Source: Promethearchaeum syntrophicum
Lineage (GTDB): Archaea; Asgardarchaeota; Lokiarchaeia; Sigyniarchaeales; Promethearchaeaceae
Length of the DNA stretch: 32,000 nucleotides
NCBI RefSeq assembly: GCF_008000775.2
Contig: NZ_CP042905.2
Location: 2,160,001-2,192,000, forward strand
Direction of reading: 5' to 3'
Shown here: positions 1 to 32,000 of the stretch, piece after piece
How the letters are laid out: every line of letters begins with the position of its first letter
Position numbering within the stretch: the first letter of the stretch is position 1
The notes under the pieces: generated by a model
Told to the model about the DNA's origin: nothing
Databases searched by the model: none
Seen by the model: only the letters and a program-made list of their open reading frames with translations
Position numbers and translations under genes: made by a program

Positions 1-6
1 TTCAAA

Positions 7-564
7 TTAAAATTCAATTCCCGGACGTGCAAGGATTCCCTTTTGATACGGATGTTTAATTTCCTCAAGATGAATAACGTAATCTGCGATATCTTCCAGT
101 TCTGGTATTCCTTGATGGCCTGTTATTATAACTTCAATTTCTGGATTTTTATCTCTTAAAATTCGTATAAAATTTTTTGTTTCCCACAAATTCAATTTAA
201 TCATGGAACCAACTTCATCTAAAACTATTAAATCATATTTTTTGGAAGTTAGAACTTCTTTTACTTTATTTAGTGCATTTTTAGCCATTTCCATTTGACT
301 GGCAATCTGTTTTTCAGATTTGATGAAATTAAATTCTCCAAATTGAATAATCGGAATGTTTAATTTTTCGGTTAATGTAATATATTCGCCATAGAAAAAA
401 CCTTTCTGGGCAGTAGGATCATGTTTTTTTAAGAATTGTATGAGAATAGTCCGTAAATTTCTTCCTAATGCCCTAACAATATGTCCAAGCCCTATCGAAG
501 TTTTACCACAACCCATACCAAAGTAGTAATGTATTAATCCAGTTTTGAATTGATTTTTAGACAT
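7..564 (-). CDS. cobO: cob(I)yrinic acid a,c-diamide (corrinoid) adenosyltransferase, CobA/CobO/BtuR family
   Basis: ORF 7..648. The internal ATG at 564 (MSKNQFK...) is preferred over the upstream extension. P-loop GMGCGKTS, LIVLDEV Walker-B-like segment, and C-terminal KHPYQKGILARPGIEF typical of this family. Confidence 0.8.
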   Translation of the reverse strand: MSKNQFKTGLIHYYFGMGCGKTSIGLGHIVRALGRNLRTILIQFLKKHDPTAQKGFFYGEYITLTEKLNIPIIQFGEFNFIKSEKQIASQMEMAKNALNKVKEVLTSKKYDLIVLDEVGSMIKLNLWETKNFIRILRDKNPEIEVIITGHQGIPELEDIADYVIHLEEIKHPYQKGILARPGIEF

Positions 565-707
565 TATTTTACATTTTGAAAGAATCTTTAAATCAATTTT
601 GATCCTAATAATTAATATAAATATTGAATAACCCATCAAAGGTGTCAAAAATTCAAAAAAAAAGAGAAACGATAAAGAGCATTTTCCATCGCGAAATCGA
701 AGAGGAT

Positions 708-1466
708 ATGAAGAAATATACCATAAATATTGATAAACCTGAATTTTTTAAAGAAAATGATATAATTCAATTACCTCCTCCAGTGCAAAGATATTTTAAA
801 CATTGTGGATATATCGGAAAAGAAAAAATGGCAAATGCACAAATAAAATACGAAAGCGCCTACCTTAAAATGTCTAAAAAGCAAAAATGGATTAATATTC
901 AATGTAGGCAATATAATTCTGTTCATGAACCCACCCGTATCATATATATGAAAAGCAAAATCCTAGGAATATTTAGGTTTGAAGGTCGTGATAAATATCA
1001 CAACGGGATAGGTAATATGTTAGTTAGGTTGTTAAAACGTTTCACAGTTGTAGATGCATTAGGAAAAGAAATGGATGCATCAGCATTAGTAACCGTACTA
1101 GCAGAAGTATTTTTGGTACCGAGTTACGCTTTGCAACCTTATGTTAAATGGCAATCAATCGATGATAATTCAGCTAGAGCAACTCTTACTTTTAATGAAA
1201 CTAAGGTTAGTGCAATGTTTCATTTTAATAGCATCGGGGAAATGACTAAAATTGATACAGATGACAGGTATTTCACAGAAAAAGATGGCACCTATGCAAA
1301 TGTAAAATGGTCTGCCTTAATGTCGGACTACATCGAAAAGGAGGGAATAAAATTCCCAAGCGAGTTCAAAGGAGTATGGCATTTTAATGATGGCGATTTT
1401 GAATATTTTAAGGGTAAAATTGCACAATTAAAATTCAATATTTCTTCCCATGAAATATTCAAATAA
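708..1466 (+). CDS. hypothetical protein (N-terminal LPPPVQRYFKHCGY motif; possibly DUF6544-like)
   Basis: ORF 624..1466 begins at a TTG. The first ATG at 708 is preferred (MKKYTINID...). There are no catalytic motifs I recognise; the family assignment rests on remembered motif similarity only. Confidence 0.55.
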   Translation: MKKYTINIDKPEFFKENDIIQLPPPVQRYFKHCGYIGKEKMANAQIKYESAYLKMSKKQKWINIQCRQYNSVHEPTRIIYMKSKILGIFRFEGRDKYHNGIGNMLVRLLKRFTVVDALGKEMDASALVTVLAEVFLVPSYALQPYVKWQSIDDNSARATLTFNETKVSAMFHFNSIGEMTKIDTDDRYFTEKDGTYANVKWSALMSDYIEKEGIKFPSEFKGVWHFNDGDFEYFKGKIAQLKFNISSHEIFK

Positions 1467-1469
1467 AAA

Positions 1470-2804
1470 TTATGAAATGAATTTAAATTTCAAGAAGAAT
1501 GGCATTAATGAAACCTTCTTTGATAAAGGTAAATGCTTATAGATTTGCTCCCCGCACCAAAGATCATTTTCCTCTGGGTAATTTTCTAAATCTTGGCATC
1601 GGTAGGCTATCCAAATATTTTTCCGGAGTTGTTGAAGTTCGTTAATAGAATTTAGATAAGCATCCCAAATTGTAAATGGGGGTTTTTCATTACCACGGAA
1701 AAACATTTCGTCTGAAATTTTCCCCATTTTAAAGTATGAATTAAGTATACGCGTAGATAAAAGTTTTTCATTTTTTCTAAGATCTTGAGTAGTGAAGCTA
1801 CTTTCATTTTTATTTAGTTCGAGTAACACTTCGGATGCAATTTTTGCAGAGGCGGCTGCACCAATAACACCTTCTAAATATAGTGGATATAATAATCCTG
1901 CTGCATCACCTATTACAACTACTCGATCGGAAACTTTTGCATCAATAGGATATTTCGTGCATTTTTTATAATGAAAATCTTTGACTGTTAGTGTTTCAAT
2001 TTTTTTTTCAAGTCCTTTAAAATATTGTTGAATTGGTTGATAGTTCTGTAAAATTCGAAGAAATTTTATGCCCATTTCTTTTGGTTCTTCACTGGAAACA
2101 TATCCTATGTTAAAATAATCAATTGCTCGATTTAACCAAAGCATTCCCTCCAAGCTTATTTGAGGGTGAAGTCTAAATATATAATCTGCAGGAATATTCT
2201 TCATGATAAGAGACGGATCATTTTTGAAAGTTGCTGTAATTGAATTTAAAATTGTGGGTGTTTGAAATCCAAGATCTTGTTGGAGCTGAATCCCTGAAGC
2301 CCCTGTTGCAAGAATTACAGCTTTAACATTAATTTTTTTGACTTCAGCTTCAATATCAGTTTTTTTTTCTGATAGCAAAGTAAGTTGAGCATTTTCCTTT
2401 AGAATTTTTATCCCAGTTACTTCATGTTTCCACTGAATAGTTCCTCCATATTCTATTCCCTTATTTAGATACCATTGAATCAATTGATATTCATCAGCAA
2501 GTTTACCTAAAGGAGCTCCAAACTCCTTTCCGTCCACTAATGCTTCAATATTGCGTGATGCATAAATGCTAGTCCAATGATCGCGCACAAATATATCTAC
2601 ATTATTTTTCGGAATTTCGGGCATAAAGGGGAAATCATGTTCACAAACTAGTTTACATAATAGATAGGGTATGGATCTATCTTTTTTATCAATGATGATG
2701 CATGAACAACCCTCTTTAGTTAAATTATAAAATGCAATAACTCCTGCAATCCCCGCACCAATAATAGCAAAATCATAATCATATATTTTTTCATTTGTTA
2801 TCAT
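1470..2804 (-). CDS. FAD-dependent oxidoreductase, geranylgeranyl reductase family
   Basis: ORF 1470..2876 starts at a GTG. The ATG at 2804 gives MITNEKIYDYDFAIIGAGIAGV (GxGxxG FAD fold). GDAAGLLYPLYLEGV matches the GGR-family GDAAG motif. Confidence 0.75.
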   Translation of the reverse strand: MITNEKIYDYDFAIIGAGIAGVIAFYNLTKEGCSCIIIDKKDRSIPYLLCKLVCEHDFPFMPEIPKNNVDIFVRDHWTSIYASRNIEALVDGKEFGAPLGKLADEYQLIQWYLNKGIEYGGTIQWKHEVTGIKILKENAQLTLLSEKKTDIEAEVKKINVKAVILATGASGIQLQQDLGFQTPTILNSITATFKNDPSLIMKNIPADYIFRLHPQISLEGMLWLNRAIDYFNIGYVSSEEPKEMGIKFLRILQNYQPIQQYFKGLEKKIETLTVKDFHYKKCTKYPIDAKVSDRVVVIGDAAGLLYPLYLEGVIGAAASAKIASEVLLELNKNESSFTTQDLRKNEKLLSTRILNSYFKMGKISDEMFFRGNEKPPFTIWDAYLNSINELQQLRKNIWIAYRCQDLENYPEENDLWCGEQIYKHLPLSKKVSLMPFFLKFKFIS

Positions 2805-3256
2805 TTTTAGGTCTCTTAAATCTAATGATAAAAAAAAGGTATTCCACTTATTTAATGAATATGTATAATTAAACACATTTCTTTACAGAAGACGATAAAA
2901 CTATTACCCTATAATAATAAGAAAATCGTTAAAGAATATTGTGAAAATTACGTGTATTTTAGTCTTTAAAAAGGGAAAAAATGACTGATTTATCCGGCAA
3001 TAGGAACATTTTACGCCCGTAGAAGGGAATTAGGATAAAAATCTTATTTTCCAGATTTTAAATATGTATCATAAATCACAATTTTATAGGGGAAAAAATG
3101 ATCTATTTCTTGGTAAAAAAGGTATTCTGTTAAGATAAATGGATAAAATTTAATCTAACAATCTTATATTTTTTTTAATTCTTTTTCAAAATAAGAAAAA
3201 CACCTCAAAATTTTTAGGATTGATCATGCATTGTTCTATTAAATCTATTTTACAAG

Positions 3257-3748
3257 GTGAATAAACTGCCAACGAAAAGAATTAAAGTGCCGGTCAAAAA
3301 ACATGCCAAAGGAGAAAGTTTCTCTAAAGAACTTGAAAAATTCGGGCGTTATATTGTGGGGGTTTCATTAGAATCTCTAAAAACAGTGGGAAAATATGAT
3401 GCGTTAAATCGAACAAATGAATTCTACTTTAGGGTAAATTCGAGTGATGTGTTTAGAACAAGAGTTCCGAATAAAGGAAACATTGAACTCCGAGAAAATC
3501 AATCTTTTCTTTCAAAATCTGATAAGTTAACGTTATGGTCTGAATTTGTGAAATTTAAAAAAGAAGAAGAAAAAGTAATCGAAGTTGAGATACAACTCCG
3601 GGAAGAAGATCCAGGTTTGGATAAAGTATTAGCTAAGAAAAAATATAAAATTAAATGCCCCACCGCTACGAAATATGAGATTTTACAGAGTAAAGATGGA
3701 AAAACCAAAGCTAAATTAAAGATTTTCGCAAAAAAGACACTTTACTAA
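3257..3748 (+). CDS. hypothetical lysine-rich, predicted beta-rich protein; start codon uncertain
   Basis: 163-codon ORF with no internal Met. It begins with a GTG that is embedded in a GGTGA Shine-Dalgarno-like pentamer. A T7 run follows the stop. No recognisable enzymatic motif. Confidence 0.5.
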   Translation: MNKLPTKRIKVPVKKHAKGESFSKELEKFGRYIVGVSLESLKTVGKYDALNRTNEFYFRVNSSDVFRTRVPNKGNIELRENQSFLSKSDKLTLWSEFVKFKKEEEKVIEVEIQLREEDPGLDKVLAKKKYKIKCPTATKYEILQSKDGKTKAKLKIFAKKTLY

Positions 3749-3876
3749 TTTAGTGTTTTTTTGTTTTAATATGTCGTTAATAAAAAAATGACCAAAATGA
3801 AAAATTTAAAAAAGAAATGGAAATTTGTTTTAATTGATCTTTAAAAATATACTTGATCCAAAGATGATTACGAGCC

Positions 3877-4164
3877 ATGATGAAAAATACCAATTTCTTT
3901 CAATTATTTAGGAAACGAGGTTTCTCTGAAACAATCGAAATTCTACAAGATTTTCCTAATTATGAAGCAATACAATCAAAATTTTTTGAAAAATTAGTGG
4001 AATCCAATTCATACCCTAACACTTTTTTTAGAGTTAAAGGTAGTCTATTGAAACATAATATTATTGCCTATAAACTTAACAATAATAATGAAAAGGTAAT
4101 TTTCCTAACAGAAAAAGGTCTAGATGTTTGGAATCGTATCCAAGAAATTGAAAAGATCTTATAA
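3877..4164 (+). CDS. small winged-helix (wHTH) DNA-binding-like protein
   Basis: 95 aa. The pattern ETIEILQDFP...FFRVKGSLLKHNIIAYKL...VIFLTEKGLDVWNRIQEIE resembles small archaeal wHTH regulators (helix-turn-helix, beta wing, then a C-terminal helix). Confidence 0.55.
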   Translation: MMKNTNFFQLFRKRGFSETIEILQDFPNYEAIQSKFFEKLVESNSYPNTFFRVKGSLLKHNIIAYKLNNNNEKVIFLTEKGLDVWNRIQEIEKIL

Positions 4165-4319
4165 TTCTTTAAAATTTCTTTATAGAAGAGATTGAATTTC
4201 TTTTTTTTTAATCTTTTTTTCTTAATCATTATTTCTTCAAAAAAATATTAGAAGATCACAAAAAAAGAGAGATTGTAATCCTAGATTTGGTATCCTCGAG
4301 TTAATAGAAAAATCCTTCT

Positions 4320-5093
4320 TCATTTTTCCATGAATTTCCGAGAAATCTTTGGAACAACCTTTCTGGGAGCAAATCTAACTAAGAATGTTAAAAATCTATT
4401 CTTGATACCATGCATCTTAGTCGTTTTTCCTTTCATCATTACTTTATATCCAAAGTTGGCAACAGATTTTGCAGTAGGAAGTTTTTTTCCCTTTACAATG
4501 TTTGATTCTTGAACATCTGCTTTTTCTTGAAATCCCGTTTTTGTTGCGCCTGGACAAAGTACTGTAACAGAGACACCTGTTCCTTGTAATTCATTCGCAA
4601 TCCCTTCAGAAAAAGAAAGAACATAGGCTTTTGTAGCAGCATACATGGATAATAATGGGGTAGGTTGAAATGAAGCATTAGATCCTAAGTTCATTATTCT
4701 ACCGCTTCCATTTTTTACCATATCTTTTACGAAGAGTTTAGTAAATTGAGTCAATGCAATGATATTTAGGTTCAACATCTCTTTTTCTCCTTCCCATTCT
4801 GTTTCATGAAATTTCCCCCAGATACCAAATCCTGCATTGTTAATTAAATACTCAACATGAATATTCTTCTCTTTAAGTTCATTATATACTTCTAATGCAG
4901 CATCATTCAAGCTGAGATCTTTCGTAATTACAATAGTTTTAATTTTATTTTTCTCTTCCAGTAGTTTTGCCAAATTCATCAATTTTTGTTCACTTCGGGC
5001 AACTAAAACGACATTTATATTATTTTTAGCAAAAATTTTGGCTAATTCATATCCTATTCCTCCCGAAGCCCCCGTAATTAAAGCATATTTCAT
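4320..5093 (-). CDS. short-chain dehydrogenase/reductase (SDR) family oxidoreductase
   Basis: TGASGGIG cofactor motif, NNAG, and the catalytic YAATKAYV (YxxxK). An RBS-like GAGAGGAA lies upstream of the ATG at 5093. Confidence 0.9.
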   Translation of the reverse strand: MKYALITGASGGIGYELAKIFAKNNINVVLVARSEQKLMNLAKLLEEKNKIKTIVITKDLSLNDAALEVYNELKEKNIHVEYLINNAGFGIWGKFHETEWEGEKEMLNLNIIALTQFTKLFVKDMVKNGSGRIMNLGSNASFQPTPLLSMYAATKAYVLSFSEGIANELQGTGVSVTVLCPGATKTGFQEKADVQESNIVKGKKLPTAKSVANFGYKVMMKGKTTKMHGIKNRFLTFLVRFAPRKVVPKISRKFMEK

Positions 5094-5215
5094 GTTATTG
5101 TTCCTCTCTATTATTGATTGTATTCTATGAATATTATCATTCCAAATTTTAAATAATCCTATAAAACATTGAAAAAGAAGTAGAAATTATATAAAAATTG
5201 TTGGGTTATAGTTTT

Positions 5216-6472
5216 TCAAAAAGTTCGTTTGAATATCAATAGAATGATAAAAACAGCCACAATGAATATACCATGAACCAGAAATGGTAAATTTAGCATT
5301 GATTCTGCAAGTAACCCGGTAACTAAAGGAGAAATTATTCCACCCAAGCCGATAAGACTCTCAAAAATGCCTGCTTTTTTACCTTTTTCTTTTTTTTCAT
5401 ACATCATTAGAAGTTCCAGTGATATATAGTATAATCTCCCGAGAATTAATCCTGTAAAAAATAAAATCACACCTATCACTATCAAATTTCTTACCCAAAA
5501 TAATAGAATTAAAAGACAAGAGAGAATAAGTATCGATGAAAGAAGTGCTTTGAATGAGTTTTTGAAAAATCGTCCTATAAAATAAAATATTATCTGTCCA
5601 ATTCCATAAATAAGCATTAATTCCCCTGTTAAAGGTTCAGATAATCCGAGTCCATCTGATAACAAAGCATAATTTGGAAAATAACTTCCTATTAGTTTAG
5701 ATTCCAAAGCATATATAAAAGCGATTGAAAATAAAAAAATGTTAATTTGTTTTAAATTTACTTTGGTTCCGTTAATTTCCCTAGGAATTTTTTCTGAATC
5801 ATTAAAATAGGCAATATCCTCAGAATTTCCACTCTTCTGAAAATCTATATTTTTTTTAGTCGGTTTTTTTATTTCTGTTAAAACAATAACTAATGCTATA
5901 ATATGAGAAAACAAAACTGTCCAAAACCCAAATATAATATCAATATCGCTAAATATTCCCCCAATGAAAGGCCCTATCGCCATCCCTAAACCCCAAGAGA
6001 TACAAAAATTATTAATACTTTCTTTATGTGCTTTGAATGAATGTTCACCCATTTCTGATAAATAAGCCTCGATAACTGGCCAGTAAAATGAAAAAAATAT
6101 ACCCCGTAATAATTGTTCAATGAAAATACTGTAAAAAACGAGTGAATGTGATGAGGGTGATGAAAAAAATGAAAAAATAATAAGCAGAAAGATTGCTAAT
6201 AAAATCTGACCTACTACCGAAATAATCAGACTAATTTTATGGTTAATTTTATCGGATATTCGACCTATTACGGCTGGCATGACCACATATGTTATTCCAT
6301 ATGCACTTAAAATCCACCCAATTTGAATTGGTGAAAAACCGTAGTTCACTCCAATAACGACAAAAAGAAAAGTTAATACGGAATTTGAAAAATCTCCAAT
6401 AAATGGTAAAATAAAAACCGTTTTCTGCTTTCTTTTTTTTCTTTTTTGCTCCACACAAAACGTAGTACTCAT
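5216..6472 (-). CDS. MFS-type transporter
   Basis: 418 aa with about 12 hydrophobic segments, an MFS-like loop motif (GRISDKINHK) and a central hydrophilic loop. Confidence 0.8.
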   Translation of the reverse strand: MSTTFCVEQKRKKRKQKTVFILPFIGDFSNSVLTFLFVVIGVNYGFSPIQIGWILSAYGITYVVMPAVIGRISDKINHKISLIISVVGQILLAIFLLIIFSFFSSPSSHSLVFYSIFIEQLLRGIFFSFYWPVIEAYLSEMGEHSFKAHKESINNFCISWGLGMAIGPFIGGIFSDIDIIFGFWTVLFSHIIALVIVLTEIKKPTKKNIDFQKSGNSEDIAYFNDSEKIPREINGTKVNLKQINIFLFSIAFIYALESKLIGSYFPNYALLSDGLGLSEPLTGELMLIYGIGQIIFYFIGRFFKNSFKALLSSILILSCLLILLFWVRNLIVIGVILFFTGLILGRLYYISLELLMMYEKKEKGKKAGIFESLIGLGGIISPLVTGLLAESMLNLPFLVHGIFIVAVFIILLIFKRTF

Positions 6473-6623
6473 TAATTATTAAATTTAACACTGCAAAATT
6501 CCATAAATAAAAAAGTGAAAAGCGAAAGAATTTAAGAAAATTAATCCAATCTAGTATTATAATATTTCATGCAATTTACTATCTACAAATATACTTAAAA
6601 ATTAAGAAAATGCGGAGAAATCG

Positions 6624-7151
6624 ATGGCAGACTACGTATTGAAAATATGTTTACTCGGTGATGGAAATGTCGGAAAAACCTCTATCGTTTACCGATATAT
6701 TGAGAACCGTTTTAGTCGTGATTTTAAATCTACTCTTGGTGTAAATTTATTAAAGAAAAAAGTAATCTTAACTGAAGGAGAAAACGCTGGAAAGATCTGT
6801 TCCATCCAAATCTGGGATCTTGGGGGTCAAAACGCCTACAGAAAATTGCGTAAACTCTATTTGGAGGGATCTCAGGGAGCTTTAGTCGTTTTCGATGTCA
6901 CATCTCAGTCTAGTTTTGATCACCTGGATGATTGGATTGAATCACTTATAGAAATCCGTGGGGACAAAGTTCCGATGATTTTAATTGGAAATAAAATTGA
7001 TTTAGAAGCTAATCGGGTTATAAACGAAATGCAAGTGCAGAAATATGCGGACAAATATAATATGCCCATTAAATTTACGAGTGCTGCAACCGGTGAGAAA
7101 GTCGAAACTGCATTTATAGAATTGATCCAAAATATTATAGAAACAATCTAA
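6624..7151 (+). CDS. Rab-like small GTPase (Ras superfamily)
   Basis: G1 GDGNVGKT, switch I KSTLGV, G3 WDLGGQ, G4 GNKIDL, G5 TSAATG. Collinear with eukaryotic Rab over the whole length. GGAG RBS 7 nt upstream of the ATG. Confidence 0.9.
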   Translation: MADYVLKICLLGDGNVGKTSIVYRYIENRFSRDFKSTLGVNLLKKKVILTEGENAGKICSIQIWDLGGQNAYRKLRKLYLEGSQGALVVFDVTSQSSFDHLDDWIESLIEIRGDKVPMILIGNKIDLEANRVINEMQVQKYADKYNMPIKFTSAATGEKVETAFIELIQNIIETI

Positions 7152-7295
7152 TTGTTACAAATTTTTCTAATTATTTTCTTAAACGTTCGAGTTTATCCAG
7201 ATATACATTTTTTGGGATACATATTATCAAACTAAAAATTCTTAAGCGGAACAAACTAAATTTTATTTGTTGTAAGGTATTTAGATAGATGGAAC

Positions 7296-7305
7296 TTTTT
7301 TTTTT
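7296..7305 (+). terminator. oligo-T tract (T10) between the two GTPase genes; possible archaeal terminator
   Basis: T10 run within an imperfect GGAAC-T10/A7-TAAATTCC palindrome, about 145 nt after the first GTPase stop and 40 nt before the second start. Confidence 0.3.
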
Positions 7306-7344
7306 AAAAAAATAAATTCCACAAAATAATTAACGTGAAAAAAC

Positions 7345-7899
7345 ATGGCAGAAAATGAGTTCGCAAGCGATTTTATCTTCAAAATTTGCGTGATTGGTGA
7401 CGGCGCTACTGGAAAAACTTCTCTCATTAAAAGATTCACACAAGGATCTTTCAATAAAGATTATATTAAAACTCTTGGTGCGCAGTTTTCAAAATTCGAA
7501 AAAATTATGGAGATTGACGGAAAAGCCATTCGGGCGCGTCTCTTTTTCTGGGATATTGCAGGCCAATCAGAGTTTCGCTTCATGAGGCCGACCTTCTATA
7601 ACGGCGCAAAAGCGACCATTGTTGTCTTTGATTTAACTCGAAAAGAGACGTATGATAATATCCGGACATGGATTGATGATATCACTCAATATTGTGGAAA
7701 ATTACCTACTGTATGCTTTGCTAATAAAAGCGATTTAATAAATGAAGCAGAATTTGATGATAGCGATATAAAAAACCTTTCTAAGGAATTAGAATTCATG
7801 GAATATTATTTGACTTCTGCAAAAACGGGTAAACACGTTCAAGATGCTTTTAATGCAATCATTGATATATTAGTGAAGAAAGCTTTAGCAGAAGGATAA
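7345..7899 (+). CDS. Rab/Ras-like small GTPase (second paralogue)
   Basis: G1 GDGATGKT, switch I IKTLGAQF, G3 WDIAGQ, G4 ANKSDL, G5 TSAKTG. Confidence 0.9.
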   Translation: MAENEFASDFIFKICVIGDGATGKTSLIKRFTQGSFNKDYIKTLGAQFSKFEKIMEIDGKAIRARLFFWDIAGQSEFRFMRPTFYNGAKATIVVFDLTRKETYDNIRTWIDDITQYCGKLPTVCFANKSDLINEAEFDDSDIKNLSKELEFMEYYLTSAKTGKHVQDAFNAIIDILVKKALAEG

Positions 7900-7988
7900 C
7901 GCCTTAACAAAACTAGTTTTTGTTAAAGAAAATACATTTATAGTCAATTTATCTCGAAATTTATGAAAAAAAGGGGACAATAATTAAA

Positions 7989-8276
7989 ATGGGGTATCCT
8001 TTAATCTATTTTTTCTCAAGTCCATATTGTGCGCCTTGTAAAACTGTCGGAAAGATGCTTGAAGAAATAAATATCAGCCTTTTTGGTAATAAGCTCAAGA
8101 TAAAAAAGGTTGACATTGCTCAAGAATTTGAGTTAGCACAAAAATTTAAAATACTTAGTGTCCCCACTATTATAATTGGAGATCAAAGATTATCTGTGAT
8201 CATAGATAAAAATGAGTTGACTGACGCAATTTTGCAAGGATTCCTATCTTCGGTATCATACTCAGAAGATGAATAA
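7989..8276 (+). CDS. small thioredoxin/glutaredoxin-fold protein (CxxC)
   Basis: 95 aa. Active-site-like CAPC near the N-terminus and a cis-Pro region ILSVPTIIIG typical of the thioredoxin fold. Confidence 0.8.
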   Translation: MGYPLIYFFSSPYCAPCKTVGKMLEEINISLFGNKLKIKKVDIAQEFELAQKFKILSVPTIIIGDQRLSVIIDKNELTDAILQGFLSSVSYSEDE

Positions 8277-8360
8277 TAAATAAAAAGATATAAAAAAACT
8301 AAAAATAATATTAGAAAACGGAATGAAAGATAATAGAAAAAAAATGTTGAGGAATTACAA

Positions 8361-8846
8361 ATGAATCGTATTTTACTTGAACAAATGCTACATAAAATGA
8401 GATCTTTCCTGATAAAGGGGAAAAACATTGGAGATTTGAAAATTGGTGCTCTTTATGCCCTTGGGAATCAATTGGATGCCGTTTATTATTTCGTTGGTCA
8501 TGAATTGGGTTCTACAATAGAAACTGGAAGAGATCATATTGTTGATACTTCAATTTTGATTGAAACATTAAAGAATTTTTCAAAAAAATATCATATCGGT
8601 AATATGATTATAGACGAATACAATGATGAGCATATTACCTTTGATCTTGAGGATTGTCCCACATGTAAGGAAATTGAAGTACCATCCACTGAAATATCAC
8701 AAGGATTTTGCTCTTTTGAAGCGGGATTATTTGCCGGTCTAGTCGAGAAATTAACAGGAAAGCATTGTTTTGCCCAAGAATTAGAATGCAAACTCCAAAA
8801 TAAATCTCCAAATTGTAAATTTATGATTGTTATTCCTAAAGATTAG
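8361..8846 (+). CDS. V4R (4-vinyl reductase) domain protein
   Basis: C-terminal GFCSFEAGLFAGLVEKLTGKHCFAQELECKLQNKSPNCKFMIV matches the V4R signature (C.f.aG...G..e...g......E..C...G...C.F.i). GAGGA RBS upstream. Confidence 0.7.
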   Translation: MNRILLEQMLHKMRSFLIKGKNIGDLKIGALYALGNQLDAVYYFVGHELGSTIETGRDHIVDTSILIETLKNFSKKYHIGNMIIDEYNDEHITFDLEDCPTCKEIEVPSTEISQGFCSFEAGLFAGLVEKLTGKHCFAQELECKLQNKSPNCKFMIVIPKD

Positions 8847-8862
8847 GAGTAGGTAGAATAAA

Positions 8863-9111
8863 ATGAGTTCAGATGAAAATATAGTAGCCTATATATTATT
8901 AATTACCGATTCAGTAAATACTGAAGAGATATATAAGAAATTGAAATCAATAGAACAAGTTAAGGAAGTTCATATGATTTATGGGGATTATGATATTATT
9001 TTCAAGGTTGAAGTAAAGAATTTAGCGGAATTATCAACCTTTACCATGGATATACGGAAAAATTTCAATATTAAATCTTCATCAACATTAATAACTTTAG
9101 CCCAGAAATAA
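8863..9111 (+). CDS. stand-alone Lrp/AsnC-type ligand-binding (RAM) domain protein
   Basis: 82 aa. AYILLITD...VKEVHMIYGDYDIIFKVEVKNLAELSTF...SSSTLITL fits the AsnC_trans_reg beta-alpha-beta-beta-alpha-beta pattern without an HTH. It starts 16 nt after the V4R stop, with an AGGAG RBS. Confidence 0.7.
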   Translation: MSSDENIVAYILLITDSVNTEEIYKKLKSIEQVKEVHMIYGDYDIIFKVEVKNLAELSTFTMDIRKNFNIKSSSTLITLAQK

Positions 9112-9127
9112 AGGAAATTTTGGTTCC

Positions 9128-9769
9128 TCATTCTAAAATATAGTGAATCATAGATTTGTATTTTCCATTTTTCAAAGCAATTAACTGCTCTTTTTCCATT
9201 TCTTCGATATATTTCAAAAGATTTTCCTGGGAGAAATTAGAATAGGTTTCGATTTCTTCTAACGCTAAAGATCCGTGTCTTAATAATATAAAAAGAATTT
9301 TTTTCTTTGGGAAATCTGATTCATGCCTGATAAACCAATCCATTGATTGTCTTATATCAATTTCAGTATTTTTAAGGCTGTTAACTTCATTGGCTAATTT
9401 GTTTAAAACCGCCTCTCTGGCTTTGAAAACAGATTGACTGGTTTTGAATAATCTCTCGATCTCCTCTAAAAGGTCATCTCCAAAGTGTTTGGAAACCACA
9501 TCGTTAATTAGACATAAAATATCCTTGAAATCTTCCGCATCTTCAAATTTATTTAAGATTAAGACCGTAACCTTTTGTAGTTCTTCGTTCCCTAAAGATA
9601 ACCCATTGAAATCTTCTTCCTTAATATTCATAATTCCGGGATTAAACGAATGACTGATTTGTAGAAGTTGCACAAAATTCACCGGAATGTCAAGATCTTT
9701 AGGATATTTTAAAGATATTATCCCACCTTCGTATTCATCCCAGTCAATTATAAATATCCCTTCAGGCAT
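9128..9769 (-). CDS. longin-like N-terminal domain / coiled coil / C-terminal winged-helix protein (hypothetical)
   Basis: ORF 9128..9778 starts at a GTG that lies inside GGTGA, so the ATG at 9769 (GGTGA-N5-ATG) is preferred. The N-terminal ~100 aa show a beta-beta-alpha-beta-beta-beta-alpha pattern collinear with sigma-adaptin/longin. A heptad-like helix lies in the middle. The C-terminus KKKILFILLRHGSLALEEIE...LIALKNGKY is wHTH-like. Confidence 0.6.
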   Translation of the reverse strand: MPEGIFIIDWDEYEGGIISLKYPKDLDIPVNFVQLLQISHSFNPGIMNIKEEDFNGLSLGNEELQKVTVLILNKFEDAEDFKDILCLINDVVSKHFGDDLLEEIERLFKTSQSVFKAREAVLNKLANEVNSLKNTEIDIRQSMDWFIRHESDFPKKKILFILLRHGSLALEEIETYSNFSQENLLKYIEEMEKEQLIALKNGKYKSMIHYILE

Positions 9770-9978
9770 TTTGTTCACCGAAATTGTAAATAATTAATCC
9801 AATTTTTATTAAATGTATTAAATGTAAAAAAACCTAATAATATTTATATATGTAATTTTGGAAATTTTTCCATTTTTTTTTATCCAAATCTCCTTTGGGT
9901 AGTAAAATTGAATTTATACTAAGTAATTCATAAATTTAGAATTTGAAATTACAGAAATAACTATGTCGGAAAAACAAA

Positions 9979-10272
9979 ATGCCATTATATTATGTATATA
10001 TCCTAAAATGTGAGAACATTAAGAATGGAAATGTAAGTCTCTATACGGGATCAACTCAAGATTTAATGAAACGATTTGAACAACATCGAAAAGGTGTTGG
10101 TGGAGCAAAGTATACGAGAGGAAAAAAACTTGAATTGGTTTATTTTGAGACCCATTTAACAAGAAGTGACGTGATGAAGCGGGAATATGAAATAAAAAGC
10201 TACACTTCTTCAAAAAAATGGGAAATTGTAGATGAATTTCAAAAAAAAATGGAGGATTCGAAATCTAAATGA
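9979..10272 (+). CDS. GIY-YIG nuclease-domain protein (UPF0213/Slx1-like small stand-alone form)
   Basis: YYVYILKC...LYTGSTQDLMKRFEQHRKG...REYEIK carries the GIY..YIG, R..H and E elements of the GIY-YIG fold. Confidence 0.85.
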   Translation: MPLYYVYILKCENIKNGNVSLYTGSTQDLMKRFEQHRKGVGGAKYTRGKKLELVYFETHLTRSDVMKREYEIKSYTSSKKWEIVDEFQKKMEDSKSK

Positions 10273-11156
10273 GTTTAAATTTATTCTTAAACAACTTCAA
10301 AACCTCAAGATATTCAGTTCTAATTCTTTTAATTGGTCTCCCTGCATCGGGAAAAAGTGTAATGGCTCAAAAACTAAAGAGTGAGTTAACAAATAAGCAT
10401 GGATTGAATAAAGTTTACATAATTGACACTGATATTATCCGATTTCGTCTTTTTGGAGCAGATTTTTGCCACACTAATGAAAAATCTGTGGTAGAAGAAA
10501 AAAATAAAGAGGTTTCTGACAAATTAAATCCGGGAAACATTATAATAGTTGATGATCTTCATTATTTAACATCAATGCGACATTATTTCTACGATTTGTG
10601 CAAGAAAAAAGGTGCAATATACATTCCAATTTATCTATCCACACCCATGTCACAATGTAAAAAATGGAATAAAAAGCGTGGATTACCAATTCCTCATGAA
10701 ATTATTGAGGAAATTGCTGCTAAAATTGATATCCCGGGCAAGAAATACCAATGGGATAGAACCCAATTAAATTTTGACCTCACTTCACAAAAAATAGATG
10801 AAAATGTTGAAGAATCGCTTCAACATATTGAAGAAAAATTAAAAAACGAATTTAATGTTTCATCTAAGAATCAATTTACCTTTAAAAATCAGACTTTTAA
10901 TGACCAGAAAATTAAAGACAATTCCTCATTTGATAAGGAATCTAGGATTATTATACACAAAATAATTACAAAAGATTATTCAGATGAAATTTTAACAAAA
11001 ATCGGAAAATATATCAATTTTTCATCATCTAATTTTACAAAACAAATTTCTTCGAAAAGGAAAAAATATGTAAAATGGTTAATCGGTCAAAAATCTCCGC
11101 ATTTAACAATCGAAGAATTTATAACTTTTTTAACAGAAACAAATACAAAATATTAG
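10269..11156 (+). CDS. pstK: L-seryl-tRNA(Sec) kinase (PSTK)-like P-loop kinase
   Basis: P-loop GLPASGKS. IIVDDLHYLTSMRHYF, IPHEIIEEIAAKIDIPGKKYQWD and DKESRIIIHKII are collinear with the archaeal PSTK sequence as I remember it (VDDTNYYNSMRR, IPNEVI...FDEPGKKYKWD, DKETRKIV). The ATG overlaps the GIY-YIG stop (ATGA). Confidence 0.7.
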   Translation: MSLNLFLNNFKTSRYSVLILLIGLPASGKSVMAQKLKSELTNKHGLNKVYIIDTDIIRFRLFGADFCHTNEKSVVEEKNKEVSDKLNPGNIIIVDDLHYLTSMRHYFYDLCKKKGAIYIPIYLSTPMSQCKKWNKKRGLPIPHEIIEEIAAKIDIPGKKYQWDRTQLNFDLTSQKIDENVEESLQHIEEKLKNEFNVSSKNQFTFKNQTFNDQKIKDNSSFDKESRIIIHKIITKDYSDEILTKIGKYINFSSSNFTKQISSKRKKYVKWLIGQKSPHLTIEEFITFLTETNTKY

Positions 11157-11196
11157 ACAAAAAATTTTAATTCATAACCTCTTCTAAATTATTGAT

Positions 11197-13509
11197 ATGG
11201 CAATAGGTGATATGGCTCCAACTGACGATGAAAGGAAGATTAAGTCTCTAAGGGTTTCGGAAATAGCAAAAGGTTCTGCAGGAAGATTCATGTGCAGAAT
11301 GAATATTGATATAATTAAAGAATTAGAACTTAAACCTGGTGAAATTGTCGAGATCATTGGAAAACGGAATACTGCTGCGATTTTATTTCCTTCTTCAGAT
11401 AAATCGGATGAGATAATTCGGTTGGATGGATTAACAAGACGTAATGCTGGTGTAGCTATTGGAGAATATGTTAAAGTTCGAAAATGTTATTATTCAGTTG
11501 CGAATAAGGTAGTTCTGAGTTTTATCCAATCGGATCTAAAAATTTCTTCAGAAAACCAAATTAAATTAAATTTACTAAATAAACCCTTAAAAGAAGGGGA
11601 AATTATTAATGTTTCTGGCTCTAATTTAGCAAAGAAAGAACAAGCAGGACCTTACAAGGATTTAAAGGAGATGATGCCTTTTTTAAAATCTCCCACAGTT
11701 TCAATCGGGGAAGTCCAGTTTGCTGTAGTTGATACTGAGCCAAAGGGGATAGTTCAAATCCAAAATTCTACTAATATTGAAATTAAAGAGGGATTTGTGG
11801 CAATTAATACTATGGGTAATATCACCACATATGATGATATAGGGGGATTATCGGATGTAATACAAAGAGTACGGGAAATGATTGAATTACCTCTAAAACA
11901 TCCTGAACTCTTTCAACGCGTTAATATCGATCCTCCTAAAGGTGTTTTACTTCACGGTCCTCCTGGAACAGGAAAAACTTTATTGGCTAGAGCTGTTTCC
12001 CAAGAAGCAAATGCAACGTTTATCACCATAAACGGACCAGAAATTATGAGTAAGTTTTATGGTGCTTCTGAAGAACGTTTACGTAAAATCTTCAAAGAAG
12101 CAGAAACTAAAGCACCTTCAATAATTTTCATTGATGAACTCGATTCTATCGCTCCAAAAAGAGAAAATGTTTCTGGAGAAGTAGAAAGAAGGGTTGTAGC
12201 TCAATTATTAGCCCTTTTAGATGGACTTAAAGGGCGTGGGAGAATAATTGTAATTGGAGCGACTAATAGGATCAATTCTATTGATGAAGCATTAAGAAGA
12301 CCAGGACGATTTGATAGAGAAATTGAATTGCAGGTACCAGATGCTGATGGAAGAAAAGAAATTTTGCAGATACATACACGAGGGATGCCTTTAGATGATA
12401 CCGTAGATTTGGACGAATATGCAAGGCTCTCTCATGGATTTGTTGGGGCTGATTTGATGGCTGTTGCACGTGAAGGTGCGATGTCGTCTCTGAGAAAAAT
12501 TCTTCCTAAGATAGATTTAGATAAACCAATACCTACAGAAATTTTAGATAATTTAGTCATCAACGACGACGATTTCCAAAATGCATTGAGAATGGTTGAA
12601 CCAAGTGCTATGCGCGAAGTTTTAATTGAAATTCCAAACATAGCATGGGATGATGTTGGGGGTTTAAATGAAGTTAAGCAAGAATTACAAGAATCTATTG
12701 AATGGCCCTTAATTTATCCCCACTTATACAAAAAAGCGGGGATTCGTTCCGTAAATGGTGTTCTTCTATTTGGCCCACCTGGTTGTGGGAAAACTCTACT
12801 GGCAAAAGCAGTTGCAACTGAATCAGAAATAAACTTTTTGGCTATAAAAGGACCAGAAATCTTCTCAAAATGGGTAGGGGAAAGTGAAAAAGCCATAAGA
12901 GACATCTTCAGAAAAGCGAGACTCGCAGCGCCTTCTATTATTTATTTCGATGAGCTTGATGCCATTGCTGCCACTAGAGGCGGCGGTATGGGAAATATGA
13001 GCGGTTCTAATGTAGGTATGCAAGTTGTAAATCAAATTCTTGTAGAAATGGACGGTGTTGAGGATCGCAAGGGAGTAATAATTGTAGCTAGTACAAATCG
13101 TCCCGATATTCTTGATCCTGCTTTATTACGTCCAGGTCGTTTTGATCGCATAGTTTACGTTCCCTCTCCAGACGCGAAAGGTCGAAAGAAGATATTAGAG
13201 GTTCATACCAAAGATATGCCAATTTCTGAAGATGTGAAATTAAATTTTTCTGATTTTGCAGAGCAATCTGAGGGTTATAGTGGTGCAGACCTTGAGAACG
13301 TAGTACGTGAGGCAGGTATGCAAGCAATTCGTGAACAATTAGAAGATTTTAAAGAGGTACAATTATCTAATTTTGAGTTTGCTTTTAAAAAAATACCTCC
13401 TTCATTAACTCCAAAGTTAATTCAAAAATATAACGAGATTGCGGATAAGCTTTCTCAACAGAAAATACGTACAATTGCATCTCTAAAAGATCCAGGATTA
13501 TTTACGTGA
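11197..13509 (+). CDS. cdc48: CDC48/VCP/p97-type AAA+ ATPase (two AAA domains)
   Basis: N-domain followed by D1 ([16 protein letters not shown]) and D2 ([16 protein letters not shown]), each with an RPGRFDR second region of homology. Confidence 0.95.
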
Positions 13510-13528
13510 AACAAATTTATACCTTTCA

Positions 13529-13537
13529 TTTTTTTTT
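13529..13537 (+). terminator. oligo-T (T9) tract downstream of cdc48
   Basis: T9 run about 20 nt after the TGA at 13507..13509. Archaeal RNAP terminates at oligo-T. Confidence 0.4.
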
Positions 13538-13577
13538 CTTTCATTAAGTCCAAAAATATCATTACATTAATTTAAAT

Positions 13578-14456
13578 GTGAATTATTCAAACAAATGGAC
13601 GGATCGTATTCTACTCGCCATTCAAAAGGCTTATCTAGAGGTAAAAGCATTAATTGGAACAAAAGAGGGAAATCAAAAGCACACGATAGGAGCTGGTGGA
13701 GATCTCACTCTTGAAATCGATAAAAGAGCAGAAAATTTAATAATTCAAACATTGGAATCATATAATGAGCCATTAGTATTTGTTTCGGAAGAGATTGGAA
13801 AATTTTACTGGGATCCTGTAGCAAAGCAACGTTTTTTTAAGTTTGAATCCAAAATTTGTTCTGATTATGTTATAATAGACCCAATTGATGGTTCTACCAA
13901 TGCAAAACGCGGAATTCCATTTTCTTGCATATCCGTTGCTTTTGCAGATGGGCCTACCTTAAATGATATTCAAGTTGGAGCTGTTTTTAATATCGGAACA
14001 GAAGATTTGTTTATAGCGGAAAAAAATATGGGCGCTTTTTTGAATAATAAAGCAATCCAATGTTCTCAAACAAAGAAGTTGGCTAGTAGCGTTGGTGGAA
14101 CAGATATACATATCAGAGATTTTTGTGAACCAAAGATAGAGGAGAAAAATATAATTCTAAAATATGCAAGGAAAGTTCGAATTATGGGATCTAGTGCATT
14201 AGAAATTTGCTTAGTAGCTGATGGATCTTTAGATTTTTATATAGATTTCCGTGGTATTTCAAGGATATGTGATTTTGCTGCAGCCTATTTAATCGTTAAA
14301 GAAGCGGGAGGATTTATTATCAATGATAAGGGCCGAGCTATATCTAAATCAACCAATAAATTTTCCATAGACAAAAGATATAATCTTCTTGTGGGATGCC
14401 CAGGATTAAAAGTAATTATGAAAAAAAAATTATTTCCCGATAAGTATAACCGCTAA
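13578..14456 (+). CDS. suhB: inositol monophosphatase / fructose-1,6-bisphosphatase family protein
   Basis: IDPIDGSTN metal-binding motif, EEIG, and CDFAAAYLIVKEAGG (WDxAAG-like). GTG start; there is no in-frame ATG near the N-terminus. Confidence 0.85.
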   Translation: MNYSNKWTDRILLAIQKAYLEVKALIGTKEGNQKHTIGAGGDLTLEIDKRAENLIIQTLESYNEPLVFVSEEIGKFYWDPVAKQRFFKFESKICSDYVIIDPIDGSTNAKRGIPFSCISVAFADGPTLNDIQVGAVFNIGTEDLFIAEKNMGAFLNNKAIQCSQTKKLASSVGGTDIHIRDFCEPKIEEKNIILKYARKVRIMGSSALEICLVADGSLDFYIDFRGISRICDFAAAYLIVKEAGGFIINDKGRAISKSTNKFSIDKRYNLLVGCPGLKVIMKKKLFPDKYNR

Positions 14457-14564
14457 AATGGTTGAAATGACCATTATTAATAAAACAGTAAATCCTATCC
14501 ATTGTTTCCTTTCTTGATTTTGGTGAGATCTCCTTTTTTTTCTTCGAGGTGGCATTTTTTTCAA

Positions 14565-15305
14565 TCACGCCTTAAAAGGAGTTCCGGCATTTAATTCATA
14601 AATTTTACTTTCCTCTTCATTTTGGAGCTTGATTTCTTCAGGAGTTAATTTCCGAATTAATTCAGTTAATACTACCCGATTATAACTTATCAATATTCTT
14701 GGGATTAAGTCTTTAGCTAAATATGTTCCATCTGGGATCGATTCTTTTAGTCGATAAAGTTTGCGCTCTTTGATAATCTGACCAAGATATTCCTTATGAG
14801 TCTCTAAATAGCCATAAATATTATTTCCGTCGATTACCATCTCACGCTTATATCCATCTGGAAGACTTATTTTTTCGAGTAAAAGAACAATTTTTTCAAG
14901 GGTTAAGTTCTTTAAGAGTTTATCATCTTCAGCCGTTCCTTCATATGCTGGACCTGTCTGTTCTTCTTCAAAAATTTCTTCTTTTTCGAGACCTACCATT
15001 ATTTTAAATGGCAGAGTTTCATCATTTTGATCTACAGTATTTATTTTAATTGCTGGTCCAATCCTATCTCGGATAGAACTTGCCTTATTAGCTGCTATGA
15101 ACTTCATCCTGGTGGAAGCTTCGCTACCAGCCCATATAAATGATCGATAGGTTTCTGCATTGACAAAATAAAGGATAAGTTTTGGGTTAAGGATTTCGTA
15201 GAGTTTGACGCCTTCTTCGAGTTCCAGTTCTTCAAATTCGGCTTTTTCATCGTTTAATTGAAAAACTTGAATGGGATTTTTTTTTTCTTTGGTCATGGAA
15301 ATCAT
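14565..15305 (-). CDS. gelsolin/cofilin-like domain protein with uncharacterised C-terminal domain
   Basis: Residues ~10-105 (IQVFQL...LILYFVNAETYRSFIWAGSEASTRMKFIAANKASSIRDRIG...INTVDQNDETLPF) follow the gelsolin-repeat pattern (L..d.fil.....iy.W.G..as..ek..A...A......g.....v.eg.E...F). The C-terminal ~140 aa are unassigned. Confidence 0.6.
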   Translation of the reverse strand: MISMTKEKKNPIQVFQLNDEKAEFEELELEEGVKLYEILNPKLILYFVNAETYRSFIWAGSEASTRMKFIAANKASSIRDRIGPAIKINTVDQNDETLPFKIMVGLEKEEIFEEEQTGPAYEGTAEDDKLLKNLTLEKIVLLLEKISLPDGYKREMVIDGNNIYGYLETHKEYLGQIIKERKLYRLKESIPDGTYLAKDLIPRILISYNRVVLTELIRKLTPEEIKLQNEEESKIYELNAGTPFKA

Positions 15306-15390
15306 TCAGAAATTTTTATAGAAATCTTGAGTATAAATTAGAATAGCATTTTAGATTTAAAAATTTTAAAAACTCTTATTTTTTAATGAA

Positions 15391-15499
15391 TGCGGGGAGA
15401 GGGATTTGAACTCTCGCGGCTCTACGCACTGGATTTCTCATCATCTTGATAAGATTGATTCTGAGTCCAGCATCGTGGACCAGACTTGATTATCCCCGC
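15391..15499 (-). tRNA. tRNA-Leu(CAG), type II (long variable arm), with ~25-nt intron 3' of anticodon position 37
   Basis: Hand fold of the minus strand. The acceptor GCGGGGA/TCCCCGC gives 7 bp, with discriminator A. The D stem is 3 bp (ATC/GAT). The anticodon stem CTGGA/TCCAG flanks the loop CTCAGAA, interrupted at about 15435..15459. The variable arm is 13 nt. The T arm is GAGAG-TTCAAAT-CCCTC with one A-C mismatch. No CCA is encoded. Confidence 0.85.
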
Positions 15500-15524
15500 T
15501 GATTTAAATTGTATGAAGGTTTTA

Positions 15525-15532
15525 CTTATAAA
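15525..15532 (-). promoter_or_regulatory. TATA-box-like element for the tRNA-Leu gene
   Basis: TTTATAAG on the minus strand, centred about 30 nt upstream of tRNA position 1. This matches archaeal TATA spacing, but the background is AT-rich. Confidence 0.4.
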
Positions 15533-15568
15533 AAATTTTTCTATAAGGAATTAACCACTACTTTCGGG

Positions 15569-15586
15569 GTGGGTTAAAAAACCCAC
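15569..15586. promoter_or_regulatory. perfect 7-bp GC-rich hairpin/palindrome (GTGGGTT-AAAA-AACCCAC) in a divergent intergenic region
   Basis: Read directly from the sequence. It lies between the tRNA promoter and the lyase start codon at 15630, so it is not positioned as a terminator. Confidence 0.3.
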
Positions 15587-15629
15587 TATAATTGGCTAAT
15601 TATAAAACCTTTTTAAAGAAATTAGCTTA

Positions 15630-17027
15630 ATGCTAAATACTATGAAGAGAAAGTTAATCGATCTTATCGAACCATTTAAAATTAAAGTGATTGAACCCGT
15701 TAGATTAGTTTCAGAAGAAAGAAGAAAACAAGCTATTAAAGAAGCGGGATATAACACATTTTTACTATTATCTGAAGATGTTTTTATTGATCTCTTGACT
15801 GATTCGGGTACTTCTGCAATGTCCGACAACCAATGGGCTGGAATGATGCTCGGTGATGAGGCTTACGCTGGGTCTAAAAACTTTTATCATCTTGAGAAAG
15901 CTATTCAAGATGTATTAGGATATAAATATGTTACTCCAACCCACCAAGGGCGAGGAGCTGAACATTTGATGTCTCAAGCTTTAATTTCAGAAGGGCAAAT
16001 CGTTCCAAGAAATATGTATTTTACAACCTCAAAATTACATGTTAATATTGCAGGAGGAGTAATGCCAGATGTAATTATTGATGAAGCGCATGATCCTGAA
16101 AACGAATTTGAGTTTAAAGGAAATGTTGATTTATTAAAATTACAAAAGGTTATTGATGAAAATGGACCAGAAAAGATTGCTTATGTGAACGTTGAGATGA
16201 ATGTTAACATGGCTGGTGGTCAACCAGTCTCAATGGCTAATTTAAGAGCAGTAAAGAAATTATGTGATCAATATAAAATTAAAGTCATTTTTGACGCAAC
16301 ACGATCCAGTGAGAATGCATATTTTATAAAAACTCGGGAAAAAGAATATGCAGATGTTCCAATTATAGATATATTGAATGAAATGATGAGTTATTCTGAT
16401 GGATGTATTTATAGTTCAAAGAAAGATTGCTTAGTTAATATTGGTGGTTTTCTCGCGACTCATGATAAAGAGATATTTGAAAAAACTCGTAGTATGGTTG
16501 TAGTTTATGAGGGGCTTCATACATATGGTGGTATGGCTGGTAGAGATATGGAAGCAGTTGCACGAGGATTACGAGAAAGCACACAGGTATCGTATTTAAA
16601 ATACAGAACTAACCAAGTTAAATTATTAGGTGATTTACTCATTGAAGGAGGGGTTCCAATTGTTCGACCCCCAGGTGGTCATGCGATATTTCTTAATGCT
16701 TTGAAGTTTCTCCCTCATCTTACACGTGAACAGTGGCCTGCTCAAACATTATCTGCTGCAATATACGAAGCATCTGGAGTTAGAAGCATGGAACGAGGTG
16801 CAATTAGCAAAGGTCGGGATAAAGATGGAAACAATATATTCCCAAATTTGGAATTAGTTAGACTTACAATCCCAAGAAGGGTATATACTAACACTCATAT
16901 AGAATATGCCGCAGAATGTATAATAGATCTTTACAAAAGAAGACACGAAATTCCTGGATTGAAAATGGTGTTCGAACCAGAATATCTCAGATTCTTCCAA
17001 GCTACTTTTGAACAATTACCTTTATAA
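15630..17027 (+). CDS. tpl: beta-eliminating lyase, tyrosine phenol-lyase-like (TPL/tryptophanase family, PLP-dependent)
   Basis: DLLTDSGTSAMSDNQWAGMMLGDEAYAGSKNFYHLE, PTHQGRGAE, the PLP-lysine segment SSKKDCLVNIGGFL, and GVRSMERG...LTIPRRVYT. From memory these segments are closer to Citrobacter TPL than to E. coli TnaA. An alternative start exists at 15642. Confidence 0.88.
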   Translation: MLNTMKRKLIDLIEPFKIKVIEPVRLVSEERRKQAIKEAGYNTFLLLSEDVFIDLLTDSGTSAMSDNQWAGMMLGDEAYAGSKNFYHLEKAIQDVLGYKYVTPTHQGRGAEHLMSQALISEGQIVPRNMYFTTSKLHVNIAGGVMPDVIIDEAHDPENEFEFKGNVDLLKLQKVIDENGPEKIAYVNVEMNVNMAGGQPVSMANLRAVKKLCDQYKIKVIFDATRSSENAYFIKTREKEYADVPIIDILNEMMSYSDGCIYSSKKDCLVNIGGFLATHDKEIFEKTRSMVVVYEGLHTYGGMAGRDMEAVARGLRESTQVSYLKYRTNQVKLLGDLLIEGGVPIVRPPGGHAIFLNALKFLPHLTREQWPAQTLSAAIYEASGVRSMERGAISKGRDKDGNNIFPNLELVRLTIPRRVYTNTHIEYAAECIIDLYKRRHEIPGLKMVFEPEYLRFFQATFEQLPL

Positions 17028-17031
17028 AATC

Positions 17032-17043
17032 TTTTTTTTTTTT
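17032..17043 (+). terminator. oligo-T (T12) terminator after the lyase gene
   Basis: T12 run beginning 5 nt after the TAA at 17025..17027. Confidence 0.55.
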
Positions 17044-17195
17044 ATCTCTTACGATATCATTAAAGTGGGTTTTTCATCCCCGTTTCTTAAAATTTATAGG
17101 CAATTCAGTTAATATTGTCCTCAAGGAAAGGTGTTTTTTACATACTATTCATAACTTGAGTTTTAATTATATAAAAAAGAAACCAGTTGAAAATT

Positions 17196-17816
17196 ATGAA
17201 CATTGATAAATTTAATATATTAAGCGTAGGTGTAGGAGGACAAGGGGTAATCCGAGTAACTCAAATACTCGCTTCTGCTGCCCTACTAGACGATTATCAT
17301 GTGAGGACTGCTGAAACGCATGGTATGGCGCAACGAGGAGGTTCAGTTTCAGGTTATTTACGATTTGGTGAACATGTTGATGGTCCTTTAATTCCTGCGG
17401 GATTAGCAGATATTATAATTGCATTAGAACCTCTTGAAGCAGTTCGGAATATGAAATATGTAGGGAAAAAATCAATAATTTTACTTAACGATAAGCAAAT
17501 TTTACCACTTTCAATTTATCAATCAAAAAAGATTGTTTATCCAAAATTTGATGAGATACTAGCGAATTTAAAGAAGATAACCACTAATGTTTTTTTCATA
17601 AAAGCCACAGAATTAGCAGAAAAGGCAGGGAATGCTAAAACGTCAAATGTAATTATGTTAGGGGTAATCTTTGGAACAGGAATTTTACCTCTTTCAAAAG
17701 AAAATCTTGAAAAATCTATTTTAAAATATGTTCCTTCAAAAGCTATTGAAGTCAATAAAATAGCATTCAATATCGGAATAGAAGAAGGTCAAAAAATGAG
17801 GAGTGAATTAAATTGA
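17196..17816 (+). CDS. iorB: indolepyruvate:ferredoxin oxidoreductase subunit beta
   Basis: ILSVGVGGQGVIRVTQIL...ETHGMAQRGGSVSGYLRFG is the typical IorB/2-oxoacid:Fd oxidoreductase gamma-type domain. The ORF-track start at 17187 is a TTG, so the ATG at 17196 is preferred. Confidence 0.88.
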   Translation: MNIDKFNILSVGVGGQGVIRVTQILASAALLDDYHVRTAETHGMAQRGGSVSGYLRFGEHVDGPLIPAGLADIIIALEPLEAVRNMKYVGKKSIILLNDKQILPLSIYQSKKIVYPKFDEILANLKKITTNVFFIKATELAEKAGNAKTSNVIMLGVIFGTGILPLSKENLEKSILKYVPSKAIEVNKIAFNIGIEEGQKMRSELN

Positions 17817-19720
17817 GTGAAATTCCAGTAATAGCCCAGGATAATCCTGGAAAAAAAATAATTATGCTAGGTAATGAGGCGATTGCCAGAGGAATATTAG
17901 AAGCTGGAGTAGTCGTTGCGGCAGCTTATCCCGGAACCCCATCTTCTGAAATTATGCCAAGTTTAGCTAAATGCGTTCCTTCTCATCCAGAATTACGAAT
18001 GGAATGGAGTGTGAATGAAAAAGTAGCTTTTGAAATTGCTCATGCGGGATCAATGTCAAATGTGCGATCAATTGCTATAATGAAACATGTTGGGCTTAAT
18101 GTTGCATCCGATTCATTCATGACTGCTTGTTATCATGGTGTTCGTGGAGGACTAGTGGTGGTCTCAGCAGATGATCCAAGCCAATTTTCAAGTCAAAATG
18201 AACAAGACAATCGATATTTTGGTCTTCATGCCATTGTTCCTGTGTTTGAACCTTCAAATTCTCAAGAAGCGAAGGATATGCTCAAATATGCATTCCAATT
18301 CTCCGAAGAAAATAATACTCTTGTACTTTTTAGAACTACAACACGATTAAATCATGGTAGAGCTGATGTTGAATTTGGTGACATTTTAAAATTAAATCGG
18401 ACACCCGAATTTGATTGGGATCGCCAAAGATGGACATGTGTTCCTTCATCCACCAGACCTCAAAGAACCGAATTACTTCTTAGAATGAAGAAAATGGCTG
18501 AAGGAGCTGATGATTTTCCGTTTAATAAATTGACAATTAGTGATGAAAAAATTAATGGAAAACGCTATGGTTTCATTGCTACGGGAATTGCTCATGCTCA
18601 TATGATTGACTCACTAAATATTCATGGTATTAAAGATAAAGTCTCTATCTTAAAACTTGGATTGGTCAATCCTTTACCTCAGAAATTAATTAAAAAATTG
18701 ATGAATTCAGTTGATGAATTGTTAGTTGTTGAAGAATTGGAGCCAATTTTTGAAGAACAATGTAAAGCTTTCGCATATGATTGGAATTTAGGAGCTAAAG
18801 TTAGAATTCATGGAAAAGATTTCTTACCGCAGCAAGGTGAATTTAAACCTGAAACTTTGATTACACAGATTGCTAAATTCGTTGGATTAGACTATACTCC
18901 TCCCGAATCGGCAGCTTTAGATATATCAGTGCCTCCTAGATTACCACAAATGTGCCCTGCTTGTTCTCATCGTAGTATTTATTGGATAATGAAACAATAT
19001 TCAAAGAAACATAAAATGAAATTCATAAATAACAACGATATTGGATGTTATTCCTTAGGTCTTTATAAACCACTCGAAATGGTTGATACTATGTTATGCA
19101 TGGGCGCATCCATTGGTATGGCAAATGGGTTTGCCAAAATAATGCCAGATAATATATTAATTACGGCATTTCTAGGGGATTCCACATTCTTCCATTCAGG
19201 TGTAGCGCCTCTAATTAATGCAGTTTACAATAGAAACGATATGCTTATCATTATTTCTGATAATAGCTTTACAAGTATGACTGGTGGACAAGATAATCCT
19301 TCTAATGGAAAAACACTTACCAAAGAACCAGGAACAAAAATTCTTATTGAAGATGTTGTGAAAGGATGCGGTGTTCCCGAAGAAAATATTTGGGTGCATG
19401 AAGCTTATGATATGGAAGGATTGAAGGAAAAATTTGAGCAAGCGGCAAACGCTAAGGGCGTTCGGGTATTTATTCCTCGACATATGTGTTCTCTTCAAGA
19501 AATGCGCATTGTGAAGAAAAATAAAATTAAGCTTCCAGTCGTTAAAGTGAATCCTGATGTTTGCATAGGATGTCAAACCTGTGTTCGGCAATTTGGGTGC
19601 CCGGCAATTAATTTTGATTATAAAACTCTTAAATCTTCTATTGATCAAGAACAATGTCGAGGATGCAAAACATGTTTATATATTTGCCCCTCAAACGCTT
19701 TTTATGTTGTTGAAGAGTAG
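17813..19720 (+). CDS. iorA: indolepyruvate:ferredoxin oxidoreductase subunit alpha
   Basis: LGNEAIARGILEAGV N-terminus, TPP-binding GDSTFFHSG, and two C-terminal 4Fe-4S motifs (CIGCQTCVRQFGCP, CRGCKTCLYICP). The TTG start overlaps the iorB stop by 4 nt (TTGA). The next in-frame ATG (17864) would truncate the conserved N-terminus. Confidence 0.88.
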   Translation: MSEIPVIAQDNPGKKIIMLGNEAIARGILEAGVVVAAAYPGTPSSEIMPSLAKCVPSHPELRMEWSVNEKVAFEIAHAGSMSNVRSIAIMKHVGLNVASDSFMTACYHGVRGGLVVVSADDPSQFSSQNEQDNRYFGLHAIVPVFEPSNSQEAKDMLKYAFQFSEENNTLVLFRTTTRLNHGRADVEFGDILKLNRTPEFDWDRQRWTCVPSSTRPQRTELLLRMKKMAEGADDFPFNKLTISDEKINGKRYGFIATGIAHAHMIDSLNIHGIKDKVSILKLGLVNPLPQKLIKKLMNSVDELLVVEELEPIFEEQCKAFAYDWNLGAKVRIHGKDFLPQQGEFKPETLITQIAKFVGLDYTPPESAALDISVPPRLPQMCPACSHRSIYWIMKQYSKKHKMKFINNNDIGCYSLGLYKPLEMVDTMLCMGASIGMANGFAKIMPDNILITAFLGDSTFFHSGVAPLINAVYNRNDMLIIISDNSFTSMTGGQDNPSNGKTLTKEPGTKILIEDVVKGCGVPEENIWVHEAYDMEGLKEKFEQAANAKGVRVFIPRHMCSLQEMRIVKKNKIKLPVVKVNPDVCIGCQTCVRQFGCPAINFDYKTLKSSIDQEQCRGCKTCLYICPSNAFYVVEE

Positions 19721-19745
19721 ATTTGATCGAATTTTCATAAAAATC

Positions 19746-19755
19746 TTTTTTTTTT
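19746..19755 (+). terminator. oligo-T (T10) tract after iorA
   Basis: T10 run 26 nt after the TAG at 19718..19720. Confidence 0.45.
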
Positions 19756-19908
19756 CAATTTTTAATTATTCTAATTGTAATCCTGCTCTTTTAGGAAGAT
19801 CTTATTCTTAGAAATTTAGACTGACTGTTAAAAAATAATTCAAAATTTTATATAGAATAACAAGGAGATGTACTACAATATGTATATTTTCAAAAAAAGG
19901 TGACAAAA

Positions 19909-22551
19909 ATGGAAATTAAACAGAATCAAAACCCTACAATTATAAAAATAATAATTGCAGCAGTAATATCGATAGGTATGATTACAGCTTTTTCTATCCC
20001 GTTTGGAATGATTCCACCTCTTGGTAACTTATTGTTCCCGGGAGATGGGATATGGGATGTACCGACTGAAGTATCGGAATATGAAGTTGTGAAGGACTCT
20101 GCACTCTCTCATGACGTAGAAGTATTTCGAGATGAATGGGGAATTCCTCATATTTATGGTTATGGTGAAGAAGACCTAATGTTCGCGCTCGGATATGTAC
20201 AAGCACAAGATAGGATGATTCAAATGGACCTTGTACGGAGATTGGCACGAGGGCGTCTATCCGAAATTGTAGGTCCTGATGCACTTGACACCGATAAATT
20301 CAATATTCTTAAATTAGAAGAATATTGGGCTAATAAATCTGTTGAAAATTTACAAGCAAGCGAAGATCCACTATATAAATCAATTTATCAAATGCTTTTA
20401 CGTTATGCTGATGGAATAAATAAGTATATTGAAACTAATCAAAATAATAAGCCATTTGAATATCAATTTTTAGATGTGGAAATTGCTCCATGGGAAATTG
20501 TTGATACATTAGTTTACGCAAAATACATGTCGGAATATTTTACATGGAGTTACAAAGATATGCAAAGATATGAAAACATGATGATTTTAGGAAGTGATAA
20601 TTATACTGAACTATATGGTTTTCCTGCTCCATATCAAATTCCCGTTACCCCAAATTATGGAGAATATGACGATATTTCTATACCTTCCAGTGAATTCAAT
20701 CCGCCTAGTTCATCTAACACAGATGAAATCAAAATGCCATCTGATAATTCAGAATTTGTCGAACCCCTACCTATGAATTTTATTTCATCCTTTTTAGATG
20801 GTTTACAAGGATTTCCCCAAGAAATACAACGAATGGAACAAGAATACATTATTGGATCAAACAATTGGGTCATTTCTGGAAATAAAACTTCCTCTGGTAA
20901 ACCTTTACTTAGCACTGACATGCATTTAGGGTTGACATTACCGGGAATGTGGCATGAAGCACACCTTGTTGACATAACCCCTGGTGCGGATCTAAATTTA
21001 TATGCTGTATTTGTTCCCGGAGTCCCTCTTCCTATTGCAGGTCATACCGATTATGTGGGGTGGGGAGAGTCGATTGCCGCCTTTGATTTAATCGATTGGT
21101 ATTATTATAATGGCATTAATGATACGCATTATGAATATAAAGGTGAAGCAAAAGCTTATGATATCATGGTAGAGTCCATCCCGATAAAAGGACAAGAACC
21201 TGAAGAATATATAATAAAATCCACCGTGCATGGTCCTGTTTTTACAGATTTAGTACCAATGTCAGAGGACTTTTCGGAAAATGTTATTGCTTGTAAATGG
21301 ACTAGTTACAATATAACTTTAGATTTTTTGGCTCTATACGGTTTTATGCATGCCAAAAATGTTTATGAATTCGATGACGCGATAAAATTCATGGATCTTC
21401 TCCCTCTTAATATAGCTTTTGGAGATGTTGAAGGAAATATCGGAATCCGTCCAAATGCTAAAGTACCAATTAGAAATGATACAGATATCCCCTCTTGGCA
21501 TCCTGGAGGTGGAGATATGCCTTATAATGGTTCGAAAGGAGAAGGTGAATGGATAGATTACTTAGATTTTGAGGATCGTCCTTATTGTATCAACCCCGAG
21601 CAAGGATTCTTATCATCAGCAAACCAATATATTGCAGGACCTGATTATCCAAATGTTGAAGTTATTAATGATGGAGGTGCTGTCGGATATCGCGCTCGTC
21701 GGATAAACAATTTACTTGCAAAGGCCACCGAATTTACAGTAGAAGACATGAAAACCATGGTACTTGATATTTATAGTGTACGTGCAGGTAATTTCACCCC
21801 ATATTTGATAGATGCGTTGGATACATTAATATCTAAAAGTGATATTCAAAAAGCTGCTTACAATGAATTACAAAATTGGGATTATTATATGGATAAAGAT
21901 TTAGTTGCACCCTCTCTCTATCATGTCTGGATTGAAGCATATTTAGAATTAACTTTTCAAGATGAACAAACCAATATGGGTAGTTTTAGTAGACCTTCTT
22001 ATGCAGTATTAGAGTATTTAACAAAGAATAATTCCGATTCCAAATGGTTTGACAACATTTCTACTCCCGAAATTGAAAACCGGGATGATATAATATTGGA
22101 TACTTTCAATATTGTTCTTGAAGGGTTAGAGGAATATTATGGAACGAATAATGTTTCTGCATGGAAATGGGGAGAAGTTCATCAAATACGGGTTGACCAT
22201 TTAATGAGTCTCCCTGGATTAGGTTTTGGACCCTATCCGATCTCAGGTGAAGCATATACGATAAATCCAAGTTACGGATCCAATTTTAATAACGGAGTAA
22301 TTAGTACTAGTTATTCCCGCGCTGGTGCTTCAGAACGTATTATTGTCGATTTTAGTAATATGAATAATAGCGTTTCGATAATTCCCTCGGGAGAAAGGGG
22401 TATTTCTAGTTCAGTTCATTATACGGATCAATTGGAAATGTGGTTAAGAGGAGAATTTCACCCACAATATTTCGATGCAAAGGATCCGGAAACTATCCAG
22501 AATTGGGCGAATATCGAATCTATTATATTATTTAAGAAGGAGGGAGATTAA
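19909..22551 (+). CDS. penicillin/acyl-homoserine-lactone acylase family Ntn-hydrolase (peptidase S45), N-terminally membrane-anchored
   Basis: RDEWGIPHIYG, FALGYVQAQDRMIQMDLVRR, and the self-processing/nucleophile region IGSNNWVISGNKTSSGKPLLSTDMHL. N-terminal hydrophobic helix IIKIIIAAVISIGMITAF. The ATG at 19909 is preceded by GGTGA-N5; the track start at 19900 is the GTG inside that SD. Confidence 0.85.
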   Translation: MEIKQNQNPTIIKIIIAAVISIGMITAFSIPFGMIPPLGNLLFPGDGIWDVPTEVSEYEVVKDSALSHDVEVFRDEWGIPHIYGYGEEDLMFALGYVQAQDRMIQMDLVRRLARGRLSEIVGPDALDTDKFNILKLEEYWANKSVENLQASEDPLYKSIYQMLLRYADGINKYIETNQNNKPFEYQFLDVEIAPWEIVDTLVYAKYMSEYFTWSYKDMQRYENMMILGSDNYTELYGFPAPYQIPVTPNYGEYDDISIPSSEFNPPSSSNTDEIKMPSDNSEFVEPLPMNFISSFLDGLQGFPQEIQRMEQEYIIGSNNWVISGNKTSSGKPLLSTDMHLGLTLPGMWHEAHLVDITPGADLNLYAVFVPGVPLPIAGHTDYVGWGESIAAFDLIDWYYYNGINDTHYEYKGEAKAYDIMVESIPIKGQEPEEYIIKSTVHGPVFTDLVPMSEDFSENVIACKWTSYNITLDFLALYGFMHAKNVYEFDDAIKFMDLLPLNIAFGDVEGNIGIRPNAKVPIRNDTDIPSWHPGGGDMPYNGSKGEGEWIDYLDFEDRPYCINPEQGFLSSANQYIAGPDYPNVEVINDGGAVGYRARRINNLLAKATEFTVEDMKTMVLDIYSVRAGNFTPYLIDALDTLISKSDIQKAAYNELQNWDYYMDKDLVAPSLYHVWIEAYLELTFQDEQTNMGSFSRPSYAVLEYLTKNNSDSKWFDNISTPEIENRDDIILDTFNIVLEGLEEYYGTNNVSAWKWGEVHQIRVDHLMSLPGLGFGPYPISGEAYTINPSYGSNFNNGVISTSYSRAGASERIIVDFSNMNNSVSIIPSGERGISSSVHYTDQLEMWLRGEFHPQYFDAKDPETIQNWANIESIILFKKEGD

Positions 22552-22552
22552 C

Positions 22553-22975
22553 ATGAGCGAAATGAATCCATCAGTTGACTTTTTTAATAAATATTCTCCC
22601 TATTTTGCCACTTTATTGACTTTTATATTATCAATGCTATTTACATTAGTCCCTTTTTGGCCTTTAACATTTGTTGCTGCTATTTTTGGAGGATTCTTAT
22701 GTAAAAATATGAACTGTGGGGCATTAAGTGCGATGATTGGAATCATAATATCATGGGGAATTTATATTATTATTGAAGTTATAGGAAATAGGACCAACAT
22801 CTTATTCGATCAATTAGGAATTTTAATAACTGGCTCATCAGGATTCGGATTTTGGCTAATTTTTATTGTTCTAATTGTTGGGGCTATTATAGGATTATTA
22901 GGCGGAACAATCGGCTCAGGAATCAGAATATTAATAGAACCAAAATTTCTTTCAAAAAAAAATCATCAAAGATAA
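22553..22975 (+). CDS. small integral membrane protein (about 4 TM helices), hypothetical
   Basis: The ATG at 22553 lies 1 nt after the acylase stop and is preceded by GGAGGGAG. The 140 aa are dominated by hydrophobic, glycine-rich segments. The upstream extension of the track ORF (22475) overlaps the acylase and is unlikely. Confidence 0.6.
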   Translation: MSEMNPSVDFFNKYSPYFATLLTFILSMLFTLVPFWPLTFVAAIFGGFLCKNMNCGALSAMIGIIISWGIYIIIEVIGNRTNILFDQLGILITGSSGFGFWLIFIVLIVGAIIGLLGGTIGSGIRILIEPKFLSKKNHQR

Positions 22976-22992
22976 ATTGAGCGAAGAAAAAA

Positions 22993-23003
22993 TTTTTTTT
23001 TTT
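22993..23003 (+). terminator. oligo-T (T11) tract after the small membrane protein gene
   Basis: The A-run/T11 sequence (GAAGAAAAAATTTTTTTTTTT) starts 9 nt after the stop, between convergent genes. Confidence 0.45.
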
Positions 23004-23042
23004 AAGTCATATATGTAAATGAAGCGTGTCAAAAAATTAAGG

Positions 23043-23052
23043 AAAAAAAAAA
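23043..23052 (-). terminator. oligo-T (T10 on the minus strand) immediately after the caspase-like gene stop
   Basis: A10 on the plus strand directly abuts the TAA (23053..23055, minus strand). Confidence 0.45.
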
Positions 23053-25215
23053 TTATATAAGCCTATTCCCGCATTCTGTACAAAATAATGACTTTCCATC
23101 TGTAATTGGTGCACCACAATTGGTACAAAACTTGAATTTTGCTTTTTGATTTGAAAAATTATCGAATTCATCAAAAATGAAAGAATTGGAGGAACTTGAT
23201 GTTTCTGGTGGGCTATTATCACTCCCAAAAGTTCCTATTGAAGGATTTGTGCCATATATTTGAAAACTACTTGGGGAGTCTCGAATTGGAACTCTCGGCT
23301 TTGGTTTATAGAATTTTTTCCTCCAGATTATAGCAGAAATTGATAAAAATCCAATAACTCCAAGAGTAATAGAAATTCCCCGCATCATAGGATTGCTTAT
23401 CGATTTCAAAGGATTTGTATTTCTGTCGATTTCCTCTTTATCGGTATATTGATCATCATCTGTATCCATATCTAATGGGTCCGTTCCATAAGAAAATTCT
23501 TCAGAATTGATAAGTCCATCACCATCAGGATCGTCAGTTGCATCATCAACTAGCGGATTTGTTCCTTTAAAATATTCCCAACCGTCAGGCATTCCGTCAT
23601 AATCCGTATCTAAAGATAAAGAATCCGTCCCAATTTGAAGCTCAATATCATCGGATAACTCATCATTATCCCAATCTGAATCCCAGAGATTAAAACCAAT
23701 TTCAAATTCATAAGCATCAGAAAGTGAATCACCGTCAAAATCACCACTATAAGATAATCCTAAAGGAGTTAATTCTATGGATTCATTATCAATTTCTGAA
23801 AAACCATTATTAGTTTGAATTGCTTTAAAAGTAATACCCGAAATATCATGACCCGTTAAACTTGAAGCAAATAATTTTTGTTGCCAACCAGCGCTGTTTT
23901 GAATGTTTTCCTCTATTTCGGATCTCACTATTGTTTGTTCTGTAAAATCATAATATACTAATATTAATTTTCCTACTCCAAGACCGCTAAGAGCAAATTC
24001 AATTTGTACTTGGTCATTTCCAGATGGAATAACCGAATTTATCTTCCCATTCGGTTCAAGTATTAATTCACCATCAATTCCATCATATTCCTCAGGATGA
24101 TGAGTAAATCCTAAATAAGTTGACCGATCGACTGTAGAATTATAAATCGCTTCAAAATTTTCTTCATATGATATCACTCCATCATTATTAATATCTGAAT
24201 TATTATCCCACGAATTCAAAAAACTATAAGAAAATACTCCATTTTCACGATACGGATCTTCCAATGAGTATTCTGAACTATTACTTGCTGATATTACATA
24301 TCTATCCGTTTGAGCAAAATCTCGAGCAACGCCTCCACTATGGCAAGAATCCAACAGTGTAACGACCTGACCAGGAACTTCATTAAAATAAGAATTTAGC
24401 GTAGATCCATTTAACCCTGAGTCCAATCCATCATGTGTATTTATGCAATATGAATCTTCCCAGTAACCTACTTCAACTAAATCGATTTCAAATCCCCACT
24501 CGGTTATTGAATAATCAGTGTACAAATTAACATAGATGTCATCACAAGGTATCCAACCAGACCATAAATCGGTATAATCATTATCATATAAAACATAAGC
24601 AGGCCATCTGTCATCATTATCTCCAATATAAATTTCATCAATTTCATCTTCAAGTTCAATTTTTGTAAAGTGAACCCTCATTAGTTCTGCCCCTGGATGA
24701 GAATAATGCCAATAATCATCCATATTATTAGAATATGGATGATTGCTTGCTACATTCCAGCTATATTGAATTGAAGATATTTCTTGAGATCCATGCCCTG
24801 AATAAGAAAAGAATAACACATCATTTTCATTCATCACATCGGAAAAATTGCTAATAGCATAAGAAATATCAGGGATAGTCACCTCAGAATCTATTAATTT
24901 AACGATATTTGAATCAGGTATATGGTAGTTATCTAGGATAAAGTTATATATCTCTTCAGCATCATCATCACAATAGCTTAAATCATTAATAGACCCGGGA
25001 TAATCACTCACTCCACAAATAATTGCATAACCTTCTCTTGGATCTTCGATTGATGAAGATTTTACCTCACCTTCAAATAAATTGTTTCCCTTAAGTTTCT
25101 CACTAATTGTTAAATTACTTTGAATAAATAAAAAGGGAGAGATAAAATTTAATGCTAATATTGAAATAAGAACTATTTCTCTTACAGAAACTTTAGTTTT
25201 ACTCATTTTTATCAT
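23053..25215 (-). CDS. membrane-anchored caspase-fold (peptidase C14-like) protein with CUB-like insertion, beta-sandwich region, thrombospondin-type-3-like Ca-binding repeats, TM helix and C-terminal zinc ribbon
   Basis: N-terminal signal/anchor. YAIICGVSDYPG...DDDAEE...VLFFSYSGHG (catalytic His 141) and VVTLLDSCHSGG (catalytic Cys 291). Five DxDxDGxxDxxE-like repeats (aa ~490-600). TM helix ISITLGVIGFLSISAIIW. CTNC-x12-CTEC zinc ribbon at the C-terminus. An alternative start exists at 25206. Confidence 0.8.
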   Translation of the reverse strand: MIKMSKTKVSVREIVLISILALNFISPFLFIQSNLTISEKLKGNNLFEGEVKSSSIEDPREGYAIICGVSDYPGSINDLSYCDDDAEEIYNFILDNYHIPDSNIVKLIDSEVTIPDISYAISNFSDVMNENDVLFFSYSGHGSQEISSIQYSWNVASNHPYSNNMDDYWHYSHPGAELMRVHFTKIELEDEIDEIYIGDNDDRWPAYVLYDNDYTDLWSGWIPCDDIYVNLYTDYSITEWGFEIDLVEVGYWEDSYCINTHDGLDSGLNGSTLNSYFNEVPGQVVTLLDSCHSGGVARDFAQTDRYVISASNSSEYSLEDPYRENGVFSYSFLNSWDNNSDINNDGVISYEENFEAIYNSTVDRSTYLGFTHHPEEYDGIDGELILEPNGKINSVIPSGNDQVQIEFALSGLGVGKLILVYYDFTEQTIVRSEIEENIQNSAGWQQKLFASSLTGHDISGITFKAIQTNNGFSEIDNESIELTPLGLSYSGDFDGDSLSDAYEFEIGFNLWDSDWDNDELSDDIELQIGTDSLSLDTDYDGMPDGWEYFKGTNPLVDDATDDPDGDGLINSEEFSYGTDPLDMDTDDDQYTDKEEIDRNTNPLKSISNPMMRGISITLGVIGFLSISAIIWRKKFYKPKPRVPIRDSPSSFQIYGTNPSIGTFGSDNSPPETSSSSNSFIFDEFDNFSNQKAKFKFCTNCGAPITDGKSLFCTECGNRLI

Positions 25216-25544
25216 TTCTTTATGTTTTAAATTATAATTTTTCTTGAATATATGATTATAAAATTATATAAAAGAAATATTTTTCACACAATTAAGTTTA
25301 TTGATATTTTCCAAATAGGAAATTAAGTATATATAATGTAAGTAGAATTTTTAGAGATTTTTTGTAAGACGAAGTTAATAAGGAATAATTTTTTGGATAT
25401 TTTGAAAAAGATGGAATATCAATATGAAGTAAATAAAAATATCTTTGAGATTCTTGAAAAAATCATTGTTTTCAAATAGAAGCAATCATACTTTTTTCGT
25501 TCTACATAAAAAAATTAATATTTTTTCTTAATTCTAATTAAATT

Positions 25545-26921
25545 ATGAAACGATTTTTTTATCCTCAAACGATTGCTGTTATAGGTGCCACCGACGACCC
25601 GAAAAAGTTTGGAAATGCAGTTACAAGTAATTTACTCTCAAATAAGCAATTAAAAGCTCAAGTTTTTCCAATTTCCAGAAATAATCCAACAGTGAGTGGT
25701 TTAAAAGCATATAAATCTGTCACTGATGTTCCTGTAGAATTAGATCTTGCGATTATTTTAGTACCTGCACAAGTAGTACCAACTATTGTTGATCAGTGTA
25801 TTGAAAAAAAAGTAGCGCGAATTATTATAGTGACGGCTGGATTTGGAGAAATTAATAACGAAGGTAAAAAAATCGAACAACAGATGTTAGAAAAATCAAA
25901 AAGTGCGGGAACAAGAATAATTGGGCCGAATTGTGTTGGAATTCAAAATATTGACATTGAAATGAATGCTAGTTTTATTCAATCACCAATTCCAGGTAAT
26001 ATCAGCATGGTTTCTCAATCTGGATCATTTGGGTGTGCAGTTATTGATGGAATGAAATGGCAAAATTGTGGTCTATCCAAGTTTGCAAATATTGGGAATG
26101 CAATTGATGTTTCGTTTGATGATATTATTAATTATTTCAAAGAGGATGAGAATTCTAAAGTAATTGCGGTTTATCTTGAATCAGTAAAAAATGGGAAAGC
26201 ATTTTTTAACAGTTTAAAAGAAATATCTCCTAAAAAACCCGTAGTTGTGTTAAAAGGGGGACGTACAAGTGCTGGTATGGCTGCTGCTGGAAGCCATACA
26301 GGATCCATTGCATCTAATTATACAATATTAAAAACTGCTGTAGAACAAGCCGGAGCAACTATGTGTACAACAATTGAAGAATATATTATTGCTCTAAAGA
26401 CTTTTTCGTATTTAAGTTTGCCAAGAGGAAATAAAATCGGTGTATTGACAAACAGTGGCGGAACAGGGGTGTTATTTAGTGATAAGGCTGAAGAATTGGA
26501 TTTAAAATTATCAGAGTTCTCAGATCATTTAAAGGATAAATTAAAACCTCACCTTTTCAATTTGGTTCAAATTGTAAATCCCTTGGATATGATTGCGGGA
26601 GCTCGTGAGAAAGAATATTATGAAATCACTAAAGCTATGTTAGAAGAAGATTCTGGGATTGATATTGTAGTCGCTTGTGGTGTTTATCCTCCCTTTTTAG
26701 GAATGAAATTTGAGAATAATTATAGGGGTATAATCCGTGCGTGGAATGATACCGGTCGCAAAAAACCAATTATTCCTTTGTTAGTTTTTGGTAATGGTTA
26801 TGATGCTATTATTGAATTCGCGCGCCAAGAAAATGTTCCCTATTTTTCAAGTCCTTCTGAAGCAGCCTATGCAGTGAAAATATTAATTCAAAGGATGGAA
26901 TACATGAGTAAAAATAAGTAG
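25545..26921 (+). CDS. acdA: ADP-forming acetyl/acyl-CoA synthetase, alpha subunit (CoA-binding + succinyl-CoA-synthetase-like domains)
   Basis: PQTIAVIGATDDPKKFG CoA-binding start, RIIGPNCVG, SQSGSFG, and the phosphohistidine segment AAAGSHTGSIAS. No adjacent ATP-grasp beta subunit is present in this window. Confidence 0.85.
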   Translation: MKRFFYPQTIAVIGATDDPKKFGNAVTSNLLSNKQLKAQVFPISRNNPTVSGLKAYKSVTDVPVELDLAIILVPAQVVPTIVDQCIEKKVARIIIVTAGFGEINNEGKKIEQQMLEKSKSAGTRIIGPNCVGIQNIDIEMNASFIQSPIPGNISMVSQSGSFGCAVIDGMKWQNCGLSKFANIGNAIDVSFDDIINYFKEDENSKVIAVYLESVKNGKAFFNSLKEISPKKPVVVLKGGRTSAGMAAAGSHTGSIASNYTILKTAVEQAGATMCTTIEEYIIALKTFSYLSLPRGNKIGVLTNSGGTGVLFSDKAEELDLKLSEFSDHLKDKLKPHLFNLVQIVNPLDMIAGAREKEYYEITKAMLEEDSGIDIVVACGVYPPFLGMKFENNYRGIIRAWNDTGRKKPIIPLLVFGNGYDAIIEFARQENVPYFSSPSEAAYAVKILIQRMEYMSKNK

Positions 26922-26977
26922 AAAAGAAAAAAAATTAATAGATTAATATAATTAATCAATTATTGTAAGGTAGAAAC

Positions 26978-27196
26978 TTAGTAAAACTCAATTGCTAAAG
27001 CCATATCTCCTTTGGAGATCTTCTTTCGTTTTGAGTGTTTAGCGAAATTTAACGCCATTGCTGTGAGTTTCTTGCTACGATTTTCTAAATAATTCAATAA
27101 TGCTTCAACAGCATCTCGGCTGACAATTTGTGCACCCGATTTTTTCATTAAGGCCCGTAGTGGGGACCATGCAAATGCTCTTCTTTTCTTTGCCAT
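26978..27196 (-). CDS. archaeal histone (HMf-type histone fold) with short basic N-terminal extension
   Basis: 72 aa. SPLRALMKKSGAQIVSRDAVEALLNYLENRSKKLTAMALNFAKHSKRKKISKGDMALAIEF is collinear with the HMfB helices alpha1-L1-alpha2-L2-alpha3. It is preceded by MAKKRRAFAW. Confidence 0.9.
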   Translation of the reverse strand: MAKKRRAFAWSPLRALMKKSGAQIVSRDAVEALLNYLENRSKKLTAMALNFAKHSKRKKISKGDMALAIEFY

Positions 27197-27846
27197 GATT
27201 TTTCATTCTCCGCTTAGAATATAAGATTTTGTAGAAAATTGTATCTTTTCGTTTTTTTCGAAATAAATATCCAAAAAGGCTACAATCTAAGTAAAATATA
27301 GTAATTTATCTTTTTAAAGGTTTGGGAGATTTGGGGTAAAAATCTTATCCAAATTCAATGGATCGGAAATTCTATCGACAAAAATCTTTGATCCAGAAAA
27401 CCAAATCTTATAATTTCCACGCTCGGGAATATCAAAATTGGGGAAAAAATAAAGATCGATCTGGGAAAATTGAGGGATGTTATAATATTAAGAAATTTGG
27501 AAATATTTTAAATTAAGGGTAAAAAAGTTTTATTGATTAATTAGAATCTTCAATATTCCTTTATGATTTTTAATACCAATTTATTAGATTAATGGAATTG
27601 ATATCATTTAGGAAAAATTAAGAAAAAATTTTTAAAATGATATCGAGATTTATAAAAAGATCGAATCATTAAATTATCCAAATTTGATGAGAATTAACTA
27701 CATCGATTACTAAAATAATTGGGATGGATAAAAAATCATATTAAAGGCGATAATCAATCAATACTACAGATTTCTTAGAATATAAAAAAACTATTATTAA
27801 TTTCTTCATTGAAGAATGATTTTTTTATTAGCAATTCAAAAATATT

Positions 27847-29013
27847 ATGATGGAAGAAAATCTTGAAAATTGGATAATTTTATTAGATTGCACAAAATCC
27901 ATGAATAGAGAAGATTTTCCTCCAAATAGATTCCAAACTGCATTAAGTGGAATCAAAATCTTTATTGAAGAAAAATCTAAGGCATTAAAGAAAGTTAGAA
28001 TATCCATAATCACATTTAATAAAAAAATTTCAGTTGTTTCTGAGTTGACTGATGATGTTGATTCAACCATTGAATTAATTTCAAATAAAAAATTTAAAAA
28101 AATGAATCTCTCATCAGGTTCAATAAATATGTTGGATAATGCATTAAATGAAGCATTAGAGATTCTTGGTCAACAAATTCAAAATATTTCTGGATTTTAT
28201 AATTGTATATTGTTAATTTCTGATACGGAAGATCTTAATATTTCGGAAAAAACCCAAAAAAAAATCAAAGGATTACAAATTTCGATAAATATTATAACAT
28301 TTTCACTTGAGAAAAATAACGCTAATATGTATTTTCCATTGAAAGCTCAACATTTTACTACTAAACAAGATCTTTTGAATGGAATGAAGGAACTTGCCTT
28401 ATTAAAAAAAAAAGAAAAAAATAATGCTCAACATTTTTCAGAAATAATGTTAGAACATGGAAAAAAAACTCGCGATTTCATGGAAGAAATTGCTTTAAAA
28501 TTGAGATATCCAACACTTGATGAATTAATCAAATTTAATAAGAAATCAAGAAAAATCAATTGCCAAATATGTTTCAGCAAAATTTCCCCCATTAAAAAAT
28601 ATTCACTTTATAAAACTGGAAGATTATGCCCCCATTGTGGGACGCCAATGCACCTTCATTGTGCGGGAACATGGGCTCTTAAATCATCAGAACACAAAGG
28701 TTTATTCAGATGCCCATATTGTTATACTCTTCTAAAAATTCCGGGAGCAATTTTAAATGGTCTTAATAAAAAAAGCAATAAAAAAGAAGGATCAGAATCT
28801 AAAAAACAATTAGTTAAAATGATTGTTATTGGACCTGAAAAACTTAAACAGAAATATTCTGATTGCTTGTATTGTTTTAAACCAATAAAAAATGTTTCAT
28901 TTCAGAAAACTTTTCAATGCAGTAATTGTAAAGCATATTTTCATAAAAAATGCCTGGAAGAGATGTATAAATTAGATAAAAAATGTTTAAATTGCAATGG
29001 AAATATTGTTTAG
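27847..29013 (+). CDS. von Willebrand factor A (vWA) domain protein with two C-terminal C4HC3 RING/PHD-type zinc fingers
   Basis: N-terminal WIILLDCTKSMNREDFPPNRFQ (a MIDAS-like DxTxS; it resembles the Rpn10 vWA segment IDNSEWMRNGDY.PSRFQ) and LLISDTED. Finger 1 spans aa 239-292: C-x2-C-x18-C-x2-C-x4-H-x2-C-x16-C-x2-C. Finger 2 spans aa 340-383: C-x2-C-x14-C-x2-C-x4-H-x2-C-x10-C-x2-C. Confidence 0.75.
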   Translation: MMEENLENWIILLDCTKSMNREDFPPNRFQTALSGIKIFIEEKSKALKKVRISIITFNKKISVVSELTDDVDSTIELISNKKFKKMNLSSGSINMLDNALNEALEILGQQIQNISGFYNCILLISDTEDLNISEKTQKKIKGLQISINIITFSLEKNNANMYFPLKAQHFTTKQDLLNGMKELALLKKKEKNNAQHFSEIMLEHGKKTRDFMEEIALKLRYPTLDELIKFNKKSRKINCQICFSKISPIKKYSLYKTGRLCPHCGTPMHLHCAGTWALKSSEHKGLFRCPYCYTLLKIPGAILNGLNKKSNKKEGSESKKQLVKMIVIGPEKLKQKYSDCLYCFKPIKNVSFQKTFQCSNCKAYFHKKCLEEMYKLDKKCLNCNGNIV

Positions 29014-29019
29014 ATTAAT

Positions 29020-30024
29020 ATGAAAGTTCTTATCACTGGAGCTACGGGTTTTATTGGAGGAGATTTGGTAAAAGAAAACATCAATAAAGGGAATATCGTC
29101 AAAGTATTAGTTTTGAAAGATGATCCTGGAGAAAATTTACTACGTGAGAAGGGTGTTGAAATAGTAATCGGGGACATTGCAAATTATTCTGATGTCGAAA
29201 AAGCTTGTGAAGGCGTTGATGTAATTTTCCATTGTGCTGGGATTGTAACTGATTTTGCCCCTTATCAACTCTATGTTGATGTTAATGTAATAGGAATGGA
29301 AAATATCTGCAAAGCAGCTGTAAAGGTTCAAGTTAAACGCTTAGTTTATATGTCAACGAATGATGTTTTTGGACCAATTGAAGATGTTGTAATAGATGAA
29401 ACTTTTCCATTAAAAAAATGGGGTGAACCGTACCCAGATACTAAAATTGAAGCAGAAGAAATCGCTTGGAAGTATTATAGGGAGAATAAATTGCCTGTGA
29501 CTATGGTATATGGTTGTTGGGTATTTGGAATTGGGGATAAAACATTTGTTCCTTTAGTGGCGGATTCCATAGTGAAAAAAGAACTTATTTTCTGGAGAAA
29601 GAATGTCCATGTCTGGCCAAATTACATTGAAAATCTTGTTGATCTTTTAATGCTCATATCAGAAGATGAACGTGCTATTGGAAATGGTTATCTTGTTCAT
29701 GATGGAGAAATGGTTACTTTTCAAGATTTTTGCAAGCAAATCGCCGAGACATTAGGTGTTAAACCTATTAAAACCCATATTCCTTACTTATTGGCAAAAA
29801 TGGCTGGTTGGATTTTAGAGAAATGGTGGAGAGTTACTAAAAAAAAGACAAGACCTCTCCTAACAACCTATACCGTCACAAATTTAGGTTCGAGGTTGAA
29901 TTTTTCAATTGAAAAAGCTGAAAGAGAATTGGGATGGGTTCCAAAGATTCCCTTTAAAGATGGTATGGAAAAAACCATGATTTGGCTTAAAACTCTGGAT
30001 TTGGAGACGTTAAAAGAAAAATAA
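29020..30024 (+). CDS. NAD(P)-dependent epimerase/dehydratase (extended SDR) family protein
   Basis: MKVLITGATGFIGG Rossmann motif, catalytic YPDTK (YxxxK), 334 aa. It starts 6 nt after the vWA-RING stop. Confidence 0.88.
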   Translation: MKVLITGATGFIGGDLVKENINKGNIVKVLVLKDDPGENLLREKGVEIVIGDIANYSDVEKACEGVDVIFHCAGIVTDFAPYQLYVDVNVIGMENICKAAVKVQVKRLVYMSTNDVFGPIEDVVIDETFPLKKWGEPYPDTKIEAEEIAWKYYRENKLPVTMVYGCWVFGIGDKTFVPLVADSIVKKELIFWRKNVHVWPNYIENLVDLLMLISEDERAIGNGYLVHDGEMVTFQDFCKQIAETLGVKPIKTHIPYLLAKMAGWILEKWWRVTKKKTRPLLTTYTVTNLGSRLNFSIEKAERELGWVPKIPFKDGMEKTMIWLKTLDLETLKEK

Positions 30025-30059
30025 CAAATTTTTTCTTTTCTAAAATTATTATAAAATCT

Positions 30060-32000
30060 ATGGTTAAAAAACGAAAATGGGTAATAACTAGTGCATGGCC
30101 ATATGTGTCTGCCACCCCACACTTGGGAAACATGATAGGAAGTGTTCTTTCAGGTGATGTTTTTACGCGCTATCTTCGCTCTAAAGGTGATGAAGTATTA
30201 TACGTATCCGGTAGCGATACTCATGGAACTCCCGTGATGGTAGCTGCCATAGAGGAAAAAACGACCCCAGAAAAACTTGCTCCGAAAAATCATGCTATAA
30301 TTAAAGAATTATTTCAAAAATGGTTAATATCCTATGATAATTATACTCAAACTCATAATCCAACTCACATAAAGTTTATTCAAGACTTTTATAGACAAGT
30401 TGAAAAAAATGGATTCGTAACTTCAAAGGAGGAAGAAATGTTCTATTGTGAGTATGATAAACTATTTTTACCTGATAGATACATAGAAGGAATATGTCCT
30501 CACTGCAGTTCTGAATTTGCTAGAGGTGATCAATGTGATGCATGTGGTAAATTACTCGAACCAGAAGAATTAATTAATCCTCACTGTAAACAATGTAAGA
30601 AATCACCAATTAAAAAAAAAACAAGACATTGGTATCTGGATTTTAGTAAAACCGAAGAAGAAATCCATAATTTTGTTGTCAATAATGAACACCTACCTCC
30701 AAATGCTCGTTCAGCTTCATTAAATTTCTTGAAAGAAGGATTACCTACCCGTTCTATTACACGCGATTTAGATTGGGGGATTCCCGCTCCATTTGATGGT
30801 GCAGAAGGAAAAACCATTTATGTTTGGTTTGAAGCTGTATTGGGTTATATATCAGCAGTAAAAGAATGGGCAGAGAAAATTAAGAAGGATCCTAAAAAGT
30901 TCCAATATTTTTGGAACGATCCAAAGACTAGATCAGTTTATTTTATTGGAAAGGATAATATTATTTTTCATTTAATTATATTTCCCGGACTTTTAATTGC
31001 GTATAATAAAAATCTTCCAAAAAACGAACAATTCACAATGCCTTTCAATGTGAGTTCTACAGAATTTCTTAACTATGAAAATAATAAATTCTCTAAATCA
31101 AGAGGGGTAGGTATATGGATTGATGACGCACTAGAATTAGCTCCCATCGAATATTGGCGCTATTCTTTGTTGCGAAATCGCCCTGAAAAGCAGGATTCTA
31201 ATTTTCTGTGGTCCCAATTTGAAAAAGATATTCTCGAATTAAATGATATCATTGGAAATTTTATACACCGAACTCTTTCATTTATTCATAAGAATTATGA
31301 TAGCAAAGTACCTAATGCCCCTCCTGATGAACAAATTGATGAAGAGGACAAAAAACTAATAAAAACAATTAAATCTTCTTCAAAACGAGTTGGAGATTTG
31401 TTTGAACGTTTTAAAATAAAAGATGCTCTGAATGAAATCATATCAATATCACGTAAAGGAAATATTTACATTAACAACAAAGCCCCTTGGAAAATGATTA
31501 AAGAAAATAAAGAAAAAGCGGGTTATACCTTTTATTTTGCAATACAATTGGTTAGAACAATCGGAATATTACTTGAACCTTTCATTCCAAATATTTCCGA
31601 ACAAATTTTGAAGAATATTGGTAGTTCTGAAAAATTATCCAAAGGACTTTGGAATTCCGCATCAAAATTAAAAGTGCCTTCAAACCAGACAATCCCAAAA
31701 CCCAAACCATTATTTCAAAAAATTGATGTTAAAGAAATTCAAAAGAAATTAGCAAAAATGCATGGAAAATCTGAAGGAAATGAAAAAAATCTTACTGAAA
31801 AAGAAGAAATACCCGAGATTGATTATGAAGATTTTCAAAAGCTTAAATTTCGCATTGGGACTATTATAGAAGCAGAATTAGTTCCAGATACAAAAAATTT
31901 GATTAAATTAATAGTCGATACAGGTGAAACTGAAAAAAGAACAATAGTTGCAGGGATTGGGAAAAATTATTCACCCGATGAATTAATTGATACTCAAGTT
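30060..32000 (+). CDS. metG: methionine--tRNA ligase (partial; continues beyond the window end)
   Basis: Hand translation from the ATG at 30060 stays open to 32000 (647 codons). The gene is absent from the ORF track because no stop lies in the window. Motifs seen: WPYVSATPHLGN (HIGH-type), Zn knuckles CPHC...CDACG and NPHCKQC, KFSKSRG (KMSKS), and a C-terminal FRIGTIIEAELVPDTKNLIKLIVDTG tRNA-binding (Trbp111/EMAPII-like) domain. Confidence 0.9.
   Translation, partial: MVKKRKWVITSAWPYVSATPHLGNMIGSVLSGDVFTRYLRSKGDEVLYVSGSDTHGTPVMVAAIEEKTTPEKLAPKNHAIIKELFQKWLISYDNYTQTHNPTHIKFIQDFYRQVEKNGFVTSKEEEMFYCEYDKLFLPDRYIEGICPHCSSEFARGDQCDACGKLLEPEELINPHCKQCKKSPIKKKTRHWYLDFSKTEEEIHNFVVNNEHLPPNARSASLNFLKEGLPTRSITRDLDWGIPAPFDGAEGKTIYVWFEAVLGYISAVKEWAEKIKKDPKKFQYFWNDPKTRSVYFIGKDNIIFHLIIFPGLLIAYNKNLPKNEQFTMPFNVSSTEFLNYENNKFSKSRGVGIWIDDALELAPIEYWRYSLLRNRPEKQDSNFLWSQFEKDILELNDIIGNFIHRTLSFIHKNYDSKVPNAPPDEQIDEEDKKLIKTIKSSSKRVGDLFERFKIKDALNEIISISRKGNIYINNKAPWKMIKENKEKAGYTFYFAIQLVRTIGILLEPFIPNISEQILKNIGSSEKLSKGLWNSASKLKVPSNQTIPKPKPLFQKIDVKEIQKKLAKMHGKSEGNEKNLTEKEEIPEIDYEDFQKLKFRIGTIIEAELVPDTKNLIKLIVDTGETEKRTIVAGIGKNYSPDELIDTQV

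Follow-up and report, generated by a model that had tools for sequence, protein, structure and literature searches.

A conserved Lokiarchaeal gene cluster combining paired Rab-like GTPases with a thioredoxin and a stand-alone V4R protein

Two Rab-like GTPase genes, a thioredoxin (Trx) gene and a gene for a stand-alone V4R protein (GTPase-B, Trx, V4R and GTPase-A) are contiguous in about 80 Lokiarchaeal species. We give an about even chance to the reading that the four genes form a core cluster on which selection acts in Lokiarchaeia and in which V4R and Trx regulate the paired Rab-like GTPases. Its function would most likely be that of a thiol- or ligand-sensing regulator module for the two GTPases. 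No description of a GTPase–Trx–V4R–GTPase cluster was found in the searchable literature. In it, archaeal GTPases are paired with candidate regulators, which is rare and open to testing.

The window, that is, the whole stretch of 32,000 nucleotides that was analysed, comes from the genome of Promethearchaeum syntrophicum MK-D1, a cultured Asgard archaeon. Six genes of the window encode QEE16683–QEE16688. The open reading frames and gaps that the initial annotation had assigned between 6624 and 9769 were all confirmed, including the spacings of 84 nt between Trx and V4R, 16 nt between V4R and the RAM gene, and 16 nt between the RAM gene and a convergent gene. Its domain calls also hold throughout: two Ras/Rab-type GTPases, a CxPC thioredoxin, a V4R protein, a RAM protein and an N-terminal domain with longin-like order of strands and helices.

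GTPase-A (6624–7151, forward strand; QEE16683/WP_147663611) and GTPase-B (7345–7899, forward strand; QEE16684/WP_147663613), with which the conserved core begins, match the Pfam Ras family PF00071 at 1.9e-46 and 7e-41, respectively. They were claimed to be Rab-like paralogues and share 31% identity (E 9e-33). The closest solved relatives in the PDB are Rab27B, Rab11 and Rab21 for GTPase-A and Rab1B, Rab23 and Rab35 for GTPase-B. As the top PDB matches of both are eukaryotic Rabs throughout, the two proteins appear closer to Rabs than to Ras, Rho, Arf or Ran. The supplement of Tran et al. likewise counts both as Rab-like GTPases of MK-D1. GTPase-A possesses canonical G1–G5 motifs and the catalytic Gln; the conserved GTPase motifs are GxxxxGKT, the switch-I Thr, DxxGQ, NKxD and a SAK-like motif, and the switch I (TLGVNLLKK) and switch II (QIWDLGGQ) segments of GTPase-A show conservation of at least 95%. 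The C-terminal Cys prenylation motif is absent from both proteins, which end in ...IQNIIETI and ...VKKALAEG. With this Cys missing from the sequences, "Rab-like" rather than "Rab" is the accurate name.

Synteny was inspected in 80 GTDB species loci, with denominators that vary by gene; the breadth of the cluster, as seen, is one class, Lokiarchaeia. The Trx gene lies directly 5' of the V4R gene on the same strand in 79/80 loci, separated from it by a median of 57 nt. In 76/77 loci the gene directly 5' of Trx, again in the same orientation, encodes a B-type GTPase, and the median distance between them is 12 nt. The gene right after V4R encodes an A-type GTPase in 61/73 loci, and A-type orthologues adjoin V4R in 64/64 positional cases. 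Conserved synteny of GTPase and V4R genes, proposed earlier as a check, is therefore strong, and the two GTPase lineages keep fixed positions (72/74 and 64/64). The gene order is A-B-Trx-V4R in the clade to which the window belongs and B-Trx-V4R-A in the other clade. As the four genes are still contiguous in both, contiguity has outlasted rearrangement.

GTPase-B, Trx and V4R are spaced closely enough for co-transcription in most genomes. In the window, oligo-T runs follow the stop codon of GTPase-A, and a small hairpin with T5 follows GTPase-B. These signals suggest that the GTPases may be transcribed separately from Trx-V4R in MK-D1. No oligo-T runs were found in the window between Trx, V4R and the RAM gene. 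The latter (8863–9111, forward strand; QEE16687) encodes a stand-alone RAM (Lrp/AsnC ligand-binding) domain, matching PF01037 at 1.2e-14, and the domain search detected no HTH in it. The gene was found in 10/73 loci overall and in 0/66 loci of the other clade. Because it is confined to the window-type clade, the RAM protein is a lineage-specific accessory rather than the part of a GTPase-regulatory system that had been suggested; it appears to be a clade-specific add-on, presumably co-transcribed with V4R in MK-D1.

The Trx gene (7989–8276, forward strand; QEE16685) encodes a small protein of thioredoxin fold whose active site reads CAPC. It matches PF00085 at 8.4e-10 with 39 bits (cut-off 23.5), and both the CxPC motif and the cis-Pro loop (S-V-P-T) are at least 95% conserved among 80 orthologues. 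Although the initial annotation had treated Trx as peripheral, it is the tightest-linked partner of V4R.

The V4R protein (8361–8846, forward strand; QEE16686/WP_147663616, DSAG12_02516) matches PF02830 with 31.3 bits, barely above the cut-off of 31, and this domain is precomputed in most members of its family. Further matches are DUF2507 and the C-terminal half of NCBIfam MsvR (NF053755; 2.3e-11, 43.9 bits), where the alignment covers only model positions 119–236, the V4R half. As an MsvR equivalog, a full-length wHTH plus V4R protein, would have to reach 220 bits, this assignment was rejected. The AlphaFold2 model (pLDDT 91.8) was matched by Foldseek to PoxR, MopR, Bet3 and MJ1460 at 3e-6 to 1e-5, so the V4R/Bet3 fold claimed at the outset is upheld at the level of the model, with E about 1e-6. 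The match to 1sz7 is at 4.3e-6, and Bet3/TRAPPC3 chains as a group reach E about 4e-6 with TM 0.59–0.67, which is no better than the match to sensor V4R domains.

An orthologue alignment showed that residues C117, E140, C143 and C152 of the V4R protein are invariant and C136 nearly so. The spacing of C117/E140/C143/C152 is 23/3/9, compared with 23/3/8 (XylR numbering) for the zinc site of PoxR/MopR/DmpR, and the four residues fit helix 118–132 and strands 137–142 and 152–157 of the model, in keeping with a structural site that takes one Cys from a helix and Glu/Cys/Cys from a beta-hairpin. The protein is thus predicted to carry a C-E-C-C zinc site like that found in sensor V4R domains. As a point against the proposed regulator module, the other clade does not conserve the Loki-type CxxC at residues 101/104. 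By sequence, the Bet3-like assignment fails: no TRAPP Pfam family matches at E<=1, MJ1460 is the only solved sequence matched by the V4R family profile in the PDB, and the Thor-labelled orthologue gives no match at E<=10 to the crystallised Thor "TRAPPC3" 7YH3. The V4R protein therefore looks like the classical zinc-site sensor type, nearest to MJ1460 and MsvR and not to Bet3/TRAPPC3. An MK-D1 protein closer to TRAPPC3, WP_147663132.1, is encoded elsewhere in the genome (PMC10933270).

A possible mechanism can be drawn for the core cluster. Asgard V4R/TRAPPC3 proteins were proposed to be dimer-forming ligand binders (PMC10933270), and the V4R protein is probably dimeric, as are other V4R/Bet3-fold proteins. 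It would be the sensory or regulatory partner of both GTPases, acting as an exchange factor, a GAP platform or an effector. Either a small hydrophobic ligand that it binds or its cysteines, or the two together, might determine its state. The cysteines of MsvR are oxidised by H2O2 and then re-reduced by the thioredoxin system (PMC7278568); the dedicated Trx could likewise reduce or gate the V4R cysteines, as that system does for MsvR in methanogens. A redox or metabolite signal would thus be coupled to the GTPase switch pair. On the other hand, the conserved V4R cysteines may form no redox switch and serve only to hold zinc as part of the structure.

The foremost alternative, which we regard as unlikely, is that Trx and V4R constitute a split MsvR-like redox regulator, a thiol switch controlling transcription via the longin-wHTH protein described below or another factor, with the GTPases as mere long-standing neighbours. 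MsvR is itself a wHTH plus V4R redox regulator reduced by thioredoxin, its V4R half is matched, Trx-V4R is the tightest pair of the cluster, a wHTH protein is encoded nearby, and terminator-like T-runs part the GTPases from Trx-V4R in the window. However, an unrelated gene would not be expected as close to Trx as GTPase-B is (median 12 nt), GTPase-A adjoins the trio even after rearrangement, and the longin-wHTH gene shows the looser linkage.

The surroundings of the cluster served as a control. Among 26 window ORFs, recurrence in distant loci was seen only for those from 6624 to 13509, and flanking genes scored zero. In 66 distant loci, GIY-YIG (9979–10272, forward strand) recurred 48 times, the KTI12/PSTK-like kinase (10269–11156, forward strand) 47 times and Cdc48 (11197–13509, forward strand) 45 times, each identified by a Pfam/NCBIfam match, and genes beyond 13509 recurred in none. 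Mean distances of GTPase-B, Trx and V4R (0.26, 0.29 and 0.29) are near that of Cdc48 (0.21), and all four core proteins are strongly constrained. Tight synteny within the cluster, set against its loss in the flanking genes, supports a functional link among GTPase-B, Trx, V4R and GTPase-A.

A long-lived neighbourhood alone is no proof of shared function, since TBP, Cdc48 and KTI12, which are unrelated housekeeping genes, share the conserved block. The whole of 6624 to 13509 might then be an ancestral Lokiarchaeal neighbourhood of functionally unrelated members kept by these essential genes. This explanation ranks next and is improbable in our estimate: synteny falls to zero just outside the block at a Cdc48 identity of 57–60%, the four core genes stay contiguous through reordering, and the short same-strand gaps within the core point to an operon, not to passive adjacency. 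In its favour are the lack of any plausible tie between the housekeeping genes and GTPase signalling, the mirror-tree co-evolution test, which did not discriminate and gave no specific signal, and the breadth of a single class.

The convergent gene (9128–9769, reverse strand; QEE16688/WP_147663620, DSAG12_02518) encodes a protein of 213 aa (AlphaFold2 pLDDT 86.9), for which the orthologue alignment favours an ATG start at 9769 over a GTG at 9778. The predicted beta-beta-alpha-beta-beta-beta-alpha N-terminus was recovered by DSSP on the AlphaFold2 model as E2-9, E17-22, H30-42, E46-50, E55-61, E66-72 and H78-94, with the next helix beginning at residue 98. This is the longin topology (beta2-alpha-beta3-alpha2, without an N-terminal helix) as defined in PMC10933270. 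Foldseek matched the domain to roadblock, LAMTOR, COP-zeta, AP-sigma and TRAPPII small chains of 144–146 residues; the longin fold is thus backed by strand and helix order and by a probability of about 1, but weakly by E-values of only about 1e-2. None of 33 members matched the longin, sedlin, sybindin or roadblock Pfam families at E<=10, and remote homologues of the N-domain carry no Pfam annotation across it. In these relatives the N-domain either stands alone or is joined to a wHTH or TackOD1 output domain; in no case is it joined to a GTPase.

The remainder of the protein, unmentioned in the initial annotation, consists of a 50-residue helix (98–149) and a C-terminal winged HTH (154–206). 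Across members, the C-terminus matches MarR_2 (5.8e-6) and TrmB (4.7e-5), and also HTH_5, HTH_24 and HTH_Crp_2, and the AlphaFold2 model bears out the winged-helix fold. The top whole-chain Foldseek matches are CRP/FNR and CodY at E about 1e-3. The architecture looks like a putative dimeric one-component transcription factor with a MarR/TrmB-type wHTH behind an input domain. It would act as a separately transcribed, probably dimeric DNA-binding regulator, and one may speculate that the longin-like input domain could receive a GTPase.

The longin-wHTH gene is linked to the cluster less tightly than the core genes are. It lies on the opposite strand within about 9 kb in 44/48 loci with enough sequence, which agrees moderately with the co-location claimed earlier, but TBP and acylphosphatase genes stand between it and the cluster in 45/57 genomes. 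On its other side, the divergent arrangement with GIY-YIG is kept in 53 loci with a median length of 221 nt. The corresponding region of the window (9770–9978; 209 nt, 19% GC) is a candidate promoter/operator region, although no convincing shared operator motif was found in the longin-wHTH/GIY-YIG intergenic regions. GIY-YIG, the KTI12/PSTK-like kinase and Cdc48 are probably conserved neighbours of the longin-wHTH gene and not members of the GTPase module.

The initial annotation had proposed a candidate GTPase-regulator module that contains both TRAPP-type folds; in a TRAPP-like model of this kind, V4R and the longin-like protein would assemble into a primordial complex serving as exchange factor for the neighbouring Rab-like GTPases. 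The conserved cluster supports the proposal in part; the TRAPP reading is the least probable of the explanations considered here, even though both folds are confidently predicted, the V4R model matches Bet3/TRAPPC3 chains, the longin-like domain matches TRAPPII chains besides other longin/roadblock proteins, its gene is usually close by, and longin and TRAPPC3 domains are fused in one Heimdall protein (PMC10933270). Against it stand the sensor-type V4R sequence, which falls with MJ1460, MsvR and Pfam V4R, the separate MK-D1 protein nearer TRAPPC3, the weak longin matches, the fusion of the longin-like domain to a coiled coil and a DNA-binding-type wHTH, its relatives with output domains, the clade-limited RAM gene, and the looser linkage of the opposite-strand longin gene, which is missing near the cluster in loci L012–L014, L017 and L032.

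Of the known systems, MsvR with its thioredoxin system shares with the core a cysteine-rich V4R domain whose cysteines thioredoxin reduces, comparable to the dedicated Trx gene beside the window V4R. Unlike MsvR, the window V4R is stand-alone without an HTH and is set between two Rab-like GTPase genes, an arrangement not known for MsvR. The sensor V4R domains of PoxR/MopR/DmpR/XylR and archaeal MJ1460 have the same fold (Foldseek 3e-6 to 1e-5) and the C...E..C...C zinc-site pattern in common with the window V4R. The bacterial domains are N-terminal modules of phenolic-binding sigma-54 activators, whereas the genomic partners here are GTPases and thioredoxin.

The eukaryotic TRAPP core, a Rab GEF, is built from Bet3-family and longin-fold subunits. 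The window resembles it, as judged from genes and models, in a V4R/Bet3-type fold beside Rab-like GTPases with a longin-like fold nearby. It differs in that the V4R protein has no sequence-level relationship to Bet3 or the Asgard "TRAPPC3" 7YH3 and that the longin-like domain belongs to a wHTH protein. The predicted zinc site is a further difference, as mouse TRAPPC3 has a hydrogen bond instead (Tran et al., PMC10933270).

MglA/MglB and other prokaryotic operons of small GTPases with roadblock/longin proteins also place Ras-superfamily GTPases beside small non-enzymatic regulator-type proteins, and a roadblock/longin-superfamily domain occurs near the window GTPases too. The Streptomyces conservon is among such operons. 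In contrast, the window GTPases, which resemble Rabs and not MglA, have Trx and V4R as immediate partners in place of a roadblock protein, and the longin-like domain here forms part of a wHTH protein. The 213-aa protein itself is reminiscent of the one-component factors CRP/FNR and CodY, with an N-terminal alpha/beta sensor, a long dimerisation helix and a C-terminal wHTH. The likeness is an analogy of architecture only, as its sensor is longin/roadblock-like and not a cNMP-binding barrel or GAF domain.

The window derives from Promethearchaeum syntrophicum MK-D1. The convergent 213-aa protein encoded at 9128-9769 (-), hereafter longin-wHTH, matches DSAG12_02518 at 100% identity; QEE16683-QEE16688 are the six genes for the two GTPases, a thioredoxin (Trx), V4R, RAM and longin-wHTH. 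ORFs recomputed in the window agree with the positions and gaps given in the initial annotation. Both GTPase-A (6624-7151, +) and GTPase-B (7345-7899, +) are Ras-family proteins (Pfam PF00071 at 1.9e-46 and 7e-41, respectively) and share 31% identity. The closest solved structures are eukaryotic Rab27B/11/21 for GTPase-A and Rab1B/23/35 for GTPase-B, and the crystallised Thor-Rab does not score above eukaryotic Rabs for either. As neither carries a C-terminal cysteine, the label "Rab-like" is right and "Rab" is wrong. The switch regions are nearly invariant in both families. In GTPase-B the G4 motif lies in an unusual context, F-A-N-K-S-D. The supplementary alignment of Tran et al. (2024; PMC10933270) includes the MK-D1 protein WP_147664140.1 with IFANKVDL and flanks similar to those of GTPase-B, and the G4 context common to the two sequences suggests a close GTPase-B paralogue elsewhere in the MK-D1 genome.

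Trx (7989-8276, +) encodes a thioredoxin of 95 aa whose active site reads CAPC; across the family, conservation reaches at least 95% at both the CxPC motif and the cis-Pro loop. The V4R protein (8361-8846, +) has 161 aa, and RAM (8863-9111, +) encodes an 82-aa RAM-only protein. Downstream of GTPase-A the window has oligo-T runs, and downstream of GTPase-B a hairpin with T5. No such runs or hairpin are found between Trx, V4R and RAM; these three genes therefore probably form a single transcript in the window.

Through the V4R family we gathered 80 loci from GTDB species genomes (handles L001-L080) and annotated these by probing with the proteins of the window. Trx lies immediately 5' of V4R on the same strand in 79 of the 80 loci (median gap 57 nt). 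A GTPase lies immediately 5' of Trx, also on the same strand, in 76/77 loci at a median gap of 12 nt, so that GTPase-B and Trx are only ~12 nt apart in most other genomes, unlike in the window; this GTPase is B-type in 72/74. The first recognised gene after V4R is an A-type GTPase in 61/73 loci, all GTPases found 3' of V4R are A-type (64/64), and RAM stands after V4R in place of GTPase-A in 10/73, limited to the window-type clade. The gene order is A-B-Trx-V4R in the window-type clade versus B-Trx-V4R-A in the other clade; the contiguity of GTPase-A, GTPase-B, Trx and V4R has survived a rearrangement.

The longin-wHTH gene was found, always on the opposite strand, in 44 of the 48 loci whose downstream sequence spans 9 kb or more, at a median distance of 2.4 kb; it was not found near the cluster in L012-L014, L017 and L032. 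Of the 57 loci with both V4R and longin-wHTH, 45 have TBP, acylphosphatase and a small ORF between the two, which indicates that the 16-nt proximity to the longin-wHTH gene in the window is derived. Between GTPase-A and longin-wHTH the larger clade carries three genes (L062:11391-12979): one for a TBP extended at its N-terminus by an acidic stretch, a conserved ORF of 112 aa, and one for an acylphosphatase, which in L062 overlaps the longin-wHTH gene. None of these three genes is present in the window.

As a control, all 26 window ORFs were used as probes against the 66 distant loci. Recurrence there is limited to genes within 6624-13509, namely the GTPases, Trx, V4R, longin-wHTH, GIY-YIG, KTI12 and Cdc48, with zero recurrence of the flanking window genes and RAM in these loci. 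Mean distances of GTPase-B, Trx and V4R (0.26-0.29) are near that of Cdc48 (0.21). In a mirror-tree analysis of 36 loci with Cdc48 as control, the families all intercorrelate, KTI12 and GIY-YIG included, and GTPase-A correlates with none. The four-gene GTPase/Trx/V4R cluster is under selection, and it occurs in ~80 species of Lokiarchaeia, among which are the two strains in culture, MK-D1 and L. ossiferum.

The 80 loci split deeply into one clade of 14 and one of 66, with between-clade identities of 42-46% for V4R and 57-60% for Cdc48; the 66-locus clade is homogeneous (median Cdc48 distance 0.17). Nine MAGs of the 66-locus clade labelled Thor-, Hermod- or Hodarchaeota (L025, L033, L035, L050, L052, L065, L069, L072 and L080) come from a single submission (JBHL*). 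Since their V4R and Cdc48 cluster tightly with those of Loki-labelled MAGs, the taxonomic labels look unreliable, and an "Asgard-wide" synteny read from them was withdrawn. MK-D1 belongs to the NCBI Promethearchaeota/Promethearchaeia, a single phylum in the Asgard kingdom Promethearchaeati, which we take to be the renamed Lokiarchaeota/Lokiarchaeia. Conservation of the cluster across Lokiarchaeia is supported.

Several features of the flanking DNA were also recorded. The genes for GIY-YIG (9979-10272, +) and a KTI12/PSTK-like kinase (10269-11156, +) share 4 nt (10269-10272) and, with Cdc48 (11197-13509, +), form a unit kept in both Lokiarchaeal clades, always divergent from the longin-wHTH gene. 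A search of the longin-wHTH/GIY-YIG intergenic region for operators or palindromes returned A/T-rich k-mers only, with one motif common to two related genomes. In L023 this region (L023:13511-13754) holds a direct duplication of ~140 bp, whose repeat unit (…TTATTTACTTAATTAATCAATTATGATATCG…TTTGACCGCAAG…) is single copy in the L062 intergenic region 5' of GIY-YIG. A further Rab-like GTPase pair lies on the opposite strand ~1.3-3 kb downstream of Cdc48 in several genomes of the larger clade (L021, L030, L037, L045, L062, L066, L068 and L076); as comparison of its members with GTPase-A or GTPase-B gives a -log10(E) of just ~30-34, they are paralogues distinct from these two. On the ENA contig of L003 (1556-5094), the genes for Cdc48, KTI12, GIY-YIG, Trx and a single GTPase each fall into two ORFs, splits that look like assembly frameshift errors, not biology. 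Elsewhere in the window, 15630-19720 encodes a beta-eliminating lyase of the tryptophanase/tyrosine phenol-lyase type followed by 2-oxoacid:ferredoxin oxidoreductase subunits (POR gamma, then a fused TPP/ferredoxin subunit), which fits amino-acid fermentation with no tie to the GTPase cluster, and 624-1466 encodes a 280-aa protein matching the overlapping families DUF6920 (8e-80) and DUF6544 (4e-77).

The AlphaFold2 model of longin-wHTH (pLDDT 86.9, 33 family members) reproduces exactly, in residues 1-94, the beta-beta-alpha-beta-beta-beta-alpha order predicted for its N-terminus. This is the longin order, which is defined as lacking an N-terminal helix and having extra C-terminal helices (PMC10933270), and it is followed by a 50-residue helix and a winged helix-turn-helix. 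Foldseek matches the N-domain to dynein LC7/roadblock, LAMTOR, COP-zeta1, AP sigma, 144-146-residue TRAPPII chains and a GATOR1 chain with probability ~1, but with E ~1e-2 and target-normalised TM of 0.41-0.53. No family member matches a longin or roadblock Pfam model, and the N-domain is longin/roadblock-like by predicted fold only. Across members the C-terminus matches MarR_2, TrmB, HTH_5, HTH_24 and Crp-type HTH models, and the whole chain matches CRP/FNR, CodY and PF0095, all of which share its sensor-helix-wHTH layout. A profile of the N-domain alone retrieved 68 proteins among 1.84 billion representatives. The remote relatives are stand-alone (~120 aa) or carry the N-domain ahead of wHTH domains, helical repeats or TackOD1, which is an output domain of archaeal signalling. 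Fusion of the longin-like domain to GTPases was rejected, as none of the 68 contains a GTPase domain, and the N-domain thus behaves as a one-component-type input module. The likeliest reading of longin-wHTH is a dimeric regulator with a transcript of its own; a role as GTPase-responsive output would be attractive but is unsupported.

For V4R, an AlphaFold2 model (pLDDT 91.8, 45-sequence family alignment) fits, by Foldseek, equally well the sensor domains of PoxR (3e-6), MopR and DmpR, MJ1460, YslB and Bet3/TRAPPC3 chains, among them the Thorarchaeota "TRAPPC3" 7YH3. The V4R/Bet3 fold assignment of the initial annotation therefore stands. Kinship to Bet3/TRAPP did not hold at the sequence level: Pfam returns V4R and DUF2507 without any TRAPP family, the V4R half of MsvR is matched at 2.3e-11 (NCBIfam), and MJ1460 is the sole PDB sequence matched by the family profile. 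A search with the Thor-labelled V4R orthologue leaves 7YH3 unmatched at a cut-off as lax as E<=10, and orthology to the crystallised Thor-TRAPPC3 was rejected. In the family C117, E140, C143 and C152 are invariant and C136 nearly so; the spacing is 23/3/9, with C117 beginning helix 118-132 and E140, C143 and C152 on a beta-hairpin. In residues, spacing and placement this predicted site reproduces the structural zinc site of PoxR, MopR and DmpR (C149/E172/C175/C183 in XylR numbering; bioRxiv 10.1101/2021.01.17.427014). Tran et al. described two MK-D1 V4R-fold proteins, TRAPPC3-like WP_147663132.1 and PoxR-like WP_147661794.1 (PMC10933270). The window V4R (WP_147663616.1) is neither; it is a third MK-D1 paralogue, unmentioned in that paper.

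Asgard archaea have dozens of GTPases resembling Rab, Rag or Arf, and to our knowledge a regulator can be assigned to hardly any of them. The cluster pairs two specific Rab-like GTPases with two specific small partners, a V4R paralogue and a thioredoxin, and as four small soluble proteins it makes bench-testable whether a V4R/Bet3 fold contacted Rab-like GTPases before eukaryotes. Its parts are of known kinds, and earlier work has described Rab-like GTPases, V4R/TRAPPC3-fold proteins and longin domains from Asgard archaea. According to Tran et al. (2024; PMC10933270), the GTPase genes of MK-D1 do not as a rule share an operon with genes for roadblock, longin or TRAPPC3 proteins, and the cluster is an exception to that statement. 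Our literature search, with most subscription journals outside its scope, found no earlier description of a conserved GTPase-Trx-V4R-GTPase cluster; the neighbourhood is not described in the sole related paper found, that of Tran et al. (PMC10933270).

Whether the cluster is a sensor/regulator module we consider an evenly balanced question. V4R would serve the two GTPases as a sensory or regulatory partner, working as exchange factor, GAP platform or effector, and the dedicated Trx would act on V4R cysteines. Such a Trx link, if true, would bring a redox input into archaeal GTPase signalling, for which we know of no earlier description. It is improbable, in our estimate, that a Trx-gated V4R (Bet3-fold) dimer works directly on the switch regions of both GTPases as exchange factor or GAP platform while longin-wHTH reads the GTPase state as transcription, the whole being a pre-eukaryotic, redox-gated TRAPP-type forerunner; were it so, cultured Asgard archaea would hold a redox-gated functional precursor of TRAPP-type Rab regulation. 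Asgard V4R/TRAPPC3 proteins have been argued to be ligand-binding dimers (Tran et al., PMC10933270). For the putative action of Trx on V4R, a precedent by analogy is MsvR, which combines wHTH and V4R domains: H2O2 oxidises the cysteines of this regulator, and the thioredoxin system returns them to the reduced state (PMC7278568).

Follow-up and report, generated by a model that had tools for sequence, protein, structure and literature searches.

The 213-residue protein DSAG12_02518 of Promethearchaeum syntrophicum MK-D1 is a genuine and conserved protein of the Lokiarchaeia (Asgard archaea). With high confidence it belongs to an Asgard-only superfamily with an NPRL2/DENN-type longin module at the N-terminus, which in this protein leads into a long helix and then a single winged helix; on the same joint judgement, it is a miniature of the longin-then-winged-helix order of NPRL2/NPRL3. 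The window, that is, the whole stretch of DNA analysed, has 32,000 nucleotides, and the gene and its elements are placed in it as follows.

9128..9769, minus strand: coding sequence, including the stop codon, of the 213-aa protein DSAG12_02518 / WP_147663620.1, start fixed by homologue N-termini
9775..9779, minus strand: Shine-Dalgarno-like element GGTGA, 5 nt upstream of the ATG at 9769
9419..9769, minus strand: NPRL2-like longin domain, aa 1-117 (AlphaFold2 domain model, Foldseek, hhalign)
9722..9742, minus strand: W10-D11-x3-G15-G16 motif of the β1-β2 hairpin (alignment; motif description in PMC12290439)
9323..9478, minus strand: 52-residue helix, aa 98-149, formed by longin α3 for a third of its length and then by an amphipathic heptad stalk
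9416..9418, minus strand: codon of the invariant R118, at a core (a/d) heptad position where the helix exits the longin domain
9146..9319, minus strand: C-terminal winged helix, aa 151-208 (H1 154-165, H2 170-177, H3 181-193, wing 197-206)

The product of this reading frame is identical to DSAG12_02518 / WP_147663620.1. The preliminary description had reported the 213-aa frame with no strand; it is real, lies on the minus strand and contains all the peptides cited there. The longest open reading frame extends to a GTG at 9778 and would give 216 aa. The product is taken as 213 aa because the N-termini of the homologues agree, MP(E/K/L)GI being the N-terminus in all of them, and because GGTGA precedes the ATG at 9769; GGAG-type elements occupy the equivalent site in the orthologous loci. 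There are 57 close homologues (42-89% identity), all the named ones from Lokiarchaeia, as are the eight loci with homologues in GTDB representative genomes. Judged from these homologues, the protein is under selection. Neither the protein nor its locus tag was found in the literature and supplements searched.

The AlphaFold2 model of the N-terminal domain alone (pLDDT 92.5, pTM 0.85) has the topology ββαβββαα, with a five-stranded antiparallel sheet in the longin order. Its elements, according to DSSP, are β1 4-11, β2 15-22, α1 30-42, β3 46-50, β4 55-61, β5 66-72, α2 78-94 and α3 98-117. The full-length model (pLDDT 85.6) places strands at 2-11, 15-22, 46-51, 54-61 and 66-72 and helices at 32-39, 78-94 and 98-149, followed by helices 154-165, 170-177 and 181-193 and strands 197-200 and 203-206. 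When the N-domain was compared with the PDB by Foldseek, the best 50 matches were all longin, roadblock or SRX proteins, led by DENND1B, ζ-COP and GATOR1 and including LAMTOR and the longins of Ykt6, Sec22b and VAMP7. The E-values are weak (at least 5e-3), with TM 0.5-0.6. Foldseek matches of the domain and full-length models also include the sigma subunits of AP-1, AP-2 and AP-3. The domain matches solved longin and roadblock domains in structure, and the longin-type fold claimed at the outset was supported by the very check proposed for it, since structure prediction and Foldseek gave no fold outside longin, roadblock or SRX.

Profile comparison was more selective. Against the NPRL2 longin profile hhalign aligned the whole domain (P=9.7e-4, probability 22%, score 25.3); shuffled controls scored 15 or less, and the reversed, shuffled and sigma-adaptin comparisons were at noise level. 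The sigma-adaptin alignment covered 17 columns out of register (P=0.06), with a control profile of low diversity (88-100% identity) that makes the comparison with NPRL2 not fully symmetrical. Single-sequence hhalign against NPRL2 and C9orf72 showed the expected register without significance, and the usable hhalign signal comes from the NPRL2 profile only. The originally described sigma-adaptin likeness hence holds for the fold, but the profiles prefer NPRL2-type longins over sigma-adaptin. A Pfam scan of the protein at E<=1 gave no match to NPR2 (PF06218), nor did Pfam give one to Clat_adaptor_s. Pfam and NCBIfam scans of DSAG12_02518 and 54 relatives found no family covering the N-domain, and searches of PDB sequences by phmmer/hmmsearch with the protein and two family profiles returned noise only.

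Within the β1-β2 hairpin, D11 and G15 are invariant throughout the superfamily. G15 is followed by a second G in the 212-aa family; relatives have P, A, V, T or M there, and some of them present WDxxxGP. A GP motif at the start of β2 has been defined in longin GAP subunits (PMC12290439), and the spacing W10-D11-x3-G15-G16 is that of C9orf72 W33-D34-x3-G38-P39. The hhalign comparison with C9orf72 pairs WD with WD and G with G, at a P of 0.035 that is not significant alone. No arginine finger was found before β5: R78, invariant in NPRL2, aligns to a gap in DSAG12_02518, and the superfamily alignment has no Arg conserved at that place.

The central helix, correctly described before as heptad-like, follows a single continuous register in which strong hydrophobics reach 0.73 at a/d positions versus 0.23 elsewhere. 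The stripe comprises 14 core positions, with eight layers C-terminal to R118; its first five layers (-5 to -1) correspond, in the model, to longin α3 packed on the sheet. The stalk beyond is presumably a dimerisation or partner surface. Residues 118-150 are conserved to the same degree as the longin core, and both far above the winged helix.

The C-terminal winged helix is modelled with a pLDDT of about 90. Scans of DSAG12_02518 itself gave no HTH family in Pfam/NCBIfam above its curated cut-off, the sub-threshold matches being pRN (16.6 bits, cut-off 20.8), MarR (13.8, 24.6), TrmB (12.4, 25.6) and ORF80 (29.4, 95; 5.5e-7). In relatives the domain matches TrmB (6.9e-8), HTH_24 (7e-6) and MarR (3.6e-5), and TrmB is recorded for a tier-2 relative of equal length. 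The topology of the AlphaFold2 model and these sub-threshold matches agree with the C-terminal wHTH that had been suggested. In a Foldseek search with the full-length model the best matches were regulators of the CRP/FNR/NtcA type (E ~1e-3), a likeness that is architectural only (TM 0.26, rmsd 24 Å), and a match to NPRL3 (8fw5_C) spans 243 columns. A single winged helix follows the 52-residue helix, versus the two or more repeats by which NPRL2/3 are recognised. The MK-D1 domain has a KKK arm and a K-rich wing and may bind DNA. Across the family it shows the lowest conservation in the protein (majority frequency 0.47), with the recognition helix as the most variable segment (0.40). It is non-basic, with a net charge of about -1 (range -7 to +5), and the whole protein is strongly acidic. 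The Harpocratesius clade carries an insertion of 55-80 residues inside the winged helix, placed either in the wing or between H2 and H3. Distant relatives retrieved by profile search join the N-domain to TackOD1, multiple winged helices or TPR, and those of 350-430 aa have several winged-helix-like segments each.

The genes and intergenic region around DSAG12_02518 that enter the argument are these.

6624..7151, plus strand: second Rab-like small GTPase, WP_147663611.1 (Pfam Ras 1.9e-46)
7345..7899, plus strand: Rab-like small GTPase WP_147663613.1 (Pfam Ras 7e-41)
7989..8276, plus strand: thioredoxin with a CAPC motif, by family scan, kept in the conserved block
8361..8846, plus strand: Cys-rich V4R domain protein DSAG12_02516 / WP_147663616.1, TRAPPC3/Bet3 superfamily (Pfam V4R 2.2e-7)
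8863..9111, plus strand: stand-alone Lrp/AsnC ligand-binding (RAM) domain protein WP_147663618.1, 82 aa (Pfam AsnC_trans_reg 1.2e-14)
9770..9978, no strand assigned: divergent intergenic region toward the GIY-YIG/KTI12/CDC48 operon, presumably holding promoters

The two Ras/Rab-type GTPase genes noted before are indeed nearby, on the opposite strand, 1.2-2.5 kb away and with three genes between. The one most consistently tied to DSAG12_02518 is WP_147663613.1, with orthologues (64-91% identity) in 10 other tier-1 loci; those of WP_147663611.1 occur only in L001/L017, L003 and L014 among the tier-1 loci. Synteny with the V4R protein, the thioredoxin and the Rab-like GTPase is kept in 11 of 14 loci. 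A V4R orthologue lies at most two genes from the DSAG12_02518 orthologue in 13 of the 14 tier-1 loci, and DSAG12_02516 also matches the V4R part of MsvR (2.3e-11). The RAM gene is convergent with DSAG12_02518, their stop codons being 16 bp apart; it adjoins the orthologue in 10 of 14 distinct tier-1 loci, and it also lies next to a relative of 29% identity whose gene neighbourhood is unrelated in all other respects. A split Lrp/AsnC gene, with the target supplying the winged helix and its neighbour the RAM domain, was considered and rejected, since the genes face each other from opposite strands. On the other flank, conservation of the divergent TatD/GIY-YIG/KTI12/CDC48 block reaches deeper than that of the GTPase-side block: every tier-1 locus with a recovered upstream flank, and also a 36%-identical tier-2 relative, has the divergent TatD/GIY-YIG/KTI12 arrangement, while the GTPase/V4R block is missing beside tier-2 relatives and in L019, where the other flank is retained. 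The intergenic region contains the palindrome TGGAAAAATTTCCA at 9862-9875. Of 13 loci, 4 have an ATCC-N3/4-GGAT palindrome ahead of the orthologue; no robust conserved operator was found upstream of the orthologues in these 13 loci, the palindrome being mainly common to three that are closely related.

Building on this fold, family, motif, heptad pattern and synteny, we tentatively propose that DSAG12_02518 is a dimeric one-component-type regulator, CRP/FNR-like in organization, with a longin domain replacing the cyclic-nucleotide barrel. In the model, a dimer would form by contacts of the longin sheet and of the heptad stalk (aa 118-149). A protein partner would dock on the acidic face of the longin domain, which includes R118 and the invariant W10-D11/G15-G16 hairpin; this partner would most likely be the Rab-like GTPase of the conserved neighbouring block or else the stand-alone V4R or RAM sensors. 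Docking would reposition the pair of C-terminal winged helices, whose DNA target would be the divergent promoter region common with the TatD/GIY-YIG/KTI12/CDC48 operon. The proposal is favoured because: (i) the order of sensor, long helix and wHTH is that of the CRP/FNR/NtcA matches; (ii) the winged helix resembles DNA-binding families (ORF80, pRN, MarR, TrmB), and (iii) the divergent pair is conserved, and conserved divergent gene pairs are often a regulator and its target. It is also favoured by the KKK arm and K-rich wing, by the palindrome in 4 of 13 loci, and by the position of the N-domain in the TackOD1, multi-winged-helix and TPR fusions, where it sits in the place of a receiver domain, in agreement with the NPRL2-like longins fused to two-component domains described by Liu et al. 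(10.1101/2020.10.19.343400). The assignment of the HTH part to category K in asCOG (PMC9834061 supplement) was counted on the same side. On the other hand, a least conserved winged helix with the most variable segment at its recognition helix and a charge near -1 would be uncommon among orthologues of a DNA-binding regulator. The target's own winged-helix matches all lie below curated thresholds, the CRP likeness is architectural only, no operator motif is conserved across loci, and the winged helices of NPRL2/3 are protein-binding modules.

Since the winged helix is least conserved and non-basic, the main rival is a GTPase platform that does not bind DNA, a reading that we regard as rather unlikely. 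The protein would be a minimal NPRL2/NPRL3-like subunit whose dimerised longins receive the neighbouring Rab-like GTPase and perhaps also the V4R protein, acting in a GEF-, GAP-cofactor- or effector-type role and using the winged helix for protein contacts as in GATOR1. Longin/roadblock dimers are general GTPase platforms (PMC3747258), and longin-V4R and longin-GTPase fusions occur in Asgard archaea. The longin is nearest DENN/GATOR1 by structure and NPRL2 by profile, the full-length model aligns with NPRL3 across 243 columns, the W-D-x3-G-[GPA] hairpin is spaced as the WD/GP motifs of C9orf72 in longin GAP complexes, the winged helix falls far behind the longin core and helix in conservation, and the conserved block contains the orthologues of the GTPase and V4R protein. 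Yet the arginine finger is absent (NPRL2 R78 stands in an insertion with no counterpart in the target, and the superfamily has no conserved Arg ahead of β5), this family has G in place of the P of the GP motif, the GTPases are encoded on the other strand, the GTPase/V4R block is lost beside tier-2 relatives and in L019 with the other flank kept, and no Pfam NPR2 match exists.

That the protein serves a HEAT/adaptin-N-like solenoid in the manner of a small subunit, its longin acting as sigma-adaptin or ζ-COP do, is very improbable. In two tier-1 lineages the orthologue is followed by a co-directional HEAT-repeat gene, which either overlaps it or is separated from it by 10 bp (L012:6649-8106 has sub-threshold Adaptin_N similarity, 7.8e-9, and L003 has fragments), and ζ-COP and AP sigma subunits are among the Foldseek matches; nevertheless, no HEAT gene occurs among the other 12 tier-1 loci, this window included, sigma-adaptin gave noise in hhalign, Clat_adaptor_s is not matched, and the extra helix and winged helix lack a counterpart in sigma subunits. 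The R-SNARE analogy drawn in the preliminary description, under which the protein would be an anchor-less longin R-SNARE with R118 as the zero layer of a SNARE-like motif, is close to refuted and was rejected. R118 does occupy the core of a continuous 14-position stripe with eight layers beyond it, and longins of R-SNAREs are among the fold matches, but the N-terminal half of the stripe, layers -5 to -1, belongs to longin α3 in a confident model. Pfam at E<=1 gives no SNARE/Synaptobrevin match, profile and match order side with NPRL2/DENN and not with SNARE longins, and, as had been observed, there is no transmembrane anchor, nor a lipid one, since the protein ends in the soluble winged helix (...KSMIHYILE).

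Comparison with characterised systems places the protein further. We know of no experimental characterisation of any of the NPRL2-like longin fusion proteins in asCOG. The longin-helix-winged-helix combination is uncharacterised but has precedents, and the claim that it lacked one does not stand. Eukaryotic NPRL2/NPRL3 have an N-terminal longin and C-terminal winged-HTH repeats (PMC3747258), proteins of the MK-D1 genome described as "NPRL2-like longin + HTH" already stand in asCOG (10.1101/2020.10.19.343400; PMC9834061 supplement), and Foldseek matched the GATOR1 chains 9o5d_D (TMq 0.61) and 8fw5_C. NPRL2 also has an aromatic-x4-G hairpin at the equivalent place. Against these likenesses, NPRL2 and NPRL3 have 380 and 569 aa and two or more winged helices, whereas DSAG12_02518 has one, a long heptad helix between its domains, no TINI/INT region, no equivalent of the Arg78 finger and no known DEPDC5 partner. 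The asCOG longin fusions share with it the Asgard origin and the longin type, joined to HTH, TPR or two-component output, although the row 'HTH domain; Uncharacterized protein' could be its alternative home. CRP/FNR/NtcA share the β-rich N-terminal sensor, long dimerisation helix and C-terminal wHTH, but their sensor is a cNMP-binding β-barrel without sequence similarity to the longin. C9orf72, of the C9orf72-SMCR8-WDR41 GAP complex, shares just the short motif, and DSAG12_02518 has no DENN domain; a search for a partner resembling SMCR8 and bearing an arginine finger gave none for it. Sigma-adaptin/ζ-COP and the longin R-SNAREs have the longin fold in common with it (TM 0.45-0.55), the latter with a heptad helix after the longin as well, in their case without a C-terminal winged helix.

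Small GTPases number in the dozens in Asgard genomes, as do longin, roadblock and V4R proteins. In MK-D1 the GTPases cannot be matched to regulators because the genes of both generally lie outside operons (Tran et al. 2024, PMC10933270). The DSAG12_02518 locus is an exception to this pattern, conserved in cultured and uncultured Lokiarchaeia, that keeps together one Rab-like GTPase, a V4R protein (absent from the discussion in PMC10933270), a thioredoxin, a RAM protein and the longin-winged-helix protein. Its cluster with Rab-like GTPases makes DSAG12_02518 a testable candidate GTPase partner, within a compact group of soluble proteins known from two organisms in culture, and it shows that the domain order of NPRL2/3, longin then winged helix, has a minimal version in archaea. 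That DSAG12_02518 couples GTPase state to transcription or serves as a scaffold, as first suggested, is plausible. If its winged helix binds DNA, it would be the first link from Asgard GTPase-type signalling parts to gene regulation. The wider reading of the locus as a proto-eukaryotic GTPase-signalling module, in which DSAG12_02518 would read the state of the neighbouring Rab-like GTPase, the V4R protein (Cys-rich and beside a thioredoxin) and the amino-acid-binding RAM protein would feed in redox or nutrient signals and the output would be transcriptional or scaffolding, is improbable; if true, it would represent an archaeal forerunner of GATOR1-/TRAPP-type nutrient and trafficking control with one-component wiring. 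The GTPase of the conserved block, WP_147663613.1, is among the MK-D1 Rab-like GTPases listed in PMC10933270.

The reading frame at 9128-9769 on the minus strand encodes a product identical to DSAG12_02518 of Promethearchaeum syntrophicum MK-D1 (WP_147663620.1, annotated 'hypothetical'), in which every peptide quoted in the preliminary description was found. The ORF prediction begins upstream, at a GTG at 9778; the ATG at 9769, giving the 213-aa product described earlier, is nevertheless the correct start, since the N-terminus is MP(E/K/L)GI in all homologues and this ATG is preceded, 5 nt away, by a GGTGA element. The family comprises 57 proteins of about 212 aa with 42-89% identity to DSAG12_02518, the named ones all from Promethearchaeota/Lokiarchaeia, and scanning a single genome for each GTDB species gave eight loci, one per genome, in Lokiarchaeia only. 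This conservation marks the gene as real and under selection.

Secondary structure of DSAG12_02518 in the full-length AlphaFold2 model (38-sequence alignment, pLDDT 85.6)
aa 2-11, 15-22, 46-51, 54-61 and 66-72: strands
aa 32-39 and 78-94: helices of the N-terminal part
aa 98-149: central helix, unbroken
aa 154-165, 170-177 and 181-193 (helices) and 197-206 (hairpin): winged helix

A model of the N-domain (aa 1-118, alignment of 40 diverse sequences; pLDDT 92.5, pTM 0.85) has the order ββαβββαα, which is that of longin domains, and its best 50 Foldseek matches in the PDB are longin, roadblock and SRX domains only. The matches include DENND1B and DENND1A bound to Rab35, ζ-COP, GATOR1 chains and LAMTOR subunits, as well as AP sigma subunits, TRAPP longins, Ykt6, Sec22b, VAMP7 and the MK-D1 roadblock structure 7yh1. 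Structure prediction thus bears out the longin-like assignment of the N-terminus, and no different fold emerged. At the sequence level the domain matched nothing in Pfam, NCBIfam or the PDB, family profiles included. An exhaustive HMM search of 1.84 billion representatives with the first 150 residues collected 75 proteins (E≤1e-3). Those outside the 212-aa family are proteins of equal length at 25-37% identity, stand-alone proteins of 115-136 aa, and fusions of the N-domain to TackOD1 (Pfam 3e-25), to a TPR/HEAT-like helical region or to several winged-helix-like segments. Named members of this superfamily come from Promethearchaeota, Helarchaeota and Hodarchaeota.

D11, G15 and P23 are invariant across the superfamily, and G4, W10, H40, S58, L72 and E76 nearly so. 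The resulting hairpin W-D-x3-G-[G/P/A] has the same spacing as W33-D34 and G38-P39 in C9orf72; such WD/GP motifs are characteristic of longin GAPs and also occur in Asgard longins (2025 survey, PMC12290439). The alignment of the NPRL2 longin profile to the family profile covers 114 columns and is in the expected register (score 25.3, P=9.7e-4, probability 22%), whereas the control with sigma-adaptin reached 15.9 over 17 columns out of register, the reversed NPRL2 profile reached 12.9, and 30 column shuffles gave 15.0 at most. NPRL2 has an invariant arginine finger, R78, falling in an insertion that is absent from DSAG12_02518, and no conserved Arg stands at that place across the superfamily. 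Because of this profile match with its controls and the missing R78 equivalent, the N-domain is, by profile comparison, called NPRL2-like, the term of Liu et al. for Asgard longins, and the protein is not placed in the NPR2 family.

The central helix follows a single best heptad register, with L101, I104, F108, S111, F115, R118, L122, L125, V129, L132, E136, I139, M143 and F146 at core positions. Across the family, strong hydrophobics occupy 0.73 of the core positions versus 0.23 elsewhere, in agreement with the heptad-like helix described before. R118 is invariant and lies in the core, a superficial resemblance to the zero layer of SNAREs. Yet the preceding aa 98-117 are longin α3 in the confident domain model, no SNARE profile matches the protein and there is no anchor; the likeness to R-SNAREs is consequently given up, and a SNARE-like role is very improbable. 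Conservation of aa 118-150 matches that of the longin core (A117, R118, V121, K124, N134 and D138 are invariant), and we infer that this segment would be a surface with a function, in the simplest case a stalk for dimerisation or a face that binds a partner.

The C-terminal winged helix has canonical topology in a confident model, as had been proposed. Its own matches are all sub-threshold (pRN 0.008, ANAPC2 0.008, MarR 0.05), that to ORF80 reaching 5.5e-7 (29 bits, where the cut-off is 95). Among relatives, matches reach 6.9e-8 for TrmB, 7e-6 for HTH_24 and 3.6e-5 for MarR. Majority frequency is 0.47, the lowest in the protein, versus 0.72 in the longin core, and the recognition helix is the most variable segment (0.40). 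The median net charge is -1 in the winged helix and -12 in the very acidic longin domain; the winged helix of the MK-D1 protein does have a KKK arm and a wing rich in lysine. Three Harpocratesius-type orthologues (P0044, P0045 and P0046, 268-291 aa) have a low-complexity insertion of 55-80 residues in the winged helix (alignment A1 columns 223-299), placed either between H2 and H3 or in the wing and containing a second H3-like segment.

The three-part architecture of the preliminary description therefore stands; what falls, together with the SNARE analogy, is the claim that no characterised protein combines such parts. NPRL2 and NPRL3 carry a longin domain at the N-terminus and at least two winged-HTH repeats at the C-terminus (PMC3747258), NPRL3 (8fw5_C) matching the full-length model over 243 columns, and Asgard NPRL2-like longin families include some fused to two-component domains (Liu et al.). 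DSAG12_02518 is a new, uncharacterised version among Asgard NPRL2-like longin proteins with HTH outputs.

A plus-strand block of five genes (6624-9111) runs toward the 3' end of the gene:

6624-7151 (+): Rab-like GTPase, first of two
7345-7899 (+): Rab-like GTPase, second of two
Between the second GTPase and V4R genes (+): thioredoxin, CAPC
Between the thioredoxin and RAM genes (+): Cys-rich V4R protein WP_147663616.1, with CPTC and four more Cys
Last of the block (+): stand-alone Lrp/AsnC ligand-binding (RAM) protein, 82 aa, ending 16 bp from the DSAG12_02518 stop

V4R domains belong to the TRAPPC3/Bet3 superfamily, and those of MsvR type are thioredoxin-regulated. Among 14 distinct loci with orthologues (the window and 13 others), a V4R orthologue lies at most two genes away in 13, an orthologue of the 7345-7899 GTPase (64-91% identity) is present in 11, the remaining three contigs ending first or lacking it, and the RAM gene in 10; one locus (L019) misses the entire block. 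In two Lokiarchaeial lineages a HEAT-repeat gene replaces the RAM gene, on the same strand and directly 3' of the orthologue: L012:6649-8106 (+) encodes 485 aa (HEAT_2 4e-22; Adaptin_N 7.8e-9, just sub-threshold), and L003:8651-10111 (+) is fragmented. A sigma-adaptin-like role alongside such a HEAT protein is improbable. Farther out, a relative of 29% identity (L004:8001-8702, +) on a GC-rich contig has a wholly different neighbourhood except for an adjoining 78-aa RAM-only gene (L004:7531-7767, -), 37.5% identical to the window RAM protein, and another distant relative (L006/L007) has no neighbour in common with the window. Given these counts in close and distant loci, the association with the GTPase/V4R block is a real one within Lokiarchaeia, though inseparable from general gene-order conservation. 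The alignment of Rab-like GTPases from MK-D1 in Tran et al. 2024 includes both window GTPases but neither DSAG12_02518 nor WP_147663616.1; the latter differs from both MK-D1 V4R proteins analysed there. In general, MK-D1 GTPase genes were described as not sharing operons with genes for roadblock, longin or TRAPPC3 proteins (PMC10933270), a general statement that the block at 6624-9111 contradicts.

Divergent from DSAG12_02518 lie GIY-YIG, KTI12-like and CDC48 genes:

9979-11156 (+): GIY-YIG nuclease gene (97 aa) and KTI12/PSTK-like kinase gene, with a 4-nt overlap; CDC48 follows

This trio, usually with TatD in front, is conserved across Lokiarchaeia, TatD missing from that position in MK-D1 and close relatives. 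It is kept in 13 of the 14 orthologous loci, that is, in all with the upstream flank recovered, and also adjoins a relative as distant as 36% identity (L008/L009); the divergent pairing is more deeply conserved than the GTPase/V4R link. Both DSAG12_02518 and the GIY-YIG gene begin with the same 11 nt, AACAAAATGCC (9765-9775 and 9973-9983), so that the sequences around the two starts, separated by 197 nt, make up a perfect inverted repeat; this is probably a coincidence, because both proteins start Met-Pro. The intergenic region also contains the palindrome TGGAAAAATTTCCA (9862-9875). ATCC-N3/4-GGAT palindromes occur in four of 13 orthologous loci, three of them close relatives, versus 0.04 expected from shuffles (at -44 from the ATG in L005, L019 and L020, at -109 in L001), and degenerate T(A/T)AGGAT variants occur in several others.

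The identity of the protein is well supported; as to its function, which we infer, we tentatively favour a candidate dimeric regulator of one-component type with CRP-like logic. The longin domain and stalk would form a partner-binding input, and two winged helices would act as output at the divergent promoter region. This reading is based on related fusions in which the longin domain stands where a receiver domain would, on the DNA-binding families to which the relatives' winged helices belong, on CRP/FNR regulators being the best full-length structural analogues in Foldseek, and on the deep conservation of the divergent pair. Its main rival, a somewhat doubtful one, is a candidate platform of NPRL2/3 type that does not bind DNA and would serve the Rab-like GTPase encoded nearby, perhaps together with V4R; in its favour are the poorly conserved winged helix with its neutral-to-acidic charge and the NPRL3-like overall match. 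Lacking the arginine finger, the protein is unlikely to act as a GAP on its own, whether it is a regulator or a platform. Its main value is that it offers, in cultivable Asgard archaea, a concrete, conserved and testable pairing of a longin protein with one specific Rab-like GTPase and one V4R protein.

Elsewhere in the window, the 388-aa product of 27847-29013 (+) combines a von Willebrand A domain and a RING finger (zf-RING_2 3e-5) with an Ssl1-like match and is possibly a eukaryotic-type ubiquitin-system component. The product of 23053-25215 (-), 720 aa long, has a caspase domain (Peptidase_C14 2e-12) along with a bacterial TSP3 repeat and, at the C-terminus, a zinc ribbon. For three ORFs, 3257-3748 (+), 14565-15305 (-) and 22475-22975 (+), which encode 163-246 aa, there is no Pfam match at E≤1e-4. 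In L. ossiferum a gene of about 250 aa, also without Pfam match, occupies the position corresponding to 14565-15305, adjoining the inositol monophosphatase gene, which suggests that this ORF is conserved.

Follow-up and report, generated by a model that had tools for sequence, protein, structure and literature searches.

The window analysed here is a stretch of 32,000 nucleotides of the Promethearchaeum syntrophicum genome (contig NZ_CP042905.2, positions 2,160,001 to 2,192,000). On its minus strand it carries a gene for a protein with an N-terminal gelsolin-like domain, an acidic linker, a C-terminal domain which we refer to as domain X, and a short tail. The features of the gene, in window coordinates, are the following:

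14565..15305, minus strand: CDS of the short-linker gelsolin + domain X protein, complete, 246 codons plus stop (14565-14567)
14991..15272, minus strand: predicted gelsolin-fold domain, residues 12-105 (profile against PDB, AlphaFold2, Foldseek, conservation)
15060..15113, minus strand: long helix of the gelsolin domain, residues 65-82, TRMKFIAANKASSIRDRI (HMMER alignments to 7whg, conservation)
14934..14990, minus strand: acidic linker, predicted to be disordered, residues 106-124 (pLDDT, pI, conservation)
14937-14960, minus strand: conserved motif QTGPAYEG, residues 116-123
14643..14933, minus strand: predicted domain X, residues 125-221 (AlphaFold2, conservation)
14568..14642, minus strand: acidic helical C-terminal tail, residues 222-246 (AlphaFold2, alignment)

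The ORF list contains a 246-aa frame located exactly at 14565..15305 of the minus strand, and each of the peptides quoted in the preliminary description is present in it. At ~32% G+C, stops are expected at a frequency of ~7.6% among random codons; it was calculated that a frame of 246 open codons would then occur by chance with a probability of ~3e-9. Searches with the window protein retrieved 411 homologs at E<=1e-3, all of them of about 225-260 aa and encoded by Lokiarchaeia-type Asgard archaea, and when the gene was compared with its three closest orthologs, dN/dS values of 0.06-0.07 were obtained. The gene is real and subjected to strong purifying selection. It belongs to a family, termed here short-linker, in which identity is at least 50% throughout and which is the best-conserved gelsolin-domain family of Lokiarchaeia. 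MAG labels proved unreliable for taxonomy: because 'Thorarchaeota' and 'Hodarchaeota' labels are mixed within one 90%-identity cluster, we limit the range of the short-linker family to Lokiarchaeia-type genomes. A broader Asgard range holds only for the long-linker paralogs described below, via Odinarchaeum LCB_4.

Pfam and NCBIfam searches performed with the single window sequence gave no match. With the same sequence, phmmer identified the Lokiarchaeota 2DGel (7whg) as the best match in the PDB (E 0.001), and when a profile of the family was used against the PDB sequences, significant matches were obtained with Loki 2DGel 7whg (4.3e-8) and Thor ProGel 7c2f (4.1e-7), as well as with villin and Thor 2DGel3 (about 6e-7 to 1e-5). 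The Pfam family which the members match best is PF00626, with 3 of 39 matching and a best E of 2.7e-4, which lies below the PF00626 cutoff; a precomputed Pfam Gelsolin match was found on no short-family member. The full-length AlphaFold2 model has a mean pLDDT of 80. In it, the N-terminal domain comprises strands 13-18, 23-27, 44-49, 54-59 and 87-92, a long helix (65-82) and a short one (98-104), the five-stranded sheet lying between both helices. When this part of the model was submitted to Foldseek, chain 7c2f_B was the top match (TM 0.85, target-normalised; rmsd 2.5 A). There were 55 matches at E<=1e-3, the best 50 of which are all gelsolin-family chains, and the matches listed include human gelsolin G1/G3, adseverin, villin, fragmin and CapG (E 1e-5 to 1e-4). 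W58-x-G60 is invariant in the family alignment, whose consensus is FVD...WxG, the window protein having N49 in the D position. This motif is of the gelsolin DWG type (D...WxG), described for ProGel and 2DGel (PMC7444086), and not of the cofilin WP type. Judged by profile similarity and predicted structure, the homology of the N-terminal domain to gelsolin-fold proteins is genuine, and the gelsolin-repeat pattern previously proposed for residues ~10-105 is borne out.

Residues R66, K68, F69, A72, R79 and D80 of the long helix are invariant. In the HMMER alignments to 7whg, 'TRM' stands opposite 'VDE', M67 thereby facing E, and 'IRD' stands opposite 'LDQ', R79 facing D; both M67 and R79 are invariant or nearly so across the family. 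The acidic residues of 7whg at these two positions are those which we take to be calcium ligands (Glu97 and Asp109 of human gelsolin G1). The window protein thus lacks acidic type-II and type-I ligands on its long helix, and because M67 and R79 replace the presumed ligands of 2DGel, its action is predicted to be calcium-independent. Two positions of the helix at which the aligned residues of 2DGel are acidic show a charge reversal. As the helix is basic where that of actin-binding gelsolins is acidic, partner specificity could differ.

The C-terminal half of the protein had been described as a domain of ~140 aa with no motif that could be placed. Pfam, NCBIfam, PDB-sequence and Foldseek searches gave indeed no match for it, and its non-gelsolin character stands; what does not stand is that it forms a single domain, since AlphaFold2 and the alignments resolve it into a linker, a fold of ~97 residues and a tail. 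The linker is flexible and acidic (pI about 4; pLDDT <50 at residues 112-120) and carries a conserved GPxY motif, G118, P119 and Y121 being conserved at >=90%. Domain X is modelled with two helices (125-132, 136-145) and five beta-strands (152-159, 162-173, 176-185, 201-207, 210-219), and is basic (pI 8.8). When X was modelled alone (pLDDT 82.7, pTM 0.69), the result agreed with the full-length model; in both predictions it is a separately folding alpha/beta module. Across 80 diverse X domains, P149, G151, R154, E155, G175, G193, R203 and E215 are invariant. In the literature, X is regarded either as disordered or as a predicted coiled coil (PMC7444086; bioRxiv 10.1101/2025.11.30.690169), unlike the compact alpha/beta domain predicted here. 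The tail forms a helix (222-240) along which pLDDT falls, and ends in a short xPF motif (TPFKA). Both tail and PF motif are restricted to the subclade of the window protein and its closer relatives; the broad X alignment terminates at E-[FL]-L-K-K.

The combination of a gelsolin domain and domain X has already been described in Asgard archaea as '1DGelX', and the assignment of the window protein to this architecture is upheld: AlphaFold2 places one gelsolin domain at the N-terminus, followed by a domain for which hhalign gives a probability of 0.2% of being related to it. Homologs of X form the C-terminal domain of 100 other cluster representatives; nearly all of these have a gelsolin domain at the N-terminus, and one is encoded in the closed Odinarchaeum LCB_4 genome. 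Both domains are carried by 51 of the 64 representatives of at least 200 aa, and X hardly ever occurs other than C-terminal to a gelsolin domain. One representative (P0198) has two tandem X domains; in the unusual X architectures, the partner domains were uninformative. Linker lengths are bimodal (7-39 versus 65-182 aa), and two Gel-X paralog groups can be distinguished, a short-linker one, which includes the window gene, and a long-linker one. Thor ProGel shares 34-35% identity with long-linker members and 27-33% with the short-linker family, and the identity of Thor 1DGelX to ProGel was reported as 35% (PMC7444086). Placed by means of these ProGel identities, not of its own sequence, Thor 1DGelX (KXH72031.1) is probably a long-linker paralog and not the ortholog of the window gene. 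Because of this placement, the published 1DGelX biochemistry, all of it obtained with the Thor protein, transfers only by paralogy.

As stated in the preliminary description, no actin or profilin gene lies in the window: a Pfam scan of its ORFs of at least 90 aa found none. More generally, neither the window nor 80 related loci showed a cytoskeletal gene (actin, profilin or other) in the neighbourhood of the short-linker gene. In the long-linker loci, Gel-X is paired with a Roadblock/LC7 gene, and at one such locus there is also an actin gene, 1.9 kb downstream. In 51 of the 80 short-linker loci, a gene encoding a VTT/DedA membrane protein lies directly downstream on the same strand; this synteny is limited to one clade, with intergenic gaps of 110-300 bp, and the neighbour is absent from the window. 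A functional link to the inositol-monophosphatase-family and CDC48 neighbours was considered and rejected, as their synteny holds in the closest clade only (7-8 of 80 loci).

Actin regulation is the best reading of the window protein, though an unproven one. In its specific form, to which we would give an even chance of being right, a short-linker member of the Asgard Gel-X (1DGelX-type) group docks through its gelsolin domain in a calcium-free manner while X adds a second contact. Docking would need no calcium, Met67 and the invariant Arg79 occupying the aligned acidic positions, and a direct pairing is conceivable between Arg79 and the glutamate of actin by which the type-I calcium is normally shared. 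Domain X would supply the second contact, which might confer activity on filaments to a protein that otherwise binds monomers weakly; this contact could be made with the filament side, with a second copy of the protein itself, or with some other surface or partner. Of all steps of the mechanism, the part played by X is the least certain. The calcium-site substitutions match the published activity of Thor 1DGelX, which severs, nucleates and sequesters independently of calcium (Kd 7.7 uM, rabbit actin; PMC7444086). The low dN/dS and the invariant surface of the long helix fit a conserved partner such as actin. The reading is further favoured by the gelsolin homology and fold, the conserved WxG hallmark, the pairing of X with gelsolin domains, the Roadblock/LC7 and actin neighbours of the long-linker paralogs and the co-precipitation of B35_GelX, another Gel-X protein, with Lokiactin. 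On the other side stand the absence of cytoskeletal neighbours, the probable paralogy of Thor 1DGelX, the basic long helix, the example of Sec23/24, in which a gelsolin fold need not bind actin (PMC7444086), and a null result in a co-immunoprecipitation.

The latter result concerns UYP48730.1 (GNAMCCOK_05055), the probable L. ossiferum ortholog of the window protein. In the published Lokiactin co-IP it was identified by 8 peptides (38% coverage), and was unenriched over the IgG control (log2 -0.017, p 0.95), whereas the enrichment of five further gelsolin-homology proteins was 2.1-4.0 (bioRxiv 10.1101/2025.11.30.690169). For B35_GelX, a log2 ratio of 2.28 with Lokiactin was published. The lack of enrichment of UYP48730.1 is indirect evidence against binding at the subdomain 1/3 cleft of actin, the site expected for gelsolin repeats. 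UYP48730.1 is absent from the gelsolin-homology proteins discussed in that interactome (bioRxiv 10.1101/2025.11.30.690169).

This null result for an expressed protein gives weight to a different explanation, possible although we regard it as rather unlikely, in which the gelsolin fold has been repurposed: the short-linker subfamily would not regulate Lokiactin filaments, and the basic helix together with X would bind another conserved partner or surface. A divergent actin-related protein, a membrane or lipid, and an unrelated protein are candidate targets. The charge reversal at two helix positions with respect to 2DGel, the basic character of X and the lack of any precomputed Pfam Gelsolin match within the short family are consistent with repurposing, and Sec23/24, whose gelsolin fold need not bind actin, offers a precedent (PMC7444086). 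The VTT/DedA gene downstream in 51 of 80 loci and the localisation of GFP-tagged Thor 1DGelX in human cells, where it was seen at ER/nuclear-envelope-like regions with weak filament association (PMC7444086), also speak for repurposing. Against this, the VTT synteny is that of a single clade, may reflect shared descent, spans gaps of 110-300 bp and is missing in the window itself. Moreover, the co-IP represents one experiment with one antibody under one condition, which transient or monomer-only binding could escape; X is common to paralogs that co-precipitate with Lokiactin or sever actin, and both the WxG hallmark and the fold as a whole are preserved.

It is unlikely, but compatible with the actin-regulator reading, of which it is a variant, that X is a self-association module whose dimer presents two gelsolin domains and thereby mimics two-domain gelsolins. 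This would explain why Thor 1DGelX bundles short filament fragments and then severs (PMC7444086), since a particle that bundles must bind actin at two sites or more. In the model, X exposes a beta-sheet with long hairpins which could pair edge to edge, and the tandem X domains of P0198 likewise favour self-association. However, the residues that are invariant throughout X (R154, E155, R203, E215, G193) are either charged or Gly/Pro and outline no obvious hydrophobic dimer face, and the authors of the Thor study favour a filament side-binding role for X (PMC7444086).

A bolder proposal, for which we see little likelihood at present, is that X is an unrecognised fold defining a pan-Asgard family in which it invariably accompanies a calcium-independent gelsolin domain, and that its most-conserved, short form targets a membrane, a lipid or a non-actin partner and not Lokiactin filaments. 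If the non-Lokiactin reading were true, the gelsolin fold would have served, already before eukaryotes, a second purpose outside the cytoskeleton.

It is very improbable that X is a diverged version of a known fold, be it a second gelsolin repeat (the protein then being a cryptic 2DGel), an Sm-like barrel or a Roadblock-like domain. An Sm-like identity was suggested by a phmmer match of residues 94-183 to S. pombe LSm4 (E 0.024) and by the superficially Sm-like succession of a helix and five strands. Nevertheless, that alignment puts Sm strands on the disordered linker and on a helix of the query, in conflict with the predicted secondary structure, and the match is lost when X profiles are used: profile A2 retrieved nothing in the PDB at E<=10, and the sole match of profile A3 (0.58) was an unrelated repressor and not LSm4. 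Foldseek of X retrieved no Sm, gelsolin or Roadblock structure (best E 0.08, TM ~0.2). LSm4 similarity was rejected on these grounds, and a second gelsolin repeat on the Foldseek result and the hhalign value given above. The Roadblock gene which adjoins the long-linker paralogs made a Roadblock-like X conceivable; it was rejected, as hhalign of X (A3) against Roadblock (A4) gives a probability of 0.2%. We also rejected 'LLKNLTLEKI' as a WH2-like motif: its spacing does not fit, the segment lies in the predicted packed helices of X, and neither LKDV/LRRV nor any other L[KR][KRD]V motif occurs in the translated window protein.

That the frame is spurious or decaying, as a single sequence without any curated family match might suggest, is refuted by the more than 400 full-length homologs, the low dN/dS, the confident fold predictions and the detection of the probable L. 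ossiferum ortholog by mass spectrometry in every proteome sample.

Gelsolin-domain proteins and profilins have been described as the main actin regulators of Asgard archaea (bioRxiv 10.1101/2025.11.30.690169), and both are central to the arguments on a dynamic cytoskeleton arising before eukaryotes. The window gene is an overlooked member of the former. Its X appears as a predicted compact domain with few invariant Arg/Glu/Gly/Pro residues and with no relative detectable outside gelsolin-X proteins in Pfam, PDB and Foldseek searches, and the short- and long-linker Gel-X proteins have different genomic partners and possibly differ in actin association. The points made on the fold of X and on the paralog split leave the known picture fundamentally unchanged; what they offer is a set of clean constructs and mutants for experiments that failed with the Thor protein.

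Taking into account the known gelsolin-fold proteins, the N-terminal domain of the window protein has the same fold as the repeats of eukaryotic gelsolin, villin and CapG (PF00626). The eukaryotic proteins have three to six such repeats and are calcium-regulated; their Pfam model is not reached by the single window sequence and is reached weakly by 3 of 39 family members. Sec23/Sec24 contain a gelsolin-like domain not shown to bind actin (PMC7444086), embedded, as in the window protein, among other modules; no specific sequence or structural affinity between them and the window protein was seen, nor is there a COPII context in the window. The closest sequence relative with a solved structure, and from the same lineage, is the first domain of the Asgard 2DGel proteins (7whg, 7whf, 7c2g, 7c2h; 4e-8). 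2DGel has in addition a second gelsolin repeat, a WH2-like LKDV/LRRV motif and calcium-binding acidic residues (PMC7444086; bioRxiv 10.1101/2025.11.30.690169), none of which is present in the window protein. The best structural match is Thor ProGel (7c2f; TM 0.85), which shares WxG with the window domain, to which it is about 15-30% identical in sequence; calcium sites are absent in both (in ProGel, PMC7444086; in the window protein, as judged from the alignment). ProGel is a gelsolin domain alone (~94 aa), without the linker and X added in the window protein, and binds actin very weakly (Kd ~337 uM; PMC7444086).

The same architecture, an N-terminal gelsolin domain and then X, is found in Thor 1DGelX (PMC7444086) and in L. 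ossiferum B35_GelX (UYP44381.1), described as GH + linker + X (bioRxiv 10.1101/2025.11.30.690169), and is Asgard-specific. The X of the window protein is homologous to that of the long-linker Gel-X family, of which both are most likely members. Calcium independence is experimental for Thor 1DGelX and deduced from sequence for the window protein. The latter has a linker of about 20 aa, versus 65-182 aa in long-linker Gel-X, and its probable L. ossiferum ortholog, unlike B35_GelX, is not enriched with Lokiactin. With respect to the 1DGelX/B35_GelX group, the family of the window protein is distinguished by the QTGPAYEG motif, which is specific to it, and by a far higher conservation.

The gene encoding the gelsolin-X protein of the window (GelX) is an open reading frame whose translation contains every peptide quoted in the preliminary description:

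14565..15305, minus strand: GelX coding sequence, 246 aa (ORF list)

Such a long frame is not expected by chance (probability about 3e-9, calculated from the stop-codon share), because at the G+C content of the window (~32%) about 7.6% of random codons are stops. Database searching yielded 411 homologs at E<=1e-3, each of ~225-260 aa, all unannotated ("hypothetical") and none (0/411) with a precomputed Pfam domain. Comparison with the three closest orthologs, 85-86% identical and from Promethearchaeum sp. MAGs, gave a dN/dS of 0.06-0.07; the nearby CDC48 and pyruvate:ferredoxin oxidoreductase genes share 91-94% identity with their counterparts in the same MAGs, so that the window derives from a Lokiarchaeon resembling Promethearchaeum. 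The GelX finding is real.

The N-terminal part of GelX is a gelsolin domain. On its own the sequence matched no model in Pfam or NCBIfam, and its top match among all PDB sequences was the Lokiarchaeota gelsolin 2DGel (7whg, E 0.001). When a profile from an alignment of 39 family members (A1) was compared with the PDB, 7whg was matched at 4.3e-8, Thor ProGel (7c2f) at 4.1e-7, villin at 6e-7 and Thor 2DGel3 at 1e-6, all over GelX residues ~28-110. The sole Pfam family approached by several members is PF00626 (3/39, best E 2.7e-4). The AlphaFold2 model on A1 (mean pLDDT 80) places in this domain:

Residues 13-18, 23-27, 44-49, 54-59 and 87-92: strands
Residues 65-82: long helix
Residues 98-104: short helix

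Foldseek searches of the PDB with this model gave 55 matches at E<=1e-3, those listed being gelsolin-family chains exclusively and the best of them Thor ProGel 7c2f_B (TM 0.85 normalised to the target, rmsd 2.5 A). W58 and G60 are invariant across A1; Akil et al. (PMC7444086) discuss the "DWG" hallmark of gelsolins, of which this W/G pair is part. The preliminary description had placed a gelsolin domain in residues ~10-105 and had staked this on a significant profile match and on a sheet with a long helix, both of which were found.

The C-terminal half is not the single unknown ~140-aa domain then proposed; according to the model it comprises a linker, domain X and a tail, and it includes two candidate short linear motifs:

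Residues 106-124: linker, acidic (pI ~4), predicted disordered, pLDDT <50 at 112-120
14937-14960 (residues 116-123): motif QTGPAYEG, inside the disordered acidic linker
Residues 125-221: domain X, two short helices and five beta-strands (AlphaFold2)
Residues 222-246: C-terminal tail, acidic helix with an xPF motif at its end
14568-14582 (last five residues): xPF motif; TPFKA, APFTA, NPFSE etc. in the subclade of the window protein

In the linker motif, G118, P119 and Y121 are each conserved at >=90% (A1); the divergent relative P0152 has a resembling "GPIYTG". The tail is confined to the subclade of the window protein. X is basic (pI 8.8), the rest of GelX being acidic, and among 80 diverse X domains P149, G151, R154, E155, G175, G193, R203 and E215 are invariant or nearly so. 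The same X fold was predicted from the full-length run and from X alone (pLDDT 82.7, pTM 0.69). The pTM of the full-length model is 0.44, which indicates that the gelsolin domain and X would have no fixed mutual orientation. X of 1DGelX, the Asgard class with one gelsolin domain followed by X, was predicted to be a coiled coil by I-TASSER, and its crystallisation and domain expression failed (PMC7444086); it has also been called "disordered" from AF3 (bioRxiv 10.1101/2025.11.30.690169). Assuming that the same region is meant, the compact fold predicted here would be a refinement of both descriptions.

No motif could previously be placed in this half, and X indeed stayed unmatched in all searches: nothing rose above noise in Pfam for 28 X sequences, an X profile (A2) had no match among PDB sequences at E<=10, a more diverse one (A3) gave a single match at 0.58 to an unrelated repressor, and Foldseek with the X model gave a best E of 0.08 (TM ~0.2) in the PDB and nothing in BFVD. 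X is a folded module, basic and specific to Asgard archaea, which has invariant Arg/Glu pairs and lacks detectable relatives outside the Gel-X family. Two candidates were rejected: divergence from a gelsolin repeat (0.2% probability in hhalign), and a similarity to LSm4, a chance match that the profiles do not reproduce and whose register clashes with the model.

In an exhaustive profile search, 101 of 1.84 billion cluster representatives contained X. A gelsolin domain is also present in 51 of the 64 X representatives of >=200 aa, N-terminal to X in all but one. Many X-only representatives are ~210-230 aa long with X close to the C-terminus; they could be truncated gene calls, or their gelsolin domain could have diverged past detection. 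Lengths of the linker between the two domains are bimodal: 7-39 aa (13 representatives), the type of the window protein, versus 65-182 aa (37), these long linkers being P/E/S-rich. Unusual architectures, none of them with an informative partner domain, are:

P0198 (434 aa): gelsolin + X + X
P0188 (444 aa): N-terminal X, then ~340 residues without Pfam match
P0209 (255 aa): X ahead of the gelsolin domain

A scan of GTDB species representatives found relatives of the short-linker family in 132 genomes, the best 80 of which are all >=48% identical and nearly full length. Among the reliably named genomes are Promethearchaeum sp., Ca. Lokiarchaeum ossiferum B35 (70%) and Ca. Harpocratesius repetitus (59%). 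The gene also occurs in MAGs labelled Thor-, Hod-, Odin- or Hermodarchaeota. For one MAG series (loci L024, L026, L042, L073, L075-L077) such lineage assignments look unreliable, because a single 90%-identity cluster (that of L076:4356-5078) holds one Thorarchaeota-labelled and one Hodarchaeota-labelled protein. Proteins labelled "Odin-", "Thor-" or "Hod-" share ~70% identity with those labelled Lokiarchaeota.

On one side of GelX in the window lie CDC48 and a gene of the inositol-monophosphatase family, on the other a tRNA and a beta-eliminating lyase gene. This order is kept in L. ossiferum and Harpocratesius, yet in only 7-8 of 80 loci.

15391-15499, minus strand: intron-containing class II tRNA, reads tRNA-Leu(CAG) (Rfam), 86 bp upstream of the GelX start codon

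The Rfam tRNA match (39.9 bits, E 3e-7) has a 27-nt insertion directly after the anticodon loop position; ARAGORN found no tRNA over the whole window. Orthologous tRNAs upstream of GelX are intronless in L. ossiferum (L004:3748-3832, 52 bits) and a Promethearchaeum MAG (L001:3795-3878). A gathering-mode Rfam search over three loci (26 kb) missed the 52-bit tRNA, which was recovered by a focused 400-base search in E-value mode; fast-filter tRNA negatives need caution.

Two other neighbours recur at short-linker loci. In the larger sister clade (among loci L010-L080), a VTT/DedA-type membrane protein gene (PF09335) follows on the same strand after 110-300 bp in 51/80 loci; the window is without it. 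Its adjacency could reflect common ancestry or a connection with membranes. In 4/80 the gene immediately upstream is a stand-alone ProGel-like one (121-128 aa), which suggests tandem duplication of the gelsolin domain. Long-linker paralogs are followed, after 3-138 bp, by a Roadblock/LC7 gene in 4/7 distinct contexts, including the closed Odinarchaeum LCB_4.

L066:4970-5719, L090:7027-7677, L091:6851-7561: VTT/DedA examples
L010:3378-3740, L011:3363-3743, L026:3394-3777, L076:3929-4309: ProGel-like genes, with a family-specific "TTRMKF" helix
L081:5864-6259, L084:5818-6207, L087:1960-2346, L088:5877-6269: Roadblock/LC7-like genes (128-131 aa), strand of gelsolin-X

At L084 an actin gene (PF00022) lies 1.9 kb downstream beyond the Roadblock gene, and at L081 a 557-aa Arf/Ras/Roc GTPase gene lies two genes upstream. 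A conserved gelsolin-X/Roadblock module may tie small-GTPase signalling to actin. In contrast to this Roadblock/actin context, no actin, profilin or other cytoskeletal gene was found near short-linker gelsolin-X, either in 80 related loci or among the window ORFs of >=90 aa compared with Pfam, as had been described for actin and profilin in the window. Elsewhere in the window we observed:

6624-7151 and 7345-7899, plus strand: two neighbouring genes for small GTPases of the Ras family (PF00071, E 1e-46 and 7e-41), followed by a thioredoxin-like and a V4R-domain gene
23053-25215, minus strand: 720 aa, caspase-like Peptidase_C14, bacterial TSP3 repeats and a C-terminal zinc ribbon
27847-29013, plus strand: 388 aa, VWA domain plus weak matches to RING and C1-like zinc fingers

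Ras-family small GTPases are typical Asgard eukaryotic-signature proteins.

In residue-level alignments, T65-R66-M67 of GelX stands opposite "VDE" of Loki 2DGel at the start of the long helix, and I78-R79-D80 opposite "LDQ" near its end. We take these positions to be the counterparts of Glu97 (type II site) and Asp109 (type I site) in human gelsolin G1; calcium at the type I site is shared with actin Glu167. R66 and R79 are invariant and M67 nearly so (A1). Judged from these residues, the calcium sites are missing from the gelsolin domain, and we infer that GelX would act independently of calcium. The most likely, putative function, which we hold with middling confidence, is calcium-independent actin binding and regulation by the gelsolin domain, X supplying a second contact. 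Speculatively, the Arg at the type I position might pair directly with the actin glutamate.

A gelsolin fold repurposed for a non-actin role is a less probable but serious rival, because of the absent cytoskeletal context and of a null result for the probable L. ossiferum ortholog, UYP48730.1 (NEF87_005015; UniRef name "Gelsolin-like domain-containing protein"). L. ossiferum has eight gelsolin-like genes; the 2025 motility preprint names five gelsolin-homology proteins, UYP48730.1 not being among them (bioRxiv 10.1101/2025.11.30.690169). Four concordant facts identify it with GNAMCCOK_05055 of the preprint tables: the accession offset predicts numbers 05053-05056; the listed mass is 28.77 kDa against 28.79 computed; two ORFs upstream lies a 456-aa protein of 49.75 kDa, against 49.72 for GNAMCCOK_05052; and a tRNA gene between these two genes explains number 05054. 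GNAMCCOK_05055 occurs in all proteome samples (mean log2 intensity 17.7; Lokiactin 21.7, B35_GelX 18.6), and in the Lokiactin co-IP, where it was detected with 8 peptides and 38% coverage, antibody equals IgG (log2 ratio -0.017, p 0.95), while 2DGel1 (3.97), Gel2 (2.58), B35_GelX (2.28) and Gel1 (2.08) are enriched (bioRxiv 10.1101/2025.11.30.690169). This is the main evidence against stable actin association, although it was obtained with a single antibody under a single condition.

The 1DGelX-type architecture of the preliminary description holds: GelX belongs to the gelsolin-X class already known from Asgard archaea. The long-linker group contains WEU39881.1 of Odinarchaeum yellowstonii LCB_4 (closed genome) and Jordarchaeum and Lokiarchaeia proteins. 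Three indirect lines, from published descriptions and ProGel identity, suggest that Thor 1DGelX (KXH72031.1) and B35_GelX (UYP44381.1) belong there too: B35_GelX (~40 kDa) is described as GH, "extensive linker" and X, and clusters with Thor_GelX in the preprint phylogeny (bioRxiv 10.1101/2025.11.30.690169); 1DGelX is 35% identical to ProGel (PMC7444086), and over ~88 residues Thor ProGel is 34-35% identical to long-linker members (P0184, P0337/8) versus 27-33% to the short-linker family. On these grounds the best view of the window protein is that of a short-linker paralog of the 1DGelX proteins characterised so far, and the published 1DGelX counts (two in MK-D1, three in GC14_75) fit such paralogy. 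Its inferred calcium independence agrees with that measured for Thor 1DGelX and with the absence of calcium sites in ProGel (PMC7444086). What is new here is no new class; it is a highly conserved, short-linker paralog within a known one, and in this the window protein probably differs from the characterised 1DGelX proteins.

What the first reader, a model, noticed from the sequence alone, without database searches (positions are those of the whole stretch)
23053..25215. Extracellular, membrane-tethered caspase-fold protease with Ca-binding repeats and a cytoplasmic zinc ribbon: possible transmembrane proteolytic signalling protein
Seen in sequence: the 720-aa protein reads, in order, as follows. 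An N-terminal signal/anchor helix. A caspase/C14-type domain with the SYSGHG His and DSCHSGG Cys. An EF-hand-like DINNDGVISYEE. A ~100-aa beta-rich segment. Five tandem thrombospondin-type-3-like acidic repeats (DFDGDSLSDAYE, DSDWDNDELSDDIE, DTDYDGMPDGWE, DDPDGDGLINSEE, DMDTDDDQYTDKEE). A single TM helix. A Ser/Pro-rich linker. A C-terminal CTNC-x12-CTEC zinc ribbon predicted to face the cytoplasm. An outside-facing caspase coupled through one TM helix to an inside-facing zinc ribbon is not a described archaeal system. It sits convergent to a secreted Ntn-acylase and a small membrane protein.
Basis: partly seen in the sequence, partly recalled or inferred. Interest (0 to 1): 0.75.

Follow-up and report, generated by a model that had tools for sequence, protein, structure and literature searches.

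The report
Asgard surface caspase with nested CUB
This gene of the Asgard archaeon Promethearchaeum syntrophicum encodes a membrane-anchored, outward-facing caspase-type protease with a calcium-binding CUB domain inserted inside its catalytic domain; it belongs to an undescribed family found only in Asgard archaea, but nothing shows that it signals across the membrane.

Summary
ORF 23053-25215 (-) encodes the 720-aa protein in the domain order described, and it is 100% identical to an NCBI 'caspase family protein' of Promethearchaeum syntrophicum. His141 and Cys291 are invariant in 64 homologues. In 58 of 59 homologues the positive-inside rule puts the protease outside. 51 of 54 long tails end in CxxC...CxxC.

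His and Cys lie 150 residues apart because a CUB domain of about 115 aa is nested between them. Its three invariant acidic residues match the Ca2+ and lysine-binding site of complement C1s CUB1. CUB-less bacterial and Asgard relatives have the normal spacing of about 50 residues.

The S1-pocket residues match metacaspases, so cleavage after Arg or Lys is expected.

The family is Asgard-only, has several paralogues per genome and has no conserved gene neighbours.

Best reading: a Ca2+-dependent, Arg/Lys-directed cell-surface protease on a thrombospondin type-3 (TSP3) repeat stalk, with a cytoplasmic docking tail. It works most like the gingipains. The signalling idea is untested and has little support: there is no output domain and no partner gene, and some members lack the tail.

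Verdict: a new variant of a known kind, of moderate interest.

The parts
23053..25215 (-). Whole gene: 720 codons plus the stop. It is the 'caspase family protein' of Promethearchaeum syntrophicum.
   Evidence: ORF list. 100% identity to the NCBI protein on a 4.32-Mb contig.
25117..25179 (-). N-terminal hydrophobic segment, aa 13-33. It is either a signal peptide or an N-in anchor, and is preceded by MIKMSKTKVSVRE (net +3).
   Evidence: Hydropathy up to 2.21. Family mean net charge is +2.9 before and -1.1 after the segment. Cleavage could not be predicted with these tools.
24790..25050 (-). First half of the caspase (C14) domain, aa 56-142. It holds the YCDDDA motif (Cys82, Asp85) and SYSGHG (Ser139, His141).
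   Evidence: Pfam PF00656 match to aa 62-144. phmmer matches to AtMC4 and Yca1. His141 64/64, Asp85 64/64, Ser139 63/64.
24442..24789 (-). CUB domain nested in the caspase fold directly after the catalytic His, aa ~143-258. It lacks cysteines in most family members (the window copy has Cys224 and Cys257, not conserved). Its Ca2+ and lysine-binding site is Tyr161, Glu189, Asp193, Asp234 and Ser236.
   Evidence: The insert profile hits cubilin at 6.4e-10, and also enteropeptidase, PCPE-1, MASP-2, Kremen, neuropilin and C1s. 21 of 26 family inserts hit Pfam CUB. Foldseek hit to Kremen. The invariant Glu, Asp and Asp align with C1s Glu45, Asp53 and Asp98 (PMC4222235). CUB-less relatives show a gap here.
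24061..24441 (-). Second half of the caspase domain, aa 259-385, with DSCHSGG (Asp289, Cys291) and the conserved HPEEYDG end.
   Evidence: Pfam C14 and C13 matches to aa 283-366. Cys291 and Asp289 64/64. AF2 pLDDT above 90, and Foldseek matches to metacaspases at 1e-9.
24160..24195 (-). EF-hand-like 12-residue loop D341-I-N-N-D-G-V-I-S-Y-E-E352, lying between two helices of the caspase domain.
   Evidence: Positions 1, 3, 5, 6, 9 and 12 are at least 90% conserved. AF2 places helix 327-338, then the loop, then helix 350-367. Pfam EF-hand_5 scores only 15.2 bits, below the cut-off. The loop is also present in bacterial relatives.
23770..24060 (-). Seven-strand Ig/FN3-like beta-sandwich spacer, aa 386-482.
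   Evidence: AF2 on the whole protein and on the domain alone (pLDDT 79). Foldseek finds only generic beta-sandwiches, best E 3e-3. The full model aligns over more columns to MALT1 caspase-Ig3 than to metacaspases.
23401..23742 (-). Five tandem thrombospondin type-3 (TSP3) acidic Ca2+-binding repeats, aa 492-605, forming the stalk.
   Evidence: Pfam TSP3_bac at 41.9 bits against a cut-off of 25. The D-x-D-x-D starts are listed. The Asp and Glu columns are at least 90% conserved.
23323..23379 (-). Transmembrane helix, aa 613-631.
   Evidence: Hydropathy 2.01. AF2 helix 609-635. Positive-inside flank.
23140..23322 (-). Basic, Ser/Pro-rich, disordered cytoplasmic linker, aa 632-692.
   Evidence: pLDDT 30-35. 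Composition, and a pI of 9.0 for the whole tail aa 632-720.
23056..23139 (-). C-terminal zinc ribbon, aa 693-720: C697-x2-C700-x11-C712-x2-C715, ending 5 residues before the stop.
   Evidence: Pfam Zn_Ribbon_1 at 5.5e-7 and 29.6 bits on the tail alone. Orthologues P0002-P0004 keep all four Cys. 51 of 54 long tails carry such a ribbon, a median of 4 residues from the C-terminus.
25264..25273 (-). TATA-box-like TTTTATATAA about 50 nt upstream of the ATG, in the 329-bp divergent intergenic region. This is a candidate promoter only.
   Evidence: Read directly from the sequence. The region is about 26% G+C, so such strings are common. Weak evidence.
23043..23052 (-). Run of ten T immediately after the TAA stop. 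It resembles an archaeal terminator and implies a monocistronic unit.
   Evidence: Read directly from the sequence. The next gene is convergent.

Best explanation
The gene encodes a cell-surface cysteine protease of the metacaspase/orthocaspase type (MEROPS family C14).

Shown by sequence, modelling and family comparison:
- The protein enters the membrane through an N-terminal signal or anchor.
- It displays an ectodomain of about 575 aa that is very acidic (pI 4.05).
- It is held by one C-terminal TM helix, with an 89-aa basic tail in the cytoplasm.
- The ectodomain is a caspase-fold head with an invariant His141/Cys291 dyad.
- Its S1 pocket residues (Cys82, Asp85, Ser139, Asp289) match those of metacaspases, which cleave after basic residues.
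- A cysteine-free CUB domain replaces the acidic loop after the catalytic His. In metacaspases that loop carries the allosteric Ca2+ site.
- An EF-hand-like loop, an Ig-like sandwich and five TSP3 repeats follow.

Inferred:
- The enzyme needs Ca2+ and cleaves after Arg or Lys.
- The CUB Ca2+ site (Glu189, Asp193, Asp234) acts as an exosite next to the catalytic cleft. It would grip a basic side chain of a substrate or partner, as C1s CUB1 grips a collagen lysine.
- The sandwich and the TSP3 stalk hold the head away from the membrane.
- The ectodomain's very low Lys+Arg content (3.7%) protects it from cutting itself.

Most likely use: proteolysis of proteins outside the cell. I favour peptide supply for an archaeon that lives by fermenting amino acids and peptides, in the manner of gingipains. 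Processing of the cell's own surface proteins is a close second.

The zinc-ribbon tail is most likely a docking or positioning element for a cytoplasmic or membrane partner, not a signal output.
For: Identity and fold:
- Pfam C14 at 2.2e-12.
- phmmer matches to AtMC4 and Yca1.
- AF2 pLDDT 82, and Foldseek matches to metacaspases, MALT1 and GSU0716 at about 1e-9.

Activity:
- His141, Cys291, Asp85 and Asp289 are kept in 64/64 homologues, and Ser139 in 63/64.
- These are the positions of TbMCA2 Cys92, Asp95, Ser156 and Asp211 (PMC4357240).

CUB domain. Its invariant residues align to C1s Glu45, Asp53, Asp98 and Ser100, which bind Ca2+ and the ligand lysine (PMC4222235).

The insertion site lies in the His-to-Cys segment that in TbMCA2 holds Ca2+ ligands Asp173, Asp189 and Asp190. 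CUB-less relatives have an Asp-rich loop there.

Topology.

Lys+Arg content is 3.7% in the ectodomain, 11-16% in most of the other window ORFs (which are mostly cytosolic), and 6.6% in the secreted acylase. The family core averages 3.5%.

Lifestyle: MK-D1 catabolises amino acids and peptides (PMC7015854). The window also carries genes for a beta-eliminating lyase, indolepyruvate oxidoreductase and an ADP-forming acyl-CoA synthetase.

Analogue: RgpB is a clan CD protease that is Arg-specific, Ca2+-stabilised and followed by an Ig-like domain (PMC4357240).
Against: - No activity, substrate, localisation or Ca2+ binding has been measured.
- A feeding protease would not obviously need a conserved cytoplasmic tail. 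Yet 38 of 73 homologues carry an extra helical tail domain that is specific to this family.
- The link to amino-acid fermentation genes is not conserved beyond the closest relative.
- Caspase-family enzymes usually perform limited rather than bulk proteolysis.
- Low Lys+Arg content could simply reflect an acidic surface protein.
Confidence: 0.6

Rival explanations
1. Transmembrane proteolytic signalling receptor. Binding of Ca2+, a ligand or a substrate at the CUB-caspase head, or self-cleavage, is passed through the single TM helix to the zinc-ribbon tail. The tail then binds or releases a cytoplasmic effector.
For: - The tail is conserved. 51 of 54 long tails end in a zinc ribbon a median of 4 residues from the C-terminus.
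- 38 of 73 members carry a helical 'LGVPEP' domain. A profile search of 5.8 billion proteins found that domain only in fragments of this same family.
- One paralogue's tail is fused to a membrane protein that carries CxxC...CxxC motifs. Elsewhere that protein is encoded directly downstream of a family member.
Against: - No kinase, HTH, cyclase or other output domain is present.
- There are no conserved neighbours.
- Five members have tails of 15 aa or fewer and no ribbon.
- The window protein lacks the helical tail domain.
- Genomes carry several paralogues.
- Zinc-ribbon ends also occur on unrelated small membrane proteins.
Confidence: 0.12
2. Maturase or sheddase for the cell's own surface. 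The enzyme trims or releases other surface proteins, for example coat or protrusion proteins. The tail places it at particular membrane sites.
For: - Limited proteolysis is the norm for C14 enzymes.
- The protein is tethered at a fixed height above the membrane by the sandwich and TSP3 stalk.
- The conserved tail suggests controlled placement.
- MK-D1 has an envelope layer with stalk-like structures and forms protrusions (PMC7015854).
Against: - No substrate gene is linked to it.
- Nothing distinguishes this reading from the feeding role in silico.
Confidence: 0.2
3. Mainly an adhesin or structural coat protein. The CUB, TSP3 and EF-hand modules mediate Ca2+-dependent binding to partner cells or to matrix, and the caspase fold serves chiefly as a scaffold.
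For: - CUB and TSP3 are classic Ca2+-dependent interaction modules.
- The bacterial relatives are giant multi-domain surface proteins.
- MK-D1 grows in aggregates with syntrophic partners.
Against: - The catalytic His and Cys and the S1 residues are invariant across homologues at 31-75% identity. That argues for selection on catalysis.
Confidence: 0.08

Closest known systems
Metacaspases and orthocaspases (MEROPS C14B; TbMCA2, Yca1, AtMC4/9, bacterial GSU0716)
   Same: - Caspase-haemoglobinase fold and His/Cys dyad.
- Acidic S1 residues at the TbMCA2 Cys92, Asp95, Ser156 and Asp211 positions.
- Expected Arg/Lys specificity and Ca2+ dependence.
   Different: - Extracellular and membrane-anchored.
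- A CUB domain replaces the acidic Ca2+ loop between His and Cys.
- No long p20-p10 linker and no LSD1-type or Pro-rich N-terminal prodomain.
- Followed by an Ig-like sandwich, a TSP3 stalk, a TM helix and a zinc-ribbon tail.
Unnamed caspase domains inside giant surface proteins of Verrucomicrobiota, Kiritimatiellia, Planctomycetes and Chloroflexi (loci L041-L064)
   Same: - These are the closest non-Asgard relatives of the catalytic core, up to 43% identity in the best segment.
- They share the YCDDDA motif, the EF-hand-like loop and the QHPQEYDG end.
- They are extracellular.
   Different: - Normal His-to-Cys spacing of 53-59 aa, with an Asp-rich loop and no CUB.
- Different flanking domains.
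- No TSP3, TM and zinc-ribbon tail.
Gingipains RgpB and Kgp (clan CD, family C25). Works like, not a member.
   Same: - Cell-surface, Arg/Lys-specific, Ca2+-stabilised clan CD cysteine protease.
- Followed by an Ig-like domain.
- Made by an anaerobe that ferments peptides (PMC4357240; the organism's physiology is from my own knowledge).
   Different: - A different family (C25, not C14).
- Attached through a T9SS C-terminal domain and lipopolysaccharide rather than a TM helix.
- No CUB, no TSP3 and no cytoplasmic tail.
MALT1 paracaspase (caspase-Ig3)
   Same: - Arg-directed C14 domain followed directly by an Ig-like sandwich.
- The Foldseek alignments to MALT1 are the longest, at 484-522 columns.
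   Different: - Cytosolic and activated by dimerisation.
- Flanked by death and Ig domains.
- The domain orientation differs (rmsd about 20 A).
Metazoan CUB-bearing extracellular proteases (C1r/C1s/MASPs, enteropeptidase, BMP-1/tolloid with PCPE). Works like.
   Same: - A Ca2+-binding CUB provides Ca2+-dependent capture of a basic residue of a partner next to a protease.
- The Glu/Asp/Asp/Ser/Tyr site is conserved.
   Different: - Those are serine or metallo-proteases with CUBs arranged in tandem outside the catalytic domain and held by disulfides.
- Here one cysteine-free CUB is nested inside a cysteine-protease fold.
Prokaryotic cysteine-free CUB arrays (for example Methanosarcina 'PKD domain-containing protein' P0103 and Anaerolineae P0196)
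   Same: - The same CUB subtype, with the ESPHPYxNNY...RVHF...E..YD...D.S...WGF signature.
- This is the likely source pool of the insert.
   Different: - Tandem arrays in non-protease surface proteins.
- Not nested in an enzyme.

Membership tests
Peptidase C14 (caspase/metacaspase/orthocaspase), Pfam PF00656 | Profile match above the curated cut-off | tested here: met
   47.6 bits against a cut-off of 21.4. The match is split into aa 62-144 and a second part near Cys291.
Peptidase C14 | Catalytic His-Cys dyad in the GHG and D-x-C-x-S-G motifs | tested here: met
   His141 and Cys291 are present here and in 64/64 aligned homologues.
Peptidase C14 | Caspase-haemoglobinase alpha/beta fold | tested here: met
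   AF2 pLDDT above 90 over the domain. Foldseek matches to AtMC9, AtMC4, Yca1, MALT1, GSU0716 and caspases 7 and 9, with E from 1e-9 to 1e-5.
Metacaspase/orthocaspase subgroup (C14B) | Acidic S1 pocket, equivalent to TbMCA2 Cys92, Asp95, Ser156 and Asp211, giving Arg/Lys specificity | tested here: met
   Cys82 (53/64), Asp85 (64/64), Ser139 (63/64) and Asp289 (64/64) sit at the same motif positions. The specificity itself was not measured.
Metacaspase/orthocaspase subgroup (C14B) | Allosteric Ca2+ site formed by Asp residues of the His-to-Cys loop (TbMCA2 Asp173, 189, 190, 220) | tested here: not met
   A CUB domain replaces the loop. CUB-less relatives keep an Asp-rich loop there. Ca2+ control is presumably taken over by the CUB site; this is inference.
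Type I metacaspase | N-terminal Pro-rich or LSD1 zinc-finger prodomain | tested here: not met
   The N-terminus is a signal or anchor. The only zinc motif is C-terminal and lies beyond a TM helix. No zf-LSD1 hit was found.
Peptidase C14 | Peptidase activity | not testable with these tools
   Needs enzymology.
CUB domain (PF00431) | Profile match | tested here: met
   The window insert alone gives no Pfam hit at E<=1. However, 21 of 26 homologous inserts do (best 6.3e-9). The family profile hits cubilin at 6.4e-10 and 32 further CUB-bearing PDB sequences (33 matches in all). The window insert is 25-67% identical to those inserts.
CUB domain | Beta-sandwich fold | tested here: met
   AF2 places strands at aa 142-258. 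Foldseek matches the Kremen CUB at 1.2e-5.
Ca2+-binding CUB subset | Glu/Asp/Asp Ca2+ triad plus Tyr and Ser (C1s Glu45, Asp53, Asp98, Tyr17, Ser100) | tested here: met
   Glu189, Asp193 and Asp234 are invariant and Tyr161 is at least 90% conserved. The profile alignment to C1s CUB1 pairs Glu189, Asp193, Asp234 and Ser236 with C1s Glu45, Asp53, Asp98 and Ser100. The pairing of Tyr161 with C1s Tyr17 and the role of Tyr17 are from memory and from matching the motifs by eye; neither nor one search shows them. Metal binding was not measured.
CUB domain | Two conserved disulfides of metazoan CUBs | tested here: not met
   The family has no conserved Cys in the insert. The same is true of the prokaryotic CUB arrays.
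Bacterial TSP3 repeat (PF18884) | Profile match, with tandem D-x-D-x-D-G...D..E units | tested here: met
   41.9 bits against a cut-off of 25, in 4 stretches. Five units are visible by eye.
Zinc ribbon (PF13240) | Profile match and four Cys in two knuckles | tested here: met
   29.6 bits (cut-off 25) on the tail alone, but 23.2 bits in the full-length scan. All four Cys are kept in orthologues. Zinc binding was not measured.
EF-hand | Canonical 12-residue loop between two helices, and a profile match | tested here: inconclusive
   Loop positions 1, 3, 5, 6, 8 and 12 are canonical. Of these, 1, 3, 5, 6 and 12 (and also position 9) were shown to be at least 90% conserved; position 8 was not checked. 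AF2 flanks the loop with helices. Pfam EF-hand_5 gives only 15.2 bits against a cut-off of 25.9.
Transmembrane signalling or regulated-proteolysis receptor | A cytoplasmic output domain or a conserved partner gene | tested here: not met
   The tail holds only a disordered linker and a zinc ribbon. The neighbourhoods differ among loci L001-L004.

The most novel reading that the evidence does not exclude
This is the founding example of an Asgard-wide class of receptor-like surface proteases built from modules best known from animal extracellular matrix: CUB, TSP3 and EF-hand. Engagement of Ca2+ or a ligand by the CUB-caspase head would be coupled through the TM helix to a family-specific cytoplasmic tail. 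That tail consists of a zinc ribbon and, in most members, the helical LGVPEP domain. It would recruit intracellular machinery such as the cytoskeleton, ESCRT or ubiquitin-like systems. The result would be a prokaryotic outside-in adhesion and proteolysis receptor in the closest archaeal relatives of eukaryotes.
Probability: 0.1. Interest if true: 0.85.

Novelty: new variant of a known kind. Interest (0 to 1): 0.55.

Why it matters
Very little is known about what Asgard archaea display on their surface, although their protrusions and partner contacts are central to models of how eukaryotes arose. This family has several notable properties:
- It is present in at least five Asgard lineages (Promethearchaeum/Lokiarchaeota, Sigyn-, Thor-, Hermod- and Hodarchaeota).
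- It is often present in several copies per genome.
- It is absent from other organisms in the searches made.

It is therefore a strong candidate for a major surface enzyme of these cells.

For protease biology it is an unusual design. A Ca2+-binding CUB domain is nested inside a caspase fold, exactly where metacaspases carry their regulatory Ca2+ loop. This suggests a new way of coupling calcium and substrate capture to a clan CD active site.

If the enzyme feeds the cell, it would be an archaeal counterpart of the gingipains. If the conserved tail proves to communicate with the cytoplasm, the finding would be considerably more important.

Tried and rejected
- **Conserved gene neighbourhood.** I looked up contigs for P0002, P0008 and P0029. 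Only the closest relative shares synteny, and even there extra genes are inserted. No partner gene emerged.
- **Is the tail a generic module on other ectodomains?** A profile of 13 tails searched against 5.8 billion proteins returned only short fragments of the same family, plus two unrelated multi-zinc-ribbon membrane proteins at E of about 1e-6. The helical tail domain is therefore specific to the family. Simple zinc-ribbon ends do occur on other membrane proteins.
- **Pfam CUB on the window insert alone.** No hit. A family profile was needed.
- **Fold of the beta-sandwich.** Modelled separately, it gave only generic Ig/FN3-like matches with E above 1e-3.
- **The zinc ribbon as a RanBP2/NZF-type ubiquitin-binding finger or an LSD1 finger.** Most homologues (spacer x10) show C-x2-C-x3-N-x6-C-x2-C; the window protein does not (spacer x11, Ile in place of the Asn). 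Pfam Zn_ribbon_RanBP scored only E 0.19 in one homologue, and the Thr-Phe ubiquitin-binding dipeptide is absent. Rejected.
- **The LGVPEP helical tail domain as MIT- or TPR-like.** No Pfam match. Left open.
- **A eukaryote-like origin.** The closest non-Asgard cores are bacterial surface proteins, not eukaryotic metacaspases. No claim of a eukaryotic signature protein is made.
- **Pseudo-protease.** Rejected, because the dyad is invariant.
- **Literature.** Nine of the ten allowed full-text searches found no description of Asgard caspases or of a caspase with an inserted CUB.


Full report
**What is there**

The ORF at 23053-25215 on the minus strand is real and encodes 720 aa. It is 100% identical to the 717-aa NCBI 'caspase family protein' of Promethearchaeum syntrophicum, carried on a 4.32-Mb contig. 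The window therefore comes from the cultured Asgard archaeon MK-D1. The rest of the window agrees with that origin: it has about 30% G+C, an archaeal histone, two Ras-family GTPases, CDC48 and KTI12.

The gene stands alone. It is divergent from an ADP-forming acyl-CoA synthetase gene across a 329-bp AT-rich spacer, which contains a TATA-like TTTTATATAA about 50 nt upstream of the ATG. It is convergent with a small membrane ORF, and a run of ten T follows its stop codon directly.

**Check of the observation**

- A hydrophobic segment at aa 13-33 follows a +3 N-terminus.
- SYSGHG carries His141 and DSCHSGG carries Cys291. Pfam Peptidase_C14 scores 2.2e-12.
- The loop D341-INNDGVISYE-E352 is present.
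- A beta-rich segment spans aa 386-482.
- Five TSP3 repeats span aa 492-605, with TSP3_bac at 8.9e-11.
- A TM helix at aa 613-631 is followed by WRKKFYKPKPRVPIR.
- A disordered Ser/Pro-rich linker follows.
- A zinc ribbon closes the protein.

One detail is wrong. The ribbon is C697-x2-C700-x11-C712-x2-C715, so the spacer is x11 and not x12. Scanned alone, the tail passes the Pfam Zn_Ribbon_1 cut-off, at 29.6 bits against 25.

The catalytic His and Cys are 150 residues apart, whereas the usual distance is about 50. The extra 115 residues or so (aa 143-258) form a CUB domain. The evidence is as follows.
- A profile of 26 homologous inserts hits cubilin at 6.4e-10. It also hits enteropeptidase, PCPE-1, MASP-2, Kremen, TSG-6, neuropilin and C1s.
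- 21 of the 26 inserts hit Pfam CUB individually.
- The AF2 model (pLDDT 82) matches the Kremen CUB by Foldseek.
- Run against 1.84 billion representative proteins, the same profile finds 5108 proteins. They include metazoan cubilin-like proteins and many prokaryotic, cysteine-free tandem CUB arrays, for example in Methanosarcina and Anaerolineae.

CUB domains as such are therefore not new to archaea. The new feature is the nesting inside a caspase fold.

The invariant residues of the insert are Glu189, Asp193 and Asp234; Ser236 aligns with them, and Tyr161 is nearly invariant. In a profile alignment, Glu189, Asp193, Asp234 and Ser236 pair with Glu45, Asp53, Asp98 and Ser100 of C1s CUB1. The pairing of Tyr161 with C1s Tyr17 rests on my memory of the CUB literature and on matching the motifs by eye. 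The C1s residues Glu45, Asp53, Asp98 and Ser100 bind Ca2+ and clasp a lysine of the collagen-like ligand (PMC4222235).

Bacterial relatives and a few Asgard paralogues lack the insert. They have 40-59 residues between His and Cys, and the bacterial ones have an Asp-rich loop there. In metacaspases the same segment carries three of the four Asp residues of the allosteric Ca2+ site (PMC4357240). A Ca2+-binding CUB has thus replaced the metacaspase Ca2+ loop.

**Is it an active, outward-facing enzyme?**

1. *Catalytic residues.* In an alignment of 64 full-length homologues (31-75% identity), His141, Cys291, Asp85 and Asp289 are invariant, and Ser139 is kept in 63 of 64. Cys82, Asp85, Ser139 and Asp289 occupy the motif positions of the TbMCA2 S1 residues Cys92, Asp95, Ser156 and Asp211. 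Cleavage after Arg or Lys is therefore expected. This is an inference.
2. *Topology.* 58 of 59 homologues with a C-terminal TM helix have more Lys/Arg in the 15 residues after it than before it (mean 5.0 against 1.07). The N-terminus averages +2.9 before the hydrophobic segment and -1.1 after it. The ectodomain has a pI of 4.05 and the tail a pI of 9.0. CUB and TSP3 are extracellular Ca2+ modules.
3. *Cys pairs.* 51 of 54 tails longer than 15 aa contain CxxC...CxxC, ending a median of 4 residues from the C-terminus.

The ectodomain is also strongly depleted in Lys+Arg. It has 3.7%, against 11-16% in most of the other window ORFs (mostly cytosolic) and 6.6% in the secreted acylase next door. 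The family core averages 3.5%. This fits self-protection of an Arg/Lys-directed protease, though an acidic surface protein would look similar.

**The rest of the anatomy**

- The EF-hand-like loop has canonical residues at positions 1, 3, 5, 6, 8 and 12. Positions 1, 3, 5, 6, 9 and 12 are at least 90% conserved. AF2 places it between two helices. It is also present in the bacterial relatives. It does not reach the Pfam thresholds.
- The segment at aa 386-482 is a seven-strand Ig/FN3-like sandwich with no specific relative. Caspase followed by sandwich recalls MALT1 caspase-Ig3 and RgpB-IgSF.

**Family and distribution**

About 73 homologues carrying the caspase-CUB core were found, some of them truncated. 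All that carry a taxon name are from Asgard lineages: Promethearchaeota/Lokiarchaeota, Sigyn-, Thor- and Hermodarchaeota.

In one genome per species (GTDB), 35 Asgard loci were recovered, including a Hodarchaeota MAG. 31 of the 35 have the CUB-length spacing. Several MAGs carry two or three copies.

The nearest non-Asgard cores sit inside giant surface proteins of Verrucomicrobiota, Kiritimatiellia, Planctomycetes and Chloroflexi. That points to a prokaryotic surface-protease lineage, not a eukaryote-like one.

Gene neighbourhoods are not conserved.

**The tail**

The window protein belongs to a short-tailed subgroup (P0001-P0004), with a linker and a single ribbon. 38 of the 73 homologues carry an additional conserved helical domain with an invariant G-V-P-E-P motif. 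Others have two or three ribbons, and five have almost no tail.

A profile of the long tails found nothing outside this family, so the head and the tail have evolved together.

In one paralogue (P0050) the tail is replaced by a module homologous (E 2e-22) to a 255-aa membrane protein carrying CxxC...CxxC motifs. In another genome that protein is encoded immediately downstream of a family member. This suggests that the tail works with membrane or cytoplasmic partners. No output domain is recognisable.

**Interpretation**

The best-supported reading has these parts:
- The protein is a Ca2+-dependent, Arg/Lys-directed cell-surface protease on an Ig-plus-TSP3 stalk.
- The CUB Ca2+ site acts as an exosite for a basic residue of a substrate or partner.
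- The tail serves as a docking element.

What the enzyme cuts is unknown. I favour extracellular proteins as a source of peptides, for three reasons. MK-D1 lives on amino acids and peptides (PMC7015854). The window carries aromatic amino-acid fermentation genes. Gingipains offer a close functional precedent. Processing of the cell's own surface proteins is nearly as likely.

The signalling reading is not excluded, and the conservation of the tail gives it some support. Against it, there is no output domain and no partner gene, and some members lack the tail. I put it at about 0.12.

**Novelty**

The protease family assignment is already in the NCBI annotation, and extracellular bacterial metacaspases have been noted before (PMC3501461). 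I found no description of the Asgard family, the nested CUB or the tail. I rate it a new variant of a known kind, with interest 0.55.

Noticed in passing
window 27847-29013 (+): A 388-aa protein with an N-terminal vWA (Ssl1-like) domain, followed by several Cys-rich RING/C1-like zinc fingers. The same gene sits beside the histone and acyl-CoA synthetase genes in the related contig L001.
   Followed up: no
window 26978-27196 (-): A 72-aa archaeal histone-fold protein with a basic N-terminal extension (MAKKRRAFAW...).
   Followed up: no
window 6624-7151 and 7345-7899 (+): Two adjacent Ras/Roc-family small GTPases, a typical Asgard 'eukaryotic signature'. KTI12 (10269-11156) and CDC48 (11197-13509) lie nearby.
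   Followed up: no
window 15630-19720 (+) and 25545-26921 (+): An amino-acid fermentation set flanks the protease gene: a beta-eliminating lyase, a two-subunit indolepyruvate/2-oxoacid:ferredoxin oxidoreductase, and an ADP-forming acyl-CoA synthetase alpha subunit. The linkage is kept only in the closest relative.
   Followed up: partly
window 19900-22551 (+): An 883-aa penicillin amidase (Ntn hydrolase) with an N-terminal hydrophobic segment. It is probably secreted. Its Lys+Arg content (6.6%) is low, but not as low as that of the protease ectodomain.
   Followed up: partly
window 22475-22975 (+): A small multi-TM protein with no Pfam match. The listed ORF overlaps the end of the amidase gene by 77 nt, so the true start is probably the internal Met at about 22553. 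A 146-aa gene with no Pfam hit sits in the same position in L001; its homology was not checked.
   Followed up: no
L003 9268-10035 (also L004 3343-4110), and P0050 aa 890-1036: A 255-aa membrane protein with CxxC...CxxC motifs, two TM helices and a C-terminal zinc ribbon is encoded directly after a family member, with start and stop adjacent. It is homologous (E 2e-22) to the tail of paralogue P0050, which makes this a gene-fusion link.
   Followed up: partly
P0023-P0070 tails (homologues, not the window): A conserved cytoplasmic helical domain of about 70 aa with an invariant G-V-P-E-P motif lies between the TM helix and the zinc ribbon in 38 of 73 homologues. It has no Pfam match and was found in no other protein family.
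   Followed up: partly
P0092, P0102, P0103, P0109, P0196 (representative-library hits): Prokaryotic proteins made of 3 to 8 tandem cysteine-free CUB domains with the ESPHPYxNNY signature. Some also carry a PKD domain, and P0103 ends in what looks by eye like a dockerin-type segment. One is from Methanosarcina and one from Anaerolineae. This is a large prokaryotic CUB pool.
   Followed up: partly
L001 8921-11962: In the closest relative, a 1013-aa LVIVD-repeat surface protein with a C-terminal TM anchor is inserted between the protease gene and the small 146-aa gene. PNPOx and MarR genes are inserted upstream.
   Followed up: no
L035, L036, L037, L040, L057: Asgard paralogues of the same caspase core without the CUB insert (His-to-Cys 40-49 aa). 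L057 keeps the beta-sandwich and a C-terminal TM helix, and L035 ends in a zinc ribbon. These are useful for dating the insertion.
   Followed up: partly
window 9128-9778 (-) and 14565-15305 (-): ORFs of 216 and 246 aa with no Pfam match.
   Followed up: no

Follow-up and report, generated by a model that had tools for sequence, protein, structure and literature searches.

A Lokiarchaeal protein joining a vWA domain to two tandem C4HC3 RING-type fingers, a candidate ubiquitin ligase

Results

Locus and domain organization

The window analysed here is a 32,000-nucleotide stretch of the Promethearchaeum syntrophicum MK-D1 genome. It contains an open reading frame lying exactly at 27847-29013 on the plus strand, which encodes a product of 388 amino acids and whose existing annotation reads 'vWA domain protein', nothing more. 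As the database entry is 387 amino acids long and most homologues start with MEENLENW, translation probably begins at the second ATG (27850), for a product of 387 amino acids. The protein is composed of a vWA domain, a conserved linker and two C4HC3 fingers, in that order. The features of the locus are the following:

11197-13509, CDC48 gene, about 14 kb from the vWA-tandem-RING gene
26978-27196, minus strand, histone gene, upstream of and divergent to the vWA-tandem-RING gene
27197-27846, intergenic spacer of 650 bp between the histone gene and the vWA-tandem-RING gene
27847-29013, plus strand, coding sequence of the vWA-tandem-RING protein, stop codon included (388 amino acids from the first ATG)
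27862-28401, plus strand, vWA domain, residues ~6-185 (Pfam, PDB profile search, AF2 secondary structure)
27886-27933, plus strand, MIDAS-like D14-C-T16-K-S18 then M-x3-D-F-P-P-N-R-F (alignment, HMMER)
28474-28542, plus strand, conserved linker motif EEIALKLRYPTxEEL, residues ~210-232 (family alignment)
28561-28737, plus strand, RING-type finger 1, C239-K297, C4HC3, variant type like FANCL, NSE1 and SLX1
28738-28863, plus strand, inter-finger linker, residues 298-339, with a helix (300-310) and a conserved VKMI beta-strand
28864-29010, plus strand, RING-type finger 2, C340-V388, C4HC3, RING-H2-like by sequence profile
29020-30024, plus strand, NAD-dependent epimerase/3-beta-HSD family gene, 7 bp downstream
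30060-32000, plus strand, methionyl-tRNA synthetase gene, continuing past the end of the window

The vWA domain is well supported: residues 10-127 match Pfam VWA_2 at 1.1e-11 and VWA at 6.5e-6, and the AF2 secondary structure is that of an alternating beta-alpha, Rossmann-like fold. The MIDAS-like motif proposed in the initial annotation is found as DCTKS (DxTxS) at 27886-27900, and the MIDAS positions are largely kept among the family members (D14 in 22/23, T/S16 in 23/23, S18 in 17/23 and D126 in 19/23). The same annotation had likened the segment NREDFPPNRFQ to Rpn10. HMMER indeed aligns it to Rpn10 and p44, which are also the closest solved vWA relatives by profile search against the PDB (1.4e-10 and 2.3e-8, respectively), but bacterial BatA-type vWA proteins carry the motif as well, in the form D-x-S-x-S-M-x3-D[FY]-x-P-x-R[FL]. 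Judged by sequence, the likeness is thus real, yet not specific to Rpn10 and p44. Since an exhaustive search places Rpn10-like and BatA-like vWAs equally near the query domain, with E about 1e-9, the vWA of the family cannot be said on this basis to group apart from ordinary bacterial vWAs. BatB is a good structural match (1.3e-9). The Pfam Ssl1 model, PF04056, is matched by the query at 25.0 bits (gathering score 27) and by 18/23 members (best 2.7e-9), but it does not discriminate, because Rpn10 orthologues and bacterial vWAs also match it, at 31-53 bits.

Residues 186-238, between the vWA and finger 1, contain no Cys/His ligands. Within the conserved motif of this linker (~210-232), A216 is invariant and E214, I215, L219, R220 and E226 are nearly so; its FxExIA core is found again in one-finger relatives of the protein. 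In the inter-finger linker, K324 and M325 of the VKMI strand are nearly invariant.

Both fingers resemble cross-brace RING domains

All ligands of the two C-terminal fingers could be located, at C239-x2-C242-x18-C261-x2-C264-x4-H269-x2-C272-x16-C289-x2-C292 in finger 1 and C340-x2-C343-x14-C358-x2-C361-x4-H366-x2-C369-x10-C380-x2-C383 in finger 2, with the same core spacing in both, as initially proposed. Among 37 homologues, the most distant at 27% identity, 15 of the 16 zinc ligands and W276 do not vary, and a single sequence lacks the remaining ligand, C369 (36/37); the fingers are therefore not a chance pattern. Finger 1 and finger 2 are homologues of one another, hhalign aligning them with a probability of 93.9% (E 1.6e-7) and the eight ligands in register.

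The finger 2 profile finds RING-H2 E3s between 2.6e-8 and 1e-5, namely Arkadia/RNF111 (2.6e-8), RNF4 (4e-7), RNF24 (6e-7), ARK2C/RNF165 (8e-7), Pirh2 (1.6e-6), HRD1 (5e-6), AMFR (8e-6) and RNF38 (9e-6); besides Arkadia, more than 20 RING E3s match below 1e-4. PHD fingers are found as well, with MLL3 at 7e-7, KMT2D at 1e-5 and TAF3 at 1e-4. The finger 1 profile aligns weakly, at 3e-3 to 1.4e-2, with the RINGs of FANCL, SLX1 and NSE1, ligand for ligand and including the CxIC, H-x2-C-x3-W and CPxC signatures. Pfam zf-RING_2 is matched by 22/23 members, the query scoring 24.5 bits, under the gathering score of 27.3, and 10/23 members give weak, sub-threshold matches to Pfam PHD. The conserved Trp that PHD fingers carry two residues ahead of ligand 7 corresponds to Phe287 in finger 1 (32/37) and has no counterpart in finger 2.

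Structural inference for this protein is drawn wholly from AlphaFold models. The finger-only AF2 model (pLDDT 90.5, pTM 0.86) has Ark2C, TRIM37, RNF38, HRD1, RNF24 and RNF4 as its best solved structures, superposing on RING-H2 E3s at 2-3 Å (HRD1: TM 0.71, rmsd 2.7 Å), and no plain zinc ribbon appears among these best matches. The model and the profile matches thus support a cross-brace, RING-type fold for both fingers rather than zinc ribbons, in line with the initial expectation of RING/PHD folds. The Pfam zinc-ribbon models Zn_ribbon and DZR match at E>2 only, and we set that fold aside as unlikely. Both fingers differ from the RING-H2 E3s in ligands 3 and 4, which are C-x2-C instead of C-x-H; finger 2 differs further by a Met in place of the helix Trp, the lack of a Pro after ligand 7 and a Gly in place of the linchpin Arg.

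We also rejected a C1 domain for finger 2. Pfam C1_1 is matched by 23/23 members, but over model positions 12-46 of 53 only and below gathering (21.5 vs 26.5 bits). The full C1 motif, H-x12-C-x2-C-x13/14-C-x2-C-x4-H-x2-C-x7-C, is not present, with no N-terminal His ligand and a C-terminal part reading C-x10-C-x2-C, and PKC C1 domains match at 5e-5, the RING-H2 matches being about 1000-fold stronger.

E2-contact positions are conserved in finger 1 and degenerate in finger 2

W276 sits four residues after the sixth ligand of finger 1, as first noticed in the initial annotation, and is one of three E2-contact positions kept in this finger: Ile241 in 35/37 homologues (Val in the other two), Trp276 in 37/37 and Pro290 in 35/37. 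In finger 2, these positions and that of the linchpin are degenerate (Tyr/Phe, Met, variable and Gly, respectively). Because the Ile/Trp/Pro-equivalent positions vary freely in a homologous finger, the fold itself does not need these residues, and their conservation in finger 1 thus speaks for a binding surface that has been kept. Ile30 and Trp58, the counterparts of Ile241 and Trp276 in an archaeal RING E3, are required there for ubiquitylation that depends on E2 (PMC5654768).

In none of the 37 homologues does finger 1 have an Arg or Lys linchpin directly behind its last Cys (Tyr in 26, Phe in 10, Leu in 1; Tyr293 in the MK-D1 protein). At the same position of finger 2, Gly is found in 25 homologues, and the Lys (3) and Arg (1) are confined to divergent members. 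In the archaeal small RING finger protein srfp, the equivalent R69 is required for full activity (PMC5654768). The RING of FANCL, the nearest sequence match to finger 1, is likewise without Arg/Lys at this position. Since finger 1 invariably has Tyr, Phe or Leu there, any ligase activity of the protein is likely to be non-canonical or weak.

Family distribution, gene neighbourhood and ubiquitin system

The two-finger family was found in Lokiarchaeota alone. One-finger relatives, present in Lokiarchaeota and Helarchaeota, keep finger 1 and not finger 2. In several genomes, paralogous vWA-RING genes lie close by (loci L004, L006, L018, L019 and L023).

Downstream, the epimerase/3-beta-HSD gene holds the same position in 6 loci, and the methionyl-tRNA synthetase gene, found downstream of the family gene in 13/18 loci, is a conserved neighbour. 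Upstream, the initial annotation had pointed to a long non-coding spacer on the side of the histone gene. The spacer of 650 bp presumably holds the promoters of the histone and vWA-tandem-RING genes, and a 52-amino-acid ORF within it was rejected as coding on account of frameshifting indels in other species. The histone adjacency is, however, restricted to the genus Promethearchaeum, and we do not retain a histone link as a trait of the family. CDC48, which had also been pointed out, does lie in the window without being adjacent, but a functional link was rejected, given the 14 kb that separate the genes and the lack of synteny in other loci.

No ubiquitin, E1, E2 or DUB gene adjoins the vWA-tandem-RING gene in the window or the family members in about 20 related loci. 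Likewise, no MoxR/AAA+ partner gene adjoins them in about 20 loci, nor does any gene for XPD, p34, p62 or p52 in the loci examined. The presence of a ubiquitin system elsewhere in the genome had been set beforehand as a test of the ubiquitin reading, and MK-D1 does have such genes, so that a refutation by their absence does not apply: at scattered positions, it encodes ubiquitin (DSAG12_00424) or a protein like it, an E2 of the UBC fold (DSAG12_00996, a candidate taken from the literature), a ThiF-like protein and a small RING protein (PMC7015854 supplement). In the portion of the MK-D1 gene table considered here, the sole eukaryotic signature protein with a RING domain is a 182-amino-acid protein.

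Discussion

A proposed RING E3 ligase or E3-like adaptor

With moderate confidence, we read the protein as a cytosolic RING protein, specific to Lokiarchaeota, that serves the Asgard ubiquitin system as an E3 ligase or as an E3-like adaptor. The classical E2-docking surface would be formed in finger 1 by Ile241, which follows the first Cys, by Trp276, in the central helix, and by Pro290, which follows ligand 7; this surface may recruit a charged E2 such as the UBC-fold DSAG12_00996. Finger 2, as a homologous copy without the contact residues, could pack on finger 1 and support it structurally from within the chain, much as the inactive subunit does in heterodimeric RING E3s. The N-terminal vWA, whose MIDAS is largely intact, would bind a substrate or a partner.

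The E3-like or adaptor function suggested in the initial annotation is favoured by the E2-contact residues kept in finger 1, by the retention of this finger in the one-finger relatives and by the ubiquitin system encoded in the genome, and weakened by the missing linchpin and the lack of adjacent ubiquitin, E1 or E2 genes. We also count against it that finger 1 matches known RINGs weakly (3e-3), that the C4HC3 spacing is shared with PHD fingers, which match finger 2 nearly as strongly as RINGs do (MLL3 at 7e-7), and that the best whole-protein structural match, p44/Ssl1, is mainly a scaffold.

Among RING proteins, the RING of FANCL shares with finger 1 the three signatures given above as well as the lack of a linchpin, but the N-terminal domains of FANCL, NSE1 and SLX1 are ELF/URD, winged helix and GIY-YIG nuclease, respectively, not vWA. 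The srfp of the archaeal ubiquitin operon (Caldiarchaeum subterraneum) has the Ile and Trp E2-contact positions that are kept in finger 1 (PMC5654768) and has Lokiarchaeal homologues, e.g. DSAG12_00657. It is, however, a small protein with a single C3H2C3 RING in which the linchpin is Arg, and its gene belongs to a Ub/E1/E2 operon, whereas the protein described here has 388 amino acids, a vWA, two C4HC3 RINGs, no linchpin and no link to a ubiquitin operon.

A possible p44-like scaffold

The alternative that survives best, although we think it rather unlikely, is that of a non-catalytic scaffold like p44/Ssl1, in which the vWA and the two zinc modules assemble a complex by protein-protein contacts. 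The paralogous vWA-RING proteins might be part of such a complex, in the way that p34 partners p44, or the complex might control a helicase, for example XPD; the paralogous genes lying nearby in several genomes fit the first possibility. In TFIIH p44/Ssl1 (GTF2H2), a vWA is also followed by two zinc-binding modules, the last of which is a RING-type cross-brace, and no other structure matches the whole chain of the Lokiarchaeal AlphaFold model as well as p44/Ssl1. The first 13 Foldseek matches are all full-length Ssl1/p44 chains (E 1.8e-13 to 5e-11), aligned over 381-404 columns with the vWA ahead of the zinc modules in both proteins, and vWA-only p44 entries match at 7e-11 to 4e-10. The p44 match of the vWA profile points the same way, as does the lack of E2-contact residues in finger 2, a feature of the p44 RING, which binds the vWA of p34 (PMC6422496).

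The likeness does not extend to the details of the zinc modules. The features of p44 include an N-terminal extension, an extended C4 zinc finger (eZnF) interlocked with p34 and a RING of the C4C4 type (PMC6422496). The Lokiarchaeal protein has no extension, a full C4HC3 RING with eight ligands stands in the middle where p44 has the eZnF, and ligand 5 of its last finger is His. Pfam C1_4 is not matched by the query at E<=10, nor by the 23 members at E<=0.01, and the p44 RING is missing from the PDB match lists of both finger profiles. Including the fingers raises the TM-score from 0.39 to 0.42 only, and the domain orientations differ, with an rmsd of about 22 Å. Furthermore, the Ssl1 model that would speak for p44 also picks up Rpn10 and bacterial vWAs, the family is limited to Lokiarchaeota, and a p44-like scaffold leaves the strong Ile/Trp/Pro conservation of finger 1 unexplained. 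The resemblance to p44 proposed initially therefore holds for the overall layout and the top structural matches, while orthology is rejected for want of an eZnF, a p44-type C4C4 RING and an N-terminal extension.

A more speculative idea, to which we give little credence, is that the family and its nearby paralogues are a surviving archaeal relative of the lineage behind TFIIH p44/Ssl1 and p34/Tfb4. If true, an Asgard vWA-RING ubiquitin ligase would be the ancestor of the p44 scaffold, for which E3 activity is reported, and the archaeal root of the TFIIH core would extend past XPB and XPD. We know of no explanation for the origin of p44, and the vWA-tandem-RING layout offers a concrete archaeal candidate for comparison.

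Other readings

A role as a PHD-like reader, in which one C4HC3 finger or both would bind a peptide such as a histone tail or another lysine-rich tail and the vWA would bring in a further partner, is improbable. The spacing C-x2-C-xn-C-x2-C-x4-H-x2-C-xn-C-x2-C is indeed that of PHD fingers, and the finger 2 profile matches to MLL3, KMT2D and TAF3, the weak Pfam PHD matches, the aromatic Phe287 at the Trp position and the divergent histone gene upstream could all be read in this sense. However, RING-H2 matches outscore PHD matches and RING E3 domains dominate the structural matches. The PHD structures retrieved are those of the atypical VIN3 finger (probability 0.63-0.75), and DPF tandem PHDs reach a probability of 0.18-0.33 with an rmsd above 12 Å. 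The Trp four residues after ligand 6 and the CxIC signature are features of RING-H2, not PHD, and the histone gene is a neighbour in one genus only.

Still less probable, in our view, is an ordinary vWA protein of the type of BatA and other MoxR partners, capturing a ligand through the MIDAS, with the fingers as accessories and no tie to ubiquitin. In its favour, BatA-type vWAs are as near in sequence as the Rpn10 orthologues and have the DxSxSM-x3-D[FY]xPxR[FL] motif in common with the query, BatB is a good structural match, and some members of the family were named 'ChlD' or 'YegL' by JGI. Against it, none of the family loci examined has an adjoining MoxR/AAA+ gene, the N-terminal membrane segment of BatA is missing, the vWA starting from residue ~6, and two strictly conserved RING-type modules are left without account.

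A ubiquitin receptor docking through its vWA on the proteasome or CDC48 machine, like Rpn10, is very improbable: among solved structures, Rpn10/S5a (PSMD4) is nearest to the vWA in sequence, with the motif D-x-S-x-x-M-x3-D[FY]-x-P-x-R in both, and CDC48 is encoded within the window, but the motif is not specific to Rpn10, CDC48 is distant and unlinked in other loci, Rpn10 bears UIMs at its C-terminus and lacks zinc fingers, neither a UIM nor any other known motif for ubiquitin binding was found in the query and 23 members, and the 19S lid, the docking site of Rpn10, is to our knowledge not known in archaea. UIM_2 was matched by a true Rpn10-like outgroup protein (P0157), and membership of the Rpn10 family, as initially entertained, is rejected.

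A multidomain candidate ligase in archaea

The reading as a RING E3 or E3-like adaptor bears on the question of how eukaryotes acquired multidomain, substrate-recruiting E3s. In the literature searched, the archaeal ubiquitin ligases described are small, single-RING proteins only, some of them encoded in Ub/E1/E2 operons, and we found no description of a vWA-tandem-RING family in the literature searched on Asgard vWA, RING, p44 or Ssl1. The protein is thus a previously undescribed candidate ubiquitin ligase with the overall layout of p44. The family joins a RING with intact E2-contact residues, a vWA binding domain and a second, degenerate RING, a layout resembling that of a substrate-recruiting E3 with a built-in RING partner.

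Plant RGLG1/2 and the WAV3 family also join vWA and RING in one chain, and so do fungal Ste5 and Far1, but domain order and RING type are unlike those of the Lokiarchaeal protein: the RING of Ste5, Far1 and WAV3 is N-terminal, RGLG combines a copine-type vWA with one RING-HC, and a tandem pair of C4HC3 RINGs is found in none of them. This analysis detected no relationship to these proteins in sequence. The vWA-RING combination of Ste5 and Far1 is described in PMC3023161.

Should it prove not to be an E3, the protein would nonetheless represent a zinc scaffold that is conserved within Lokiarchaeota and specific to them. Cultured strains exist for a single Asgard lineage, to which the gene belongs, so that activity can be tested with the cognate components, and heterologous expression of MK-D1 proteins is already under way (bioRxiv 10.1101/2025.11.01.685982).

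Conservation and distribution of the vWA-RING family

The gene lies in the window at

27847-29013 (+), vWA-RING protein with two C-terminal C4HC3 zinc fingers (finger 1 from C239, finger 2 from C340)

It occupies exactly the coordinates first given and spans 388 codons; the second ATG, at 27850, is on sequence grounds the likelier start, since the protein is recorded with 387 aa in nr and MEENLENW opens most homologues. The protein matches the Pfam models VWA_2 (1.1e-11, residues 10-127) and VWA (6.5e-6) and, below threshold, Ssl1 (25.0 bits vs a gathering score of 27), zf-RING_2 (residues 238-292) and C1_1 (residues 338-373); neither Pfam nor NCBIfam holds a dedicated model for the family. 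Translation of sub-regions confirmed the MIDAS-like motif of the vWA (DCTKS) and the ligand patterns of finger 1 (C-x2-C-x18-C-x2-C-x4-H-x2-C-x16-C-x2-C) and finger 2 (C-x2-C-x14-C-x2-C-x4-H-x2-C-x10-C-x2-C).

A word-index search returned 25 homologues. The family profile, run exhaustively with HMMER against 1.84 billion representative proteins, gave only 718 matches at E<=1e-3, of which 45 reach E<=1e-30; ~40 of the best are full-length, with an architecture identical to that of the query. The family alignment holds 37 members, the most distant at 27% identity; only one of the 16 zinc ligands varies in it, C369, which 36 members keep. Trp276 is also invariant, and Ile241, Arg288 and Pro290 are nearly so. 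Judged from this alignment, the zinc-finger features are conserved and no chance occurrence. An hhalign comparison shows the fingers to be homologues of one another (probability 93.9%, E 1.6e-7; 8/8 ligands in register).

Scanning one genome per GTDB species, we found 14 genuine loci, all in Promethearchaeota (the present NCBI name for the former Lokiarchaeota), among them Promethearchaeum species and Harpocratesius repetitus; the single bacterial match, of 38 residues, was spurious. Every named relative in the exhaustive search belongs to Promethearchaeota or Helarchaeota. Second-tier relatives combine a vWA, often with a degenerate MIDAS, with finger 1 only, pointing to finger 1 as the likely core of the family; some are greatly extended at the C-terminus or carry a double zinc ribbon. 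Among these one-finger relatives (P0095, P0100, P0116, P0126 and P0133), many close with a double zinc ribbon of the form CPxCG-x7-9-[FY]CxxCG, and P0133, at 1113 aa, also contains a long region resembling a coiled coil. In the Helarchaeota members P0055 and P0064 (620-690 aa), the MIDAS is canonical and the C-terminal region is large and uncharacterised.

Resemblance to TFIIH p44 in layout

The full-length model (pLDDT 80.3, pTM 0.76) has as its top 13 PDB Foldseek matches full-length Ssl1/p44 chains from TFIIH structures, aligned over 381-404 columns (E 1.8e-13 to 4.8e-11), ahead of vWA-only p44 entries (7e-11 to 4e-10), BatB (1.3e-9) and Rpn10 (2e-9). The order of modules, a vWA followed by zinc modules, is that of p44. 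However, by TM-score these chains gain little on vWA-only matches (0.39 to 0.42), and the rmsd to them is ~22 A, indicating that the spatial arrangement differs. Moreover, p44 consists of an N-terminal extension, a vWFA domain, an eZnF and a C-terminal RING (PMC6422496), whereas the vWA-RING protein has no extension, carries a full RING in place of the C4 eZnF, and ends in a finger with His at ligand 5 that does not match the p44-type RING model. The p44-like architecture proposed initially thus holds for module order and best whole-chain match, and membership of the p44 family is rejected: the protein is p44-like in layout only.

Two or three paralogues lie close together in some genomes, the second within a few kb (L004:6966-8222(-), L006:8245-9459(-), L018:7245-8546(+), L019:41-775(+), L023:9393-10613(-)). 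This second copy belongs to another two-finger subfamily or has a single finger; in L006 and L023 it sits just past the methionyl-tRNA synthetase (MetRS) gene, on the opposite strand. The pattern suggests a gene pair that recurs, in the manner of p44 and p34. A p44-like non-catalytic scaffold, perhaps paired with such paralogues, would be in keeping with this pairing and with the module order, and less so with the missing p44 features; we consider it unlikely.

RING identity and a predicted E2-docking face on finger 1

Each finger was excised from the alignment and its profile searched against PDB sequences. Finger 2 matched RING-H2 E3s significantly (Arkadia 2.6e-8, RNF4 4e-7, RNF24 6.4e-7, ARK2C 8e-7, Pirh2 1.6e-6, HRD1 4.9e-6, AMFR 7.9e-6, RNF38 8.8e-6), PHD fingers somewhat more weakly (MLL3 7e-7, KMT2D 1e-5) and PKC C1 domains far more weakly (5e-5). 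Finger 1 matched C4HC3 variant RINGs (FANCL 3.2e-3, SLX1 8.5e-3, NSE1 1.4e-2), its CxIC, H-x2-C-x3-W and CPxC elements aligning to their FANCL equivalents. Modelled with AlphaFold from the 37-sequence alignment, residues 205-388 give a confident structure (pLDDT 90.5, pTM 0.86), which suggests that the two fingers form a single rigid unit. Against solved structures, the leading Foldseek matches of this model are RING E3 domains (Ark2C/RNF165, TRIM37, RNF38, HRD1, RNF24, RNF4, EL5, APC11; for HRD1, TM 0.71 and rmsd 2.7 A), with E-values that are weak (0.013-0.5), as expected for ~60-residue domains, and probabilities up to 1.0. No plain zinc ribbon occurs among these matches, the non-RING entries being PHD fingers and low-probability C2H2 arrays, which supports the original assignment to RING/PHD-type fingers. 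A PHD-like peptide reader would agree with the PHD matches by profile and model; with RING E3s leading in both, we find it quite improbable.

In an archaeal small RING E3, E2-dependent ubiquitylation needs I30 (after the first Cys), W58 (in the helix) and R69 (after the last Cys) (Hennell James et al., PMC5654768). We scored the equivalent positions, and the Pro after ligand 7, in 37 sequences.

Residues at E2-docking positions in the two fingers (number of sequences)
Ile position, after ligand 1; finger 1: I 35, V 2; finger 2: Y 15, F 8, mixed
Trp position, four residues after ligand 6; finger 1: W 37; finger 2: M 26, W 1, mixed
Pro position, after ligand 7; finger 1: P 35, V 2; finger 2: variable, P 3
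Linchpin, directly after ligand 8; finger 1: Y 26, F 10, L 1, never R/K; finger 2: G 25, K 3, R 1

The Trp noted initially in the query's finger 1 is thus present in all 37 members. Because both fingers share one fold, finger 2 can act as a control within the same protein: the fold needs none of Ile, Trp and Pro, and their near-invariance in finger 1 therefore points to a conserved binding surface, which by sequence would be equivalent to the E2-binding face. The absence of a linchpin speaks against a canonical RING with strong activating power; FANCL, which finger 1 matches most closely, likewise lacks Arg/Lys there and has Asn or Ser instead.

The best-supported reading, in which we place about even confidence, is a lineage-specific RING E3-like ligase or adaptor, in which finger 1 would dock an E2, finger 2 would be a degenerate structural partner on the same chain, and the vWA would recruit a substrate or partner. 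Here we infer E2 binding and catalysis, beyond the observed architecture, conservation and modelled fold. The family is undescribed in the searchable literature, a scope that excludes a 2011 survey of prokaryotic RING fingers, which may mention vWA-RING fusions; within it, this is a RING protein whose set of domains has no archaeal precedent, its closest analogues being eukaryotic (p44/Ssl1 and vWA+RING E3s). Archaea would thereby gain a conserved candidate for an E3 that is multidomain and recruits substrates, testable in a cultured organism, an importance tempered by the predicted nature of the function and the confinement of the family to one Asgard phylum.

Placement of the vWA domain

The closest solved relatives of the family profile are Rpn10 (1.4e-10 to 5e-9) and p44/Ssl1 (2.3e-8 to 2e-6), followed by complement C2 (~3e-6), BABAM1 (5e-5) and BatB (0.018), in line with the kinship first proposed. 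In the exhaustive search, however, the closest proteins outside the family are mixed, comprising orthologues of Rpn10 (one with a UIM) and bacterial BatA-type vWAs, both at E ~1e-9, and the Pfam Ssl1 model matches both alike. The NREDFPPNRFQ-type segment, taken at first as an Rpn10 mark, loses that value: it is part of a D-x-[ST]-x-S-M-x3-D-[FY]-x-P-x-R-[FL] motif that occurs in Rpn10 and no less in BatA-type proteins, for example DISSSMMTEDFSPNRMEVARK, from a protein with a BatA N-terminal domain. Given the equal E-values and common motif, the vWA belongs by sequence to a broad VWA_2 clade with BatA, Rpn10 and p44, and the data place it no more finely. The MIDAS is mostly intact (D14 22/23, T/S16 23/23, S18 17/23, D126 19/23), position 126 being Gly in the Harpocratesius group. 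An ordinary BatA/MoxR-type vWA protein with accessory fingers would suit this clade, and less so the two strictly conserved RING-type modules, and is very improbable; an Rpn10-like ubiquitin receptor, for which the profile matches speak and the shared motif does not, is extremely so.

The BFVD vWA matches to the model, otherwise generic, include a 280-aa vWA protein of Yasminevirus named 'RING zinc finger-containing protein', and a Hokovirus protein of 1329 aa that has a vWA besides its annotation as an E2 ubiquitin-conjugating enzyme. They suggest that giant viruses too combine vWA with ubiquitin-system domains.

Gene context

Genes for ubiquitin, E1, E2 or JAB occur neither in the window nor adjoining any homologue at the loci examined. 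The supplement of the paper on MK-D1, the cultured strain from which the window comes (PMC7015854), lists a ubiquitin-like protein (DSAG12_00424), a UBC-fold E2 (DSAG12_00996; PF00179, 6e-23), a Urm1-like protein, a ThiF-like protein and one 182-aa RING protein (DSAG12_00657), so the genome does have the ubiquitin system on which the first proposal depended. These genes are scattered around the genome (PMC7015854), and the lack of such neighbours therefore weighs little against an E3 role.

The sole conserved neighbour is MetRS, directly downstream on the same strand in 13/18 loci, with L023 as a further case. Where the two genes adjoin, 62-315 bp separate them; in six loci, the window included, an NAD-epimerase gene lies between, beginning in the window 7 bp past the vWA-RING stop codon. 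This linkage may reflect function, for instance an operon, or gene order inherited within one class. It persists to ~30% protein identity (window 29020-32000; L003, L006-L013, L016, L017, L020, L023); the linked MetRS carries a C-terminal tRNA_bind domain, and a GH31 gene intervenes in L023. In the window the MetRS gene is cut off by the window's end.

Of the neighbours first invoked as context, the histone gene does adjoin in Promethearchaeum, an adjacency confined to that genus, and CDC48 drops out, being ~14 kb away and not syntenic. Other features of the window are:

6624-7151 (+) and 7345-7899 (+), tandem Ras/Roc-family small GTPases (Ras 1.9e-46, 7e-41)
8361-8846 (+), V4R-domain protein, following the two GTPases
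10269-11156 (+), KTI12 family (8.7e-30), 40 bp upstream of CDC48 with no gene between
11197-13509 (+), CDC48
15391-15499 (-), Rfam tRNA match (39.9 bits)
23053-25215 (-), 720-aa protein with an N-terminal caspase (Peptidase_C14) and bacterial TSP3 repeats, two genes upstream of vWA-RING
27197-27480, spacer element directly upstream of the histone start codon

The spacer element (~280 nt) recurs at ~90% DNA identity in five copies from four Promethearchaeum species (also L007:61-340, L007:2348-2630, L008:9532-9815, L009:815-1100), L007 having a histone gene beside each of its two. Conservation collapses beyond it, and the vWA-RING proteins of those species are only ~70% identical to the query. 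A 52-aa ORF within it (27358-27516) was rejected as coding, since 1-nt indels break it in other species; the element is therefore non-coding. It has no Rfam match and ordinary folding energy on both strands (z -1.0 and +0.6), and could be a long histone leader/promoter region or an ncRNA of a new kind. The tRNA match spans 109 nt, is absent from ARAGORN output and may be an intron-containing archaeal tRNA. Small GTPases count among the listed MK-D1 ESPs, and in L023 an Arf/Roc GTPase gene lies immediately upstream of the vWA-RING gene.
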